A stretch of 64,000 nt of DNA from a bacterium. GTDB lineage: Bacteria; Verrucomicrobiota; Kiritimatiellia; RFP12; UBA1067. A program made the translations under genes and the position numbers. The notes beneath the pieces were generated by a model. It saw only the letters and a program-made list of their open reading frames with translations, did no database searches and was not told the DNA's origin. Location of the stretch: the NCBI GenBank assembly GCA_037133395.1, contig JBAXOG010000002.1, positions 26,180 to 90,179 of the forward strand. Reading direction: 5' to 3'. The stretch's first letter is position 1. Each line of letters begins with the position of its first letter. Positions 1 to 64,000 of this stretch are shown here, one piece after another.

Positions 1-3000
1 TGTACTCGTCCATGGTCAACCAGAAATCGCTCTTAGTCGCCGGCCAGATCATGATGCTCTTCCGCCCCTGGCCGTCGTCGTCGTTCACACCGACCTCCAG
101 CCCCATCACCTTTTTGGGCTTCAAGTCCACGCCGGGCAAGACGAACCCGATCTCCATGATGTACCCAGTAGCCGTCTTCTTGACGGCTACTTCGCCCGCC
201 CATTTCTTGGCGAATTCGTCGCTGTGAGGCTTATCGGTGGCATATTTGTCGCGGTGATCAAGATAGACCCTCGGCGGCGTTGTGGGCAGGAAGTGCAACT
301 CGTGGCCCATCATCTCCTTGGGGTCGCATTTCGAGATCCAATCGGGGCGGCCATCCATGACCTTGACCCGCTGCCCGCCGCGGTCTCCCCAGTCCAGGAA
401 CATTTCGACGCTGTCGTTGAGAAACGAGGAAGGCTGGGTCGGTTCGAGCACCTTGTCGTCGGTGACCTCGAAGAGGAAATAGAGCTTGTTGCCGTGCCAA
501 GCCGCGCGCCACGAGTAGCTCAAGTCGCTATTCCCTTTCCAATTTTCCCGCGTCATGCCCTGGCCGAACCAGAGATGCCTCTCGCCCTGGACGACGGTAG
601 CCGGGACTCCCTTCCAATCGACCGGATCAGCGTCGACGACGATTTTGCGTTCCGGGAGGTCGAGGCTATTTCTTGATTCGAACCCCAAATCTTCTCCGTC
701 GTGGAGCACCACACCGATCTGTTCCAGGCTACCGTGGCGGCCGTTGTACCAGAGCAGCCATTTTGAGCCATCGAAGATGGCATACGGTTTGTAACACGCG
801 TCGTGATCCCATTTGTCTTTGCCAGGAAAGATGATCGGGTTGGCGGGATGGCGCTGCCAGTTCGTGATGCCATCCTTGCTGCGGGCGAGGCAGATCCGCG
901 CTGTGGGCTCATCCTGAAAACCGATGTAAAACATCACATACCAGTCACCGATTTTCTCGACCTGACAGGCCGTCACCTTATGTTTCTCCCACGAGTTCTT
1001 GGGTTCGGCGGAGAAGATCGGGTTGCCCTCATGCTTCTTCCAGATCAACCCGTCGGGGCTGGTAGCGTACCCGATGGCATTCGGCTCGTTTTGTTCACCG
1101 CCTGAATACCACATACGAAACTGCTTAGCCGTTTCATCCCAGAGCACCGAGGGACACATGACGGCAATGTTCCTTTCCCAGGGTTGATCGGCGGACAGCA
1201 CCGGTTTGTCGCTCATGCGTTTCCACGTTACGCCGTCGGAACTGGTGGCGTAGCCGATCCATGAGCGGCCCTTGGCCTGGCCGGTGTACCACATGTGATA
1301 ACCCTCGCCACGCTTCAGAACATACGGCCGGTTAATGTCGTTCTCCCATCCCGTTTCCGGCCGCGGACCGAACACGGCCTGCGGCGGCTCGCTCCAGTGG
1401 ATGCCGTCCTTGCTCTCGACAAGCGCAATGGATTTCTTGGGACGCCACGAAAGCCACATCCGATAGGTGTCTCCTTCCTTTAAGACTGAAATGTCGAAGC
1501 ACGTCCCGTACTTTCCGCCCATCACCGGATTGCCCTCGAACTTCTTCCAGCCACCCGATGTTTCTTTTTGCAGGGCATCGGATTTGACAAGCCCCATTTC
1601 AATGAGTTGCAGTATCAAATCAGAAACCATCTCACTGGTATAGGGATTCCCGCGCCATTCAAATCCATTGTTACGTTCCAACCAAGGATCGGAAATCGCC
1701 TCGGTCATGGCACCCTTGTACGGGCCGTCAACAACCTGAACGTAGAAATTGAGTTGCATCACCCGATTCTTAAGCTGTTCGAAAAGCGGATTGGCGGTTT
1801 TTTTGAATAGCCGATCCAGGCATTCAATCTTACGATTACCGTAGCTATAGACGGAGTACTGGTTGAAGTGCTGCTGTTCGCTGTGAGCGCCTTGTGTGGG
1901 ATTCTTAACCCAACTGAGCTGTTTCGGACACCAGTACAGCAAACCATAATAGGCATTGGCCACAGCCCGGTTCAGGCTCTCCTTGTCACCTGTCCGGTCG
2001 TGCTTGTCCAGCCAGTATTCCACCACAGCGTAGACGCTATCCTGCTCAAAATCGCCGGGCGGCAGATCCGGATGCGCTCCGGTGTACCAGAAACGGTCTT
2101 CAACGTCCTTGCGCAAAAACTTCTCCATATCAGCGCTTAATTTCAGATACCGTTCATCCCCGGTGATCCTTGCAATGATTGGCAATCCTACCAATGCCCG
2201 GCCACATACTACGGAGAAGGACTTTTTGCCGGTTTTGATGTCGACGCACTGTGGTAATCCGCCGTCCGGATTCTGCTGGGACTTCACCCATTCGAGCGAG
2301 GCGATGGCGGCCTTATACCAGTCCTGGCGGTCAATTCCTTCTTTTTCCTTCACCCGCTGCCAGGTCTGCAAAATGTAGCGCGCCATCCAGACGTTGATGT
2401 CCACCTTATAGCCGTCATGGCTCCAATCCAGACTGCAGAACACCGGAACCGCCCGCTTGAAATACCAGCTCGTATGGAACACGCCACTCGGCTGCTGCCC
2501 TTTGAGGGCAAAGTCGATCTGCTCGAAGGCGCGGTCCCGCCACAGTTTGTCGCCGGTGATCTCATACTGGCGATACTCGTAGTAGGCAATGAACGGATTG
2601 TTGCCAACATAAACAAACGGTGTTCCCTTGTGATGCTCGTAACCAACGCCCGGCTTCCAACTCTCCATGTTTCGCCGGCCTTCTAGGGCGAGATCAAATG
2701 CCTCCTGCGGCGTGCGCACCTTCAGTGAATCGTCCACCTTGTAGTTGTTGACCTTGATCCAGGTCTGCATGATTTCCGTGATGGCACCGGCAAATTCACC
2801 CGCATCACTCAGGAACAGTTGTAACGGCATTTCATACTTTATCCCGGCGGCCAGTTTACCTCCACCCATGCGGAATTGCGGCGCAATCGAGCGGTTGGCG
2901 AAATGAAAATCCGTTTTCCCGGTCCACGTGGTCGGGTTCAGGTAATCCGAATTGCTGTCAATGGCGAACAGGGCGACCAACGACTGATCGGGCCGGTACA

Positions 3001-3568
3001 CCAGCACGCCCGGAACGCCGCAGTAGCGCATCGGAGAGATGGAGACCTTTTCGCTATTCCCTGCCCACGGATAACTCTGCACGCGCCAATCGTTGGCAAA
3101 ACCATCATGATAAGCCAAGCAGACTTCCCAGTCATTGAGATCCTTGTCGACCGACCACGAGGTTGTCCACCGTACAGCAGCGAGCGTTTCATCCAGGGCC
3201 ACATAAACGCTATAGGTGAATGTCACCCCATCAACATCAACGTTCCCGGTCATCTTCGCTGTCCGGGTGTCAACCTGTTTTGCATCACCTCCGGCAAGCC
3301 ACCGTAGCGCTCCAGTCTTTCGATTCCTTAGACTCATCAGTCCCTTCGTCCCAGACGCCTCAATCGGTTTTCCGTTTAGGGCCAAAACTCCAAGCGCCCA
3401 TCCGTTATCACCCTTCGATAATTGCCACGATAGTCCTCCGCCATTATGCAAATTGATCATGTCCTTTTGCAGGGCATCGAATTGGGGTGGCGACACACGT
3501 GGCTGATCTGCCGCACTCACCATTGAGGCAAACGCCAAGGCAATACAAGACATGGTAAAACGAGTCAT
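1..3568 (-). CDS. Secreted multidomain carbohydrate-active protein, 3' end outside window: putative (alpha/alpha)6 barrel + GH43/GH32-like five-bladed propeller + CBM9-like domain
   Basis: Not in the ORF track. Manual translation from ATG 3568 gives signal peptide MTRFTMSCIALAFASMVSAAD; frame verified at about 3300, 2350 and 1. Propeller repeats MWYTG..IGYATSSDGVTW, MWYSGG..IGYATSPDG..W, MFYIGF; C-terminal LYFLFEVTDD/DSVEMFLD/GLEVGVNDDD is CBM9-like. Confidence 0.8.
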   Translation of the reverse strand, partial: MTRFTMSCIALAFASMVSAADQPRVSPPQFDALQKDMINLHNGGGLSWQLSKGDNGWALGVLALNGKPIEASGTKGLMSLRNRKTGALRWLAGGDAKQVDTRTAKMTGNVDVDGVTFTYSVYVALDETLAAVRWTTSWSVDKDLNDWEVCLAYHDGFANDWRVQSYPWAGNSEKVSISPMRYCGVPGVLVYRPDQSLVALFAIDSNSDYLNPTTWTGKTDFHFANRSIAPQFRMGGGKLAAGIKYEMPLQLFLSDAGEFAGAITEIMQTWIKVNNYKVDDSLKVRTPQEAFDLALEGRRNMESWKPGVGYEHHKGTPFVYVGNNPFIAYYEYRQYEITGDKLWRDRAFEQIDFALKGQQPSGVFHTSWYFKRAVPVFCSLDWSHDGYKVDINVWMARYILQTWQRVKEKEGIDRQDWYKAAIASLEWVKSQQNPDGGLPQCVDIKTGKKSFSVVCGRALVGLPIIARITGDERYLKLSADMEKFLRKDVEDRFWYTGAHPDLPPGDFEQDSVYAVVEYWLDKHDRTGDKESLNRAVANAYYGLLYWCPKQLSWVKNPTQGAHSEQQHFNQYSVYSYGNRKIECLDRLFKKTANPLFEQLKNRVMQLNFYVQVVDGPYKGAMTEAISDPWLERNNGFEWRGNPYTSEMVSDLILQLIEMGLVKSDALQKETSGGWKKFEGNPVMGGKYGTCFDISVLKEGDTYRMWLSWRPKKSIALVESKDGIHWSEPPQAVFGPRPETGWENDINRPYVLKRGEGYHMWYTGQAKGRSWIGYATSSDGVTWKRMSDKPVLSADQPWERNIAVMCPSVLWDETAKQFRMWYSGGEQNEPNAIGYATSPDGLIWKKHEGNPIFSAEPKNSWEKHKVTACQVEKIGDWYVMFYIGFQDEPTARICLARSKDGITNWQRHPANPIIFPGKDKWDHDACYKPYAIFDGSKWLLWYNGRHGSLEQIGVVLHDGEDLGFESRNSLDLPERKIVVDADPVDWKGVPATVVQGERHLWFGQGMTRENWKGNSDLSYSWRAAWHGNKLYFLFEVTDDKVLEPTQPSSFLNDSVEMFLDWGDRGGQRVKVMDGRPDWISKCDPKEMMGHELHFLPTTPPRVYLDHRDKYATDKPHSDEFAKKWAGEVAVKKTATGYIMEIGFVLPGVDLKPKKVMGLEVGVNDDDGQGRKSIMIWPATKSDFWLTMDEY

Positions 3569-3609
3569 TTTATTCTCTTTTTTCTGGTTGCTGGTTGTTT
3601 TAAACATCG

Positions 3610-5241
3610 TCATTTCAATTTCCTTTGAAGCCCGCCGGTCATCTTCGCCAGCGTATCAGAGGCTGCGATTTCTTTACCGTCGGCCAATACCCTGAGTCCT
3701 TTTCCCCTGTTATAGCGCTCACCGGTCTTGTCATAGAAAATGGTCAACAGGCGACCGTGGTAGGACACACGATCCAGACAGAAGTAGTCCCAAGATTGCG
3801 GCACGAGCGGATTGACCTCCACCGTATCGTCGGCCCTTGGACGCAGGCCGATCAAGCCGCTGATGACCAGATCGCAGTAGGTCGAATGGTTGTAATCTTT
3901 GCCTCGTTCTTCGCCGCCTTTTCCGGCATCCCACGTGCCGTTCTTCCACGTCTTCAGGCGCGTCCTGGAAATCCAGTCGCCGTTGGTGGGGTTCAGGTTC
4001 TCGTCAATCCACGGCACAACGCGTCCGTCATCCAGCTTCAACTGGTGCGACTTGGCGTAAATCTTCAGCTGTTCAAAATAGTCCTTTGATCCGATCACTT
4101 CCTGCGCCGGACCATTCAGCAGGTTCGCCAGACCGGTAAGCGTAACAGCGGTTGCATAGGGCCAGCTCGGACCGTTCCACTGGCATTCATGGCCTTTATA
4201 GGAAATGGCAAATTTGGGATGTCGCTGTTCAGCGGTGGTGGGGCCGTAGGGCGCGTAGAATCCCTGCGGATCCATGAGTTGTTTCCATGCGACTGCAAAC
4301 CTCGGATCTGCCATGTTGAAATACCACGGCGTGTAACCGTATTCCTCGCGTACATCCGCAAACTTCTTGTTTTCACCGCGCGGTAAGACCTTGAAGAAAT
4401 TAGCGTCGGCATCCCACAATTTCTCTTGGACGAGCTTCTTGATTGATGCGGCCTTATCGCGATAGCGACCAGCAACATCCGGCTTGCCTGCCAGTTCTGC
4501 AATCCGTGCAATTGCCAGCGCGTCGCCAAATTGATAACCGTTGATCGTCGTGCGGTAGCCACTGCCGCCAATGGACATCTCACCGCCATCGCGATCATCT
4601 ATCTGCCAGAAGAGTCCGTTCGCATCAAGATTTGACTTCTCCCATGCCTCGTAATTCCGGATAAGCTCCGGCAAAAGATCGAGCGGCAGTTTCTTTTCAC
4701 CTGTAACACAGTAACGCGCCCATATTGAATCAGCGACCCAGAAGCTATAGCGCCGCGGGTCGCCGCCGCCGTGGAACCAGAACCGCGTATAGTCGTCGAG
4801 ATACTTGGGATCCGCCAGCCAGCGGCCTTCATACAGGTGATGCCCCGCCGCGCAACTGATGGAGTTGTATTTTCCAGCCCAAGAAACATTGGGCAGAAAC
4901 TCATCCACGATAAAGCCAGCGGGCGTCTGTTTGATATGTTTCCGATACGTCCACCAGCGGAAGTAATAGGTCTTCAGAATCTCCTCGTCCGGACAGTCCA
5001 GCAGCGGGATGTTAGCCTTCAGAAAATCCCAAGCCAGGGCATTCGAGAAGGCATTTTTGTACAGCTCGTGGTCATTGCGGGCAAAGTCCTCGGCGTAGTG
5101 CCGGAACGTCTCAGCCTTGAGCACGCAAGCCTGCGCTGAAGCCGACGCCGACGCGTCTGCGGCATACAGCGCGGCCGGCTGTACCAACAGCAGGGCGACA
5201 AGGATGGAGGATACGATTTTGATCAGTATCATTGTCGCCAT
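3610..5241 (-). CDS. MGH1-like / GH63-related (alpha/alpha)6 glycoside hydrolase, secreted
   Basis: Signal peptide; motifs YYFRWW, SISCAAGHHLYEGRW, DDRDGGE, CQWNGPSWP, DYNHSTYCDLVISGLIG. ATG abuts the upstream stop at 5241. Confidence 0.8.
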   Translation of the reverse strand: MATMILIKIVSSILVALLLVQPAALYAADASASASAQACVLKAETFRHYAEDFARNDHELYKNAFSNALAWDFLKANIPLLDCPDEEILKTYYFRWWTYRKHIKQTPAGFIVDEFLPNVSWAGKYNSISCAAGHHLYEGRWLADPKYLDDYTRFWFHGGGDPRRYSFWVADSIWARYCVTGEKKLPLDLLPELIRNYEAWEKSNLDANGLFWQIDDRDGGEMSIGGSGYRTTINGYQFGDALAIARIAELAGKPDVAGRYRDKAASIKKLVQEKLWDADANFFKVLPRGENKKFADVREEYGYTPWYFNMADPRFAVAWKQLMDPQGFYAPYGPTTAEQRHPKFAISYKGHECQWNGPSWPYATAVTLTGLANLLNGPAQEVIGSKDYFEQLKIYAKSHQLKLDDGRVVPWIDENLNPTNGDWISRTRLKTWKNGTWDAGKGGEERGKDYNHSTYCDLVISGLIGLRPRADDTVEVNPLVPQSWDYFCLDRVSYHGRLLTIFYDKTGERYNRGKGLRVLADGKEIAASDTLAKMTGGLQRKLK

Positions 5242-8200
5242 TAAAAGATGCGAATGAGCGTTCCTAGTGGCTTATCCATAATAACCTGGTTATTGAGTAC
5301 TCTGATGCGGGTAGAAGGAGGGGCACCGTTGATCACCCAGCTTCCCAGCGTACCGTTGGCCGCCGCGACTCCGGCACCGGTCGCAAACGTGAACAGCACC
5401 GCCGGATTGGGCAGCGTGCCGGAGGTCACTTGGCTGACATTCACCGTCGCCATTGTCGGCAAGTTAAGCGTGCCCGTCACATTGATCAGATCCTGCGTGG
5501 TGCCGCTGTAGTTCCAATAGACCTTAGCCCCTGCATTCAAGGTCAGATTGTTGGCACATGTCAGAGTGCCGACGTCATTCGTACCTCCGCCGGAAACCCC
5601 GGCGCCGGAGGCGACCACGACCGCACCGGTCACACCCCCGTTCCCGGCAAGAATCTGGTTGTTCGTGAGGGTGTACCCCGAGGTATAGGCACTCACATCG
5701 AACACGGTGCCTCTCGTCACATTGATTACGGCCGAGTTGCTGATCGACCCCGTGGCTAACAGTCTCAAGGTGCCATTGCTGATCGTTGTGCTGCCCTTAT
5801 AGGTATTGTTCGCGCCGAGCGTCAAACTGCCGGTGCCGAGTTTGGTCAACCCGCCATCCGTTGCGCCGGCAGTGCCGTTAAGCAGCGCTTGGTTATTTGT
5901 TACCGCCACGGCGCTACTGTCAATGACCGCGCCGCCAGCCAGCACGTTGAAGACGGTGTAACTATAATTAGCCACAGTGTTATTGGCGGAGAATCGCAGG
6001 GTGCCACCATTGAAGTTGACCGTGCCTGTCCCAGTCCCCGTACTCGTCGTAAACGCCGGGACGGTCAGCACACCGCCGCTCAGGTTCAGAGTAGCACTAA
6101 AGCTGCTACCATATACATAAGTGATCCGGAGAGGGGAGGCAAACGTGACCTGCGCGTTGTCCGTAATGGTGACCACTGGTGACCACGTGCCGCCAAAATT
6201 ATTCTGATTCCCGGAAGTGCCGACTGATACCACCGCATTTCCACTCGCAGTAAAAGTGTGCAAGGCCGGAATATACGCGCCATTCGTCAGGATCAGGCTG
6301 CCCCCGCTGATGGCGTAGGTCGGCATGTTATAAGTGCTACTAGTGTCGAAAGCGGCATTGCCGTGAATGATCACCGTGCCTCCGTATTGGGACACCGCCC
6401 CGCCGCCACCACCGCCGAAGGCGACAGGACAGTTGATGACCATGACTGTACCGTTGCTGATCGTTACTGTAAAAGGATTCCCAGTGGGGTTTATAGCAGT
6501 GGGGCAGTTGGAGATTACGAGACTCCCGCCGTTGAGGCAGAGACTGGCAGAATCCCAGTACGGTTTCGATATGCCTGAGTTGCAAACACTCACGGTTGAT
6601 CCATCGTTAAGGATGATACCGCCAGCGCGCAAGCTGAAGCCGTTGGTTACATTCAGAGTTGCTCCGCCATTGATAGTCAACTTCGCATTACTGTTGGCGG
6701 GCATATCAAGACTTGCCGCGTTCCATTGGGTATTGGAATAAAGATTCACGATGTCGCCATTATTCCACAAAGCCCCTATCGTTACGGGTCCGGAAGTCAG
6801 GGTGACATTGGTAAGGTTGAGGACATTACCTGCACCATTATTTTTATTGAGCATCACCGTGCCCAAGTTCATGGTGTTGTCGCGCAGCCAGGTAGTGCCG
6901 GCGCCAGTCGACGTCAGTCCGGCTGAAAGGGTGTTAGCGCCGGAGAGCGTCAGGGTGCCGGCACCGCTACTGGTGATGCCATAACCCAACGCGCCATCTG
7001 TGATGTTGCTGGTGATGGTGATGGCGCCACCGGACACCGCGTTAATGGTCAGGTTGGTGGCCAGAGTGATGGGCGTGTTGAGGGTGAGTGTGCTGGTTCC
7101 AGCATTGGCGATCGACGGCAGGGTGCCGCCGCTGGTTTTTGTGAAGAGCAGGGAGTTGCCGCCGGAGGCAGAAAGATTCACGGCGTAGTTCGGCACCACA
7201 TTCAACTGGTTGAGCCAGAACGCACCGGACAAATCATTAATACTATTGTCGATAGCTGTGGGCTTGAAGACGATCACGGCTTCCGATACGCCGCCGGTGG
7301 GGGGCGCAGAGCCCGTCCAGCTTCCTGCCGCACTCCAATTTCCAGACACCGAATTGGTATAGTTCGCAGCCCCCACCGCCACAATAGAAGCCGTCAGGCC
7401 GGTGGGCTGCGTCAGGGTGTAGTTGGCCTGCGAGGTCGCGTCAATGGTGGAGGTGGAGGTTACGGGTTTGTTGATCCCCGGGTTCGCGTCTGCGAAAGTG
7501 CCGGACAGTGTCAGCGTCACCGAGTCGGGGCTCACCACTCCGGCGAGCGTGCCGGTGAGGGTGGCGGTGTTATTGCCGTTATCAGTTTTGTTCTGCGCCG
7601 CCGCGTTGGGGATGGTCAGTGCCTTCTTGGCCACCGTTTGAGTGCCCAGGGCCGTTGATGTGCTGGAGGCATTGCCACTGTCGCCTAGGTAAACGGCCAC
7701 GATGTTGGCGTAGCTACCCACCGTCAACGCGTTCAGCGGGTTGACGGTCACGGTCACGGAGCCTCCGGATAGGGTGCCCGTGCCAATCTCGGTGCCGCCG
7801 AAACCGCCGTTCCTGATCTTCACCGTTCCGGACGGGTTGGCGCCGGTCACCGTCACGTCAAACTGCAACGCATCGCCGTAGGTCGAGGAGGAAGTCCATG
7901 GACTACGCAGCGCCAGAGTGGTGGTGGTGCCGACGGCTGGCAAGGTGACACTCTGGCCACCGGGCAGCGTGCCGGTGCTGTCGTCGAAAGTGCCGGTGGC
8001 GGTGAATACCGCTGTGACCGTGTGCGTTCCCACCGGCAGCGCGCTGGTGGCGATGGACGCGGTGCCGGTCGGGCTAGTTCCGGTGGTGACCGTGACCGGC
8101 GCGCCCAAGGCGACGCCATTGGTCATGAACTGAACCGATCCCGTGGGAACAACCGCGCCGCTGGCCGGAGCGATCGTCGCCGTGAAGGTGACCGAATCGC

Positions 8201-9035
8201 CGACGGTGGACGGATTGGCCGAAGAGGCCAACGTGGTCGTTGTGGCGGTGTTCGTGGTTGTCAACGAGAAGTTGTCGAACCGAACCCACGTGGGATTGAC
8301 GGTGATGACGAACGCGCCCTCGATCAGGCCGAGCTGCACGGTGCCGCCGAGGTCGGCGCGGGTGAGGTCAGTGCTGCCGCCGAACCATGCCTGTTTCGTC
8401 CAAGTCGTCCCGTCGCTACTGGTATACCCATTGAATACGTTGCCGGTGCGCGTCAGCCGCAAGTATTTCCCGCCGCCGGCGGTAAACTGTGTTTCGGTCT
8501 GGGCGTTGTTATTGACGCTTACGAGCCCGTTATAGAGGTTGAACCATTTATAGGTGACCATCACGAAGTCCTCTCCCGCGTCACCGTCGGCATTGGCCGG
8601 GTTCAGGCGGACCAGCAGCCCGGCAATCGTATAGTTGGCCGTTGTCCCGGCGGTCACCTGGACGCGGGCATCGAAGTCGCCGGTCACGCTTTTGTAGAGG
8701 AACGGGGCAGTGGCCTTCGTGCCTTCCCAACCGACCGCACCGTTGGTGGTAGTGCCGATGGTCAACTGACCCGCAGTGCCCGTCGTATTGAGAACGTTGG
8801 CGGCTGATTGGTTGTAAACCCCGTCCCAGATCGTGCCGCTGACGCCTGCCGTCAAGTAGTCGTGGGACGTGCTGAAATCATCGGTGACGGTGACGGTACC
8901 CGCCCCCGCCGTTCCCGCCGCCAGCGCGAGACACACCGCGAACATACCCATCCATGCAACGCTGACCTTCCGTGAAACCTGTGCCCTATTTCTTGTGTTC
9001 ATACGACTCTCCTGACTCCTGTTTTTCGTGTTCAT
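5241..9035 (-). CDS. Large secreted protein: lectin-like beta-sandwich, two Ig-like (Big) domains, YDG-like domain, beta-helix with autotransporter-associated repeats; no beta-barrel; ends KPLGTLIRIF
   Basis: Signal peptide; GLTKLGTGSLTLGANNTYKGSTTISNGTL and GAGTLTLSGANT repeats; TTTTLASSANPSTVGDSVTFTATI Ig repeat; KKALTI..AQNKTDNG YDG-like segment. Confidence 0.8.
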   Translation of the reverse strand: MNTKNRSQESRMNTRNRAQVSRKVSVAWMGMFAVCLALAAGTAGAGTVTVTDDFSTSHDYLTAGVSGTIWDGVYNQSAANVLNTTGTAGQLTIGTTTNGAVGWEGTKATAPFLYKSVTGDFDARVQVTAGTTANYTIAGLLVRLNPANADGDAGEDFVMVTYKWFNLYNGLVSVNNNAQTETQFTAGGGKYLRLTRTGNVFNGYTSSDGTTWTKQAWFGGSTDLTRADLGGTVQLGLIEGAFVITVNPTWVRFDNFSLTTTNTATTTTLASSANPSTVGDSVTFTATIAPASGAVVPTGSVQFMTNGVALGAPVTVTTGTSPTGTASIATSALPVGTHTVTAVFTATGTFDDSTGTLPGGQSVTLPAVGTTTTLALRSPWTSSSTYGDALQFDVTVTGANPSGTVKIRNGGFGGTEIGTGTLSGGSVTVTVNPLNALTVGSYANIVAVYLGDSGNASSTSTALGTQTVAKKALTIPNAAAQNKTDNGNNTATLTGTLAGVVSPDSVTLTLSGTFADANPGINKPVTSTSTIDATSQANYTLTQPTGLTASIVAVGAANYTNSVSGNWSAAGSWTGSAPPTGGVSEAVIVFKPTAIDNSINDLSGAFWLNQLNVVPNYAVNLSASGGNSLLFTKTSGGTLPSIANAGTSTLTLNTPITLATNLTINAVSGGAITITSNITDGALGYGITSSGAGTLTLSGANTLSAGLTSTGAGTTWLRDNTMNLGTVMLNKNNGAGNVLNLTNVTLTSGPVTIGALWNNGDIVNLYSNTQWNAASLDMPANSNAKLTINGGATLNVTNGFSLRAGGIILNDGSTVSVCNSGISKPYWDSASLCLNGGSLVISNCPTAINPTGNPFTVTISNGTVMVINCPVAFGGGGGGAVSQYGGTVIIHGNAAFDTSSTYNMPTYAISGGSLILTNGAYIPALHTFTASGNAVVSVGTSGNQNNFGGTWSPVVTITDNAQVTFASPLRITYVYGSSFSATLNLSGGVLTVPAFTTSTGTGTGTVNFNGGTLRFSANNTVANYSYTVFNVLAGGAVIDSSAVAVTNNQALLNGTAGATDGGLTKLGTGSLTLGANNTYKGSTTISNGTLRLLATGSISNSAVINVTRGTVFDVSAYTSGYTLTNNQILAGNGGVTGAVVVASGAGVSGGGTNDVGTLTCANNLTLNAGAKVYWNYSGTTQDLINVTGTLNLPTMATVNVSQVTSGTLPNPAVLFTFATGAGVAAANGTLGSWVINGAPPSTRIRVLNNQVIMDKPLGTLIRIF

Positions 9036-9046
9036 ACGACTCTCCT
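8995..9046 (-). repeat. Duplicated 19-bp RBS+start unit (AGGAGAGTCGTATGAACAC), two in-frame copies 33 bp apart
   Basis: gtgttcatacgactctcct at 8995-9013 and 9028-9046; ATGs at 9035 and 9002. Confidence 0.95.
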
Positions 9047-9111
9047 ACCTGTAGATAAATGTCCGAAGTTGAAAAAAGTGGGATGAAATAGTTTAAAAAT
9101 CTTTTCGTGCC

Positions 9112-10827
9112 TTACTTTCCGGCCCTGTAATGGGCACTCACTTGCTCTGGGCTGAGGACGTGATCGTAAATGGCCAACTCGTCCAACTTGCCATCCAAAA
9201 AGCTACGCTCATTGAGTTCCTTGCCTTTTTCATCGAGGGGACGCACTGAAACCCCTGCTTTCGCCGATCGTAGACAGCCTCCGACTTCAATATCCATCGG
9301 ATTGTTGATAGGTCCGCCGCTGTCGTCCATCGAGACGGCAACAACACCGTCGACGTAAAGCCGGTTGGCACCCGCGCTGTCGCGGGTCCACACCAGGTGA
9401 TGCCAGACTCCGTCGTTGATCCTGAACAACGAGCCCATGAGTTGATCCTCCTTCTTGGTTGGAGAACGCCACTCTTGCTGCGACCCGATACCGACGATCA
9501 CGCGGCCCTCGTTCTGCCCCGGCGTGAATGAGCCGCCGGCAAGACTCCAATCAGCACCGAGACCAGGCACATCCTTGCTGACAAGTACCGCATCCCCCGG
9601 CCAGTACGTGTTGCTCCAATTCTCGCTGGTGCAAATCCAGAACTCCACCGAGAGGCTGTTCAAGGATAAGCCCGCATCATGCGGTACGCGCATCAACGCC
9701 GAAGAGCCATCGAAGCACGCCGCCCGCCCACCGATGCCTGGCACCCCAGGAACCGAGCGGACATTGCCGTGATAGCTGCCCGCGCGACGGAGACCGGAAC
9801 AGTCGACCGTCACCGTGTTGTTGCTCATCGCCTCTTCTTCGAAACGCCAGAACCCAACCGGCCGGTCCGCCAGCACAAGCCGGGCATAAGAGTTACGAAC
9901 ATCCTGCGGCTCCTCTTTCGGCAGGCTTCGTACAAAACCTTCACCCACCGAGTTGGTGCTGAACAGGGTCGCGCGTCCGTCCGCGTCGATCTGCAATTGC
10001 TGTCCTGCCAGCAACTCCGTGGCATTGCGCACGTCACCCGTGCGCGATATCTGCTCCATCAGTTCTTGAGAAGACTCCACTTTCACCAAGCCTGTGAAGG
10101 TGTGGACCTGGCTCGCGCCGGACTCCTCGGCCCTGATTCCAAACTCGGTTCCGAAATCCACCACCCGTGAGCTGGGCGTTTGGACGACGAACCCGATGGC
10201 TTTCTTGGGAACCATGCACGTTACCGCGCCGGTTCGAAGGAAGGCCCGGTCACGCGACTGGATCTCCAACACACTCGGCCCCTCCAAGATCATCCGGGCG
10301 CCGCTGTCGAACTCGATTTCGCACAACCCTTGAACCAACTGAACCGTTCCGCACGTCAGACGGGTTCCGACCGCCGTCGCCTGCCGGCTGGTGCCCCACA
10401 GACATTTCACCGCATTGACCAGCGTGGCCACCTCGTCGGGTCGAGAAACGAAGGCCCTGCCCGTCACCTCCTGCCGTCCGCCCTGTGACTGGAACCGCAG
10501 CACCGCGCCCACCCCCAGCAAAAGGGCAACCGAAGCCGCCAGCGCCAGCCAGCGCAGCGGGAACCGCGTAGCCTCCTGATACGGCACCGTCACCGGCGCG
10601 ACAGGCTCTTCCTTCTCATCGAAAGTCCCGACATGTTCGGATTCCCCCCGATAGCGCCACAGCATGCGTGCATGCAGATGCATGTACTTCACGTAAAACT
10701 CCCGTGCGGCAGGATCCGCTTTCAACCTCTTTTCCAGTTGTGCGTCCTGCTCCGGCGTCGCACGCTCCTCGAGAAGCGTATCGATGAGTTCTTTCAGAAC
10801 CTCTTGCTCTTTGGCGTGTATACTCAT
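9112..10827 (-). CDS. FecR-domain anti-sigma factor with C-terminal LamG (concanavalin A-like) domain
   Basis: TM segment WLALAASVALLLGVGAVL; FecR motifs EIEFDSGARMILEGP and TPSSRVVDFGTEFG; LamG motifs GFWRFEE, WHHLVWT, LYVDG, GKLDELAIY. ATGA overlap with the sigma stop supports start 10827. Confidence 0.9.
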   Translation of the reverse strand: MSIHAKEQEVLKELIDTLLEERATPEQDAQLEKRLKADPAAREFYVKYMHLHARMLWRYRGESEHVGTFDEKEEPVAPVTVPYQEATRFPLRWLALAASVALLLGVGAVLRFQSQGGRQEVTGRAFVSRPDEVATLVNAVKCLWGTSRQATAVGTRLTCGTVQLVQGLCEIEFDSGARMILEGPSVLEIQSRDRAFLRTGAVTCMVPKKAIGFVVQTPSSRVVDFGTEFGIRAEESGASQVHTFTGLVKVESSQELMEQISRTGDVRNATELLAGQQLQIDADGRATLFSTNSVGEGFVRSLPKEEPQDVRNSYARLVLADRPVGFWRFEEEAMSNNTVTVDCSGLRRAGSYHGNVRSVPGVPGIGGRAACFDGSSALMRVPHDAGLSLNSLSVEFWICTSENWSNTYWPGDAVLVSKDVPGLGADWSLAGGSFTPGQNEGRVIVGIGSQQEWRSPTKKEDQLMGSLFRINDGVWHHLVWTRDSAGANRLYVDGVVAVSMDDSGGPINNPMDIEVGGCLRSAKAGVSVRPLDEKGKELNERSFLDGKLDELAIYDHVLSPEQVSAHYRAGK

Positions 10828-11360
10828 GTGCAAATCTCCTCTGACAAACGGCGGGTGATGCAGTCATACAGCAATCCGCGAATCCGCCTCAATTTCTTAT
10901 AAACCGTATCCATCGGACACTGGAGATCTCTCGCCACGTCCTTCACAAAAACACGTGTCTGGTAACAGCGCTCTACCAAATCACGCTCTTCCGTCGGTAA
11001 CTTTTTCATGCACTGTTCAAGCGCACTGGCTCGGCGCTCCAATTCATCGGCTTGGTTTAACTGCTCCTCGGCAATATTTTCCAGCAGCTCTGCATCCCAA
11101 TTCACGACGGGGCTGCGCGTCTGCCGCTTGCGGTGATCCAACACCTTATACAAGGCAATCCGGCACGCCCAAGCGTAAAAACTCGTGCCGGGCTGGAACT
11201 CACTAAAGCGCCGAAACAGCACAAGATAAGTCTCCTGCAGAATATCATCCGCATGTGAATGATTTCTCAGCAGGGAAATGATAAACCCATAAAGACGAGC
11301 TTGGTTAGCCAGTAGCAACTGAATGAATTGTTCGTTGGTTTTTGTATCATCCATATACAT
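10824..11360 (-). CDS. ECF RNA polymerase sigma-70 factor (Rhodopirellula/Verrucomicrobium type)
   Basis: LYGFIISLLRNHSHADDILQET; FYAWACRIA; region 4 VYKKLRRIRGLLYDCI. Confidence 0.92.
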   Translation of the reverse strand: MYMDDTKTNEQFIQLLLANQARLYGFIISLLRNHSHADDILQETYLVLFRRFSEFQPGTSFYAWACRIALYKVLDHRKRQTRSPVVNWDAELLENIAEEQLNQADELERRASALEQCMKKLPTEERDLVERCYQTRVFVKDVARDLQCPMDTVYKKLRRIRGLLYDCITRRLSEEICT

Positions 11361-11476
11361 CTCCCGTGAGCCACACCTCGTTGAATTCCGATCACAACCA
11401 TCATTACTTTCTAGCTTACCTCATTATGTATATTGACACCATAATTAAAAATGTGCGTTAAAATTCAAAAAAATGT

Positions 11477-11860
11477 GAAGCGAATACGCTTGTACCTTAT
11501 TGCGTGATTGCCTTATTGCCTTGTTTATTGAAAACTGCGGCTCACCAAGATCCGGTCCGGCAGTGGCCGGACCGGACCCTACCTTTCGACGAGGACTTGG
11601 GACACGGGACCTGGGACTTGCAGGAACAGTCGCGTTTTCGTACTAGCGACTCAATCGGTCAACCTTGTCAATGCGGTCAGTCGCGTTAGTCGCTCACTCA
11701 GTCAATCGGTCAAGGGGTCAATCCGTCACAAACCGAGATAGCGCGTAGCGCGCAAGGTAGGTAGAACCGCCTGCCACGCCGTAGCCGTAGTGTAGGCAGC
11801 CAGGCGCTCGTCCCTCCCAAAAGCGACTTCTCCCACCATTCCATTATTCCAGCATTCCAA
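11477..11860. repeat. Mosaic intergenic cluster of REP-like hairpins and 8-bp-period tandem repeats
   Basis: aagcg-aata-cgctt hairpin; tattgc(c/g)t repeats at 11498-11530; 11-bp stem at 11551-11576 with GTAG 5' on the minus strand; gggac repeats; gtcaa repeats; gctcgtccctccc half-REP; cattccaN x3 at 11837-11860. Confidence 0.85.
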
Positions 11861-11872
11861 TGCCGTTAACGC

Positions 11873-14779
11873 TTACTCGACTGCTGTTTTATATTTGATG
11901 CGCTTGTTCATGTAGAGGTCATATTTTTCGCGCTCGCCGTCACTCCAGGCGCCAGCCTCCGTATAGTTTTCGCAGAAGGGCACGCAGAGGTCAACCCACA
12001 TCGCGATAACAGCGACTTCTTGGGCTGTGATGGTCTTGCAATGGCCAGCATCCAGCTTTTTAAAGAACGGACTGGTATTCGATCCTTTGAAATAGGGCGG
12101 AATCAGTTTGACCGTCGAAGCCGCAGTGATCCAGTTTAGCAACTCGTGGTCTGCATTGCCGCGCCAACGCTGGCCCCCCTTCTTCTCATCTGAACGTGAA
12201 TGAGTCAGTGTCAAATAGGACTGCAACCAGGTGCGTTTCGCACCCGAGTCCAATACAGGCGTCTTTGTCAAATCATAGGTTCCTGGAAGTTTGTCTCCCT
12301 TTCCATCATGACACTTCACGCAATGACGGTCGAGAATCGGCTGAACTTCCTTGGTAAAGCTGAAGCCGCGCTTGGGCCCATTGATCGGTGCCAAGGCCTG
12401 TGCGCCTGTGGCTAGCGCTTTTGTGGTGCTTTTCTTATAGCTGGAGGGGACGCTATTCTTATTCTCATGGCATCCGACGCACGAAGCATTCTCGCCCTGT
12501 TGAAGTGTTGTCCAGCTTCGCATGGTCTGAACCATACGTCCCTTTTCATCCAGCAAAATAAAGTAAATCGGCTTGCAGGATTCTGTCTTGAAGAAGACAG
12601 ATCCGTCCTCGTAGACCTTTGCATCGCCCACGAGTATCTTCGGATCCCACGCGCCATTACCAATCGCAACAGGCGTACTCACCAGCGCACCGCCACCCGG
12701 CCCTCCATTGCCATTATTGCCAATGCCTGCCACGCGGAATTCAAGCTCAGCAACGCGCAGCGTCTTAATGGTGCCGCGCTTTACATCCTTCATGGGCTCG
12801 CCTTCATACACGTCCTGAATATAGAAGGAACCCTCTCGCTTGCCGTCCTGCACCATGGAGGGGCGTTGCAACGGACGCTTACGTGGAACAAGCGGCACCG
12901 CACGTCCGCAAGCCAAGCCCAGACGCGAGGCAAGTATCTCACGTTTGCCATCGATATCCATCCAGTAAATACCAAAGCCTGTCTTGCGATCACGGTCACG
13001 ACGACCTCCGCCCTTCGCGCCCCAGCCGATGGGATTGTACGTCACCACCAGTTGCTTCTGGTCGATCGGATAGGGATAAGCAAAGAGATCGTTTTCTTGT
13101 CCATAGCCATCGATGCGGATCGGATCTATTGCCGGCGGCGGACGGACAGGCGCCACAATCGTGATGCCTTCCGTTTCTTGACGTCCCTTGGCGGGCTCAA
13201 TGAAAATCAGCTCGCCCGGCTGGAAGGAGTGATGTCCCGTTGCAATAGCAAAGATGTTCGGCGACCCCGGAACAGCGCGGGCATGCGCAATGGTCGTCGG
13301 AAACCAGGAATTTTCGCCATAGACCGCAGTCTGTGCGGTGCCGTCTGGGAACATCTGGAACAAGGGCTGAGGATACATCTGGGAACGGTCATTGTATTCC
13401 CAGCGCGTGTACAGAATGCGGTTGTCCCACGTGAGGGTCGGATAGTTATCATGTACTTGGTCAAAAGCCATGCGCCGAATGTTTTTCCCGTTGGCGTCGC
13501 ACCCATACAGGTTACTCACCTCTGTCCACCAGCAATCAACCGTCTGCATACAACGCGAAGAGTTAAAGATAATCTTTCCATCGGCAAGATAACACCCTTC
13601 ATAATCTGCGACCCCCACGCCCTCCGTAAGCTGACGCATCTCTCCAATCTTCGTCCCAGTAGCATCCAAGGTGCATTCATAAAGATGGTAGTCATCCTCG
13701 CGGTCAGACTTTTTCCACGAGAACATGATCTTCTTGCCGTCAAAGTCCACATCGACATCACGAATGATTCCTTCCTTTGTCTCCAAAAGAATGGTCTCTT
13801 TCCAAAGTCCGTCCGGTGTCGCGTCTGCAAGGCAGAGCTGACCGCCAGCCCCAAAATTGCGTTCCGCCTGAGCATCAGAGACGGCTTCCGTATAGGCATA
13901 GTGTGATCCGCCCATCACAAAGTGACGCGCATAGACAAGCCTCGGCATGCCGCTAAAAACAGGTTTCAGACGAGCGGCGCGACGCGCCAAGCAAACCTTG
14001 CGATAAAAAGCGAGCATGGCCTTTACGTCATTTCCAGCAGGTACTTGCTCGGTATTCCATTTGCCACCCACATTCGTCCGCACGTCAGCCAGAGCCGCTT
14101 CCATGGCAACCTTCAGTTGCGCAACGCAATCCCCCTTATTTAGCAAGGCCATTCCATAATTATCCTTTAAATCTTGGCGCAACCAATCAGCCAGCAACTC
14201 ATCGCTCGTCTCAATCGCATCCCAAAGCTGATGATATGTCTGAGCCTTCTTCTGTAAGGGTTGCCCCAACAACTGTTCAACAAAAACAATAGCTTCTTCA
14301 GGGGACGAGACGGACGGACGAGGCCCGATATTTACATCAATCCCCTGCCCGCCCGAAGTCTGCAAGCAATGAACAGCAATGAAATTCTGTCCCTCTTTCA
14401 GGGTCGCTTGCGCCTCCTTCGAGATGGAAAATTCACGATATTCCGTAATATACCCCTTCGTCTCACAAGCCTTTAAACCATTGATATAGACGGTCGCATC
14501 CTCATCGTGGATCATCTTGAGGACACACGGGATTATCTTCTTAGGTTCCAATTGGAATGCGCGACGCATCCAAATATCTTTTGTGCGCCACTCGGTCTTC
14601 ACCTCAATATTCGGCGTGCCGGGTGTACCAAAGGGGCTTTCGCCCTTCTTCCAGGCGTCATCCTTAAAGTCCTGCTTAAACCAATCGTCAGCAGGCTTTA
14701 TAAAGGTATACTTCCACTCAACAGCCTGTGCAAAAAATGTCGCCCCTAAACACCCCATAACAAATAATACTTTTCTCAT
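11873..14779 (-). CDS. HzsA-like protein (hydrazine synthase alpha middle-domain family): N-terminal jelly-roll, beta-propeller, two c-heme motifs
   Basis: Signal peptide; galactose-binding-like HDEDATVYING; propeller DVDFDGKKIMFSWKK and GRILYTRWEY-like NRILYTRWEY; KPIYFILLDEKGRMVQTMRSW; CVGCH and CVKCH. Confidence 0.8.
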   Translation of the reverse strand: MRKVLFVMGCLGATFFAQAVEWKYTFIKPADDWFKQDFKDDAWKKGESPFGTPGTPNIEVKTEWRTKDIWMRRAFQLEPKKIIPCVLKMIHDEDATVYINGLKACETKGYITEYREFSISKEAQATLKEGQNFIAVHCLQTSGGQGIDVNIGPRPSVSSPEEAIVFVEQLLGQPLQKKAQTYHQLWDAIETSDELLADWLRQDLKDNYGMALLNKGDCVAQLKVAMEAALADVRTNVGGKWNTEQVPAGNDVKAMLAFYRKVCLARRAARLKPVFSGMPRLVYARHFVMGGSHYAYTEAVSDAQAERNFGAGGQLCLADATPDGLWKETILLETKEGIIRDVDVDFDGKKIMFSWKKSDREDDYHLYECTLDATGTKIGEMRQLTEGVGVADYEGCYLADGKIIFNSSRCMQTVDCWWTEVSNLYGCDANGKNIRRMAFDQVHDNYPTLTWDNRILYTRWEYNDRSQMYPQPLFQMFPDGTAQTAVYGENSWFPTTIAHARAVPGSPNIFAIATGHHSFQPGELIFIEPAKGRQETEGITIVAPVRPPPAIDPIRIDGYGQENDLFAYPYPIDQKQLVVTYNPIGWGAKGGGRRDRDRKTGFGIYWMDIDGKREILASRLGLACGRAVPLVPRKRPLQRPSMVQDGKREGSFYIQDVYEGEPMKDVKRGTIKTLRVAELEFRVAGIGNNGNGGPGGGALVSTPVAIGNGAWDPKILVGDAKVYEDGSVFFKTESCKPIYFILLDEKGRMVQTMRSWTTLQQGENASCVGCHENKNSVPSSYKKSTTKALATGAQALAPINGPKRGFSFTKEVQPILDRHCVKCHDGKGDKLPGTYDLTKTPVLDSGAKRTWLQSYLTLTHSRSDEKKGGQRWRGNADHELLNWITAASTVKLIPPYFKGSNTSPFFKKLDAGHCKTITAQEVAVIAMWVDLCVPFCENYTEAGAWSDGEREKYDLYMNKRIKYKTAVE

Positions 14780-14808
14780 CCCTGTTTCCCCTTATCGTAT
14801 GAACCTTG

Positions 14809-14860
14809 CCGCCTAAAGGCGGAACTCCAAACAAAACACTAACGCACTAACGAACTAACC
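14809..14860. repeat. GGAG-type REP-like hairpin plus three 8-bp tandem repeats (cactaacg)
   Basis: ccgcct-aa-aggcgg-aactcc at 14809-14828; cactaacg/cactaacg/aactaacc at 14837-14860, overlapping the stop codon of the dehydrogenase. Confidence 0.8.
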
Positions 14861-15792
14861 TTCTCACCCTTCAACACCTTGATGATGTTGTCAACCGCCA
14901 TGATCCCCATACCCTTGACTGCTTCAGCCGTATGCGCGCCCGTGTGCGGCGTAAAGATCACATTCTTCAATCCCTTTAGCGGCGACACCAACAGCGGCTC
15001 CTGCTCAAACGCATCCAACCCGAGGCCACCCAGTTGCCCGCTGACAACCGCTTGCGCAGCCGCCTCTTCATCAATGAGCCCGCCCCGCGCGGTATTGATA
15101 ATGATAGCACCCTTTTTCATCTTTGCAATACGTTCCGCATGGATCATGCGTTTCGTCTCGTCGTTTAAGGGCACATGCAAGGAAACAAAATCAGATGTGG
15201 TGATCACTTCATCCATCGTCTTCTTTGCAATACCGTTCGCAGAAGCAAACGACTCATCAAAGAAGGGATCATACGCAACCACCGTCATACCAAAAGCGAT
15301 TGCGCGTTTCGCAAGATTTTTGCCAATGGCTCCAAGGCCCACAATGCCGAGGGTCTTGCCATTCAGCTCCATACCCTCATTCCGTGGCCACTCCCCAGCC
15401 TCCACGGCCTTGTGCAGACGGGGAATATTGCGCGCGACACAGAGCATCAATGCGAACGCCAATTCGCAGACTGCCACGGCATTGGTGCCTGGGGTATTGG
15501 TCACAATAATACCTCTGCGCTTGCATGCTGGCAAGTCCACGCGGTCAACACCCGCGCCATAGCGACTAATGACTTTCAGACTTGCAGGTGCTTTTTCAAT
15601 GACCTCAGCGGTGATGTAGTCGAGACCCGCCACATATCCATCTACCCCCTCAAGGCGGGCAAGGATCTCTTCGGGTTGAAGAGGCTTCCCTGTTTCGTTG
15701 TAAACCACTTCATCTGCAAATGCTTCAAGTGTTTTCCTGGCTTGCGCATTTTCAGGTTTCAGAAAAGATGTGGGCGTCGCTAATATTTTCAT
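14839..15792 (-). CDS. D-isomer-specific 2-hydroxyacid (phosphoglycerate dehydrogenase-like) dehydrogenase
   Basis: RYGAGVDRVD, GIVGLGAIG, INTARGGLIDE, TPHTGAHT; RBS GGAGGG before ATG 15792. Confidence 0.9.
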   Translation of the reverse strand: MKILATPTSFLKPENAQARKTLEAFADEVVYNETGKPLQPEEILARLEGVDGYVAGLDYITAEVIEKAPASLKVISRYGAGVDRVDLPACKRRGIIVTNTPGTNAVAVCELAFALMLCVARNIPRLHKAVEAGEWPRNEGMELNGKTLGIVGLGAIGKNLAKRAIAFGMTVVAYDPFFDESFASANGIAKKTMDEVITTSDFVSLHVPLNDETKRMIHAERIAKMKKGAIIINTARGGLIDEEAAAQAVVSGQLGGLGLDAFEQEPLLVSPLKGLKNVIFTPHTGAHTAEAVKGMGIMAVDNIIKVLKGEKVSSLVR

Positions 15793-15803
15793 GGTCCCCT
15801 CCG

Positions 15804-16412
15804 TTACTTCCATTTCGGATTGTCAATCGCTGCGGGCAGACCATCCTTCTCAACCAGAAGTTTACGATAACCCTTGGTTTCAATGGTACCGTAATCATGT
15901 CCGGCGTCCGCACGAAAAACAAAGAACGTAAAAAGCGGCTCCGTTGCACTGACGTTGATACTGCGATGCGCATAGCGTTTAGGAACGTAAACAACCTTGC
16001 CGGGCGTCAATTCCTGCGCAGACCAATCGCCTTCAGGGTTTTCCAGCAACATATAACCATGACCGCCCATACAATAATAAATCTCCGCAGTATCCAGAAT
16101 CGTGTGAAAATGTCCCTTGGTCATGAAATACTCATGCCCCACCTTTCCAGGATAAGTAATGGAACAGCCAAAGGCAAGGTCGCCCGCATGCTCTGGCACC
16201 CCCATTTCATGAAATTCATAGACAACAGGATCGCCCTGCTTGAGCATTTCTGCATACGCAACATCATCCGCAAACATGCCCTTCATCTGGCTTAATTTGC
16301 GCTGGGTTGTCGCCTTCTTGTCAGACGCTCCTGTCTTCAAATTAAAATCAATCAGAAATCCCCGTTCATAATCAAACGGATTTTCACTCGCATTAAAACT
16401 TGCCATATTCAT
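15804..16412 (-). CDS. Cupin-type (archaeal-like) glucose-6-phosphate isomerase family protein
   Basis: EYFMTKGHFH, AEIYY, PKRYAHRSIN, DAGHDYGTI. Confidence 0.9.
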   Translation of the reverse strand: MNMASFNASENPFDYERGFLIDFNLKTGASDKKATTQRKLSQMKGMFADDVAYAEMLKQGDPVVYEFHEMGVPEHAGDLAFGCSITYPGKVGHEYFMTKGHFHTILDTAEIYYCMGGHGYMLLENPEGDWSAQELTPGKVVYVPKRYAHRSINVSATEPLFTFFVFRADAGHDYGTIETKGYRKLLVEKDGLPAAIDNPKWK

Positions 16413-16433
16413 CCTTGTCTATAACTTCAATGG

Positions 16434-16600
16434 AATTGCCTTATTGCCTTATTGCGTTATTGCCTTATTGAATTCGTGTGGTTCGTGTTATTCGATGCTA
16501 AAAAGTTACTCTTTCGTTTATGGCCGGGGTCTCACTGCCAACTGCTACTGCCTACTGCCACCCTGTCCGCCGTAGGCATCGCGAAGGCGGATGTGCCGCC
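16434..16600. repeat. Intra-operon cluster of short tandem repeats and a hairpin
   Basis: tattgcct-type octamer x5 at 16434-16473; ttcgtg x2; actgcc(a/t) repeats; tccgcc..aaggcgga hairpin. Confidence 0.8.
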
Positions 16601-16613
16601 TCGGGTGGCTGGC

Positions 16614-17573
16614 TTACCTTCTATTGAACTCAGATGCCACACGGTCACACTCTTTCAGCAAGGCGCCCTCGATCTTGAGATCAAACACTTCAGCAATGAC
16701 CGATGTCCAACCGTAAATGAAGTACATCCAGCCATCCTCGACATAAAGGTTGCGGTCTGCCTTCTGCTCCAACCCCTGATGCATGAAGCGCAGGTCTCCG
16801 CGATAGTTAATCTCCCAAACTAACGCGTTTTGCGGAAACTTCGCGGCATCGGTCAGCGGAGATCCTGGACGGTCTTTACCGAGACCAGTCGCATTAATGA
16901 TGAGGGATCCTTTGGGCATCTTGTGTAACACGGTGTCATTCTGCCCAGGATCAGGCGTGAGAAAATACTCACATACTGTCTGTCCCTTTGTATTGAGCAG
17001 GGTCTTATTGATATGTTCAATTTCATCCAAGCGAGGCTTGCTACGATTCGCAACAATAATCTTGGATGGGTAATTGCCTGCGAATGCATCGCGCAGAAAG
17101 TAAGAGCACATGGAAATCGCGCTGCCACCTGCACCCATGATAAAAACACCGGCCTCCGGATTAGTTTTCCAGTAATTTTTGGGGACAAATTCTTCAAGTG
17201 CCAAACCACAGGTAATTGGATCCTTGGCATGGCCGCACAATTTTGCCCCGCGCTTTGAAATGGAAGAGAGTTCGCCGAACTGCGTGGCATACGGATCAAG
17301 ATAGTCGAACATGTCCTTGCAGGCGTCAAAGAGGTCAATCTTGTGCGTTGTCACCAGCGCACCCATGGAGAGCGGATCTTCTCTTAAAAACTTCACAACC
17401 TTACGATAAACTTCGGGGTCCGCATGAATCGTGATATCAATGCCCTTCATGACCGTATTTTTCAACCCCAATGTCTTGGCCCATTCCGGAAAGACCTTCA
17501 TGATGGATGAACTTCCAGTCGTCACGCCAATAAAGTACATCGTCGGTTGTGTCGCTGGCTCAAAGTTAAACAT
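16614..17573 (-). CDS. Shikimate/quinate dehydrogenase-like NAD(P)-binding protein
   Basis: GALVTTHKID, MGAGGSA, VANRS, INATGLGK, WEINYRG; divergent from AroE. Confidence 0.7.
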   Translation of the reverse strand: MFNFEPATQPTMYFIGVTTGSSSIMKVFPEWAKTLGLKNTVMKGIDITIHADPEVYRKVVKFLREDPLSMGALVTTHKIDLFDACKDMFDYLDPYATQFGELSSISKRGAKLCGHAKDPITCGLALEEFVPKNYWKTNPEAGVFIMGAGGSAISMCSYFLRDAFAGNYPSKIIVANRSKPRLDEIEHINKTLLNTKGQTVCEYFLTPDPGQNDTVLHKMPKGSLIINATGLGKDRPGSPLTDAAKFPQNALVWEINYRGDLRFMHQGLEQKADRNLYVEDGWMYFIYGWTSVIAEVFDLKIEGALLKECDRVASEFNRR

Positions 17574-18531
17574 GTCGCTTCTCCTTATTTATTCTCAGCG
17601 CTTCTTGTGGATTAGCCACAAGCATTTTTTCGCAATCTTCTTTGTTAACTCCTCGTTGCACTAGATAGGGCAGGAAGGTCTTGCTCAGGTAATCAAGTCC
17701 CATATCACCGCCATAATTATGTAACCGTACGCGCGTACTATCGAGCCCCAGCAGCAACTGTCCTGCATAGTCATTCTCAATCATCGCGCAAATTAAATCC
17801 GCCTCTTTCACATCATCGTGATACTTCACCCGATTAATCGTGTCATATTCCAAAAAAACCCCAGTGTCGAGACAGTCCTTATGATAGGCAAAATCATATT
17901 GTGCGCGATCCAAATGGCAGAGGATAATGCGGTGGGACTGAATCCCCCTATTTGCAAAGAAGATCAGGATTTCCAACGCATCCGCGCCCTTTTCAACATG
18001 GCAAAAGATGGTTGCTCCTGTTTCGACCGCAGCAGCAGCGGCAGCCTCAAAGAGTTTCTCGTAGGTCGCATCCGCATAAATGCCGCCTGCGTCAACGGCC
18101 ACTTTGATGAGGCCGGCTTTACAAAAGAGACGTTTTGCACCTGCACCCATAGACGAGAACATCCCCTGTTCAACTTCGCTGATGTAGAACTCGGTTATCG
18201 CTTGGACCGAATCACGGAAGATGTAACTGTCAGCATTGTAAAAGAGTGTCTTATGAAATCCCGTAACCGCAATGATCTTCACGCCCGTCTTTTCTGAAGC
18301 CGCCAACAAATGCTCGGCCATACGACCCGCAAACACAGGCTGCGCATCCACGAGGCTTTGACCGCCACAGGAGCGAAAGAGCTCGAGCTCAGCGGACGAT
18401 TTATCAAGATCGTCTATAAGCAAAAGAGGAGAAACTTCGAACGCTTTGCAACGCTCAATAAAGAGATGCTCATGACACTGGCAAAAGCCAAGTGTCTTCG
18501 CCTCAATATCACCTGTTACAGTCCGCACCAT
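17566..18531 (-). CDS. Phosphotriesterase-related amidohydrolase (possible lactonase)
   Basis: VRTVTGDI, CHEHL metal motif, IFCH, LCHLD, LLGLD. Confidence 0.88.
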   Translation of the reverse strand: MVRTVTGDIEAKTLGFCQCHEHLFIERCKAFEVSPLLLIDDLDKSSAELELFRSCGGQSLVDAQPVFAGRMAEHLLAASEKTGVKIIAVTGFHKTLFYNADSYIFRDSVQAITEFYISEVEQGMFSSMGAGAKRLFCKAGLIKVAVDAGGIYADATYEKLFEAAAAAAVETGATIFCHVEKGADALEILIFFANRGIQSHRIILCHLDRAQYDFAYHKDCLDTGVFLEYDTINRVKYHDDVKEADLICAMIENDYAGQLLLGLDSTRVRLHNYGGDMGLDYLSKTFLPYLVQRGVNKEDCEKMLVANPQEALRINKEKRHV

Positions 18532-18532
18532 A

Positions 18533-19552
18533 TTAATACTTCAGTAAGCACTTCACGACTTCACCGGACTTGACCGCAGCCACAGCCTGGACAATCTGTG
18601 CGACTGGGAAGGTGTGTGTCACAAATTCGGAAGCCTTCAGCTTTCCTTCGCGAATCCATTGGCATAGTGGCGCTTGTGCTGCGCGTTCTCGGGAACGTGT
18701 CGGCCACTGATGGACAATCAGATTGAAATTGTAAGGGCCTGTCGCCTTATCGAGCGTCAACTTTGACGCAGCCAACACACCATACACCCCTATCGTGCCG
18801 CCCAGCTTGATGAGTGGCAAAGCCGTGTTGATAATCTTTTCATGGCCGACCGCATCCACGACCACATCCAACGACTTCTTTTCGATGTCGAGTGCATCTG
18901 GCGCAAATACAGCATCCGCGCCCATGACCTTGGCGCGTTCGCGCTTGTGTGCCAGCGGATCAACAAGGCCTACCCACTTGACGCCCATCAGCTTGCAGAA
19001 CTTCACAAAACTCAAACCCACAGGGCCTGCACCAAAAATCAATACTTTATCCTTCGGCTGGATATTGAAGTCGCCGATACCGCCATAAACTTCGCGCCAC
19101 GTGCAGAGCAATGCCGCTTCAGCAGCCGGAATATCCGCATCCACCTTGGTCTGGATCTCATAGCATTCAAACCAGCCATGCTGTTCATCCGCCACGCCAT
19201 CCGCCACCATAGCGTCATGGTCATTGACGAGCACGTATTCACAGAAACCGCCCCACCCCGTTGAAATCTCTTTTTCTGCAAAGGAAAAAACTAAGCCACC
19301 CATGGCACGATCACCCTTTTTAAACGTGCGAACCTTTTCGCCGACCTGTTGCACGATCCCTGTGTTCTCATGTCCCAACGAAAGCGGATACTGATCCACG
19401 CCCGGAAAATGGCCTTCAATCAGCTTTCCGTCTGTGGCATTGCACAAGGCAGCAACATCTAACTTCACCAACGCCTGATAAGGTCCAGGCTTGGGTGCTT
19501 CGATTTCACGAACGCCAAACACGTCTGGTTTCTCAACGATGACTGCTCTCAT
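18533..19552 (-). CDS. Zinc-dependent polyol/alcohol dehydrogenase (MDR family)
   Basis: Catalytic Cys in ALCNATD, LGHE motif, GAGPVG Rossmann motif. Confidence 0.9.
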   Translation of the reverse strand: MRAVIVEKPDVFGVREIEAPKPGPYQALVKLDVAALCNATDGKLIEGHFPGVDQYPLSLGHENTGIVQQVGEKVRTFKKGDRAMGGLVFSFAEKEISTGWGGFCEYVLVNDHDAMVADGVADEQHGWFECYEIQTKVDADIPAAEAALLCTWREVYGGIGDFNIQPKDKVLIFGAGPVGLSFVKFCKLMGVKWVGLVDPLAHKRERAKVMGADAVFAPDALDIEKKSLDVVVDAVGHEKIINTALPLIKLGGTIGVYGVLAASKLTLDKATGPYNFNLIVHQWPTRSRERAAQAPLCQWIREGKLKASEFVTHTFPVAQIVQAVAAVKSGEVVKCLLKY

Positions 19553-21051
19553 AATGACTCCTTTTGTGCGGCCAAATCCTTATACACATCCACAAGCCTG
19601 CGATAAGCTTGTTCCATTACATCGCGGCGCATCCGATATTTGATTGCATGCTCAATATTCGGCTGCACCGTAGCATCGACACTCAGCAGTTGTTCAGCGA
19701 TGCTGAAATCCTTGAAGATTCCGCAGGCCACACCGCCGATAATTGCAGCACCCAAGGAAGTCGCCTCAGCCTTGGAGTTCAACGTCTGGACCGCGCATGA
19801 ACACGCTGAAGCCAGAATATGACGGAACACGTTGCTCTGTGCGCCGCCACCAATGATCGTGAGTTTTTCAATCGGCACGTGTACGCGGAAGATGTCGGCG
19901 ATGAGTCCCAGATTCATGGCCACGCCTTCCATCACTGCACGTAACATGTCCGCGCGTGTCGAAGCCAGGTTCAGTCCGATAAACGCTCCACGCGCATCGG
20001 GATTCCACCACGGCGTGCGTTCGCCCAGCATATACGGCAGGAAGAGTACGCCATTGGCACCCACGGGCGATGACTCCACCAGCGCTTCGATCTGCGCGAA
20101 GTCAGGACTCGTTGCGACCTGTTCAGACATCCATTTGAAACTCGACCCTGCGGTCTGCATCGTACCAGACGGATGAAGATAACCTGGAACGCAATGCGCC
20201 CAATTCATGGTCCGCATCTGCTCGTCTACAATCGGCTTTTCAACGGTCAGCGCAATCCAGCTCGACGAGCCCAAGCAGTTGTAAGCGCTGCCGGGCTTGA
20301 CGCAGCCAACACCGACACCTGCGGCACTGCCATCGCCGCCACCTGCTGCGACAGGGGTCCCAACAGCCAATCCTGTCTCTGCTGCGGCTTGAGGCGTGAT
20401 TCCACCAATGATGGTTGATGAATCAACAGCCTTTGGAAAATACGACACATCCAAGCCAGCAAGGCCGATTAGTTTTTCTGACCAAGTAAACGTATTGAGG
20501 TCAAAAGCGTTCGTGCCTGACGCATCGGAAAAATCCGTAGCCATCACGCCGGTCAGACGACAATTAATATAGTCCTTCGCGCAAAGCGTCTTAGCGGTTT
20601 TCTTAAAAACCTCCGGTTCATTATCACGCACCCACATCAGTTTTTCCAACGGGTACGACGAACTGGCGCGATGTCCGCAAATGCCATAAAACTCACGCAA
20701 CGAAATCTGATTGAGCAACGCAGCCTCTTCCTTTGTGGCCCGTTGGTCACAATAAAGGATGGAGGGACGCAAGGCACGACCGTCCTTATCCACAGGCGTG
20801 CACCCCATCATCTGACCGCTCAGGGAAACAACGGCGATCTCCTTCGGCGAGACCTTGGCCTCCGCGAGCAACTGCTTTGTTGAACCACAAACTGCCTTCC
20901 ACCAATCTTCCGGATTCTGTTCAGCCCATGAGCCATTAAAGAAGTTAGACGGATAGGATACCGTGGCACTCGCCATCTGCTTTCCCTCTTCCGAGTAAAG
21001 CGTGGCCTTATTGCCGCTCGTCCCTAAATCATGCGCCAGAATGTATTTCAT
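19549..21051 (-). CDS. FGGY-family carbohydrate kinase (xylulokinase-like)
   Basis: LAHDLGTSGNKA, SLSGQMMG, GGGDG, FLPYMLGERTPWW, AVMEGV, IGGGAQS. Confidence 0.92.
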   Translation of the reverse strand: MKYILAHDLGTSGNKATLYSEEGKQMASATVSYPSNFFNGSWAEQNPEDWWKAVCGSTKQLLAEAKVSPKEIAVVSLSGQMMGCTPVDKDGRALRPSILYCDQRATKEEAALLNQISLREFYGICGHRASSSYPLEKLMWVRDNEPEVFKKTAKTLCAKDYINCRLTGVMATDFSDASGTNAFDLNTFTWSEKLIGLAGLDVSYFPKAVDSSTIIGGITPQAAAETGLAVGTPVAAGGGDGSAAGVGVGCVKPGSAYNCLGSSSWIALTVEKPIVDEQMRTMNWAHCVPGYLHPSGTMQTAGSSFKWMSEQVATSPDFAQIEALVESSPVGANGVLFLPYMLGERTPWWNPDARGAFIGLNLASTRADMLRAVMEGVAMNLGLIADIFRVHVPIEKLTIIGGGAQSNVFRHILASACSCAVQTLNSKAEATSLGAAIIGGVACGIFKDFSIAEQLLSVDATVQPNIEHAIKYRMRRDVMEQAYRRLVDVYKDLAAQKESL

Positions 21052-21060
21052 GGGATTCCC

Positions 21061-21546
21061 CTATTTAAAGAGTTCAGCGCCAGTAAACCCAATCAGTCCT
21101 GTAATGGCACCACCGACAACACCCCCGAGGACGGCAACAAAAATGCGCGGCAGACTCTCGATTGCCAAGGATCTACGCGTCCCCTTTTGTGCGCCGATGA
21201 GACAATGAACCCAGAATCCGCAGGCAATGGCGCTTCCCATGTCAACCCACGGACACGCGCCCTTATAGGCCTGATAAATCAGTCCATACTGCTTCCATCC
21301 GCCATCCGGATAAGAGATACCATCGGGATTGATACCAAAGCCGGGAAGCTTATGATTCAAGAGCCAAAAGGTGCCGATGATGATCGTGGCACTCATAAAG
21401 CCGCCGATGGGGCCAAAGTCGCGCACAAGCTTCGGCCAGCAAATAATAACGGCAAACGTTGCACAGAAGGCGCCAAAGATGGTGGTGATCACACTGACTG
21501 GCGGCATACCGAGTGCAGGATTAAAGGTGGAGAGCCATTCAATCAT
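21061..21546 (-). CDS. Small membrane protein, Lin0368-like putative transporter subunit
   Basis: Several TM helices; GPIGGFMSATIIIGTFWLLNH and WVDMG parallel the paralog upstream; ATGA overlap sets the start at 21546. Confidence 0.65.
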   Translation of the reverse strand: MIEWLSTFNPALGMPPVSVITTIFGAFCATFAVIICWPKLVRDFGPIGGFMSATIIIGTFWLLNHKLPGFGINPDGISYPDGGWKQYGLIYQAYKGACPWVDMGSAIACGFWVHCLIGAQKGTRRSLAIESLPRIFVAVLGGVVGGAITGLIGFTGAELFK

Positions 21547-21932
21547 TTGGACACCTCCTTCTCTTCCAGATTTTGCCAGCCAGGCGCAACTTGCTTGACC
21601 ACATGGGCGGCCCAGCCTGCGAGCGCGCCGCCGATGAGACAACAAATCAACGTCGGAAAAATGTGCGTGAAGTGCGAGTTGGGATAAAAACGGACAAGCC
21701 CCCAGACAATGCCTGAAGCCGCAATCGGCCACCCTTGATCCACCCAAAGCGTCCCCTTCGGATTATCCATCACACCCAGCCAGTGGTTCATATACCACAT
21801 GGTGCCAATCACGACAGACGCTGTCAAAAATCCGCCCATAATTCCATACGTCTTCCACATCTCCGGCCATATCCCGAAGGCAAGCGAACCAACAATCGCC
21901 CCCCCGATAAACGTTGATAAATGTCTTTTCAT
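21543..21932 (-). CDS. Small membrane protein, Lin0368-like putative transporter subunit
   Basis: YGIMGGFLTASVVIGTMWYMNH, WVDQG; 129 aa with about 4 TM segments. Confidence 0.7.
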   Translation of the reverse strand: MKRHLSTFIGGAIVGSLAFGIWPEMWKTYGIMGGFLTASVVIGTMWYMNHWLGVMDNPKGTLWVDQGWPIAASGIVWGLVRFYPNSHFTHIFPTLICCLIGGALAGWAAHVVKQVAPGWQNLEEKEVSK

Positions 21933-21969
21933 GCGTGAACTGTCCCTTTCTGTTGACCTATAATTTTGT

Positions 21970-22001
21970 CATTCTAACATTCCCCTGTTCCAACATTCCA
22001 G
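21970..22001. repeat. 8-bp-period tandem repeat (cattccaN family, 4 units)
   Basis: cattctaa cattcccc tgttccaa cattccag. Confidence 0.75.
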
Positions 22002-22152
22002 CGCAGTTATAGGCAAGGCATCAAAATTCTTAATTGTCCGTACAATATAACAGACCCCTTTATGACCGTCAAGCCGTTATCTAATTATAATTTTGAATCG
22101 CACTTACTCACATTTCTTGACGTACTGTCGTGTTTTTGGCATTCTTTCCGAC

Positions 22153-23529
22153 ATGACACTGACAGCGCCAAAAACCCGATCAAGCAAAACTTTCTTAGGT
22201 CATCCGGTAGGACTGTTCGTCCTGTTCTTCACAGAAATGTGGGAACGCTTCTCATATTACGGCATGCGAGCACTCCTGATGCTCTACATGACTCAGTACC
22301 TGATTAAGGCTGCAGAGACGGGTACGACCATTGTGGGGTTTGCAACCCTCAAAGGCGGACTTGAAGCGGTTTTCGGATCGCTCGCCATTCAGCCATTGGC
22401 CTCGCAAATTTACGGCCTCTACACGGGGTTTGTCTATTTCACTCCGTTCTTCGGAGGCATTCTCGCAGACCGTCTGCTGGGCCAGCGCAAAACCGTGGTG
22501 ATCGGTGGCATCCTGATGGCCACTGGCCAATTCCTCCTCGCCTGTGAGCGGTTCTTCCTCTTGGCGCTTTTGTTCCTGATCATCGGCAATGGCTGTTTCA
22601 AGCCCAACATCTCCACTCAAGTCGGCAACCTTTACGAACATGGCGATCCACGCCGCGATGGCGCGTTTACAATCTTTTATATGGGCATCAATCTGGGGGC
22701 TTTTTTCTCACCCCTTATTTGCGGCACGCTGGGTCAAATCTATGGCTGGCACTATGGGTTCATCGCGGCTGGTGTCGGCATGTTGATCGGATTAGTGGTC
22801 TACTTGACTGGACAGAAATACCTCGCACCTGACAATTTGATGACGAAGGCCGCTGACGCTCACAGTGAAAAGACAGCGCTCACGGCAAAAGAGTGGAAGG
22901 GTATTCTCGGACTGTGCTGTCTCTGCATCCTGAACATCGTCTTCTGGGGGGTATACGAACAACAGGGGAACACGATTCAACTATTTGCTGATAAAAATAC
23001 CGACTGGCATGTCTTCGGCTGGGAAATGCCTTCGACATGGTTTCAATCTCTGAACCCTCTCTTCGTCTTCGCGTTGGCACCCTTCCTCAACATGTTCTGG
23101 GGCAAGCAGGCGAAGCGAGGGAAAGAACCCTCAAGCATTGCTAAAATGGCATTGGGCTGCCTGATGCTCGGCGTCTCCTTCCTCGTGCTGATGTTTGCTA
23201 CCAAAGGCATGGGCGAAACCCATCGCATCACCTTCCTCTGGCTCGTGCTGTGCACCTTCATCTATACCTTGGGCGAGCTCTACCTTTCACCGATCGGCTT
23301 GTCGCTGGTGACCAAGGTTGCGCCAGCCCGTCTGGTGAGCATGCTGATGGGGATGTGGTTCCTCTCCTCATTCTTCGGCAATTACCTGTGCGGATACTTG
23401 GGCACCTATTACGAGAAGATGCCCAAGGATAGCTTCTTCATGATGCTCACCTTGCTCGGCGTCATTGCAGGTGTCGCCATGTTCGCGCTCAAGGGTCCAC
23501 TCAAGAAGGCCATCGGCGAAGATGTGTGA
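22153..23529 (+). CDS. POT/PTR family proton-dependent oligopeptide transporter
   Basis: FTEMWERFSYYGMR (ExxERFxYY), GNGCFKPNIS, FYMGINLGAF, GELYLSP. Confidence 0.95.
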   Translation: MTLTAPKTRSSKTFLGHPVGLFVLFFTEMWERFSYYGMRALLMLYMTQYLIKAAETGTTIVGFATLKGGLEAVFGSLAIQPLASQIYGLYTGFVYFTPFFGGILADRLLGQRKTVVIGGILMATGQFLLACERFFLLALLFLIIGNGCFKPNISTQVGNLYEHGDPRRDGAFTIFYMGINLGAFFSPLICGTLGQIYGWHYGFIAAGVGMLIGLVVYLTGQKYLAPDNLMTKAADAHSEKTALTAKEWKGILGLCCLCILNIVFWGVYEQQGNTIQLFADKNTDWHVFGWEMPSTWFQSLNPLFVFALAPFLNMFWGKQAKRGKEPSSIAKMALGCLMLGVSFLVLMFATKGMGETHRITFLWLVLCTFIYTLGELYLSPIGLSLVTKVAPARLVSMLMGMWFLSSFFGNYLCGYLGTYYEKMPKDSFFMMLTLLGVIAGVAMFALKGPLKKAIGEDV

Positions 23530-23552
23530 GCAAAGGTATACCTGTAACTTCT

Positions 23553-23581
23553 CAGACAGAACTGTTTGCCACACCTTATGT
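23553..23581 (+). repeat. Degenerate copy of the GGCAGACA-GAAA-TGTCTGCC hairpin repeat
   Basis: cagacagaactgtttgccacaccttatgt; 2 mismatches in 29 nt versus the copies at 25228 and 26803. Confidence 0.85.
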
Positions 23582-23645
23582 CAGCAAGTCCGGGTCAGCG
23601 GTACAATCAAGACATTTCTGCCGATAATTCGCTTTTCACATTGCA

Positions 23646-23710
23646 AACGTTCTAAACGTTTGATACCTTAACGTTCTAAACGTTTGACACTTTAACGTTC
23701 TAACTGTTGA
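23646..23710 (+). repeat. 24-bp tandem repeat (about 2.7 copies) upstream of the AAA gene
   Basis: aacgttctaaacgtttgatacctt / aacgttctaaacgtttgacacttt / aacgttctaactgttga. Confidence 0.9.
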
Positions 23711-23720
23711 GGATATTGCC

Positions 23721-25034
23721 ATGGATATACGTGAAGTGAACAGGGCTTTAAGTGCGGGGAAGACCGATGAGCCTGGGGTACTGCCCAAGCTTGCAGAATT
23801 GCGTGAACAACCTTTTGTCATGGATACAGGGTTCAGTATTTCTGAGCTACCGGATCAGCCAGGTGTTTTGATCATCCGAGGTGCGCGTCAATATGGAAAG
23901 AGCACCTGGCTGCAGCAACAGATCGCCCAAACAATCAGACGCTTTGGCCCTGGATCGGCTTTTTATCTTGATGGAGATGAGTTACGCGACAGCGATGCGT
24001 TGTTGGAGGCGGTTCGAGAGCTACTCCCGCTTTATGACTCCAAAACGCCAGTCCGCAGACTCTTCATTGACGAGATCACCGCGATCAAGGATTGGCAAAA
24101 CGGGCTTAAACGTTTACTTGACCGTGGCGAACTCAAGCGAACGCTTGTCGTGACCACGGGCTCAAAAGCCGCAGATCTGAGACATGGTTCGGAACAGCTC
24201 CCCGGACGAAAAGGCACACTTGCGCGTAGCAGCCACCTCTTCACACCCGTGCCCTATTCCGAGTTCAAACGGGTCTGCGCGCCTACGCTAAACCCTGCGG
24301 ATGTACTGCCAGCCTATCTCCTCTCTGGGGGTTCACCTTGCGCGTGCACGTCACTGGCTGTTCAAGGACATCTTCCTGATCACCTTGTCGAAATGGTCAG
24401 GGACTGGGTCTACGGCGAGGTCTCGGCATCTGGCCGGTCACGTCCGATGATGAAGGGGGTCATGGAGTGCCTCATGCGTTTTGCCGGCACGCCTGTTGGT
24501 CAGTCAAAGTTGGCGCGCGAGGCGGGGTTGGCGAATAACACAGTCGCCGCAGGTTATGTTGACCTGCTCTCGGACCTCATGAGCGCAGCCGCCTGCTTTG
24601 CGTGGGACGATGCGCATCGGCGTCCAAACCGGCGGAGGCCTTGCAAATTTCATATCACCAACCTCCTTGTCGCTGCTGTATGGCATCCCTGTCGCCTGCG
24701 GCGGCCAGCCGACATCCGATCCCTCCCCCCCGAAGAACAGGGCGGGTTAATGGAGTGGCTCGTCGCCCAGGAGCTTTTCAGAAGGGCGGCACTTAGAGGA
24801 GACGAATTCCCCGAAGTGATGTCATACTGGAACACGGGCGAGCATGAACTCGACTTCGTCCTGGGACCTGACCGTTTCATCGAGGTCAAAAGGGGTCGCA
24901 CAGGGCCTCTGGACTTCATCTGGTTCCCCAAATGTTTTCCCAAAGGACACCTGACCGTGATCTCCGAGTCTCGCTACGAGACTGACCATATCCGCGGAGT
25001 CACGCTAGACGACTTTCTCCTCGGATTGCCTTAA
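23721..25034 (+). CDS. AAA+ ATPase with DUF4143 / nuclease-like C-terminus
   Basis: Walker A GARQYGKST, Walker B LFIDEI, VTTGS, YLLSGGSP, C-terminal HELDFVL..IEVK (PD-(D/E)XK-like). Confidence 0.88.
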   Translation: MDIREVNRALSAGKTDEPGVLPKLAELREQPFVMDTGFSISELPDQPGVLIIRGARQYGKSTWLQQQIAQTIRRFGPGSAFYLDGDELRDSDALLEAVRELLPLYDSKTPVRRLFIDEITAIKDWQNGLKRLLDRGELKRTLVVTTGSKAADLRHGSEQLPGRKGTLARSSHLFTPVPYSEFKRVCAPTLNPADVLPAYLLSGGSPCACTSLAVQGHLPDHLVEMVRDWVYGEVSASGRSRPMMKGVMECLMRFAGTPVGQSKLAREAGLANNTVAAGYVDLLSDLMSAAACFAWDDAHRRPNRRRPCKFHITNLLVAAVWHPCRLRRPADIRSLPPEEQGGLMEWLVAQELFRRAALRGDEFPEVMSYWNTGEHELDFVLGPDRFIEVKRGRTGPLDFIWFPKCFPKGHLTVISESRYETDHIRGVTLDDFLLGLP

Positions 25035-25095
25035 CACCCTTCTCAAAGCCACCTTCTCGTTCTTCGGCAGATGCCAATGCACTTCCCCCGCCCTC

Positions 25096-25308
25096 CATTC
25101 ACGCATTCACGCATTCGCGCATTTCTCAACCTCTCTCCCCATCCGCGCAAAATCCGCGTCATCCGTAGCTAAAAACGAAGCAACGCGATCTGCACGTGCA
25201 TGTTCATTCCTGTCTGTGCAACAACGGCAGACAGAAATGTCTGCCACACCTTATGTTGGCATCGCTGAGCACTGGAAAATGAACACGTTATTTCATGTGT
25301 CCAATGTC
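25096..25308 (+). repeat. Composite repeat unit, copy A: cattcNcg octamers plus a ~150-bp segment with a GAAA-loop hairpin
   Basis: Octamers at 25096-25127; aatccgcgtcatccg; ggcagacagaaatgtctgcc at 25226-25245; tail to catgtgtccaatgtc matches copy B. Confidence 0.92.
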
Positions 25309-25315
25309 GTCTAGA

Positions 25316-26473
25316 TCATTGGTTTAAAATTCCAAGAGCCTCTTGGTGCTTGGCTTGGATGAATTTTTCCAGTTTGTCCTTCGAGGGTAAATTCACTGCG
25401 TATTGGGAGACAAAGAGTTGGTTGTCCATGCTGGCGGTGGCGTATTCCACCAGTGCATGGTCTTTGTCGGTACAGAGCAACAGCCCCACGGGCAAGTTGT
25501 CGCCAGCGGACATCTTATGTCTGCGATACCAGGTGACGTAGGTGTTGAGCTGGCCCAGATGATCATGTTTAAACTCGTCCACCTTCAACTCGACCAGCAC
25601 ATGGCACTTGAGTATGCGGTGGTAAAAGACAAGATCCACAAAACCACGCGTCTTGCCGATGACGATGCTCTTCTGCTGCGCTTCCAGACAGAAGCCGTGG
25701 CCCAGTTCGAGCAGAAATTCCCGCAGGTTCTCCACCAGTGCCGCTTCGAGATCAGTCTCAGAAACCGCATCCTTTGCCCGCAGACCGAGAAACTCAAAGA
25801 TGTAGGGATCACGAATGGCTAGTTTCGGTTCTGCTGTCTCAACACCCTTCTTCACCATCGCCGCCAGCTTCTCCTTGTCCTTTGACAAACCCGAACGCTC
25901 GAAATAGAGCGTAGCGATCTGACGCTTCAATGCCCGCACTGACCAATTGCCGCGAATGCATTCGATCTCGTAGAAGGCTCGTTTGAGCGGGTCGTCGAGA
26001 TCAACAATGAGTTCGATATGACTGTATGAAAGTCGATTGATCAATTGCTCAACCGCCACGCCTAATTGTGGGGACGCTGTCCCCACTTTTCGCACAGGCA
26101 CGGGTATAGCTGGAAATTGTGGGGACAGTGTACCCACAATTCCCGGATAGAGTCGCCAGAATCTTAAATAACGGTAAAGTTGTCGGCGGTTGCTGTTGGA
26201 AACTCTCAGCTCTGTGAGCTGATCCGCTAACGCATCTAGTAGCCCGTCCCCATACTTTGCCCGGTCTGCTCCGTTCAATTCGTAGTGGTGAATATAGGCC
26301 CCGATAGTCCAGTTTCGCAGCGTCAACGTAACATTGACAACACGAGTGCCCTGAACAGTACAGTACTCGTCAACTTGCTGGATCGCCTTCACAAGCGCGG
26401 CGAAATCCAATTGAGTGCTGCTGTCCTTCGTGGTACTGCGTTTCTTAACAATGGCATTCTTCTTAATTGGCAT
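25316..26473 (-). CDS. DUF1016 / YhcG-like PD-(D/E)XK nuclease-domain protein
   Basis: LRNWTIGAYI, LSYSH, WSVRALKRQI, IRDPYIFEFLGL, FLLELGHGF, VDLVFYHRILKCHVLVELK, GQLNTY. Confidence 0.93.
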   Translation of the reverse strand: MPIKKNAIVKKRSTTKDSSTQLDFAALVKAIQQVDEYCTVQGTRVVNVTLTLRNWTIGAYIHHYELNGADRAKYGDGLLDALADQLTELRVSNSNRRQLYRYLRFWRLYPGIVGTLSPQFPAIPVPVRKVGTASPQLGVAVEQLINRLSYSHIELIVDLDDPLKRAFYEIECIRGNWSVRALKRQIATLYFERSGLSKDKEKLAAMVKKGVETAEPKLAIRDPYIFEFLGLRAKDAVSETDLEAALVENLREFLLELGHGFCLEAQQKSIVIGKTRGFVDLVFYHRILKCHVLVELKVDEFKHDHLGQLNTYVTWYRRHKMSAGDNLPVGLLLCTDKDHALVEYATASMDNQLFVSQYAVNLPSKDKLEKFIQAKHQEALGILNQ

Positions 26474-26623
26474 GGCTTATTCCTCTTTCGTATAACGACC
26501 TAAACTTGATGTTTCTGATAACTGTACTTAAACTTTTGTTTCGAGTCCAGACAAGAGGTTGAAAATTGGGGACGACATTGATATAGAATCATAATCCTGC
26601 CGGTAACTTCAAAAGAATTTCAT

Positions 26624-26883
26624 TATTGCGTTATTGCTCGAAGCGAATACGCTTGTTCCTTCAGCGTTAAGCGTTTCACGCATTCCCGCATTCGCGCATT
26701 CCCGCATTCGCGCATTCGAGCATTCCCGCAAATCCACGTCATCCGCACCTAAAAACAAAACGACACGGGTTGCACGTGCATGTTCCTGTCTGTGCACAAC
26801 GGCAGACAGAAATGTCTGCCACACCTTATGTTGGCATCGCCGAGCACTGGAAAATTACCACGTTATTTCATGTGTCCAATGTC
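26624..26883 (+). repeat. Composite repeat unit, copy B
   Basis: tattgc x2; gaagcgaatacgcttgt; cattc(c/g)cg x6 at 26681-26728; hairpin at 26801-26820; near-identical to 25151-25308. Confidence 0.92.
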
Positions 26884-27084
26884 AAGTGCGCCTCCTTTGT
26901 CTTCTGCTATTTCGGGAACCACTCCAACAGTTTATTAACTACCCGATCATGACCCTTCCGGTTCTCTATGAGAACCTTGTTTGGAGTGTTACCTTATTTT
27001 AAGTTTTTGAAGCGATCATTATTTGGTAGTTAGCACACGCAACTCCGAAGAACGGGTCACGAACCGCCCCCGAAGCCTTTTGCA

Positions 27085-28176
27085 TTGACGGAAGATTGGA
27101 AAGACTGGGTGATGCGGATTGAAGACGAAACCCGAGGAGATATAGATGGACGCCTCGTAAACCTGAGAGGCGAGATCCTCCAGATTGGCAATGCTTACAA
27201 CAATCAGCGTGAACTTATTTTTCGCTATGCCAAGGATAACCACATTGCAACCCTCCCGATTCAACACCCTGACAGCTGGTTTCTTTCAAACATCCCGCAC
27301 GGTCAACCCGTTGAACTCACGGGGATCATCATTCTGACGCAAGCCCCCCGGAAAGGAGAATACCGTACGCCCTTCCCCAATGACTTTCGCCTGCTTTTGA
27401 GAAACGAGGACGATATCCGCTTGTTGCCAGGCGGACCCTGGCTGACCCCAGGCCGAAGGGCAGGACTGCAAAGCGCAGGCATCCTCCTGATTTTCTTGCT
27501 CGCCGCCACAATCACCGTGATGCGCTATCGGATTGTCCGGCAACGGCAACAGCGGCGAGAGGCCGATCTCTTGCAGGAGGAGCGTAAGCGGATTGCCGCG
27601 GATCTGCATGATTCCCTCGAACAGGATATCACGGCCTCCGACATGCAGATGCGAACCGCCCTGATGGCGTTAAAAGCCGTTCCTGAAGAGGCGGCCGACT
27701 GCATTCACTCCGCGCTCTATACGATTGCGGCAGCACGAATCGATTTGCGCAACTCCCTTTGGAATCTCCAGTCGAACGCGGGAGTCCAAAAATCCTTTAC
27801 CGATGCGATGGCCGAGATTTCAAAACGGTTTGACCGCCCTGGCAAACTGAAGGTAGTCTGCACCCTAGACCCCGCAGCGGCCTATCTTCACGAATATCAA
27901 TCCGTCCACTTGCTAGCCATTATCAGCGAGGCGATCACGAATGCTGTCAAACATGGAAACGCCTCGCACATCACGATTGCCACGATACCAACCGGTATCA
28001 CCATCACGGACAACGGAAGCGGGTTTGATCCACAACAGCTTGCCGCCGCTTCGGACGCTGGACACTTTGGCATCATCAACATGCAAGAGCGTGCTGCGAA
28101 AATCAATGCCACTGTTCATATTGTAAGCACACGAGGTCAAGGAACCACGGTATCCATTCGCTTTGCAAACGAATAA
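27085..28176 (+). CDS. NarX/UhpB-type (HisKA_3) sensor histidine kinase, possibly 5'-truncated
   Basis: ERKRIAADLHDSLEQ H-box; EAITNAVKHG; ITDNGSGFD; GHFGIINMQERA; single TM. No signal peptide or clear RBS; in-frame TAG at 27031. Confidence 0.8.
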   Translation: MTEDWKDWVMRIEDETRGDIDGRLVNLRGEILQIGNAYNNQRELIFRYAKDNHIATLPIQHPDSWFLSNIPHGQPVELTGIIILTQAPRKGEYRTPFPNDFRLLLRNEDDIRLLPGGPWLTPGRRAGLQSAGILLIFLLAATITVMRYRIVRQRQQRREADLLQEERKRIAADLHDSLEQDITASDMQMRTALMALKAVPEEAADCIHSALYTIAAARIDLRNSLWNLQSNAGVQKSFTDAMAEISKRFDRPGKLKVVCTLDPAAAYLHEYQSVHLLAIISEAITNAVKHGNASHITIATIPTGITITDNGSGFDPQQLAAASDAGHFGIINMQERAAKINATVHIVSTRGQGTTVSIRFANE

Positions 28177-28197
28177 ACAATACAAAAACTTAATCTT

Positions 28198-28815
28198 ATG
28201 ATCACGCTTCTTATTGTTGACGATCACGCACTTGTCCGAGCTGGACTAAAGGCCTTCTTGCGTTACACACCCGATATGAAGGTGACGCTCGAAGCCGACT
28301 CCGGACTCAAGGCACTTGAACTCTATACAGCTCATAAACCCGATATTGTTCTGCTCGATATCAGAATGAAGGAACCCGACGGCATCGATACCCTTCGGCT
28401 GATTCTCAAGGAAGATCCAGAAGCCAAGGTTATTATGCTGACCACATCCAACACGGAAGAGGATATCTATCAGTCTCTTCAGTCAGGCGCCAAGGGTTAC
28501 ATTATGAAGGACGCATTATCCGATATGATCACGGATGCCATCCGCACGGTCCATGCGGGGGGAACGGTCTTCCCCGAGGATATCCTGAGTCAATTCAAGA
28601 CCCGAGCCGTACAGCACACGCTATCGCGCCGCCAACTCGATGTGCTGGGCCTGATGGCCAAGGGCTTTTCCAACCGCGAGATTGCCCGGCTCACTCAGCT
28701 CAGCGAAAGTACAGTCCTCTCCTACAACACGATCATCTTTGAGAAACTCGGCGTTTCAGGCCGCACCGAAGCTGTCGCCGCCGCCCTTCAGCGCGGCATC
28801 ATCAAGCCGACATAA
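28198..28815 (+). CDS. NarL/LuxR-family response regulator
   Basis: LLIVDDH, LLDIRM, GAKGYIMKD, LSRRQLDVL..GFSNREIA HTH. Confidence 0.95.
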   Translation: MITLLIVDDHALVRAGLKAFLRYTPDMKVTLEADSGLKALELYTAHKPDIVLLDIRMKEPDGIDTLRLILKEDPEAKVIMLTTSNTEEDIYQSLQSGAKGYIMKDALSDMITDAIRTVHAGGTVFPEDILSQFKTRAVQHTLSRRQLDVLGLMAKGFSNREIARLTQLSESTVLSYNTIIFEKLGVSGRTEAVAAALQRGIIKPT

Positions 28816-28825
28816 GAATATTCCA

Positions 28826-28990
28826 CTACCTTCGCATGGTCATGGAGAAGACATACTGGTCGTAGCGATAGACGCCCCGGACAAATTCAATCGGTTGCGA
28901 GGAGCTGCGCTGATAGGTCAGGCGCTCAATGATCAGGACGGTCTCATCAACAGGGACATTCAGCATCTTCGCCTCATCGGCTGTTGCCTT
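28826..28990 (-). pseudogene. Orphan 3' fragment (54 codons + stop) of a GntR/UTRA regulator
   Basis: Aligns without gaps to 41105-41269: 22 mismatches in 165 nt, only 2 amino-acid changes. Confidence 0.92.
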
Positions 28991-30359
28991 CTGGCTGGAT
29001 CATCACGCCTTGTTCCTTGGCGAGGCTGATGGTAATCTTTCCATCCTTCACCTCGACCTCGCTGAGTTTCTTCAAGCCTTCTGGACAGATCTCCGAGACG
29101 ACCGCTTTTTTTACGTTTTCCCATCCGGGAGGAAGCGTCCAGGTCTTGGATTCATACCCCTTGAAACTGTAGGCGACGAGCGTCTTCTCGCACCAGAGCG
29201 CCGGGTAGCACAGGTCATCGCCAGCACGGAGAGGCTGCGAACCCTTCAGCGCGGTTGTATTATTGTCATAATACCAGGGCACCACTCTGTTGCAGAACTG
29301 GGAGACCAGTCCGGGAAGTTTTACGGGATCTTTAACAATCTCCGGCTCGGCGCGCATCGGCGTCCCGCAGTAGAGGCTGGGCGGGATACCCTCCGCTGGC
29401 GCATGATAATCCCACGCCATCGGCTGTAACCCAACAAAAGAATCCACGCGCAGAAACGTACTACCCTCGCTTGTCACGTCAATTCCGTGATCTTTAAAGT
29501 AGCGGTAAATTTTCCGCTGGGCTTCGACCTCCTTCTCCACAGGGATCTTCAGATAGGGGCTGATACTTTTGTTGGCCTTGTCAAGTGTATTGGAGGGATC
29601 TGGAGCGACGCAATGGGGACGCGGCGAGAGTGTGTGGAAAGCGTCGATATGGATGGTTCCTGCCTTCTGGATCGGAAGCATGGCCAGAAGCCCATTGATT
29701 CGCTTTTGAGCCAACCCTGCATCCCACTCCTTTGCATAGCTGATGTAATAGGACTGCGTATCGATACGCGGGGCTTGACCCTTCGGACCCTGGACTTCGC
29801 CCTTGATGAGTACGCCGTTGCTGTCCTTGGCGATAATGTCGTTCGTGAGGTAACTCTCCCACAACGGGCTGTCCGCATACGCGTCGAACATGTTGATGTG
29901 CAGGCTCACGGTCGTGTGATATTTAAACCCTTCGGCCATCAGCCATTTCAGGCTATCAACCGCCGTGGCATCCTGCGGCCTTTTCAATCTCGGATTGACC
30001 ACCGACCAATCCGGGTATTTTGAGTCGTGCCCGTTGTGCTGCCAGCCGACCAGATAGACGATCTTGGGAATTCCGAGGGTGATGGTGTCCAGCCGCTTGA
30101 TAACCTCCAGTGCCTGTTCGACTGTCAGAAAAACTTTACACCCCTCGTTGGCCTGCTTTTCCGCGAGAAATATCTTCATCACGAGGGTCTGGTGATAGGG
30201 CTGTACCCAAGGCCGTTCAGGCTGTCTGGTTTTAGTCCAGTCATAATACTCGCCGGAAAAATCAGCCTCCTTTTGTTCCGGCAGGGTGGCCCGTCCGAAG
30301 GCCACCATGATTACACTCGATACCATAGCAATGATTGCAGACCCAGTTTTTCTGTTCAT
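28974..30359 (-). CDS. Endo-alpha-N-acetylgalactosaminidase-like (GH101-related) glycoside hydrolase
   Basis: Signal peptide; KIVYLVGWQHNGHDSKYP, VSLHINMFDAY, TIHIDAF, GIDVTSE. Confidence 0.65.
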   Translation of the reverse strand: MNRKTGSAIIAMVSSVIMVAFGRATLPEQKEADFSGEYYDWTKTRQPERPWVQPYHQTLVMKIFLAEKQANEGCKVFLTVEQALEVIKRLDTITLGIPKIVYLVGWQHNGHDSKYPDWSVVNPRLKRPQDATAVDSLKWLMAEGFKYHTTVSLHINMFDAYADSPLWESYLTNDIIAKDSNGVLIKGEVQGPKGQAPRIDTQSYYISYAKEWDAGLAQKRINGLLAMLPIQKAGTIHIDAFHTLSPRPHCVAPDPSNTLDKANKSISPYLKIPVEKEVEAQRKIYRYFKDHGIDVTSEGSTFLRVDSFVGLQPMAWDYHAPAEGIPPSLYCGTPMRAEPEIVKDPVKLPGLVSQFCNRVVPWYYDNNTTALKGSQPLRAGDDLCYPALWCEKTLVAYSFKGYESKTWTLPPGWENVKKAVVSEICPEGLKKLSEVEVKDGKITISLAKEQGVMIQPEGNSR

Positions 30360-30442
30360 TTGTTTTTTCTCACTTTTAGTGCGTTCCCTGATTCATACGT
30401 AACGTTTCAATCGATCTCTTACTGAAACGAAAACATGTTGCG

Positions 30443-33400
30443 CTACTTTGACAATCTAATCAGGAGGACCTCATGGGGCTTCACCTCACGGACATATTCC
30501 CTGTCAAAGCGTCCCAGATCCTTGCGCAACCACAGGTCTCGGACATTCCGTTGTCCCTCGATTCCCAGGCAGCTCCAGCGCATCGTGATTGTTTGAGGTT
30601 TGTCGCCCCGATTAAACAAGCCTGCACCAACATCGCCATTCGCCAGGGGCTTCTGCCAAACCTCCATGTCGCCGAACTTATAGGCGCGCCATGCCGGGAT
30701 TCCCAACGGATCCTGGTCTAGGGCAATCGCCTCGGGATTCGTCAGCGTCTCGCGGGTCACCTGATCCATTTCAGCCAGATCGCAGCCGGCAATCAGTGGT
30801 GCACTCAGCAGACACCACAGTGACATCTGCGAGCGATACTCCGTGTCTGTACAACCCGGTCCTTTGGGATCCCCTTTTGCCTTCTTTCCACTTTGCCAAC
30901 TGTTTCCATACAGCCCTGCGAACAGCTGGTCCAAGTCGTTCCAACCGCCGGGACCAGCAAACGCTCCCAGGCACTCATTCTGGTCGACGATGCGCACAAT
31001 TCCGTTGCCAAAATTGCTGTCCACGTCCGTATCCCAGCGATCGATCAAATCGAAGGTCGTCCGCCACATGTGGCCGCCTGACTTCCTGGCCCATGACCAT
31101 GGACGACACTTGCCCCATTCACAGATGTTATAGAGCGTTGGACGATACACAGCCAGAGCCTTGGAAAACTCCGAGTAGAGCGAATGCGCCGGGGCGGGAT
31201 TTGGGTCGTCGTTCCAGTCCACCTTGAGATAATCCACTCCCCATTCCGCAAAGCGTTTCGCGTCCTGCTCATAGTGCCCGTAGCTGCCAGGGAAGCGCCC
31301 GCAGGTGAGCGATTTGGCATCGGTATACATACCGAATTTCAAGCCTTTGTAATGCACATAATCGGCCAGCGCTTTCATACCTTGCGGAAACTTGTTCGGG
31401 TCCGGCTGGAGATTGCCGTCCTTATCCCGGCTGCGCATCGCCCACCAATCGTCGATGATGACGTATTGGTAACCCGCGTCTTTCATTCCAGAGTTCACCA
31501 TGGCGTCGGCGTTACGCCTGACGACGGCCTCATTCACTCCAGTGCTAAAACCGCACCAGCTGTTCCAGCCCATGGGGGGTGTCTTTGCCAGACCCTGGTT
31601 GTCGCCGAAGCGCTTCGGATCAGGGAGTGGAATGGCAACGGACCACAACTGCGCGCCAGCCCAAGCCGCCAGTGTATTGCCATCGCCGGTCACGAGGAGC
31701 TTCATTTCACGAACGCCTGCCAATGGCACGCGGCAGCCGATGGGGCGATGAGGATTCAAGCCCGCGGCCCCGTGATGAATGTTGCCAGTGTCATAAGCGA
31801 GTTGCCCATCGGTGAAGACTTGGAATCGGACGGCGCCCGCCCGGCCGTGAAGGTCAAGTCCCACCCACGCTTGGAACCACTGGTACCGATTCTCCAGCGC
31901 GTAAGTCAGTTCCGTATCCTGGGTGACTCCTAGACCGCTGGCGTACTCCATGCCGCCGATGTTGATCGTCTTGCCCGACAGATTGATGCTGCCTTTCGCC
32001 ACGACCGGCTTGAGTTCTGACAACCAGATCGAATCCCGCGTGTCCACAATAGGTTTATCTCCCAGCAACTTCGCCAGCGTAGGTTCGACTGCCTGCACCC
32101 AAGCTTCGGCGCCGGCGGCGTTTGGATGAATCAAATCCGGAATCAGATCGGCGTTGATCGTGCCCTCCGAACGGAGGAACACACGCCCCACGTCGAGCCA
32201 GAAGACATGTTTGTTGTCGGCGAGTTGGGCGGTCTGTTCGCCGCCTCGGCGCAGATATTCCCGCGCTTTGTCCGACCGGTTGTAGATGCGTCCCTGATGT
32301 CCGGCATTGACATGATCGTTGCGACCGCCCGCAGGGAACGTGCGCAGAATGAGAATCTTGCTGGCCGGATGACGCTGGCGAATCAGGTCCACGATGGCCT
32401 TGGTGCCGGTGAAGACCTGTTCACCGGTATGGATGGTCTTGTAATACTGGTCGTCGGTGTTGTTAGTGCCGATCAGCAACATGAACACCTTGGGCGACCG
32501 TTTGAAATCCAGTTCACCATTGAGCAGATTCCAGAGAATATTCTCCGTCCGGAAGCCACTGTAGCCGAGGTTTAGTGCATGACGCGGCGCAAAATGTCTG
32601 TCCCACACTGTGCGGAGCGATGCCAACTCACCACCCATTTCCCCCAGCGAATGCGTAATCGAATCGCCAACCAGCACGAGGTCATAGTCGCCGGACTTCA
32701 CTGCAGCAACCTTCTGCTCATGCCTGGCGACCGCGCCCGGATCCGTGTTTCTTGTCGGAAAATCGGAGTCCCCCGGTTGCTGGCCCGGTTGGGCGGCAAC
32801 CGTCAGTGCGGTCGCCGGTTTCGGGAGCACGACTTCGATGGTTTCACCTGGGCTGATGAGCTTATCCTGCAGGATTTTATCCTGCTGTAAAATCTGGACG
32901 TGGAGTTTCTGCCCGGCCCGCGTCACCACGATGTCGACGTCATTGCCGAACGCTTGGATATGGCGGAGCGCCATCGAGGGCCAACTGTCCGGGAGCCGGG
33001 GCGTGCAGCGGAAACGATCAAGTCCAGTGGGCAGGATACCGAACATCCCCTCGGTGAAAATCCGGCAATAGAGGCCGCTCTCGGAGGCGAGGTGCCCCTG
33101 CCCGCCTTCAGGATAAGCCTCAACAGCATAAGGGACATGCTCGCCCAGCAGGCGCCGGCGGGAGTATTGGCCGAGGAAGGCGAGCGCCTTTGCCGTCTCA
33201 CCCGCCTGGAACACAGCCCGCAGGGCGTAGAGCGTCGAGCGATCCCAGAAGACCTTGTCGCCCGCCTGCGACGCCAAGCCGTCGGCAGTCCACATCCTGG
33301 GAGAGAACAGGGCGTCGATGGTGCCCTGCTTGCGCTCGAAAAGCCCCATCGAGAGCGGCATGCAGATCCAGGAACGCAGGACCGCGTTGCCGTCGTAGTA

Positions 33401-34828
33401 CCGATAGGTGTCGAACCCTCCGACTGTGGCGCCGAAATGCGCCTCGATGGCTTTCTCCAGAGCCTGCGCGCGTTGGCCGTATTCAGCCGCCTCCGTGTCT
33501 TTGCCCAACGCACGGCCGAGATCAGCAGCCGACCGGAGTCCGCCGTAGGCCAGGCTGGCCGTGGTCAGGTTGGCCGTGCCTGCGGGCAGGCGACCTTCGA
33601 GTTCATCCGTGTCGGAGGCAATCACACCATCGGTCGTTTGTTTCCGTTTACAATATTCCAACGACCACGCGATGCCTTTCCAAAGTTCCTTGGCAACCGC
33701 CTCATCGCCCAAGGCCAGGCAGAAGCGTGAAGCCCCGTAGGCATACATGGCGGCATCGCCCCGGTCGAACGGTCCCCAGATGTCGGTCCCCTCCGCAACG
33801 ATTGAACACGGGATACGCTGGTAGTCGGACTTCATGAACGACAGGTATTGGCGGTAGGCATTGAGCGATGCCGCGTTGCCGCCCGCCTCACCCAGAAACG
33901 GGAAGAACGGCCCGGCGTATTCCACGTTGTCGTTGCACCACGTCGCGGCGTAATAGCGCAGATTGCCGGGCGCCAGCATCATGCCCCCTCGGGTGTCGTT
34001 GATCGCTTCGGCCACCCGCCACTTGGCAAAGGCGAAGGCGCGGTTCAGCAGGAGGTCCGGTGTTTCAAGACACAAGGTTTCATTGAGCCGGGCAATGAAG
34101 GCGCGGCGCTGCTTTTCCTCAGACGCGCCGTCGAGCGCCTCGGGCGGCGCATCGGCGAGACGCGCGGAAAAAAGAACGGAGAACGACAGGACGTTGCCGG
34201 CGGCAAGGCTTGTGCTGACGGGCGCGTCGGTAGAGACCGACAGGACATTCGTCCCGTAAGGGCCTGTTTTCTCGAACGCCAACGCGAGCGGCGCGACACC
34301 CACCACAACCGCCTTTTCACCCGTGTTCTTCAGCGTCCACCGGTCAACTGCTGCATACTTCTCAAACGCGGGGAAGGTCACGCGCGTAATTGCCAGAGGC
34401 CCTGCCTGTCCGACAAACGTCAGCGTCCCGTCGAGCCGGACTTCCGAAATCCTGAAAGGTCCAGCAGGCCGTGCGTCAACCGTGATGTGCGGCTCAGCCT
34501 CGGTCGCAAAGTGCCGGATCAGGCTGCCGTGTGTGTCGTTGGGGAAAATCCGCAAGGACGGCCAGACCACATCCCGCTCAAGTTTCAGCACGCCGGCCGC
34601 ATCGAGCGAATACCAGACCTTCTGCCCGACCCTGCGTCCGCCCTGCTCGATAAAATCCTTGTGCGGGAGTTTCGTACCCTCGACCTTCCAGACCGTGGCG
34701 ACACCTTCGCCAAAGGTCCATCGGTCAGCCCGAGACAGAGAATTGCTTTCGACAGCACAGAGTACGCCAGCCGTCAAAACGCAGGCGCCCATGATGGTGG
34801 TCATGCGAGCTTTGAGTGAATGCTTCAT
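30443..34828 (-). CDS. Multi-catalytic fusion: six-hairpin glycosidase + SGNH/GDSL esterase + NPCBM + GH27 alpha-galactosidase
   Basis: YYAATWCND/DTDELEGR (six-hairpin); VGDSITH, GTNN, DLIHP (SGNH); FQAWVGLD..VRFQV (NPCBM); TPPMGWNSW, IIDDWW, DYLKVDW, WNDLDQL (GH27). Confidence 0.85.
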   Translation of the reverse strand: MKHSLKARMTTIMGACVLTAGVLCAVESNSLSRADRWTFGEGVATVWKVEGTKLPHKDFIEQGGRRVGQKVWYSLDAAGVLKLERDVVWPSLRIFPNDTHGSLIRHFATEAEPHITVDARPAGPFRISEVRLDGTLTFVGQAGPLAITRVTFPAFEKYAAVDRWTLKNTGEKAVVVGVAPLALAFEKTGPYGTNVLSVSTDAPVSTSLAAGNVLSFSVLFSARLADAPPEALDGASEEKQRRAFIARLNETLCLETPDLLLNRAFAFAKWRVAEAINDTRGGMMLAPGNLRYYAATWCNDNVEYAGPFFPFLGEAGGNAASLNAYRQYLSFMKSDYQRIPCSIVAEGTDIWGPFDRGDAAMYAYGASRFCLALGDEAVAKELWKGIAWSLEYCKRKQTTDGVIASDTDELEGRLPAGTANLTTASLAYGGLRSAADLGRALGKDTEAAEYGQRAQALEKAIEAHFGATVGGFDTYRYYDGNAVLRSWICMPLSMGLFERKQGTIDALFSPRMWTADGLASQAGDKVFWDRSTLYALRAVFQAGETAKALAFLGQYSRRRLLGEHVPYAVEAYPEGGQGHLASESGLYCRIFTEGMFGILPTGLDRFRCTPRLPDSWPSMALRHIQAFGNDVDIVVTRAGQKLHVQILQQDKILQDKLISPGETIEVVLPKPATALTVAAQPGQQPGDSDFPTRNTDPGAVARHEQKVAAVKSGDYDLVLVGDSITHSLGEMGGELASLRTVWDRHFAPRHALNLGYSGFRTENILWNLLNGELDFKRSPKVFMLLIGTNNTDDQYYKTIHTGEQVFTGTKAIVDLIRQRHPASKILILRTFPAGGRNDHVNAGHQGRIYNRSDKAREYLRRGGEQTAQLADNKHVFWLDVGRVFLRSEGTINADLIPDLIHPNAAGAEAWVQAVEPTLAKLLGDKPIVDTRDSIWLSELKPVVAKGSINLSGKTINIGGMEYASGLGVTQDTELTYALENRYQWFQAWVGLDLHGRAGAVRFQVFTDGQLAYDTGNIHHGAAGLNPHRPIGCRVPLAGVREMKLLVTGDGNTLAAWAGAQLWSVAIPLPDPKRFGDNQGLAKTPPMGWNSWCGFSTGVNEAVVRRNADAMVNSGMKDAGYQYVIIDDWWAMRSRDKDGNLQPDPNKFPQGMKALADYVHYKGLKFGMYTDAKSLTCGRFPGSYGHYEQDAKRFAEWGVDYLKVDWNDDPNPAPAHSLYSEFSKALAVYRPTLYNICEWGKCRPWSWARKSGGHMWRTTFDLIDRWDTDVDSNFGNGIVRIVDQNECLGAFAGPGGWNDLDQLFAGLYGNSWQSGKKAKGDPKGPGCTDTEYRSQMSLWCLLSAPLIAGCDLAEMDQVTRETLTNPEAIALDQDPLGIPAWRAYKFGDMEVWQKPLANGDVGAGLFNRGDKPQTITMRWSCLGIEGQRNVRDLWLRKDLGRFDREYVREVKPHEVLLIRLSK

Positions 34829-34843
34829 AAAATTAAATTAAGA

Positions 34844-34871
34844 GTCCGCGCCCCTCCCTGGAGGCGCGGAC
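34844..34871 (-). terminator. Intergenic hairpin (terminator-like or REP-derived) between the surface protein and the GH fusion
   Basis: gtccgcgcc/ggcgcggac 9-bp stem followed on the minus strand by a T-rich tract. Confidence 0.5.
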
Positions 34872-34884
34872 CTTGCGTGTGACG

Positions 34885-37800
34885 TCAGAAGAACTTGATC
34901 ATCGTGCCCTGCGCCTTACGCAGCACAAGCGCATTGGGCTGCAATTCAAGATAATATTTGCCCGGCGCGTCCCCGAGGCGCGTCCACCCGGCCAGGTCCG
35001 ACGCTGTCGCCGAACAGGAGGCGAACGTGCACAGGGTGATGATCTTCGGCTGTACCGCGCCCGGCTGGAACGTGAGTTGAACCGTGGCCGCCGTCGGCAG
35101 CGACAGCGCGCCCGTGACAGCGACCAGGCTTTGCGTGACGGCGTTGCCGGTGCAGGCCAGCGTCGCTCCTGGCGCAAGCGTGAGCGCGGCAACCTTCAGT
35201 GTGCCCGGCGCCGACGGTACGCCACCGCAGATGACACCCTGTGCAGCGACCGACACAAGGCCCGTGACAACGCCCGTGCCGCCCAGCATCCCCGCGCTAA
35301 CGGTCGTATTGTTGGTGTAGAGGTTGACCCCGTTCAGGGCCATGAACCCCGTGCCGGTCTTGATAAGTTCTCTGGAACCGCTGAAAAAACCGCTGACCAG
35401 CAGGTCGATGCCGTTGGTCGCCCCAGGAGCCACGTTGAAAGTCACACCGCCTGCTTTCAAGAGAGCGACATACGGCGCGGAGATCACCGACGTGTTTACC
35501 CCTCCTGTGACCGCGACATTCTGGGCAAAACTCCAACTGCCGTTGACAGCATCGAGATAACCCGAGGCGCTGAGCGTCCCGCCGGCCAAGGTCAAGGGGC
35601 CGCATAAACCTGAGCAGACGCTGGCGGTGATGGCCATCACGCCGCCGGCATTGATCGTCACCGCCACATTGTTGCCTCCCATCAGGCTGTTGATGCGGTT
35701 CTCCTCGACACGTCCGCCGTTGTTGACCACCAGAGACGAACCGCTGGCAAGCCTGCTGGCGTAATTGCCAGTCGCAGGATTCAAGACGCCACCATTGACG
35801 ACGTACGTCCCCGTGTACGTATGCGTCCCGTTCAAGATGAGCGTTCCGGGACCGGTCTTGGTGATCGAGCCACCAGCCCCGCTGACGCCGTAGCTTGCCG
35901 TCTGGCTGCCGTAGAGGTTGTAGACCAGTGCGGCGTTGTTGGTGATGCCGCTGGCGAGGGAGCCGTCATGGCCTGTGGTCCCGTCTCCCAACTGCACGGT
36001 CCCGGTGGAGATTGTCATGCCGCCGCTGTGCGTGTTCGCGCCGGTGAGCGTCAGTTTGCCCGCGCCTGTCTTGTTGAGTGGCGAGCTTCCTGCGACCACC
36101 GCGCTGATGGTCACGCTCTTGTCCGCACCCAGCGCACCGACATCGATGGTGGCGCTGCCGCTGTAGACGCCAAGTGTGAGGACATTGGTCGAAAAACCAT
36201 TGTTATCCAGTGTCCAGCCCGCCGCCGTGCCAACGGCATCTGTGTCATTGAAGCGCAAATGCCCGACGGTCCTGGGCGAATCCAGATGGACACTCGTGTC
36301 CGTCGTGATATCCAGCGTCGAGAAATCGTTGGTGCTGCCGATCCCATACCCGATGGCATTGTTCTGCCAATTAGCGGCCGTGCTCCAGTTGCCGCTTGCG
36401 AGTGAGGTCCAAACAGCAGCCGCTACGATGTCCGCTTTCAGGCCGGCAGGCTGCGTCAGGGAATAGTTGGGGTTGTCGAGGGTTGAGGTGGAGGTCACGT
36501 CCTTGCCGGTGCCGGGCATTGCGTCAGCGAATTGAGCGGACAGGGTCAGCGTCACCGTGTCACCGCTGAGCACTCCCGAAGAGAGCGTGCCGGTAAGAGG
36601 GGCAATCGCGGTGCCGTCATAGAATTTGTTACTCGTCGCAGCTCCGTTGATGGTCAGCGCAATCCGGACTACCGTTTGGGTGCTCAAGGCAGCCGAAACG
36701 CTGTCTGCAAAATTGTTGTCGCCGGCATACACCGCGACGATGTTGGCGTGGCTGCCGGCCGTGAGTGCGTTCAGCGCCGGCGTGATGGTGCAGATGCCGT
36801 TCTCACCGGTGACCAGTGTATGGCTGCCCAGAACCGTGCCTGCAGCGCCGCCGTCTTTCAAGAAGAAGACAAGACCCGTGGGCACCGTGGGCGAGTTCGG
36901 CGTGACCGCGATGTCAAAGGAGAGGGAGTCGCCATAGGTCGTGTTCTCCGCAGTGCCGAGATGACGCGTCACCGCAACTGTGGAGGGAATCGCCGCAGCC
37001 GCGACGATCAGGTTGACCTGACCGCCGCTGACCTCGATTCTTGCCGTCCCTCCACTGACCACGCCCGAATTGTTAAGGAGGAGATTCGTGGTGGCGCCAC
37101 GCATCGGCGTGCCCGCGATGCTGCCGCTGGTCTGCGAGATGAGCCGATACGTCCCGGCGCCCAGCCGCGCGATGCTCAGGATGTTCACGGTGATGACGCC
37201 ATTCAGCGTCAAGGAACCCTGCGAAACCGTCAGCGCCGGGCTGGCCGTGTCACCGGAATACGTCGCCGGGGTGAAATCCAGAGTGACCGCCTGCGAGCCG
37301 AGACTGACGGTCGTGCCGCCTTTGAGCACGGCAGGGGCTGCGGCGGTGCCGCTGGCGCGCAGGATGGTGTTGGTGCTCAGAGTATAGGTGCTGAAAGCCG
37401 AGACATCATTGGTCGCCCCTGCGGCAATGGCAATGCGGGCCGAGTTGCTGATCGAACCGCTGCTGGCGATGGTGAGCGTGCCATTGCTGATGACCGTGGC
37501 CCCGTTATAGGTGCTGGTGCCTGAGAGCGTCAGCGTGCCTCCGCCGAGCTTGGTCAGCCCACCGTCGGTGCCGGGGCCCGCGTGTTCCAACACCTGGCTG
37601 ATCCCAATGTTTTTTCCGTTGGAGTCGAGGACCGCCCCGTTGGTGCTGACGTAGGCGTGGGTCAGTCTGGACATGAAGTTCGCCTGGGTATTACCAGCTT
37701 TAAGGGTACCGCCGTTAAACGTCAAATTATTTGTACCGTAAGTATTATTTGTCACGATCCCACCGACGGTCAAGGTTCCTCCACTGCCGAGGTTATAGGC

Positions 37801-38445
37801 AAACGTTTTCGTTGCTGATGCACTGTGCGTACTGCCGATAACAAGATTCCCGGTGATAGATACCGTGCTCACGCCGCCTGTCTGGTTGAACGTGGCATCA
37901 GCAACGCCGGTATTAGCTTGTGAGAAAAACCCGACCTGAAGCTTGCCCGTAATCGTTACCGTGCCACCGCTCAGGTTCCATGCATCAGATTGACCGCTGC
38001 CCGTGTAATTGCAGCCCAAGGTGGCATCCGAGCCGACACTGACCGCGCCGCCGCTTTGGTTGAACGTCCCACCCCGGCTTTCGCCGACGTTAAAGACGGT
38101 GTTCAACGTCAGCGAACCGCCGGTCATATTCAAAGTCCCCGGCAGGGTGTTGTTGCCGCCAATGCTGGAATGGCCGATGCCGCAGGCATTGATCGTATAG
38201 GAGTCGCCTGCCTGCAGCGTGACGGTGTAGCCACGGGCTACGTAAGCGTAGTCGTTGGGCGTGCTGGGAGGCGTCGTGCCTCCATTGGCAGTCCAGGTCG
38301 TAGCTTTATTCCAGAGGTCGTTGGCATTCGAATAGGGATAAGCCGCGCCTACCGCCTCCGCATGCCACATCGCTGTCGCCAGACCTACGAGCAGTGTCAA
38401 AGTCCTGACGCTATGTTTAATTGCGTTTTGCCTGTTTCTGTTCAT
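34885..38445 (-). CDS. Large secreted beta-helix/autotransporter-repeat protein with Ig-like and YDG-like domains; no beta-barrel; ends KAQGTMIKFF
   Basis: Signal peptide; GLTKLGGGTLTLSGTSTYNGATVISNGTL, LNKTGAGKLTLTGANTHSGG, KTGPGTLIL, KTGTGFMAL repeats; NKFYDG YDG-like segment. Confidence 0.82.
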   Translation of the reverse strand: MNRNRQNAIKHSVRTLTLLVGLATAMWHAEAVGAAYPYSNANDLWNKATTWTANGGTTPPSTPNDYAYVARGYTVTLQAGDSYTINACGIGHSSIGGNNTLPGTLNMTGGSLTLNTVFNVGESRGGTFNQSGGAVSVGSDATLGCNYTGSGQSDAWNLSGGTVTITGKLQVGFFSQANTGVADATFNQTGGVSTVSITGNLVIGSTHSASATKTFAYNLGSGGTLTVGGIVTNNTYGTNNLTFNGGTLKAGNTQANFMSRLTHAYVSTNGAVLDSNGKNIGISQVLEHAGPGTDGGLTKLGGGTLTLSGTSTYNGATVISNGTLTIASSGSISNSARIAIAAGATNDVSAFSTYTLSTNTILRASGTAAAPAVLKGGTTVSLGSQAVTLDFTPATYSGDTASPALTVSQGSLTLNGVITVNILSIARLGAGTYRLISQTSGSIAGTPMRGATTNLLLNNSGVVSGGTARIEVSGGQVNLIVAAAAIPSTVAVTRHLGTAENTTYGDSLSFDIAVTPNSPTVPTGLVFFLKDGGAAGTVLGSHTLVTGENGICTITPALNALTAGSHANIVAVYAGDNNFADSVSAALSTQTVVRIALTINGAATSNKFYDGTAIAPLTGTLSSGVLSGDTVTLTLSAQFADAMPGTGKDVTSTSTLDNPNYSLTQPAGLKADIVAAAVWTSLASGNWSTAANWQNNAIGYGIGSTNDFSTLDITTDTSVHLDSPRTVGHLRFNDTDAVGTAAGWTLDNNGFSTNVLTLGVYSGSATIDVGALGADKSVTISAVVAGSSPLNKTGAGKLTLTGANTHSGGMTISTGTVQLGDGTTGHDGSLASGITNNAALVYNLYGSQTASYGVSGAGGSITKTGPGTLILNGTHTYTGTYVVNGGVLNPATGNYASRLASGSSLVVNNGGRVEENRINSLMGGNNVAVTINAGGVMAITASVCSGLCGPLTLAGGTLSASGYLDAVNGSWSFAQNVAVTGGVNTSVISAPYVALLKAGGVTFNVAPGATNGIDLLVSGFFSGSRELIKTGTGFMALNGVNLYTNNTTVSAGMLGGTGVVTGLVSVAAQGVICGGVPSAPGTLKVAALTLAPGATLACTGNAVTQSLVAVTGALSLPTAATVQLTFQPGAVQPKIITLCTFASCSATASDLAGWTRLGDAPGKYYLELQPNALVLRKAQGTMIKFF

Positions 38446-38460
38446 TCCTGATTCCTTCTT

Positions 38461-39567
38461 TTACCCGGTTATCCGGGTTTTTACCTGAGATTTCCGTAAC
38501 GTACTCACGTTCATCGCACACGTGCTTTCCCTGACAACAGGGATCGGCTCATAAATCGTATCCGACACCTCTTTTTTGTCCATCAACTCAAAGATCATCC
38601 GCGCCGCAGTCGCGCCGATTTCCGAAAGCGGCTGCCCCAGCGTAGTCAAAGGCGGGTTGCACATCTCCGACATGTTGGCGTTGTCATACCCGACGACAGA
38701 AAAATCCTTGGGCACGCGCACCCCTGCAGCCGCCAACTGGTTCATGACGCCGATTGCGACATAGTCACAGAAACACGTCGCCGCCGTGAACCCGCCGTGA
38801 CGCAGTTGGTCAACCGCAGGCTTGACGAGGCGGGTGTAGTCGAGTCCCACCATGGTTTGGGCATCATAATCGATCACCTGTGGCATCAATCCCGCTTCGC
38901 ACATGGCCCGCTCATAGCCCTGTGCGCGCTGCAAAGCATCGGCGTGCGTACCGGGCAATTCGCGGTCCAGGTACGCGCTGTGCGTCACGTGGGCAATCCG
39001 CGTATGCCCCAACTCCAGCAGATGTTGTGTGGCCAGATATCCCGCCCTGTCTTCATCAGTCATGACCACCGGCACGTCCGGATAAATGCGGCGATAGAGT
39101 TGCACGACGGGAACACCCTTTTTGCGGAGATCCGCCACGCGCTTGTGATTGGCTCCGTCCGGCGCTTCCGGCGCGCCCGCGATGATGAGTCCGTCCACCC
39201 GCCGATCCAGCGCGAAATCAAGATGCCGGGACTGGTCATCAGCCCAGCTCCCGTCATAATAGGTCAGCAGCGAATAGTCGCGGTCGCGCAATACCGTCTC
39301 GATGCCCTTGATCGTGTCCAGCGCGAAGACGAAATACGACTCGCGTCCTAGCAGGGCGATGAGATGGGACTTCTTCATCGACAGGCTGCGACCCAAAGGA
39401 TTCGGGCTGTATCCTAGTTTCGCCGCGATTTTCAGTACGCGCTTGCGCGTCTCTTCGCTCACGCCGATCTTGCCCTTACGCCCAGAGAACGCTACAGAAA
39501 CAGCAGCATTGGAAACACCCGCCTGCCGCGCGATTTCAGCCATATCCACTTCTTTTCCAAATTTCAT
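38461..39567 (-). CDS. LacI-family transcriptional regulator
   Basis: MAEIARQAGVSNAAVS HTH; LGYSPN..RSL; DFSVVGYDN; PPLTTLGQP. Confidence 0.95.
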   Translation of the reverse strand: MKFGKEVDMAEIARQAGVSNAAVSVAFSGRKGKIGVSEETRKRVLKIAAKLGYSPNPLGRSLSMKKSHLIALLGRESYFVFALDTIKGIETVLRDRDYSLLTYYDGSWADDQSRHLDFALDRRVDGLIIAGAPEAPDGANHKRVADLRKKGVPVVQLYRRIYPDVPVVMTDEDRAGYLATQHLLELGHTRIAHVTHSAYLDRELPGTHADALQRAQGYERAMCEAGLMPQVIDYDAQTMVGLDYTRLVKPAVDQLRHGGFTAATCFCDYVAIGVMNQLAAAGVRVPKDFSVVGYDNANMSEMCNPPLTTLGQPLSEIGATAARMIFELMDKKEVSDTIYEPIPVVRESTCAMNVSTLRKSQVKTRITG

Positions 39568-39580
39568 AATGGCACCAAAT

Positions 39581-39630
39581 TATATTAATCGGTTAATATA
39601 GTCAAACCAAAATATTAACCGATTAATATT
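39581..39630. promoter_or_regulatory. Pair of LacI-type operators in inverted orientation, 30 bp apart
   Basis: tatattaatcggttaatata at 39581-39600 and aatattaaccgattaatatt at 39611-39630; central CG; between the divergent lacI-family and MFS genes. Confidence 0.85.
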
Positions 39631-39710
39631 TTTTTTACTCTTCACGGTTTGACCTTGTCAAATCCCGGCGGTGTCGTCATACTTACCGAACAACTTCCGA
39701 GGGCTCTGAA

Positions 39711-40970
39711 ATGGATCCTGACACTCCCAACAGCGAACCCGCGCGCAGTCTTCGCCTCTCCATTGTCGAGGGCGCGTTCTATTCAGCGCACGTCGCCATC
39801 GTCAACGGCGCGCTGCTGACTGGGTATGCCCTCTTGCTGGGGGCGAATGACTTTCAGCTCGGCCTGCTGACCGGCATGGGGACGCTGGCCACGCTCGGCA
39901 GCGTTGTGGGTGCTCGGCAACTTGGCCGCCGGGGACGCCGCAAGCCGATGATGCTGGAGGCGCTGACGCTCAGCCGCGCGATTTGGCTCACACTCTGCCT
40001 GCTGCCGTTCCTTCCCCTACCCGCAGACTCGCGCATCGCCCTGCTTCTCGCCGTCGTTCTGGTCGCCGCCACAGCGGCGCAATATGCGGACACGGGCTGG
40101 ATGTCCTGGATGACAGACCTCGTCCCGCCCCCGATCCGGGGACGTTACTTCAGTTGGCGCAGTTCCATTCTCGGGGCCGTCGGCATGCTGTCCGGCTGCG
40201 GCGCGGGGTGGGCATACGACCGGCTGAAACTGACAGCCGGTGCGGAGCGCGCCTTTCTCCCCATTTTGCTCTTCTCTTTAACCTGTGCCGCACTTTCGAC
40301 CGTCATCTTCGCCCGCCTGTGGGAGCCGCCGCTGCACGGGGAGCGCCCCTTGACGCTGCGTCACGCGTTGCGCCTGCCGCTGCTTCACGGGCCGTTCAGA
40401 CAACTGCTGATTGTCTGCGGACTCTGGGCGCTGGCCACAGGAGTTGCCGCGCCTTTCTTCCAGCCGCAGATGATTAAAAACCTTCACATGTCTTATGCCG
40501 CCATCGGCCTGTATGCCGCCGTAGCTGGAGTCGTAACCCTCGCGGCACAGCCGCTCTGGGGTCACCTCATTGACCGCATCGGCAACCGTCCGGTTCTGAT
40601 GATGAACATCATCGGCGTGACGGGCTTGCCCTTTCTTTGGCTACTAGCGCGGCCGGACTTCCTTCTGCCAATCTGGATCGATGCCATTCTCACCGGGATC
40701 TTCTGGCCGGGCATTCTCCTGACCACCTTCAACTTGGTCATGCACACCGCACCGCAAGAAAACCGATCCGCCTATCTCGCCGCCTACCGGCTGGTGACGG
40801 GGCTTATCGCCTTTGCCGGAGCGCTGCTCGGCGGCGGAATCGCCTACCTCCTGCGCGACTTCACCCTACACGTCGCCGGCCTGTGCCTAGTGAACTTCCA
40901 CATCCTCTTCATACTGTCCTGCATCGGACGCCTCACGATCTGGCCGTTTGTGCGGAAATTACGAGAATAA
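39711..40970 (+). CDS. MFS transporter
   Basis: About 12 TM helices; WGHLIDRIGNRPVL MFS loop motif; WMSWMTDLVP..RGRYF. Confidence 0.9.
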   Translation: MDPDTPNSEPARSLRLSIVEGAFYSAHVAIVNGALLTGYALLLGANDFQLGLLTGMGTLATLGSVVGARQLGRRGRRKPMMLEALTLSRAIWLTLCLLPFLPLPADSRIALLLAVVLVAATAAQYADTGWMSWMTDLVPPPIRGRYFSWRSSILGAVGMLSGCGAGWAYDRLKLTAGAERAFLPILLFSLTCAALSTVIFARLWEPPLHGERPLTLRHALRLPLLHGPFRQLLIVCGLWALATGVAAPFFQPQMIKNLHMSYAAIGLYAAVAGVVTLAAQPLWGHLIDRIGNRPVLMMNIIGVTGLPFLWLLARPDFLLPIWIDAILTGIFWPGILLTTFNLVMHTAPQENRSAYLAAYRLVTGLIAFAGALLGGGIAYLLRDFTLHVAGLCLVNFHILFILSCIGRLTIWPFVRKLRE

Positions 40971-40987
40971 GGGACAGACATGGTATG

Positions 40988-41034
40988 CATAAGGTGTGGC
41001 AGTCATTCCTGTCTGCCCTTGATTGCACAGACAG
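40988..41034 (-). repeat. Inverted copy of the GGCAGACA hairpin repeat
   Basis: Reverse complement reads ctgtctgtgcaatcaagggcagacaggaatgactgccacaccttatg. Confidence 0.88.
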
Positions 41035-41104
41035 AGATCGCCGTATTCAGCAGAGCCCGTGCTTGAAACGAGAGCGAAGCGTCAATGCCTGCGCCACCAT
41101 GCAC

Positions 41105-41881
41105 CTATCGGCGCATGGTCATGGAGAAGACATACTGGTCGTAGCGATAGACACCGCGGACAAACTCAATCGGCTGTGCGGAACTACGCTGATAGGTCAA
41201 GCGTTCAATAATCAAGACTGTCTCATCGACGGGGATGTTCAGCATCTTCGCCTCATCAGCAGTTGCCTTGCCTGCACGAATGGACTCTACACCGTGGCTG
41301 ATGTGAATGCCATACTTGTTCTCAAGAATCTGATAGAGCGAATGTGAAAAGTCCTCTTCCTCCGAAATACCCAGGCTTTCCGGCAATTCCGAAGTCAGAT
41401 ACACCAGCGGAAAACACTGGTTATGTCCGCGCAAACGTCTCAGGAGCAATGTGCGCTCACCTTTCTTCAACCCAAGCTGTTTGGCAAGCATCGAGGCTGG
41501 CTGATGATATTTCACATCGATGATTTCCGTAAGCGCCGTCTTTCCCTTGATTTGCAACTCTTCCGTGAAACTCTTCATACGGCCAAGATCTTCGGTCAGA
41601 GGCGTGCCAATCACGCGGGTCCCCAGCGCAGCACGACGTTCAATGATGCCTTTGTTGATCAGACTGTCATACGCTTTGCGCACCGTCGCCCGGCTCAAGC
41701 CAAAGCGTTCGACCAATTCGAGCTCGCCCGGCAAGAGACTGCCAATCGTACACCGCTGACGAATGCGATCATGCAATGCATTTTCGAGTTGCTTCCACAA
41801 GGGGGCTTCCGACAGAATTGAAAAGTCCAATGCTTCGCCAGGTTTGAAAAGAACGACTGGTTTTTCTCGTGTCCGTGCCAT
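41105..41881 (-). CDS. GntR-family (HutC/UTRA) transcriptional regulator
   Basis: LPGELELVERFGLSRATVRKA wHTH; UTRA HSLYQILE..YGI, IEFVRGVYRYD. Confidence 0.95.
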   Translation of the reverse strand: MARTREKPVVLFKPGEALDFSILSEAPLWKQLENALHDRIRQRCTIGSLLPGELELVERFGLSRATVRKAYDSLINKGIIERRAALGTRVIGTPLTEDLGRMKSFTEELQIKGKTALTEIIDVKYHQPASMLAKQLGLKKGERTLLLRRLRGHNQCFPLVYLTSELPESLGISEEEDFSHSLYQILENKYGIHISHGVESIRAGKATADEAKMLNIPVDETVLIIERLTYQRSSAQPIEFVRGVYRYDQYVFSMTMRR

Positions 41882-41890
41882 ACTGTTTTC

Positions 41891-43363
41891 CTACTCTTTC
41901 CGGCGCACTGGCGCCTTACGATACGATGATTCCTTGGGCCAAGTCTTGGGATCGGCATACACGTTTTCTGTATCCTTCAATTCCTTCTGCAATTTGGCAA
42001 GTTCCTTCTTCAACTCCGCAACAATGGACTGCGTTTCCGGCTTGTCGTAGATATTGATAAGTTCCGCCGGATCTTTCACCAAGTCATAACATTCCCATTG
42101 ATCCTTGCCATCAAAGTAAATAAGCTTATATGTGGCGGTACGCACGCCATAGTGACGAGCTGTATTATGGTCGCCCGGCGAGTGGTAGTAACGGTAGTAC
42201 ATGCTTGTACGCCACTGAGCAGGCGTTGTCCCGTCGAACAAGGGCGTGAGGCTGACGCCCTGCATCTCTTCAGGAACTTTTTCCCCGGCCAGCATCAAGA
42301 ACGTCGGGGCAAAATCGCAATTCACGCAGATTGCATCTTGAACCAATCCGGGCCTAATCCCTTTACCCCAGCGTACCAGGAAGGGCATTTTGATGCTCTC
42401 TTCATACATAAACCGCTTGTCATACATTCCATGGTCGCCGAGGAAGAACCCTTGGTCGCTGGTATAAATAACCACGGTATCATCAAGGATGCCTTCCTGC
42501 TCAAGAGCCTTTAGGACTTCACCCATGCTCTCATCAATGCTTTCGATGCAGGCTAGGTAGTCCTGCATGTAACGCTGATAACACCAACGTGTGCGCGCAT
42601 CACCTGTCAAACCCTCGGGGTACGGATCCTTTACATCACGTTTGTGCAGGTCACGTGCAATGCTCTGCTTCTGTTCACGGATGGCATCGCTTCGCCCGGT
42701 ATAGGTGTCAAAGAGCGTACCGGGTTCGGGTATCGTCTTGGCGCGCCATTTCTTGGCGAGCCGCTCATTCGGATCCCAGGGACGATGTGGCGCCTTATGA
42801 TGCATCATCATGAAGAAGGGCTTGTCTTTCGGACGGGCCTTGATGTCAGCGATCACTAACCTCGTCACCACCTCCGTCGCATACTCCCCTTGATATTTTT
42901 TAGAGCCGTCCTTTGTGTAAAGGACCGGATCATGGTATTCTCCCTGTCCCGGGAAGACCTCCCAGTGGTCAAAGCCCTGCGGATCAGTCCCCAGATGCCA
43001 CTTGCCGATCATCGACGTATAATAGCCAGCCTTCTGCATCCGATGCGCAACTGTAACCTTGTTCGTGTCGATCGAATTGAAAACCGGCACCCCATTAATA
43101 TGACTGTATTGCCCAGTCAAGATAGTCGCACGACTCGGTGTGCAGATCGAGTTGGCTGCAAAGACATGATTAAATTTGATGCCCTCTTTTGCCAGCCGGT
43201 CAAGATTGGGTGTCTGGATCAGTTTACCACTGTAAGCACTGATGGCATGAGCGGCATGGTCATCCGACATCACATATAAAATATTTGGTCGTTGCGGAGC
43301 TGCCATAGCGATCACCGAAACGCAACTCCATGCAACCGACCATAATCCGCGATACAACTCCAT
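41891..43363 (-). CDS. Cys-type sulfatase (DUF4976-type C-terminus)
   Basis: RPNILYVMSDDH, SICTPSRATILTG, GKWHLG, YTSDQG, DKRFMYEES. Confidence 0.95.
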   Translation of the reverse strand: MELYRGLWSVAWSCVSVIAMAAPQRPNILYVMSDDHAAHAISAYSGKLIQTPNLDRLAKEGIKFNHVFAANSICTPSRATILTGQYSHINGVPVFNSIDTNKVTVAHRMQKAGYYTSMIGKWHLGTDPQGFDHWEVFPGQGEYHDPVLYTKDGSKKYQGEYATEVVTRLVIADIKARPKDKPFFMMMHHKAPHRPWDPNERLAKKWRAKTIPEPGTLFDTYTGRSDAIREQKQSIARDLHKRDVKDPYPEGLTGDARTRWCYQRYMQDYLACIESIDESMGEVLKALEQEGILDDTVVIYTSDQGFFLGDHGMYDKRFMYEESIKMPFLVRWGKGIRPGLVQDAICVNCDFAPTFLMLAGEKVPEEMQGVSLTPLFDGTTPAQWRTSMYYRYYHSPGDHNTARHYGVRTATYKLIYFDGKDQWECYDLVKDPAELINIYDKPETQSIVAELKKELAKLQKELKDTENVYADPKTWPKESSYRKAPVRRKE

Positions 43364-43549
43364 ATTATAATCCTTTTTTTGACCCAAAGAATGACCAAAT
43401 GGTATCACATCTCATGAATAAAAGTGAATGTCCATTTTTAATCACGGCTTTTTCTTTTAGCTTCGACTTAAAATCCCGGCACAAATCGAATATTGCAAGA
43501 GCATACAGCCCCTGTTTTTAACTTTTAATTTAAGAAATTACCCCTTCGT

Positions 43550-44488
43550 TTATTTCCAACGATCGCCTTGAAGGGTTGTAGCTGGTACCGCAAAGACTGT
43601 TCCATGCCGAATACCTTTGGGCAACGACACGGCAACAGGCTTGAAGGTCTTGAAATCTGTTGTCTCCACCGCCCCATAGCCACCCTTGTTGTATTGGTCA
43701 TAATAGACAAGCCAGTGGTCGCCAACATGGATAACAGAAGGGCCTTCAGCCCAAGCTTCTTTGTTATTCGTAAAGGGCGTTTCAGCCTTTGCCCATGGAC
43801 CGTCAAAGCCTCTTTCGGACCAGACCACGCACAGATTTTTCGCTACCACAGGCGCGCGCGTTTCATCCTTCACAACCAGTCCATACTTGCCTTCCTTCTT
43901 GAAGAGGAAGGCATCAATCACATTGAATCCTCCATTATAAAAAAGACGTTTAGGGGACCAGTTCACAAAATCCTTTGATGTCGCCACATAGATACGGTGG
44001 TTATGTCCGCCATCTGCAGCGACCTGTGTCTCAGGAAAGAGACCTTCAATGGTTGTGGACCAGATCACCACATACTGCTGCGAAGCATCGTCATAGAAAA
44101 TTTCCGGAGCCCAGGTATTCCGGGCTTTGGGCTCATCGCGATTGACCTCTACATACGCCTGTTCGGACCAGTCGAGCAGATTCGTTGAGGATGCCGCGCC
44201 AAACCCTTTGTCCTTCCACGAGGAGGTCCAAACCATGCGATAAACGCCGCCAGGACCGCGACAGATGCTCGGATCGCGCGTCAACTTCCCGCCGACCTTC
44301 GGCTCCATGACAGGCTTGCCGCCATTGACCTCGCGCCAGTTCAACGCATCCTCACTCACCGCTAAATAGACGCCCTTTTCTCCGTTGCTACGAAAAAAAC
44401 TGAACACATATTGCTGTGGTGCAACCTCCGCACAAAATCCATATAGTGCACACCCAACGACCATGCTCATCAATAAACCTTGTTTCAT
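43550..44488 (-). CDS. GH43-like five-bladed beta-propeller glycosidase
   Basis: Signal peptide; TRDPSI, TWAPE, NVIDA, WAEGPS. Confidence 0.85.
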   Translation of the reverse strand: MKQGLLMSMVVGCALYGFCAEVAPQQYVFSFFRSNGEKGVYLAVSEDALNWREVNGGKPVMEPKVGGKLTRDPSICRGPGGVYRMVWTSSWKDKGFGAASSTNLLDWSEQAYVEVNRDEPKARNTWAPEIFYDDASQQYVVIWSTTIEGLFPETQVAADGGHNHRIYVATSKDFVNWSPKRLFYNGGFNVIDAFLFKKEGKYGLVVKDETRAPVVAKNLCVVWSERGFDGPWAKAETPFTNNKEAWAEGPSVIHVGDHWLVYYDQYNKGGYGAVETTDFKTFKPVAVSLPKGIRHGTVFAVPATTLQGDRWK

Positions 44489-44721
44489 CTGATCTCCTTT
44501 TCATCCCGGAACCAAGCATCTTAATACATTTTTTTAAATGAAGATTACTATAGTCTAATTAGCTATTCGTGTCTATTACAGACTATTGTTTTTCGATTTC
44601 AAGGGAGAAAAATGTTCTTCACGCTTTGTCGGAAATGATACCGAAAAAAGGGTAATTTTTTGCTAAGCCATACAGTATTTTTTTAAAACAACCCGTAAGG
44701 GAATCTTTGTTGATACACTAT

Positions 44722-44753
44722 AAATTCTCACACATTATAATGTGTGAGAATTT
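44722..44753. promoter_or_regulatory. Perfect 32-bp palindrome in a divergent intergenic region
   Basis: aaattctcacacatta|taatgtgtgagaattt with no spacer. Confidence 0.7.
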
Positions 44754-45084
44754 TCTTTCTATATTATTGATAGATTTAGTCTCGTTCCGTTTTTTCACTT
44801 GTAACCTGTAGATGCCCTGTGTAAACTTTCATTTGATTGACAATTTAGTTTGCTTTTCAGTAGCGTCCCATAGGACGCAGGTTTTTAGGCTGTAGTCTAT
44901 TAGACTGTTAGGAAACTCCTGAATTTCAGTTGCGCCCGTGTTGAGTCAGTGTTGGAATTTAGGTTTAGTTTTCTTAGCGTTTCACATAATAGCCTATAGC
45001 CTAAACTGCTACAGCCTAGCCATCCCTATGGGAGGGCATAAAGCGCATTTTATATTGCCTAAATTAATAAGGGGGATCATTCGT

Positions 45085-47280
45085 ATGAGAAGTTTCTGCT
45101 TTCTGTCGTTACTTGTCGGTTCTGCGTTTGGGGCACAGGCGGTTCTTTATGTCAACCCACAAACTGGCAACGATACCGGCAAGGGAACGGCTTCAAAGCC
45201 GTTCGCATCACTTGAGAAAGCCCGCGACACAATACGCGCTATGAAGAAAGATGGAGCGATTCCGCAAAAAGCGTTGACCGTCGAACTGACCGGTACCTTT
45301 GTTATGACGACCAACACGTTCGCGTTAGACTTAAATGACAGTGGTGTAAATATGAATGCTCCCATTATTTACCGCGCTTCTAAAAAGGGCGCACGTCTCA
45401 TCGGTGGCTGTATCCTCCCGGAAAGTGGCTTTCGGACGGTGACCGACGCTGAAATACTGGCCCGCTTACCTGAACAGGCGCGCGGCCGAGTTGTCGCTTT
45501 CACCTTGAAATCGCTGGGGTTGCCCCGTCTTGCACCGTTACCTGACAAGTTCAACGGCTGGAGCGAGATGGAGGTCTTCAGCGGAGGTAAGGCGATGCGA
45601 CTCGCCCGCTGGCCTAACACTGGCTGGACAGAAATCGCTAAGGTAATTGATCGTGGGGTCAAGCCGATCGACAAAGCGACAGGGGAATGGGAGTTCGGTT
45701 ATAAAGGTGGAACGTTCGAGTATTCCGAAGATGCCCCCGCTCGCTGGAATGTCGAAAAGGGTGTCTGGATGAACGGGTTCTGGTGCCACGACTGGGCCAA
45801 CGAAACGCTCAAAATCGGGTCTATCGATAAAGAGAAGAAGCAGATCACAGCCGCCGCCATCCATACGTACGGCATCGGCAACTCGTCAAAGTGGCATACG
45901 GCCAAGCGTCGCTATTACGTGTTCAACCTGCTGGAAGAGCTCGACAGCCCCGGCGAATGGTACATCGACCGCGAAAACGAAATATTATACTTCTATCCGC
46001 CAGGCGGCGACTTGAGCGATGTCGTGCTTTCTGTCCAGAAAAAGCCACTCATCCAAATGAGCAAGGCCAGTAACATCAGGCTGGACGGACTGACGTTCAT
46101 GTATAGTACCGGCAAAGCGGTCTCAGTCGATGCCTGTGAAAGCGTTATGCTGGAAAATCTCCACGTGTCCAACCTCACGACCGCCGGCATCAGCATCAGC
46201 GGAGGAAAAAACTGCGGTCTGAATCGCTGCGAAGTTTCCGACGTTGGCGGCACCTGCGTGTCTGTATACGGAGGCGACCGCAAATCGCTAACCGCCAGCG
46301 GGCACTTCGTCACGAACTGCCGATTGCATCACAGTGGGCGGTTGCAGCGAACGCAGGGTCAATGCCTAAGCTTCAGTGGTGTTGGTATTTCTGTAGCGCA
46401 CAATCTGATTTATGACTCACCCTATATCGCAATCACTTATGGGGGCAATGATAACGTTTTCGAGTACAACGAGGTCCATTCCGCCATGATGGAAAGCGGC
46501 GACGGTGGTGGCATGTACACCGGACGCGACTGGGGCTCGCAGGGCAATATCGTCCGATACAACTATTTTCACCATTTCGGCAAGCCGGGCGTGGAATGGC
46601 AAAAGGCACAGGGGTTGAATCCCGATTATGAACCGCTGGGTGAAAACGTCATGGTTATGGGTGTCTATCTAGACGACTGTGACAGCGGCGATACCGTCAG
46701 TAACAACATTTTTTTCCGCACGGGGTGGTCGGCTTTCGTAGGAGGAGGCCGTTACAATACGATTAGGGACAACCTGTTCATCGATTGTACCTCCGCGCTA
46801 CACTTGGATGACCGCGGCCTGAAGCGTGCCCGTCCAGGCGAGGGAACCAAAGATGGCTGGGACCTGCTGGCAAATCTAAAGGCCTGTAACTGGCAAGAAT
46901 CCCCTTGGAAGGATAAGTACCCGCATCTCGTCAACATCATGCAGGACGAGCCCAAGCTACCGTTGCATAATGTCTTCAGCGGAAACGTAACAATCAACTG
47001 TCCGCGTTTCTTGCAGATTCATGGAACCTTGAAAATTACCACGCTGCCACGTCTGGATTTCCACGACAATGTCGCGTTTGGTCAAGTGAACGCTGCCGAT
47101 GCCGAGACCTTCCCTCAAACAGAGGCGGGTAAGAAACGTGTCACGTTCCGATCAGAAACACTGATGGATAACACCAGACCCGATCTAAACGATTTTAAAG
47201 TTCAGGATAGCGCCGACATCAAACGCCTGGCACCGTGGTTTAAACGTATCCCAATCGAAAAGATCGGGTTGGCAAAGTAG
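45085..47280 (+). CDS. Secreted right-handed parallel beta-helix protein (pectin-lyase fold, GH141-like architecture)
   Basis: Signal peptide MRSFCFLSLL; LYVNPQTGNDTGKGT..PFASLEKARD; ELDSPGEWY; repeated beta-helix turns; YLDD. Confidence 0.85.
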   Translation: MRSFCFLSLLVGSAFGAQAVLYVNPQTGNDTGKGTASKPFASLEKARDTIRAMKKDGAIPQKALTVELTGTFVMTTNTFALDLNDSGVNMNAPIIYRASKKGARLIGGCILPESGFRTVTDAEILARLPEQARGRVVAFTLKSLGLPRLAPLPDKFNGWSEMEVFSGGKAMRLARWPNTGWTEIAKVIDRGVKPIDKATGEWEFGYKGGTFEYSEDAPARWNVEKGVWMNGFWCHDWANETLKIGSIDKEKKQITAAAIHTYGIGNSSKWHTAKRRYYVFNLLEELDSPGEWYIDRENEILYFYPPGGDLSDVVLSVQKKPLIQMSKASNIRLDGLTFMYSTGKAVSVDACESVMLENLHVSNLTTAGISISGGKNCGLNRCEVSDVGGTCVSVYGGDRKSLTASGHFVTNCRLHHSGRLQRTQGQCLSFSGVGISVAHNLIYDSPYIAITYGGNDNVFEYNEVHSAMMESGDGGGMYTGRDWGSQGNIVRYNYFHHFGKPGVEWQKAQGLNPDYEPLGENVMVMGVYLDDCDSGDTVSNNIFFRTGWSAFVGGGRYNTIRDNLFIDCTSALHLDDRGLKRARPGEGTKDGWDLLANLKACNWQESPWKDKYPHLVNIMQDEPKLPLHNVFSGNVTINCPRFLQIHGTLKITTLPRLDFHDNVAFGQVNAADAETFPQTEAGKKRVTFRSETLMDNTRPDLNDFKVQDSADIKRLAPWFKRIPIEKIGLAK

Positions 47281-47392
47281 GTCGTTCATCATCAAAACAC
47301 ACCCAATCTGCTCGTTTTTTCGTTTGCATGAGGGAAAGCCTTGGAGTAACATTAAACCATCGTTTTAAGTAAACTTAACACAGGTATATTCC

Positions 47393-48112
47393 ATGTCTTC
47401 TGTCATCACGATTGACCACATCAGCAAGGCTTATGGCGAGTGTAAGGCGGTCTCTGATCTCACCCTTTCACTTCATGCAGGCGAGATTCTGGGGTTCCTC
47501 GGCACAAACGGCGCAGGCAAGACTACAACAATCAAAATGTTGCTAGGCTTCTTCCCCCCGGATACGGGCCGAATATCGGTCTTTGGCAACAATCCCTCTG
47601 ATGCCCATACGCGCCAGCGCGTCGGGTTCATGCCTGAAACTGCGTATTATTACCCCTACCTGAACATCTATGAGCTTCTCTCGTTCTATGGAGGACTCTG
47701 CGGCATGCCCCCTGTACTGATCCGTCAGCGGACAGATGAACTCATCGTACGCACTGGCCTGGAAAACGCGGGCACACGGCTACTCAAGACGTATTCAAAG
47801 GGCATGCTTCAACGCGCAGGCATTGCACAGGCAATTTTGCATGATCCTGACTTGCTGATCCTGGATGAGCCTTTTACAGGACTTGACCCGCTGGCACGCA
47901 TCCAGTTGCGGGATTTGATTCTTGACTTGAAGGCAAAAGGAAAGACCATCCTCTTTTCGTCGCATGAGCTTTCGGAGGCCGAACTCATGTGCGACCGCAT
48001 AGCCATCATGAAGGCTGGCTCGCTCGTCCTGGATAAGCCCATGACAGAGGTCGCAGGCGACGGAAACACCAACCTTGAACGTATCTTTCTGAATGTCCTT
48101 CAATCGTCATAA
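47393..48112 (+). CDS. ABC transporter ATP-binding protein
   Basis: GTNGAGKTT, YSKGMLQR, ILDEPFTGLDP, SSH. Confidence 0.95.
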   Translation: MSSVITIDHISKAYGECKAVSDLTLSLHAGEILGFLGTNGAGKTTTIKMLLGFFPPDTGRISVFGNNPSDAHTRQRVGFMPETAYYYPYLNIYELLSFYGGLCGMPPVLIRQRTDELIVRTGLENAGTRLLKTYSKGMLQRAGIAQAILHDPDLLILDEPFTGLDPLARIQLRDLILDLKAKGKTILFSSHELSEAELMCDRIAIMKAGSLVLDKPMTEVAGDGNTNLERIFLNVLQSS

Positions 48113-48124
48113 GGAGTTGCTAGC

Positions 48125-48904
48125 ATGAATTTTTTGACCCCGTTCTCAGCGCTCATTTGGCTCTCGCTTTACGACCTCTATCGCCGTAAAGATCTCGTTG
48201 TCGTAGCGATGCTTACCTTGGTCGTGCTCGTCCCCATGTCTTTTGCAACGCCCTTTGGCGTGAAGGGTGCCAGCCGTTACCTCAATGAAATTGCGTTGCT
48301 CCTGGTCTGGATATTCACGCTCGTCATCTCCATGACACGCACAGCGCGCATCATTCCAATTGAGATCGAATCGCGGACGATCTATCCGCTACTCGCCAAA
48401 CCAGCTTCGCGCACACTGATTCTCTTTGGACGTTATGCAGGCGTCTTGATCGCCTCGCTCTCTGTCCTCTTGCTCTTCTACGGCTTGTACGCCATCATCA
48501 ACGCCCTCAAGAGCGCGGTGTTCCCCTGGGAGGTTTGGGCGCAAGCATTGTTACTCCATGCTGGCTTCATCATCCTTGTGACCTCGCTTGCGCTCTTAGG
48601 CTCACTGTTTGTCCATTCGGACGCCAATCTCTCCATTTTGGGAATCATTATCGTGGGCATGTTACTCTATGGCCAGCAACTGCCCGTGCTGGCGGCTGAA
48701 CAACCCCTGCCCTTGCGTCTACTTCTCAATGCTGTCTACTGGATCGCGCCTCATTGTGAATTTTTTGACATGCGCACACGTTTGATTCATCACTGGCCAT
48801 CCATATCTTGGCTGATCTGTTGCTCTGCATTTTTCTATGCCGTCGCCTATTCATCTATCTGTTTCGGCATCGCGGCATGGATATTTAATCGCAAGAAAAT
48901 CTAA
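48125..48904 (+). CDS. ABC-2 type permease
   Basis: About 6 TM segments; EIESRTIYPLLAKPASR..GRY motif. Confidence 0.88.
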   Translation: MNFLTPFSALIWLSLYDLYRRKDLVVVAMLTLVVLVPMSFATPFGVKGASRYLNEIALLLVWIFTLVISMTRTARIIPIEIESRTIYPLLAKPASRTLILFGRYAGVLIASLSVLLLFYGLYAIINALKSAVFPWEVWAQALLLHAGFIILVTSLALLGSLFVHSDANLSILGIIIVGMLLYGQQLPVLAAEQPLPLRLLLNAVYWIAPHCEFFDMRTRLIHHWPSISWLICCSAFFYAVAYSSICFGIAAWIFNRKKI

Positions 48905-48908
48905 CGCG

Positions 48909-49712
48909 ATGAGTAAACGCTTCTATCTGCCTGTATTACTTGTTCCATGTTTGTTGTACACCACCAGCAAGCTGATTGCGCTCAATAGCGCGACGCTGGG
49001 ATATTCCGTACATCCGCAACAAGGAAATACTGGCAATTTGCTAGATATTCTTGCGGGTGACACGCGTACCCTGATCGGCAACGCAATGCTCGAAAAGGCG
49101 GAAGCCTACTACCATGGTGGCCTCAGCGACCACAGCGATGGCTCGGCTAGTACAGTCGGCGAGCATAACGATCCTGACGATCATGATGCAAAAAAACCGC
49201 CCTCTTCGCCTCAGCTCGACCCATGGAAATACCTTTATGATCACATCCATGCTAAGGCGCATATTCACTTAGATCTGAGTAAAGCGGAAGAGCTGCTTCC
49301 CTGGTATTGGGCAGCATGCGAGGCCTCGCCCCATAATATCCAAGCTTTTGAAGCAACGGCCTACGCGCTCGCCACAATGCTTCAACAACCCCACGATGCC
49401 CTGCGACTTTTAGAAAAGGGCATCAAGAGCAATCCGAACAATGCAAAACTGGAAATCACGCGGGGCGAAATACTCATCAAGCATTTGAAAGACTTTAAAA
49501 CCGCAGAAGTCGCGTTCCTTTCTGCTTATGATAAAAGCATCCGTGAAAAAGTTCCTCGGGATGACATGCTCAAGGCAGAAACGCTTTTTTATCTCGGCTA
49601 TCTCGCTAATAAACGCAACGACCTCGAAGCGCTCCACCGCTGGCAAACTATTGCCAAGGAGACCATGTCACCCAACCTCGCATCCATCCGCGATTTATTG
49701 AAAATCAAATAA
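48909..49712 (+). CDS. TPR-like membrane-anchored protein
   Basis: N-terminal hydrophobic segment; His-rich linker; TPR-like ALRLLEKGIKSNPNN. Confidence 0.6.
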   Translation: MSKRFYLPVLLVPCLLYTTSKLIALNSATLGYSVHPQQGNTGNLLDILAGDTRTLIGNAMLEKAEAYYHGGLSDHSDGSASTVGEHNDPDDHDAKKPPSSPQLDPWKYLYDHIHAKAHIHLDLSKAEELLPWYWAACEASPHNIQAFEATAYALATMLQQPHDALRLLEKGIKSNPNNAKLEITRGEILIKHLKDFKTAEVAFLSAYDKSIREKVPRDDMLKAETLFYLGYLANKRNDLEALHRWQTIAKETMSPNLASIRDLLKIK

Positions 49713-49720
49713 AAATCGCG

Positions 49721-52579
49721 TTATAGCGGCAAGATGATTTCGCGGTTTTCTGCAAATGTGGCCGTCTTCTTAGGCCCGCCGTCGATTGTATATTCGATTG
49801 TCAGTTGCTTAATAATCGGCGCGATGGGTTCAAAGGCTTCGTTGTAGTTACGTATCGGCGAATAACGCGTCCCCTTAAAGGTCGGACGGATCTTCTCGGT
49901 CACATCCACAGCTTGTGGTTTCTTTTCCTTCGTCGCATAGATAGCGGAAAGGATTTCCACCTTACATTTTTCCTTGGCGATCATCTCTGTGCGATAGTCA
50001 CGTATCAGTTGAGCACGATCCGGCACTTTACTGATATCCACAAGTTTGAGTGGTCCGCAAAGTGCAAACGTGTCGCCATCCTGACGAAGGTTAAAACGAT
50101 TGATGCGCGGCGCCGTCGCAATGCGCGGACGAACCTTCGGATTGGCGTCAATTTCCGGATGCTGCGGATCATACATCTTGCGAATCTCCTCATCGCCCAG
50201 GAAGGGGCCGTTGCAGTCCACCCAGGCGATCAGCCGTTCGCGGTCTACGCCCGTTACCTTCACCTGATGATGCGCACCGCTGCATGCATTGGAGATCAGT
50301 GCGCTCACTGGCGAGAAGGCAGTATACGGCGGCAAGGTAGCCAGGTTCGTGGGATCGTGACTGTTATACCCTTCAACAATGAAGATGCCGGCCAAGTTCT
50401 CCGGCACACCGCGCGCATTCTTCGTGCGTGGATGCGCCCAGCCGCAATCGCCTCCCACCAAGGTGTAATAGGGTTCAGCAAAGGGGCTAACATCATACGG
50501 TCGGTGATAGACATTCACGCCCCATCCATGCGTGGAGGGACGATAGGTCATATCGAGTTTCTTGTTGGCATTAGTGCCAGTTTTATTGTGGCAGCTTGCG
50601 CAGTGCTTTTCAAGGACAGGCTGGACAAACCGCGTATACCCGACACTCTCACCTGCCCCCCACGATGGAGGCGTCAGTTTCACCGCTGGCTTTTGCAAGG
50701 CCTTGCCCATCTTATATTTCTCAGGCGACTGAATAGAGCGGGTTTTCATGCTCGTCTCATGACAACCAAAGCATCCGCGCCGCTCGCCCGGCATACCATT
50801 GGCAAAGCTACGCATGACATAGATCGCACACCCTTCTGCATCCAGCATCTGGAAGAAGATGGACTCACCGGGCGGAATTTCAAAATTCACACTGCCGTCC
50901 GCCTCGATGGGTACCGTCCCCAAGATACGTTTGACTCCGTCCGCTTGGAATACGCTCACGGCTGGCCCGTCATGCTGCACAGTCTTGCGCCACGTCGTGT
51001 AGGTCTTCGGATCCATCTGGATCACACGAATGAATTTACCCTTTTCCTTGAGAATAGGCGGCGCATTTTCAAAGACATCGTTGCTGTAGAATATAGCCGG
51101 AGCAATTTCCTGCCGGTTGTCTTTTCCAAAGGTATCCCCCTGCCCATTGTTCGTGATCTTCGGCCATTTCACCTTGTCAGTCATGGCTGTCGGTCTTTTG
51201 CGTGGCTGGAAAGGCATGGCGTACAAAGCATTGTAAGTCCCGCGGTAAATCAGTTCGCGGTTCCCATACACATCCATGAGATAAAGTCTGAACTGATTGG
51301 TCCGTGTCCCACTCATGCCAATCGAGCCACCTTCTCGCGCCGAGACCAGAAAGAGTTCTTCCGAGAGCGGCCATGGCGTCTTGTAAGCGCCCAACTTGCC
51401 TGCTGCATGATATTCGACGTGCGGGACAGGATCAGCAGGCCCATTCCCCACTTCCGGCCAAGGCTGATCACGCGTGATACGGTTAAGTCCGTCCGGATAG
51501 TTCAGCCCTTTCACAGGATCAATCATGCCGATCGTCCCGTCATACCACGCATGGTGCCCCACACCTGTGAACATGATTTTCGTGCTACCCGGGATCGGGC
51601 GCGCTTCCGTCAGCACGTCCGGCCATACGCTCTGACTGCCCCAGAAGGTCTGCACATTGCACCCATCCTGATCCATAGTCCAGAGACTCTGCACGCGCCA
51701 CAGCGCCTTGTCCGTATATTCCCAGCGCGTAAAGATAATGCGGCCATCGTTCAATACGGCCGGCAGATATTCAGGCTCGCCATTGGCCGAAAGTACATAA
51801 ATATTTTTTCCATCCGCATCACACCGCGCAACCGCGAAGGAATGCGAGGCAGGGAAGCAGCGCACATAGCTATGTTGACGCGATGTAATAAAGATAATTT
51901 TTCCGTCGGGTGAAAAGAGAGGGTCATGGTCATCATAATCACCAAACGTCATCTGCTTCAAATCCGTGCCATCCGCATTGCACGCGTAGAGGTGATAGGA
52001 GAGATCATTTGTCGGACAGTAACTAAACACGATACGCTTGCCATCCCATGACAAATCGGGACGCGTAAAACTCCCTTTCAATTGCGGAAGGATGTTCTGT
52101 AGGGGCGGACCGCTCTGCTTGTTGCCTACATCTAGCCCTCTAACGGACACGATGATAAGACTGCCTCCCAGATCGCGGATAAAGCCATTGCGTTGCAGCG
52201 ACTCATGCGCCCAATGAACGCCATCGCCCTGCTTTCCCTTTGGATAGGGATTATCAATGAGCATAAGGCGGCTGAAATTCACGGCTGGATTTTTAAACAT
52301 CACTTCGCGTTTAATCGCACGAATATCCAGAAACATTTTTTTTGCATCAGTTTCCAAGAGAGGTTTTTTCAGATAGGCATCGAGCGCCTTCTGCTCCGTA
52401 GCGAAATCCACTTTCGGCGCACGCGCCATCATCTCCTGCGTATACCGAATCTCATTGGTGACGGACACAAGTGTCGGCTGATTATTACACTGGAACAGCC
52501 ATTCCTTTTCCAAAAGATTTTCCGCGCTGACGCTTGTCGCCAGTGCAATCCCCAAAGGTAAAATCCATTTCCCTGCCAT
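49721..52579 (-). CDS. Second HzsA-like protein with two c-heme motifs
   Basis: Signal peptide; PDLSWDGKRIVFS, GRIIFTRWEY, GTVPIEADGSVNFEIPP, CFGCH, CASCH. Confidence 0.82.
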   Translation of the reverse strand: MAGKWILPLGIALATSVSAENLLEKEWLFQCNNQPTLVSVTNEIRYTQEMMARAPKVDFATEQKALDAYLKKPLLETDAKKMFLDIRAIKREVMFKNPAVNFSRLMLIDNPYPKGKQGDGVHWAHESLQRNGFIRDLGGSLIIVSVRGLDVGNKQSGPPLQNILPQLKGSFTRPDLSWDGKRIVFSYCPTNDLSYHLYACNADGTDLKQMTFGDYDDHDPLFSPDGKIIFITSRQHSYVRCFPASHSFAVARCDADGKNIYVLSANGEPEYLPAVLNDGRIIFTRWEYTDKALWRVQSLWTMDQDGCNVQTFWGSQSVWPDVLTEARPIPGSTKIMFTGVGHHAWYDGTIGMIDPVKGLNYPDGLNRITRDQPWPEVGNGPADPVPHVEYHAAGKLGAYKTPWPLSEELFLVSAREGGSIGMSGTRTNQFRLYLMDVYGNRELIYRGTYNALYAMPFQPRKRPTAMTDKVKWPKITNNGQGDTFGKDNRQEIAPAIFYSNDVFENAPPILKEKGKFIRVIQMDPKTYTTWRKTVQHDGPAVSVFQADGVKRILGTVPIEADGSVNFEIPPGESIFFQMLDAEGCAIYVMRSFANGMPGERRGCFGCHETSMKTRSIQSPEKYKMGKALQKPAVKLTPPSWGAGESVGYTRFVQPVLEKHCASCHNKTGTNANKKLDMTYRPSTHGWGVNVYHRPYDVSPFAEPYYTLVGGDCGWAHPRTKNARGVPENLAGIFIVEGYNSHDPTNLATLPPYTAFSPVSALISNACSGAHHQVKVTGVDRERLIAWVDCNGPFLGDEEIRKMYDPQHPEIDANPKVRPRIATAPRINRFNLRQDGDTFALCGPLKLVDISKVPDRAQLIRDYRTEMIAKEKCKVEILSAIYATKEKKPQAVDVTEKIRPTFKGTRYSPIRNYNEAFEPIAPIIKQLTIEYTIDGGPKKTATFAENREIILPL

Positions 52580-52600
52580 AACTCCCCCCCTCATTATCGT

Positions 52601-53566
52601 CTACATTTTTATTACAGACATCACATGCTCTGATGTTGCTTTATGCGGGCCAAAGTCAATATTGATACTTACAACATAGAGTTTGTTCCCCAGCCTTGCA
52701 ACATCGGTCGGCAAGTCCAGTATTCCACCCCCGCGCGCCAGCACAAAGACCTCCCCTGTGGCGACGCGCAACCCGCCGATACTGTTCCCCAATGGATCGG
52801 CAAACCAGACCACTTTCTCTTGCGCATCATAATGCGCACCATCCAGCGTCATAAAGCCAAGCGGTTTCGTATCAACGATCGAAGCGCACGAGGCGACTTT
52901 GTCATCCGCATCCAGTACTACCTTCCAAATATGGCAAGTTCCAAAGTCTGTAACATATAGATTATTGCTGTCGTCAAACGTAATGCCATTCGCACCATAC
53001 GGGAACCCGCCGTTCGTGGTGTCCGTTGTCATGTCACAGAGGTAATGCGGATCAGAGGGCTCCATCTTAACAGCAACTGTCTTTCCTGATTTGAATTCAT
53101 TGACAGTGAATTTGATCACCCCGCTCGTCGTGATTGCTCCTTCACGTTTGATGATGGTATCGGAAACATAGAGGCAGTCGCCCTTTACAGCAATGCCATT
53201 CGGATAATTCAGCCCTATTGCTGCGATCTCTGCACGCACAGGGACTCCATGTTCATGAACAATACGCCACAGACAGGAGCCACCCCAGCAGGTGTCCGTA
53301 AACTGGCAGTCTGCGAGATAAACATGACCGTCTGACCCCACAGCTACGCCCAGAATCGAAGGTCGCTTTCCATCCGCGTGCAGGGGCAGATCAAAGACTT
53401 TTTCCACTTTGCCGTCTGGCGTAATGCGCCCCACACCGCCTGGCTTGTTAAGCGACACATTGTGAAGTCCGAAATAGACATATCCCTGATGGACAAAGAG
53501 GCCTTCGGCATTGGCCCCGACGGTTGAAAGATCATATCCGAATTGGGCGGTCTTAAGTAAACTCAT
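52601..53566 (-). CDS. SMP-30/gluconolactonase-like six-bladed beta-propeller
   Basis: ANAEG, YPNGIAV, GANGITFD, TLDG, LPTDVA. Confidence 0.7.
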   Translation of the reverse strand: MSLLKTAQFGYDLSTVGANAEGLFVHQGYVYFGLHNVSLNKPGGVGRITPDGKVEKVFDLPLHADGKRPSILGVAVGSDGHVYLADCQFTDTCWGGSCLWRIVHEHGVPVRAEIAAIGLNYPNGIAVKGDCLYVSDTIIKREGAITTSGVIKFTVNEFKSGKTVAVKMEPSDPHYLCDMTTDTTNGGFPYGANGITFDDSNNLYVTDFGTCHIWKVVLDADDKVASCASIVDTKPLGFMTLDGAHYDAQEKVVWFADPLGNSIGGLRVATGEVFVLARGGGILDLPTDVARLGNKLYVVSINIDFGPHKATSEHVMSVIKM

Positions 53567-53576
53567 AGAAATCCTT

Positions 53577-54746
53577 TTAGAATGAACGGTAGTTGCCGCG
53601 TTCTTCACGGATGGTGGAGAGCATGGCTGCAATGTTTACGGCCGGAACGTCTGACATGACTTCCTGTGACGGGGCGACCATGTAACGTCCGCCCTTTCCA
53701 AGTAAGTGCATGACCCTGCGCGTCTCTGCAGCCACCTCCGCTGGCGTGCCATGCGGCAGGATCTCCTGCGTATCAATCCCACCCCAGAGCGTGAGCTTGC
53801 CTCCAAACTGTTTCATAAGCTCTTCGAGTCCGAGACAGGGCTGTACAGGTTCCAGCATGTCGAGTCCAATATCCATCAAGGCGGGCAGGAACTGCATGAT
53901 GTTGCCGCACGAATGCATAATTACAGGAAGCCCGGCATTCTTATACACGTCAAAGAGCTTCTTCGTACGTGGCAGGATCAAATCGAAAAAAACTGAGGGT
54001 GTAATTAACGGCCCGGTCTGGCATCCGATATCATCGCTGTGATGACCGACCTTGCAGCCGATTTCAATTTTACGTTTGGCCAGTGCGATCTTGTAGTCTG
54101 TGATTTTATCCAGCAAGACAGCAGTTGATTCAGGGTCGATCAGCGACTCGACAAAGAACTCCTCCATGCCCATCACGCAATAGGCACGTTCAAAAATGCC
54201 GGCATAACCGCCGGGTACAACCAGATGTTCACCCTTCTCATTTGCCTTCAGATCGCGAATGATATCATCCATGTTATCCGGACGCATCGGATTAGGCGGC
54301 TGATAGGCCAACACAGCCTCACTGAAAGGCATCTTCAAGATTTCACGATCAAAGCCATCAGGCAAGAAGGGCTCCGCCATCTTGTTCTTTTCGGCATTTC
54401 CCTGTAACGGATTATAGCAGGCAAAGAAACCGTCTTCACCGATTTGCACGCCCGTGCCCCAGGTGTCATAGACAATCTTATTCTTGCGATCGACCTTGGC
54501 ATAGCCCTTCGCTTCCAGTTCGCGCATCTTTTCATCGACATTGCGATAAAAGAGGGGCGTATCACAGAGTGTAAAGGAGAGACACAAATGGTTGTCCAGA
54601 TAGTCATCCAACTCCGCGCCACTCTTCAAGCCTAAAGCCTTGGCCACCTGCTCGTCTTTCGAACGGTCGGCGATGGTGATCTGGCTTGGCAGGTAATCAA
54701 CTTCCTTGCCTCGGATAATATTCAATACTCTCTCTTCGCGTGTCAT
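53577..54746 (-). CDS. Uroporphyrinogen decarboxylase-like (URO-D/MtaA-CmuA family) protein
   Basis: GIFERAY..MGME, SDDIGCQTG, MHSCGN, WGGIDTQ, PSQEV. Confidence 0.88.
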   Translation of the reverse strand: MTREERVLNIIRGKEVDYLPSQITIADRSKDEQVAKALGLKSGAELDDYLDNHLCLSFTLCDTPLFYRNVDEKMRELEAKGYAKVDRKNKIVYDTWGTGVQIGEDGFFACYNPLQGNAEKNKMAEPFLPDGFDREILKMPFSEAVLAYQPPNPMRPDNMDDIIRDLKANEKGEHLVVPGGYAGIFERAYCVMGMEEFFVESLIDPESTAVLLDKITDYKIALAKRKIEIGCKVGHHSDDIGCQTGPLITPSVFFDLILPRTKKLFDVYKNAGLPVIMHSCGNIMQFLPALMDIGLDMLEPVQPCLGLEELMKQFGGKLTLWGGIDTQEILPHGTPAEVAAETRRVMHLLGKGGRYMVAPSQEVMSDVPAVNIAAMLSTIREERGNYRSF

Positions 54747-54755
54747 GTTTCTCCT

Positions 54756-55535
54756 TTAACCTTCGTAACCGAGTTTACGGCTGATCTTGTCGGCATACGC
54801 CTTCACCAGCAATCCATTCTTTTCAAAATCCTTTTTCGGCAATTGGTCCGTAAATCCAGACATATTCAGTGTACCAACCGCTTCTCCTTTACGATTAAAG
54901 ATTGGCGCGGCGATACAGGTAATGCCGATGGTCGCCTCCTGACGATCAAACGCATAGCCTTTCAAACGAGCCTCTTCCAGTTCCCTCAGAAAATCCTTGA
55001 GGGTCACAATCGTGTGCTCTGTGAACTTCGCAAACTTCATGTGCTTCACGATGGACTGGAGACGGGCTGGCGGAAGAAAAGCGAGAATGCTTTTCCAGCC
55101 TGCACCCGTGTGGAAATCACGCGTACTGAATCCTTTTTCAACGACAAAACGCATACGGTTCCGGCTCTCTGCCACCTCGAGGACCACGCCCTCCTCATCA
55201 TTGTACAGACAGCCTACCATGTTCGTTACACCGCTTTCATCGCGCAGCGCAACCATCTCTGGCCAGGCAATAACGGCTAGGCTATATTCATCCGAGCCCG
55301 CGCACCCCAAGTCGAGCAGCTTGCGCGAGAGCCGATAAAGTCCGGTCTCGCCATGACGCGACAAATACCCGCCATGCGTCAACGTCATGCAGATACGATA
55401 AATCATGGTCGGGGAACACGATGTCTTTAATGCCAGCTCATTGCGATTCAGTCCGGCAGGATGGCGTGACAGCACCTCCAAGACAAGCAAAGCACGATCC
55501 AAATTCGGGACATGATAATTTTTCAAATCTTTCAT
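54756..55535 (-). CDS. IclR-family transcriptional regulator
   Basis: VPNLDRALLVLEVL, YRICMTL..GYL, TGAGWKSILAF, GYAFDRQE..GITCIAAPI. Confidence 0.93.
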   Translation of the reverse strand: MKDLKNYHVPNLDRALLVLEVLSRHPAGLNRNELALKTSCSPTMIYRICMTLTHGGYLSRHGETGLYRLSRKLLDLGCAGSDEYSLAVIAWPEMVALRDESGVTNMVGCLYNDEEGVVLEVAESRNRMRFVVEKGFSTRDFHTGAGWKSILAFLPPARLQSIVKHMKFAKFTEHTIVTLKDFLRELEEARLKGYAFDRQEATIGITCIAAPIFNRKGEAVGTLNMSGFTDQLPKKDFEKNGLLVKAYADKISRKLGYEG

Positions 55536-55857
55536 AAGCCACCCGTGTTGTTTAATATGTAAACTATAATACACATTTTAACTTACGATGGCAACCACAA
55601 ATAAAATATTACGCTCTTATTATATTTCTGTTACGATCAGTCTCAATTGCCAGAAGTCACAGCTCTCACGTTCTAATCTAAATTTAATATATTCCTCTGC
55701 TGAAAATCACACTCTTCCTAGTTCCCCCTCCCTCTGTAAAATTCCTTCCAACGCATCTAAGTCTCAAATTGAAATGCAGGGGTGAGCATGATATAGTATG
55801 GCTCATTCACTTGTTATTTGTATAACTATGGGGTTAAATAAAAAATCAGGAGCAGGC

Positions 55858-56745
55858 ATGAAGCAATTTCTCCAACCATTAGCAGAGGTTTTTGGTCACA
55901 AAATCGAAGATCAATCCAAGAGTGCTAACCGATACCGTTCTCGCCGTCTATGCCCATTTAACAATAGGGTTCCGAATTGCACAAAAGATAAAGCGGAAAA
56001 TCCGCTTGGCGTTTGCAGCGTACTGCATGCCAATGCTCCAGCCGTCACTTGCCCGGTGAGATTTCGGGAAGACTGGCTGATCACTGATGATGCTGCCTCT
56101 TTCTTTTTCCCGGAAAATGCCAACTGGACATCCTTAACCGAGGTCCGTCTCAATGATGCCAACGGAAAGTCTGCCGGCAATATTGATGTCGTGCTCGTGT
56201 CTTATGACCAGGATGGAAAAGTTTTGGATTTTGGCGCTCTTGAAGTTCAAGCTGTTTATATTTCTGGCAATGTCCGAGACCCTTTCGAATATTTTATGAA
56301 AGACACTAAAGGGCGTGGTGCAATGAACTGGACAGGCCAACCCAATTATCCCCGGCCTGACTACTTGTCCTCTTCTCGAAAAAGATTGGCCCCTCAATTA
56401 CTTTTCAAGGGAGGAATTCTTCACTCTTGGCAAAAGAAATCAGCCGTTGCAATAAACAAAGCGTTTTTTGACACGTTGCCAAAACTTACTAAGGTTTCCA
56501 AAGAAGAAGCTGATATGGCATGGCTAATTTATGACTTGAAGGAGGTTGTTGTTGATGGCCAGAGCCGATATAAACTTGTGAAAGTTGATGAAGTATTTAC
56601 GGATTTTGAATCCGCCTTACTGTCAATCACAAAACCAACTCCTGGGCGCGTCGATGACTTCATCAAATTGCTTCAAGAGCGTCTTGATGAGCACCTTGAA
56701 ACGCCGCCAACAAACAAAACCATTGAAACTCCGTTCCAACAATGA
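55858..56745 (+). CDS. NotI-family type II restriction endonuclease
   Basis: Cys cluster CPF..CTK..GVCSV..CPVRF; TEVRL..GNIDVVL..ALEVQAVYISG; RPDYLSSSRKRLAPQL. A 60-nt spot count gives 38% GC. Confidence 0.8.
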   Translation: MKQFLQPLAEVFGHKIEDQSKSANRYRSRRLCPFNNRVPNCTKDKAENPLGVCSVLHANAPAVTCPVRFREDWLITDDAASFFFPENANWTSLTEVRLNDANGKSAGNIDVVLVSYDQDGKVLDFGALEVQAVYISGNVRDPFEYFMKDTKGRGAMNWTGQPNYPRPDYLSSSRKRLAPQLLFKGGILHSWQKKSAVAINKAFFDTLPKLTKVSKEEADMAWLIYDLKEVVVDGQSRYKLVKVDEVFTDFESALLSITKPTPGRVDDFIKLLQERLDEHLETPPTNKTIETPFQQ

Positions 56746-57686
56746 TTTCTCCTCAACAATCACTCTTTCCTGATTTATATCCGGAAATGACGGCACCAGG
56801 ACCGGTTAATGTTTCAACTATTCCGCAGCGAAGCCCGTTCCGATATCCAGGCGGGAAAACATGGTTTGTCCCAACGTTTCGGAATTGGGTTCTGAATCTG
56901 CAATCTAAACCGAAGACATTGGTTGAACCTTTTGTAGGAGGGGGCATTATCAGTCTTACCGCCCTTTTTGAGAACATGGTTCGAAAAGCAGTCATGGTTG
57001 AGCTTGACGAGGATGTCGCCGCTGTATGGAAGACTGTTGTCCATGGTGACGCAAAATGGCTGGCTAATCGGATACTTAAGTTTAACCTTACGCGAGAATC
57101 AGTTATTGAAGAAATATCCAATAGCGATGTTGAAACGAAGGAAAAAGCGTTTCAAACCATTTTGAAAAACAGAACCAATCATGGCGGCATTTTGGCTTCT
57201 GGCGCGGGACTTCTTAAACATGGTGAAAACGGAAAAGGGATTCGGTCTCGCTGGTATCCAGAAACACTTGCTAAACGATTTCTGGATTTAGACACCATTG
57301 CAAACCGAATCCGTTTCTGCCAGATGGACGGCATCGATATTATGCAGGAGTATGCAAACCAAAAGGACGTCATCTTCTTTATTGATCCGCCCTATACGGC
57401 GGGTGGGAAAAAGGCAGGAAGCAGACTTTATCGTCACTGCAATCTGGATCATGACCGTCTCTTCTCCGTGTGTGAACAGCTCAGTGGTGACTTCTTAATG
57501 ACATACGATAATGCTGAAGAGGTAAAACTGTTGGCACGCAAACATGGCTTCCAAATGCGCTTAATTGCAATGAACAACACGCATCATGCAACGATGGAAG
57601 AGTTGGTGATCGGTAAAAACCTGACGTGGATGGATCAATATCAGGCTGTTCACGAACCGACTGAAGAATACTTGACTACCCCCTGA
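56742..57686 (+). CDS. DNA adenine methyltransferase (Dam/D12 class)
   Basis: SPFRYPGGKT, VEPFVGGG, FFIDPPY, FLMTYD; ATGA overlap with the endonuclease. Confidence 0.92.
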   Translation: MISPQQSLFPDLYPEMTAPGPVNVSTIPQRSPFRYPGGKTWFVPTFRNWVLNLQSKPKTLVEPFVGGGIISLTALFENMVRKAVMVELDEDVAAVWKTVVHGDAKWLANRILKFNLTRESVIEEISNSDVETKEKAFQTILKNRTNHGGILASGAGLLKHGENGKGIRSRWYPETLAKRFLDLDTIANRIRFCQMDGIDIMQEYANQKDVIFFIDPPYTAGGKKAGSRLYRHCNLDHDRLFSVCEQLSGDFLMTYDNAEEVKLLARKHGFQMRLIAMNNTHHATMEELVIGKNLTWMDQYQAVHEPTEEYLTTP

Positions 57687-57750
57687 TAGAGCGGAAAAGT
57701 CTCCTTCTATAAAATGGTCAAGTTATCCGGGTCCCCAGCCATAACCATTA

Positions 57751-59886
57751 TTATTGCGCTTCGTAGTAGCGCAGAGCCTCTTGATAACGCGTATTTCCAG
57801 GTTCGCGTTCCAGCGCATATTTAATGAGTTCGACAGCGCCCTTGGGATTACGTTTGCCGACAAGCACCGCGCAATTAAAGGCGGCTTGTCCTGCGCAGCT
57901 CGGATCCTTCATAGCGATACGCAGGCATTTCTCCGCACCGTTGAAATCACCGGTCTCGGCGAGTGCCAGTCCAAGATTCAAATGCACGGCACCATGGTCA
58001 GGCTGATTCTTCGAGGCTTGGCGCAAATAGCTGATCGCCTCCTGGATATTCCCGTTTTGAGAAGCCAGGATCGAGGCATTCACAAACGGCATCACGGTGT
58101 CACTCCGTAACTTCATCGATTCCTTATAGGAGTCCATTGCGCTCGAAAAGTCACCACGCGCCATGCGATAGTTTCCAAGATTGTAGTGGCTCGCCCAATC
58201 GTCAGGACGCGCGGAGAGCATCTCGAGCAACTCCTTTTCTGCTTTTCCAAGCGCGTCAAGGGTCTTTGCGTCAAGCGATGTCCGAGGGTAGGCCGCAAGC
58301 GACTGTGCCGCCTGAATGCGAACCACGCGCACAGGATCAACCAGCGCACGGAACAGCACAGCTACAGAGTCGGAGTCCCGCAAGTTACCGGAAAGCGTAC
58401 CGACTGCTGCACCGCGGACCAAGGCCGAAGGATGCGTAGCGCATTGCCGAACAACTGGCCAGATACTGGCACTTGGGCAGTCCCGAAAGAGGCGTACCAG
58501 CGAAGCGCATACCACGGGTTCCGTCGACTCTGGTGGCTCACACAGATAAGCGAGCATAGCTGGCAAGGTTGTCCAGTCACGCTTACGAGCAGGATCCATC
58601 AGTTCGCCAATACGTAACATCTTCTTCCTTCGCGTATCATCCGGAAACCACGTGCGGACTTTTGCTGCTGCCCAGTCTTCGTCCTTCTTGTTATGGCAAA
58701 GGATGCAGGCTGAAGGCGCGCCATAACGTTTGGCAGCCTCAGGACAAGGCGGACGCTGGGAGTGGTCGCTACGGCGCATGGCAGCAAAGGAGGTCATGGG
58801 CATGTGGCAGGCAATACACGAGCCTGCTTTGCCATCAGGTGCGTGACGTGAATGCGCCTTGATGTTCTTTACCCGGTCAGCATGACAGGAGGAACAGGCC
58901 GCATTGACATCATTCGTAAACTGCTTGTCAAAACGATAGCGTCCGCTCGAGGTATGGCACGAGACACAATTCAAGTTGCTTTTCTTGGCACATGGATTAA
59001 GCAACCAGAGTGTAAAGGTGTAATTTTCACCCAAGTCACGTCCGTCTGCGCTGAAGTCACGGTCTTCAAGCGTGACGAGGTCATAGTGGTTAAAATAGGT
59101 ATCGCCGGGGATATAGCTGGCGGTCAGCGGAATCATCTTGGCATGACATGTCGCACAGGCGCTGTTGATCTGATCAGGCTTAAAGGTGCGCCAGCTCTTC
59201 AGGAAGAGGTTTGTAGGCGACTGTCCTTGGGGGAGGGCACGGCAGACACGATTATGGGTTTCAGCAGGACCATGGCAGGTTTCGCAACTGATACCCGGTT
59301 CGCGCCAGATGGTCTTGTAACTCGCACGTTTAGGGTCGTAATTTTTTTCAAGCTGACTGACATGGCAACTGAAGCACGCCGTATTAAAGGTTAGCATCGA
59401 ATCACGCCATTCGAGTGGCGTGTCGCCTTCAGCATGAAAATGACGCAACATGCTGCCCGTAGTATTAAACCATTCCTTTTCCTTCACGCGGTACGCCACC
59501 GGCAAGACTTGCAGTCTGCCCTTGTCAAGTTGCGTCAGGAAGTAGAAGACATTTTTTCCGCCCATCGCATGCAAGAGGGGAAACGATGCCGTCTTGCCAC
59601 TCTTCAAGATCTCAACCACAGTGCGCTTATCAAGATCGACCGAATAGGCTGCATCACCGATCACGATGGGACTCAGCAGGGGCGTCAAGTCATGGGCAAT
59701 CATCGCTGCCGTGATGGGTTGCAGAGCCTTGCCGTGATGTGACGGCTCCCACTTATGATAGAAGTCCGCATGGCATTCCTTGCACGATGAGGAACCCGCA
59801 TATTCAGCCGAACGCTTGTCCCGCCTACAACCGATGAGGAGCAACAGGGCAAGCGTATAAAAGAACACGTAAAAATTCTTATGCAC
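57751..59886 (-). CDS. Octaheme c-type cytochrome with HEAT and TPR repeats (probable lipoprotein)
   Basis: Eight CxxCH motifs (CKECH, CFSCH, CETCH, CATCH, CVSCH, CSSCH, CIACH, CILCH); LLLIGC lipobox-like; DPVRVVRIQAA HEAT; HYNLG/HLNLG TPRs. Confidence 0.9.
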   Translation of the reverse strand: MHKNFYVFFYTLALLLLIGCRRDKRSAEYAGSSSCKECHADFYHKWEPSHHGKALQPITAAMIAHDLTPLLSPIVIGDAAYSVDLDKRTVVEILKSGKTASFPLLHAMGGKNVFYFLTQLDKGRLQVLPVAYRVKEKEWFNTTGSMLRHFHAEGDTPLEWRDSMLTFNTACFSCHVSQLEKNYDPKRASYKTIWREPGISCETCHGPAETHNRVCRALPQGQSPTNLFLKSWRTFKPDQINSACATCHAKMIPLTASYIPGDTYFNHYDLVTLEDRDFSADGRDLGENYTFTLWLLNPCAKKSNLNCVSCHTSSGRYRFDKQFTNDVNAACSSCHADRVKNIKAHSRHAPDGKAGSCIACHMPMTSFAAMRRSDHSQRPPCPEAAKRYGAPSACILCHNKKDEDWAAAKVRTWFPDDTRRKKMLRIGELMDPARKRDWTTLPAMLAYLCEPPESTEPVVCASLVRLFRDCPSASIWPVVRQCATHPSALVRGAAVGTLSGNLRDSDSVAVLFRALVDPVRVVRIQAAQSLAAYPRTSLDAKTLDALGKAEKELLEMLSARPDDWASHYNLGNYRMARGDFSSAMDSYKESMKLRSDTVMPFVNASILASQNGNIQEAISYLRQASKNQPDHGAVHLNLGLALAETGDFNGAEKCLRIAMKDPSCAGQAAFNCAVLVGKRNPKGAVELIKYALEREPGNTRYQEALRYYEAQ

Positions 59887-60739
59887 GACCCTTTGCCTTC
59901 AAGAATGCGAAGCAACCACGGACGTTTTCAATCGACTTCGGGTTGGCTTCTGATTCGACGATATACCAGTCTGTGACATCCGCTTCACAAGCTGCAAGGA
60001 ATGCGTTCCAGTCAACACCCTTCTTGCCCTCGCCTGGCTGACCCAGAATACCAGGTCCTGGATAAACTTCCTTTGCGTGGGGCGTATACATGCGTTTGGG
60101 ATACTTCTTGATCCAAACCATCGGATCCTCACCAGCGGCCACGACATGACCGACATCCAACTGCATGTTCACTTCTGGCGAAACATGATCAAAGAAAATC
60201 TGGAACTTTGAAACGCCATCAAACTTATCTTTAAACTCGCTCTGATGATTATGATATCCGATACGGACACCGCAGGTTTTGGCCTTCTCTTGCGCCCCGC
60301 TAAAAAGTTTTGCCAGTTCCATCCAGCCAGCAGCATCCTTCGCGTTCATACTTGGAACGGTCACATACGGACATCCAAGCTGATTATAGAAATCCAAAGT
60401 CGCCGAAAGCTTCTCAGGCTTAATCGTATCCAGGCCTGAGTGTGTGCCACAGGCGACCAAGCCATTGTCATCCAAGATCTGCTTGAGTTCCTTGGCGCTC
60501 TTACCAAACATACCGGCAAACTCAACGCCTGCATAGCCGATTCCCTTGACCGCCTTCAACGTACCCACCAGGTCTTTACTGCAGAGATCACGAATCGAAT
60601 AGAGCTGGAGGCCCACTTTAGGTTTTGCCTTAGCAACACTCAACGTGCTGCAGCCCTGCACCATATTCATGGACGCACAGGCAAGACCTGCTGCGCCAAC
60701 TGATATAAACTCCCGACGTGAAAAATCCTGCTTACTCAT
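59879..60739 (-). CDS. Tat-exported sugar phosphate isomerase/epimerase-like TIM barrel (IolE/XylA-like)
   Basis: SRREFI Tat motif; GLQLYSIR, GYHNH..EF, QLDVGH, HAKE, YIVE. Confidence 0.9.
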   Translation of the reverse strand: MSKQDFSRREFISVGAAGLACASMNMVQGCSTLSVAKAKPKVGLQLYSIRDLCSKDLVGTLKAVKGIGYAGVEFAGMFGKSAKELKQILDDNGLVACGTHSGLDTIKPEKLSATLDFYNQLGCPYVTVPSMNAKDAAGWMELAKLFSGAQEKAKTCGVRIGYHNHQSEFKDKFDGVSKFQIFFDHVSPEVNMQLDVGHVVAAGEDPMVWIKKYPKRMYTPHAKEVYPGPGILGQPGEGKKGVDWNAFLAACEADVTDWYIVESEANPKSIENVRGCFAFLKAKGRA

Positions 60740-60764
60740 ATTTGTTTCCTTTTTTTAGATTATG

Positions 60765-61694
60765 TTACTTGGTGTAACCACTGCGTATCACAGACTTCTT
60801 ATCCTTGATGTGCTGGGCATTGAGGGCCGCGCGATTCACAAGATCCTTCATCCGTGATTCATCATTGCTGTTTGCAATAAACGTCCAAAAATCCTTGTTC
60901 ATGCCCGGCGAAAATTCGCGAACAATCGATTTAACTTTATCAGCCTTTCTCTTCAGAACGGGGACGGTGGACGACAATTTTTCAAACTGCTTGGGATCAG
61001 TGACCATGACCGCAAAGGTTTCTGCACGATCCTCCATCTCACTCGTGGTTGCATAGTCGCTGACAAAATCCTTTCGAATATCTGTATCCTTCTTGGCCGC
61101 CATCATCTTACGCTTGTCGTTCTTATCCAGGTTTTCTGAATTTGGAAGGTAAATATTCCCCCCATAGACAAACTGTTTGCTATTCAGCTTTGTCCATTCA
61201 GGATTGTTCCGTTGCTTGTCAGCGATGTGGAACATTTCATGATAGATGATATGCGAATGGATTGGAACATTCAAGACAATGACGCCAGTACTCGTGGCAA
61301 CACCGCCCGCAAGCTGACCATTCATGCGCAAGTTTCGACACAAGACAACCGTATTGAGCTTTGTTTCCTGCAAAAATCGAACGGGAAAAATATCCATTGC
61401 CGCGAAAAAGTGAGGCAGGACCTCTTTCGCTTCATGAGATGTGAGAACATCGCCTGAAATTTGGTTTGGCAACGTATAAGCAATCGCAAATCCGCATTTC
61501 TTTGCAACGCGCAAATACTCCTGCTCAATCATTTCAGGCGTAGCCTCTACGACAGCGGTATCATTGGTCGCGGCCGTCTTCTTCACCAGCGACGTCAATT
61601 CTGCGAAGCCAACCTGTGTCCCCCCTAGCCACGCAAGAACGCCAAGCATTCGAAACCAACGCGTCATACTCCTTCGAAAAGAAATGCCTTTCAT
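60765..61694 (-). CDS. Putative zinc-binding metallopeptidase (alternative start 61667)
   Basis: HEMFH zinc motif; FVSDYATTSEMEDRAETFA. Confidence 0.75.
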   Translation of the reverse strand: MKGISFRRSMTRWFRMLGVLAWLGGTQVGFAELTSLVKKTAATNDTAVVEATPEMIEQEYLRVAKKCGFAIAYTLPNQISGDVLTSHEAKEVLPHFFAAMDIFPVRFLQETKLNTVVLCRNLRMNGQLAGGVATSTGVIVLNVPIHSHIIYHEMFHIADKQRNNPEWTKLNSKQFVYGGNIYLPNSENLDKNDKRKMMAAKKDTDIRKDFVSDYATTSEMEDRAETFAVMVTDPKQFEKLSSTVPVLKRKADKVKSIVREFSPGMNKDFWTFIANSNDESRMKDLVNRAALNAQHIKDKKSVIRSGYTK

Positions 61695-61780
61695 ACTTTT
61701 ATGTCCTAGATGCGAAGGACACAAGCCCATCATATCAGCTTGTGTCCTCACGCAATTATCCTTTGATATCTAAGGAGATT

Positions 61781-63208
61781 TTAAGCCTTAAAGTAATCTT
61801 CCCAACCTTTACGCGGAGGTTCTCCGACGCAAAGCATGGCATTAGCCGCTTCGTGGTTGGTGATTCGGCGGGTCTTCAGGTCGAACTCGACCTTTGCATT
61901 GACACGCGTGGCGATCACGCCGAGCGCCATGAATTGGCAGAGGGGTGCTGCGACCGAGAACGACGAATTGCACGTCGCCTCTCCCTTAACTCCGAGCAAA
62001 AAGTTTTTGTAGTGGTTGCAAGGGCTCTTGGGGTGCTCCGGCAATTTAGCAGCAAACTCCTTGGCATTCGGTCCGACCGGGGTCAACGTGGTTCCGTGCG
62101 ACCCGCCCTTGAAGACGAAGCCGTCACCATAGATTTCCTTGCCCGGAGGCAAGTCCTTCCCAAACCCGGAGCCACCGCCCGAAGTCGGAGCATCGGTCAC
62201 AACCTTGGCCTTGTTAAAGCCCTCAGGAAGTTCAGGGTAATTCTTTTGTCCTTCGTACCAGAATACATCGCAGGCGGGCAGCCCCTCTCCGCGTTCAGGC
62301 ACCTTGAAGAGCAACGTGCACTGCATCGGGAAGGTGATGGGGTTCCAACCGACCATCTTGATAGGCTCGACAGAAGCCGGCAGCCCCCACTTCAGGAACT
62401 GATGCCCCGTATCAAGGATGTGTGCGCCCCAATCGCCGAGCGCACCGTTTCCGAACTCATAGAAACAACGCCAATCGCCGTTGAGGTACTGCGCCGTATA
62501 GTCGTGATCCGCGACATGTGCCAGCCAGGTGTCCCAGTCCATGAAAGACGGTTTCTCCTGCTTGGCGAGTGCGGCCTTGATCTTTTCGACATCGCCGCCC
62601 CACTTATGCCAGCGACGTCCACCATTCATGTGTGCGACGAACTTTGTCACGCCCTTCATCACGCCGGCTTCAGCATACTTCTTGAACTGGAAGTAGTTTC
62701 CCTCGGAATGGCCCTGGTTGCCCATCTGCGTGACCACTTTATATTTCTTCTCTGCCTCCATCAGCAGATCAAGCTGGTGGAAAGAGTGAGCGAGCGGCTT
62801 CTCGACATAGACAGCCTTCCCTCGGCGCATCGCTTCCATCGCGATAACAAAATGGGAATGATCCGGTGTGCCCACGAGGACCGCATCGATCTCCTTGTCC
62901 ATCTTGTCAAACATCTTGCGGAAATCTGTGAATCGTGCAGCCTTCGGGAACTTTTTGAGGTTAGCGCTTACGCGCGCTTTCGGAGAGGTGTCGCCGATCT
63001 CCGTGTCACAGAGTGCAACGATGTTACACAGCCCCGAGGCATACAGGGATTCAATGTCCCTTCCTCCTTGGTTTCCGATGCCGATGCAGGCGAGATTGAC
63101 CTTCTCGTTGGCTGATGCCCCCTGAGCTGAACGGATAAACGGAAACGCGGTCATGGCCGATGCCGCTACTGTGCTTGAGATAAATGTACGTCGTGATGTG
63201 TTAATCAT
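61781..63208 (-). CDS. Tat-exported Gfo/Idh/MocA oxidoreductase
   Basis: SRRTFI Tat motif; CIGIGNQG, GTPDHSH, VYVEKPL, GALGDWGAH. Confidence 0.95.
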   Translation of the reverse strand: MINTSRRTFISSTVAASAMTAFPFIRSAQGASANEKVNLACIGIGNQGGRDIESLYASGLCNIVALCDTEIGDTSPKARVSANLKKFPKAARFTDFRKMFDKMDKEIDAVLVGTPDHSHFVIAMEAMRRGKAVYVEKPLAHSFHQLDLLMEAEKKYKVVTQMGNQGHSEGNYFQFKKYAEAGVMKGVTKFVAHMNGGRRWHKWGGDVEKIKAALAKQEKPSFMDWDTWLAHVADHDYTAQYLNGDWRCFYEFGNGALGDWGAHILDTGHQFLKWGLPASVEPIKMVGWNPITFPMQCTLLFKVPERGEGLPACDVFWYEGQKNYPELPEGFNKAKVVTDAPTSGGGSGFGKDLPPGKEIYGDGFVFKGGSHGTTLTPVGPNAKEFAAKLPEHPKSPCNHYKNFLLGVKGEATCNSSFSVAAPLCQFMALGVIATRVNAKVEFDLKTRRITNHEAANAMLCVGEPPRKGWEDYFKA

Positions 63209-63328
63209 AATGCATTCCTCCTAAGTAAAATAATGATGTATTATGATACGCTTTCTATCTGCGCTTAGCCATTCCTAAATAAAAAGAAGCTACTTTTTTT
63301 TGCGTTTTTTTTCACCACATTCGGAGAA

Positions 63329-63482
63329 GTAATACCACTGCCGAAAAGTATTTAGACCCTATCAAGGGGGCCAGACACACGGGAGGGGCACGCGTCTGCG
63401 TGCCTAGGACGAGCAGACGCTCGTCCCTCCCTGTGTGTGTAATAGCCCTTTTAGCATAAATACTTTTCGGCAGTGGTATAAC
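63329..63482. mobile_element. MITE-like element (23-bp perfect terminal inverted repeats) containing an inverted REP doublet
   Basis: ataccactgccgaaaagtattta at 63332-63354 and its reverse complement at 63457-63479; TAA on both flanks; internal hairpins ggcacgc-gtct-gcgtgcc and ggacgagc-agac-gctcgtcc. Confidence 0.8.
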
Positions 63483-63490
63483 ATCCGAGT

Positions 63491-64000
63491 CTAATCGGAA
63501 ACATCCTCTTCCCTCGGGAGCATATCGGGGTCTAGTTCAAGCGGGGGCAGAAGAATAGGGTCGCCCGGTAACGCCTGATAGGCACATGCAACAATAGGGA
63601 GCCCTTGCTTAAGAAAGAGTAGCTCAAAGTCGGTCTGATCTTCTTCCGTGCGCGTGATAGCGGGCACCTCTTTAAATCGCGACGACACTGCAAAAGCTTT
63701 TCGAATCTCTGCGCCATATTCCTGATGATCCGTGGCAATCTGAATAATACCGTCCTCTTCAAGTCGCATCCAGAGCACATCCAGAAAGAGCGGGGAGAAA
63801 AGTCTATGGCAATGATGCCGACGCTTCGGCCAGGGATCAGGGAAAAAAACGTAAACCGTCTGTAGACGATGTTCTGGCAGCAAGTAGTAAAACGTATAAA
63901 ACGCTTCTAGGCGCAATGCATGCAAGTTACGGGCTGGCAGACGTTCCGCCTTGCGGTTGAGCTTGCGCACGCGTCCCAGCATGCGTTCGATACCGATATA
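63491..64000 (-). CDS. trmB: tRNA (guanine-N7)-methyltransferase, 5' end outside window
   Basis: YIGIER at the window edge; VFFPDPWPKRRHH; IQIATDHQEY; TDFE. Confidence 0.92.
   Translation of the reverse strand, partial: YIGIERMLGRVRKLNRKAERLPARNLHALRLEAFYTFYYLLPEHRLQTVYVFFPDPWPKRRHHCHRLFSPLFLDVLWMRLEEDGIIQIATDHQEYGAEIRKAFAVSSRFKEVPAITRTEEDQTDFELLFLKQGLPIVACAYQALPGDPILLPPLELDPDMLPREEDVSD

Follow-up and report, generated by a model that had tools for sequence, protein, structure and literature searches.

How does a 12-kb block of glycan-degradation genes come to lie between an intact regulatory gene and a second copy of that gene's own 3' end? The question is raised by the DNA analysed here, a stretch of 64,000 nucleotides (the window), in which the target gene is intact and the island is flanked by a direct repeat of that gene's 3' end, the arrangement known from e14 in icd. 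The initial annotation had explained it as an integrase-free capture, for example by homology-facilitated illegitimate recombination (HFIR), of cargo from a related strain. The features on which the following argument rests are collected in Table 1.

Table 1. Features of the GntR locus and its flanks (coordinates of the window).
Feature	Position	Strand	Basis or remark
PTR2/MFS transporter	22093..23529	+	Convergent GntR neighbour in one cargo-free group
Extra block between PTR2 (ancestral neighbour) and tail A	23530..28825	+	Pfam, gene tables
AAA_14/DUF4143 ATPase	23721-25034	+	Extra block
YhcG/DUF1016 nuclease	25316-26473	-	Extra block
Histidine kinase (HK)	27085-28176	+	Extra block
LuxR-type response regulator (RR)	28198-28815	+	Extra block
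Tail A, displaced GntR 3' end, codons 205-258 + stop	28826..28990	-	Without start or HTH
GH101-related glycoside hydrolase, 461 aa, last cargo gene	28974..30359	-	Pfam PF12905
Illegitimate junction at microhomology AAGG(C)	28986..28990	-	L104 vs window vs GntR alleles
Multidomain enzyme, 1461 aa: N-terminal six-hairpin-like region, SGNH/GDSL esterase, NPCBM, GH27 alpha-galactosidase	30443..34828	-	Pfam
PATR (autotransporter-associated beta-strand repeat)/YDG-domain surface protein, 1186 aa	34885..38445	-	Pfam PF12951, PF18657
LacI-family regulator of cargo	38461..39567	-	Pfam
Two 18-bp quasi-palindromes ATATTAAYCGRTTAATAT, 30 bp apart	39582..39629	.	LacI/MFS divergent intergenic region
MFS transporter, 419 aa, proximal cargo gene	39711..40970	+	Pfam
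Hairpin-containing dispersed element, ~45 nt, cargo's proximal edge	40988..41035	-	
Tail B, right repeat copy = 3' 165 nt of intact GntR	41105..41269	-	
Intact GntR-family regulator gene, HutC-like, 258 aa	41105..41881	-	ORF + translation, Pfam
Sulfatase, conserved upstream partner of GntR in all relatives	41891..43408	-	Pfam, synteny

The repeated 3' end of GntR

The two repeat copies, each of 165 nt, align without gaps at 86.7% identity, and homology ends abruptly at both edges of the repeat. On the minus strand each copy corresponds to the last 54 codons and the stop codon of a regulator with an N-terminal GntR winged HTH (PF00392, residues 30-90) and a C-terminal UTRA effector domain (PF07702, residues 113-250), the domain composition of the HutC-like subfamily. 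The displaced copy, tail A, lies 10 nt from the RR stop codon and retains a residual reading frame of 46 aa (28826-28966), which is called by gene callers in all assemblies.

Alignment and Nei-Gojobori counts confirmed the 22 nucleotide differences between the copies, and the mere two codons in which they alter the protein, that had been reported at the outset: 20 changes are synonymous and 2 non-synonymous (V/I at residue 216 and S/A at residue 235), giving a dN/dS of 0.017 and, under neutrality, P = 2e-11 for two or fewer non-synonymous changes among 22. A core of 41 nt is identical in both tails (28833-28873 and 41112-41152). These values agree with the earlier suggestion that tail A evolved under purifying selection within a GntR gene, and they support a reading of the left copy as a displaced GntR 3' end shaped by such selection.

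The possibility must be weighed that a chimeric join at the 41-nt core, between GntR alleles of co-occurring strains, has simulated the repeat. It is true that De Bruijn unitigs end precisely where the two tails are identical, and that several GntR alleles co-occur within the same samples; an artefact of this kind is nevertheless scarcely credible. The tail/GH101 junction is spanned by the same path in at least six assemblies that were made independently in different studies (GCA_005795885.1, ERZ4201038, ERZ4223250, JGI 3300025616, ERZ27271935 and JGI 3300004805), which excludes misassembly, and in GCA_005795885.1 a single contig of 18.8 kb crosses both junctions. In Logan unitigs of freshwater metagenomes the only breaks fall at the 41-nt identical core and the depth is even across the region (11-16x), while diverged lineages (93-98% identity) retain the same junction. 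Repeats of this type split short-read assembly graphs at their identical core, with the consequence that the cargo can be mis-binned or dropped.

The cargo interval and its distal boundary

The DNA between the repeats (28991-41104) has a GC content of 59.2%, compared with 50.7-51.4% in the conserved flanks, and in tetranucleotide composition it correlates with the remainder of the window at r = 0.73, a lower value than that of any 12-kb control chunk (minimum 0.77). Five genes, separated by gaps of less than 150 nt, occupy the interval and leave no coding space for an integrase; Pfam analysis of these genes (12.1 kb) revealed no integrase, transposase or recombinase, and neither an integrase nor an excisionase was found in the adjoining 18-52 kb of annotated window genes. 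The initial description of this DNA as GC-richer and integrase-free is thus borne out. Our searches also found no tRNA, tmRNA or Rfam family in the window, which excludes an island of the tRNA type.

The nature of the distal boundary is apparent from the last cargo gene, the stop codon of which lies 17 nt inside tail A. Homologues of the GH101-like protein, found widely across Verrucomicrobiota, Planctomycetota and Bacteroidota, remain conserved as far as '..QPEG', whereas the window protein continues 'NSR*', read out of frame from tail A, and the final five GH101-like codons have been replaced at the junction. In locus L104 the module occurs free of GntR, and its homology to the window stops at 40966 and 28987. 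Comparison of the native GH101 end (CCGGAAGGTGACC) with GntR (GGCAAGGCAAC) and the fused product (CCAGAAGGCAACAGCC) shows that the 4-5 nt AAGG(C) are common to the GH101 end and GntR codon 205. Microhomology of this length lies within the 3-10 nt characteristic of the illegitimate join in HFIR, and in this respect the proposed integrase-free, HFIR-like capture has found the distal join that it predicts. A GAGG motif and an ATG are situated 7 nt beyond the stop codon of the GH101-like gene.

A hot spot downstream of GntR

GntR alleles with 93-97% amino-acid identity are present in many freshwater metagenome contigs, always preceded by the sulfatase gene, which GntR immediately follows. The sulfatase-GntR pair is conserved at 84-89% nucleotide identity in all relatives, providing the one-sided anchor expected for HFIR, and the sulfatase is a likely proximal homology anchor. 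Downstream of these alleles, at least six different contents were encountered: PTR2; ShlB; an MFS transporter with large proteins; DUF5703/GH95-like genes; a helicase flank (L103); and the present cargo (L099-L102). Close relatives therefore carry differing genes between conserved flanks, as flexible genomic islands do, and in this freshwater Verrucomicrobia-like clade the sequence immediately following GntR is a hot spot whose accessory genes vary from lineage to lineage.

The relatives only partly match what was anticipated. Among the cargo-free loci, the PTR2-type group (P0045, P0055, L017 and L018) holds the allele closest to that of the window; in L014, L017 and L018 homology leaps from the GntR stop codon to about 23522-23532 of the window, and the P0055 and P0045 contigs are alike. 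The ATPase-YhcG-HK-RR block is missing from those relatives in which GntR abuts PTR2. The initial annotation had predicted GntR beside RR; among the cargo-free relatives examined, no RR next to an intact GntR, the empty site for the window flank, was found, and GntR is followed instead by PTR2 or other variable genes. Relatives of the HK were absent from the genome contigs, its best non-self match in the protein database being only 38% identical, and the RR-HK flank is therefore not traceable to an empty site. A true empty site does exist for another flank. In L114-L116 the identical junction is present and the tail adjoins a helicase gene rather than RR, and on its displaced-tail side L114 is 97% identical over 421 nt to the DNA that follows the intact GntR of L103, which is therefore the empty site. 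The resident 3' fragment has thus been kept beside its original neighbour, as in HFIR (L114 tail versus intact L103 GntR).

Tail remnants or cargo scars of a deletion beside PTR2 or the helicase, which would mark the present arrangement as ancestral, were looked for and not seen, and a tblastn search with GntR of the window and all 116 loci, including the sites beside PTR2, returned no further tail remnant. An exact 40-mer search of species-representative genomes gave no match to the tail core, and the species is therefore not represented among them; a scan of metagenome contigs with GntR added only two relatives. In eight metagenome runs no excised circle or tail-to-tail deletion joint was seen, although unitigs hide rare forms; the joints that did appear in unitigs came from the YhcG repeat and an RR paralogue.

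Mosaic structure of the tails

As had been surmised, a related lineage carries the cargo with its own GntR allele: in L099 the same cargo lies directly downstream of the gene, on the proximal side. Compared with L099, the window has one mismatch in 40788-41176 and, from 41177 rightwards, a divergence of about 13-20%. Tail B is thus a mosaic: over positions 94-161 it matches the L099 (P0044-type) allele exactly, while over positions 1-93 its divergence is as great as that of the remaining GntR gene. The L099 tail, in turn, is exactly A(56-95) + B(96-161), as expected for the products of a reciprocal crossover.

Tail A is similarly composite. Its positions 1-113 are identical in L110-L112, with five differences, all synonymous, at positions 114-165; the window and L110/L112 are 100% identical from 28878 rightwards, over up to 2.1 kb, whereas to the left of 28878 the remainder of tail A differs at 5/52 nt, RR is 92.9-94.1% and HK 92% identical. 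Positions 1-55 are closer to L009 than to L099, and the L114 tail shares with tail A only positions 1-14. Choosing the native tail by three-way distances was attempted and dropped, as the allele matrix shows both tails to be mosaic. The earlier claim of a displaced orthologous tail stands, but not in the form of a uniformly native tail A, positions 1-113 being identical across flanks that are 7% diverged.

The breakpoints within the tails fall at about 93-96 (versus L099), at 113/114 (versus L110-L112) and at about 14/15 (versus L114), and hence not in one fixed core. Some of them could represent later gene conversion rather than insertion crossovers, and because the tails are so heavily mosaic, individual events cannot be ordered.

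This distribution bears on whether the island could be an integrase-bearing element of the type of e14 or phage 21 in icd, whose attP supplied a substitute GntR 3' end and whose integrase was lost or acts in trans. Such an element would have the architecture of icd-e14-icdC, including a displaced C-terminal fragment with mostly synonymous differences, and the 41-nt identical core of the tails could be its att core. The scattered lineage breakpoints do not, however, point to a single core; at its distal end the cassette has no att arm but a microhomology join, by which a cargo gene is truncated; in the L096/L114 genome, which has an island of roughly 45 kb, the cassette is joined proximally to other cargo and not to a GntR tail; and the necessary enzymes are encoded neither in the 12.1 kb of cargo nor in the adjoining 18-52 kb of the window. 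We regard an origin of this kind as distinctly unlikely.

A single recent HFIR event in this strain is also unlikely. In such an event a donor GntR with its cargo would have replaced the 5' part of the RR-adjacent resident GntR, which implies that tail A is wholly native and tail B wholly donor. The microhomology junction is consistent with it, as are the cargo-bearing GntR allele of L099 and the allele ranking of tail A (closest to L009, like the 5' part of the gene), which differs from that of tail B. However, the identical GH101/codon-205 junction occurs in L110-L112, on the 7%-diverged RR-HK flank, and on the helicase flank of L114-L116, and therefore predates the configuration of the window genome; tail A, as described above, is not uniformly native; and no upstream donor tract is visible, the window GntR 5' part and sulfatase being 78-88% identical to the only known cargo-bearing allele. 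A private, recent capture by this strain, as first envisaged, is not upheld, since the junction is old and shared with both of these groups of loci.

It could alternatively be supposed that selection maintains the displaced tail itself, either as a 46-aa UTRA C-terminal peptide co-translated after GH101 or as a 3' UTR element. The reading frame is intact in 3/3 displaced-tail alleles, synonymous changes outnumber non-synonymous ones by 5:0 (window versus L110) and 14:3 (window versus L114), and the GAGG motif and ATG past the GH101 stop codon would suit translation of the peptide. The synonymous bias is, however, explained by recombination with intact, selected alleles, for which the breakpoints inside the tail are direct evidence, and the L114 tail carries T255A at a residue that is invariant in all intact alleles. 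Maintenance of the tail for a function of this sort appears very unlikely.

A probable two-step history of the island

The history that we consider probable is one illegitimate, HFIR-like capture followed by spread through homologous recombination in the GntR tail. A LacI-regulated module (MFS, LacI, PATR, GH27 multidomain and GH101-like genes), which also occurs elsewhere without GntR, would have been joined once, illegitimately, at AAGG(C) to codon 205 of a GntR gene, the join trimming the last GH101-like codons. The resident 54-codon tail would thereby have been stranded beyond the insert, with an intact GntR allele bearing its own tail on the proximal side, an outcome that fits HFIR. The cassette would then have moved together with the stranded tail, carrying arms of homology to the single GntR of any relative, namely the tail on the distal side and GntR/sulfatase on the proximal side. 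Because of this homology, recombination of the RecA type could insert the cassette at exactly the same place in a new genome, from either linear DNA with a double crossover or a circle with a single crossover, and after every transfer the regulator would again be intact and the displaced tail a hybrid. The HFIR origin, the RecA-dependence of the spread and the direction of the transfers are what we infer from the sequences.

The window genome would have gained, or exchanged, its cassette by homologous recombination through the tail, such that positions 1-93 of tail B and 114-165 of tail A would belong with the local flanks, and positions 94-165 of tail B and 1-113 of tail A with the cassette. 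Given that the same junction is found both within 7%-diverged flanks (L110-L112) and in the helicase context (L114-L116), this route is the most likely one for the window cassette, in preference to a fresh illegitimate event. The stranded tail seems to supply homology by which the cassette is passed among related lineages. The GntR fragment at the far end may, in other words, be a portable arm that directs RecA insertion to the same GntR codon and leaves the regulator intact. It is possible, if rather doubtful, that the tail is on this account the active component of an island that targets itself without an integrase, a further possibility being expression of, and selection for, the 46-aa UTRA fragment.

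Comparison with known systems

The GntR island is a clean, though not unprecedented, variant of known 3'-end displacement. In E. coli, insertion of the e14 cryptic prophage or phage 21 into the 3' end of icd creates the C-terminal pseudogene icdC (Hill, Gray and Brody, 1989, PMC210168; summarised in PMC13626634). Both islands occupy the 3' end of a protein-coding gene, with a substitute tail on the proximal side and a displaced C-terminal fragment on the distal side; in both, the tail differences are mostly synonymous and recombination between the tails would yield a chimeric functional gene. In contrast to e14, which has a site-specific integrase, an excisionase and a fixed att core, the GntR cassette is without a recombinase, and is distinguished by a cargo-clipping microhomology join, variable crossovers and metabolic rather than phage cargo. 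Synonymous-only divergence in displaced gene tails is therefore not, by itself, evidence for an integrase-borne att site.

A mechanistic precedent is found in Rhs, CDI and T6SS effector loci, where C-terminal displacement and orphan 3' fragments have been attributed to HFIR (Kirchberger et al., 2017, PMC5361080; Jackson et al., 2009, PMC2935791, cited there). These loci share with GntR a conserved 5' anchor, an illegitimately joined module, retention of the resident 3' end downstream, the lack of an integrase and the character of a population-level hot spot. The incoming 3' end is, however, non-homologous in those systems, being a new toxin domain, and diversification is selected, whereas the two GntR tails are orthologues (87% identity), the regulator protein stays the same and what is delivered is 12 kb of unrelated glycan genes; furthermore, the GntR loci examined have a single displaced tail rather than an array. 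HFIR itself has been defined experimentally (de Vries and Wackernagel, 2002; Prudhomme et al., 2002; Meier and Wackernagel, 2003, cited in PMC5361080; E. coli conjugation study, PMC3240628). The GntR junction resembles the experimental cases in its one-sided homology anchor and its short microhomology (4-5 nt), and differs in that it is known as a sequence scar, in an uncultured lineage represented by metagenomes, and that its later spread requires only ordinary, two-sided homologous recombination.

The locus offers a natural, well-resolved case in which accessory metabolic genes have come into genomes and passed from one to another with no dedicated recombinase. Its probable history has two steps, one illegitimate join and then homologous recombination for which a stranded piece of the target gene served as guide.

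Aquatic bacteria possess replacement-type flexible genomic islands, which are recombination hot spots between conserved flanking genes. Like these islands, the sulfatase-GntR locus encloses variable cargo within conserved genes, is exchanged by lineages that co-exist, shows mosaic blocks of identity and has no mobility genes; unlike them, it has as one of its homology arms a stranded gene fragment that travels with the cassette. As a hot spot, it would swap glycan-degradation capacity among co-existing freshwater Verrucomicrobia-like lineages. Should the self-targeting interpretation prove generally true, gene-fragment repeats at island borders would mark recombinase-independent mobile cassettes in uncultured aquatic bacteria.

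Content of the cassette

The products of the cargo genes are consistent with a role in glycan utilization. The GH101-like enzyme has distant PDB matches to endo-alpha-N-acetylgalactosaminidases, while the 1461-aa enzyme matches the alpha-galactosidases 4nzj/1uas (E<=1e-88) and PAF-AH-type SGNH proteins (E 1e-20). The cargo most likely supports, on these assignments, the uptake and cleavage of alpha-Gal/alpha-GalNAc-containing, possibly acetylated glycans under LacI control. Pfam analysis of the five genes detected neither a SusC-like TonB-dependent transporter nor a SusD-like lipoprotein, and the label 'PUL-like' given previously applies loosely: like the polysaccharide utilization loci of Bacteroidota, the cassette co-localises a regulator, a transporter, a surface protein and several glycoside hydrolases, but it has an MFS transporter in place of the SusC/SusD pair, a LacI-type regulator and a Verrucomicrobia-like host.

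The cargo LacI protein shares 94.5% amino-acid identity with its counterpart in the L104 module. The quasi-palindrome in the LacI/MFS intergenic region gives 4 strand-matches against 0 expected, and the pair are candidate LacI operators; there was no indication that GntR controls the cargo. The dispersed, hairpin-containing element that borders the cargo proximally has further copies at 23540-23582, 25205-25255 and 26780-26830.

Repeated GntR gene end and composition of the cassette

The direct repeats of the GntR gene end described in the initial annotation were confirmed by an alignment in which 28826-28990 (tail A, the displaced copy) and 41105-41269 (tail B, in the intact gene) match over 165 nt without gaps at 86.7% identity (22 differences), the similarity ending abruptly on each side. 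On the minus strand, tail A encodes the same last 54 residues and stop codon as the intact GntR, lacks the N-terminal part and has in-frame stops upstream. Only two residues differ between tails A and B, V/I at 216 and S/A at 235, with 20 synonymous and 2 non-synonymous changes by the Nei-Gojobori method (dN/dS 0.017; the neutral probability of two or fewer non-synonymous changes among the 22 is 2e-11). Codon 209 (28976-28978 and 41255-41257) specifies Asp in both window tails and in all tail-A copies on the response regulator (RR) flank, and Glu in every other allele, a pattern that may reflect a short tract of gene conversion between the two tails, close to the repeat's 5' edge.

The 12.1-kb interval between the copies is occupied by five genes with almost no spacers, none of which encodes a recombinase, and no tRNA or Rfam RNA is found anywhere in the window. 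The GC content of this cargo is 59.2%, compared with about 51% in the flanks, and its tetranucleotide profile correlates with the rest of the window at r=0.73, below every 12-kb control chunk. Unlike a Bacteroidota-type PUL, the cargo contains no SusC/SusD pair and therefore does not belong to that class.

Table. Cargo genes of the cassette and the adjoining intact GntR gene.
Feature	Coordinates	Strand	Description
GH101-related hydrolase	28974..30359	minus	cargo gene
1461-aa enzyme	30443..34828	minus	cargo gene; six-hairpin-like region, SGNH esterase, NPCBM and GH27 alpha-galactosidase
PATR/YDG surface protein	34885..38445	minus	cargo gene; 1186 aa
LacI regulator	38461..39567	minus	cargo gene
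MFS transporter	39711..40970	plus	cargo gene; divergent from LacI
Intact GntR gene	41105..41881	minus	258 aa; GntR winged-helix and UTRA effector domains; right repeat copy is its end

The intergenic region of the divergent LacI-MFS pair contains, at 39582-39629, two 18-bp quasi-palindromes, ATATTAAYCGRTTAATAT, 30 bp apart, which are candidate LacI operators. The cargo domains are shuffled among lineages (window 30443-34828; homologous loci L104, 7992-9998, and L114, 7918-14278): L104 and L114 encode the six-hairpin part as a stand-alone protein of 668-686 aa, whereas the window has it joined to SGNH-NPCBM-GH27, and in L114 the GH101 domain and a GDSL esterase are fused into a 1425-aa protein. 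A second GC-rich (60%), compositionally atypical stretch at 7000-11000, holding a paralogue of the PATR protein (about 68% nucleotide identity to 36.0-36.4 kb), is possibly another acquired segment.

Both junctions, which the initial annotation had wished to see spanned, are covered by one 18.8-kb contig of an NCBI MAG (GCA_005795885.1), and the layout recurs in two ENA assemblies and three more JGI/ENA contigs. In Logan unitigs built from freshwater and lake metagenomes, the only breaks fall within a 41-nt stretch identical between the tails. An assembly artefact is ruled out by this agreement of independent assemblies, recovered via exact-protein lookups, by a uniform unitig depth of 11-16x, and by retention of the tail/GH101 join in diverged variants (93-98% identity).

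The distal junction and the unoccupied site

GH101 homologues are conserved to '...QGVMIQPEG', followed by a few variable residues, while the window protein ends 'QPEG-NSR*', its final codons being drawn from tail A in a different frame. A related, GntR-free module in L104 (MFS, LacI, PATR, six-hairpin protein and GH101) shares 84-88% DNA identity with the cargo, and this homology ends at 40966 and 28987. The native GH101 end (..CCGGAAGGTGACC..) and GntR codon 205 (..GGCAAGGCAAC..) have AAGG(C) in common and yield the observed product (..CCAGAAGGCAACAGCC..), a join that bears the signature of illegitimate recombination at microhomology and not that of an att site.

The same join occurs on another flank. 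At 90% clustering, the GH101 protein has as its representative a fusion of 1425 aa, encoded on JGI contigs of 55-64 kb with the gene order MFS, LacI, PATR/YDG, 686-aa protein, 1425-aa GH101 fusion, 46-aa ORF, helicase, GH2 and sulfatase, where the 46-aa ORF is a displaced GntR tail whose join is identical in sequence to that of the window. On the 63.9-kb contig, an intact GntR (allele P0046) lies about 45 kb upstream of this tail. Over the 421 nt beyond the JGI tail, identity to the sequence following the intact GntR of L103 is 97%, which identifies L103 as a bona fide unoccupied site; the displaced tail on the helicase flank marks where the GntR gene originally ended. The earlier reading of an integrase-free capture leaving a displaced orthologous GntR tail was thus correct in substance and mistaken in its timing, since one unique illegitimate join on at least two flanks (RR-histidine kinase (HK) and helicase) necessarily had a single origin and moved afterwards.

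The GntR locus in relatives

Clustering at 90% places the GntR protein in a group of 45 sequences. The sulfatase gene leads into GntR in the same order in every relative, and the genes downstream vary by lineage: a convergent PTR2/MFS followed by DUF6905, FGGY, ADH and PTE (P0055, P0045, L017 and L018), which in the window occupy about 18-23.5 kb; a two-partner secretion locus of ShlB type; an MFS with very large proteins; a DUF5703/GH95-like gene, AraC and SSF (L001, the sole match among species-representative genomes); the UvrD-like helicase flank (L103); and the present cargo (L099-L102). From this diversity of neighbours, the position just beyond GntR is evidently a hot spot.

The ancestral neighbour of GntR had been supposed to be the RR, wrongly: every cargo-free relative found, including that with the closest allele (P0055, 97% aa), has PTR2 or other variable genes there, and no genome with an RR adjoining an intact GntR was found, metagenome unitigs included. 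In the window, 17.5 kb separate the PTR2 stop (23529) from the GntR stop (41105), comprising a 5.3-kb block (ATPase, YhcG nuclease, HK and RR), tail A and the cargo. The HK (27085-28176) has no close relative among 5.8 billion proteins outside its own lineage (next-best match 38% aa identity); it is short, at 354-363 aa, the nearest homologues (38% identity) having 390-610 aa.

Breakpoints within the tails

Starting at 28878 and going right, the window matches L110 and L112 perfectly (100%) over as much as 2.1 kb, a stretch that takes in tail positions 1-113 and GH101; to the left, tail positions 114-165 hold five differences, each of them synonymous, and the RR and HK are 92.9-94.1% and 92% identical, respectively. 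L111, with the same flank allele, shares with the window an 882-nt identical block that has the same end point. L099 shows one mismatch in 40788-41176 and only 78-88% identity from 41177 through the remaining GntR and the sulfatase. These blocks place the cassette/flank boundary inside tail A and inside tail B, at different positions. The L099 tail is exactly A(56-95) plus B(96-161), as would be expected if a single crossover near position 95 had given reciprocal recombinants.

The cassette could have moved by double crossover, with the displaced tail and GntR/sulfatase as homology arms, or alternatively by single crossover of a circle; no excision products were seen in metagenome unitigs (eight runs). 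The variable crossover points and the lack of a recombinase make RecA-type homologous recombination more likely than site-specific integration; an integrase might conceivably act in trans. On this recombination reading, displaced tails differ from one another only at synonymous sites simply because their distal parts were, until recently, the ends of functional genes. Function of the 46-aa ORF itself is not needed for this, and the L114 tail, with T255A at an otherwise invariant residue, speaks weakly against it. Mosaicism in the tails (tail A is L009-like over positions 1-55, and the L114 tail matches tail A only at positions 1-14) prevents the order and direction of events from being reconstructed.

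Comparison with known systems

In architecture the locus resembles e14 in E. coli icd with its icdC fragment, an island in a gene 3' end defined by an integrase and a fixed core (PMC13626634); unlike in e14, neither an integrase nor a fixed core was found here. In origin it matches the models of homology-facilitated illegitimate recombination and C-terminal displacement proposed for Rhs and T6SS loci (PMC5361080), from which it differs in that the tail brought in is an orthologue of the one pushed aside, and in having a metabolic cassette as payload. The locus is an integrase-free island in a gene 3' end whose stranded tail seems to serve as a homology arm. Each ingredient is already known; the population-level documentation is good, and the case is relevant to island mobility that needs no recombinase.

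Dispersed repeats near the module borders

The YhcG/DUF1016 nuclease gene (25316-26473, minus strand) lies between direct repeats of about 220 nt (25088-25308 and 26665-26883; 80-97% identical) containing 8-nt tandem units, CATTCNCG. In metagenome unitigs, 25088-26883 shows 2-3x the surrounding depth and many variant letters, and one run has joints skipping 1565-1575 nt between the repeats, with only 21-25 nt on the shorter side; the region has the look of a cassette present in several copies that may be mobile.

A hairpin-containing element of about 45 nt (..CCTGTCTGTGCAA..GGCAGACAGAAATGTCTGCCACACCTTATG) occurs in four copies, all at module borders: after the PTR2 stop (23540-23582), on both sides of YhcG (25205-25255 and 26780-26830; these three on the plus strand), and between MFS and the GntR stop (40988-41035, minus). 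Among the loci compared, only the window lineage and the L099 lineage, which bears the cargo, contain it, and it may be a REP-like element or a rearrangement substrate. In the MFS-GntR spacer, 41022-41098 (77 nt) reaches about 20x depth in one lake metatranscriptome with different sequence on both sides, and could be a dispersed repeat or a small RNA that a different locus expresses. The last 290 nt or so of the RR gene (28521-28808) have a copy elsewhere, about 90-97% identical, with different flanks and genome-like depth, which is probably a paralogous LuxR-type regulator; it adjoins a copy of the hairpin element, and this accounts for the unusual 'opposite strands' joint 28808->41035 in two runs.
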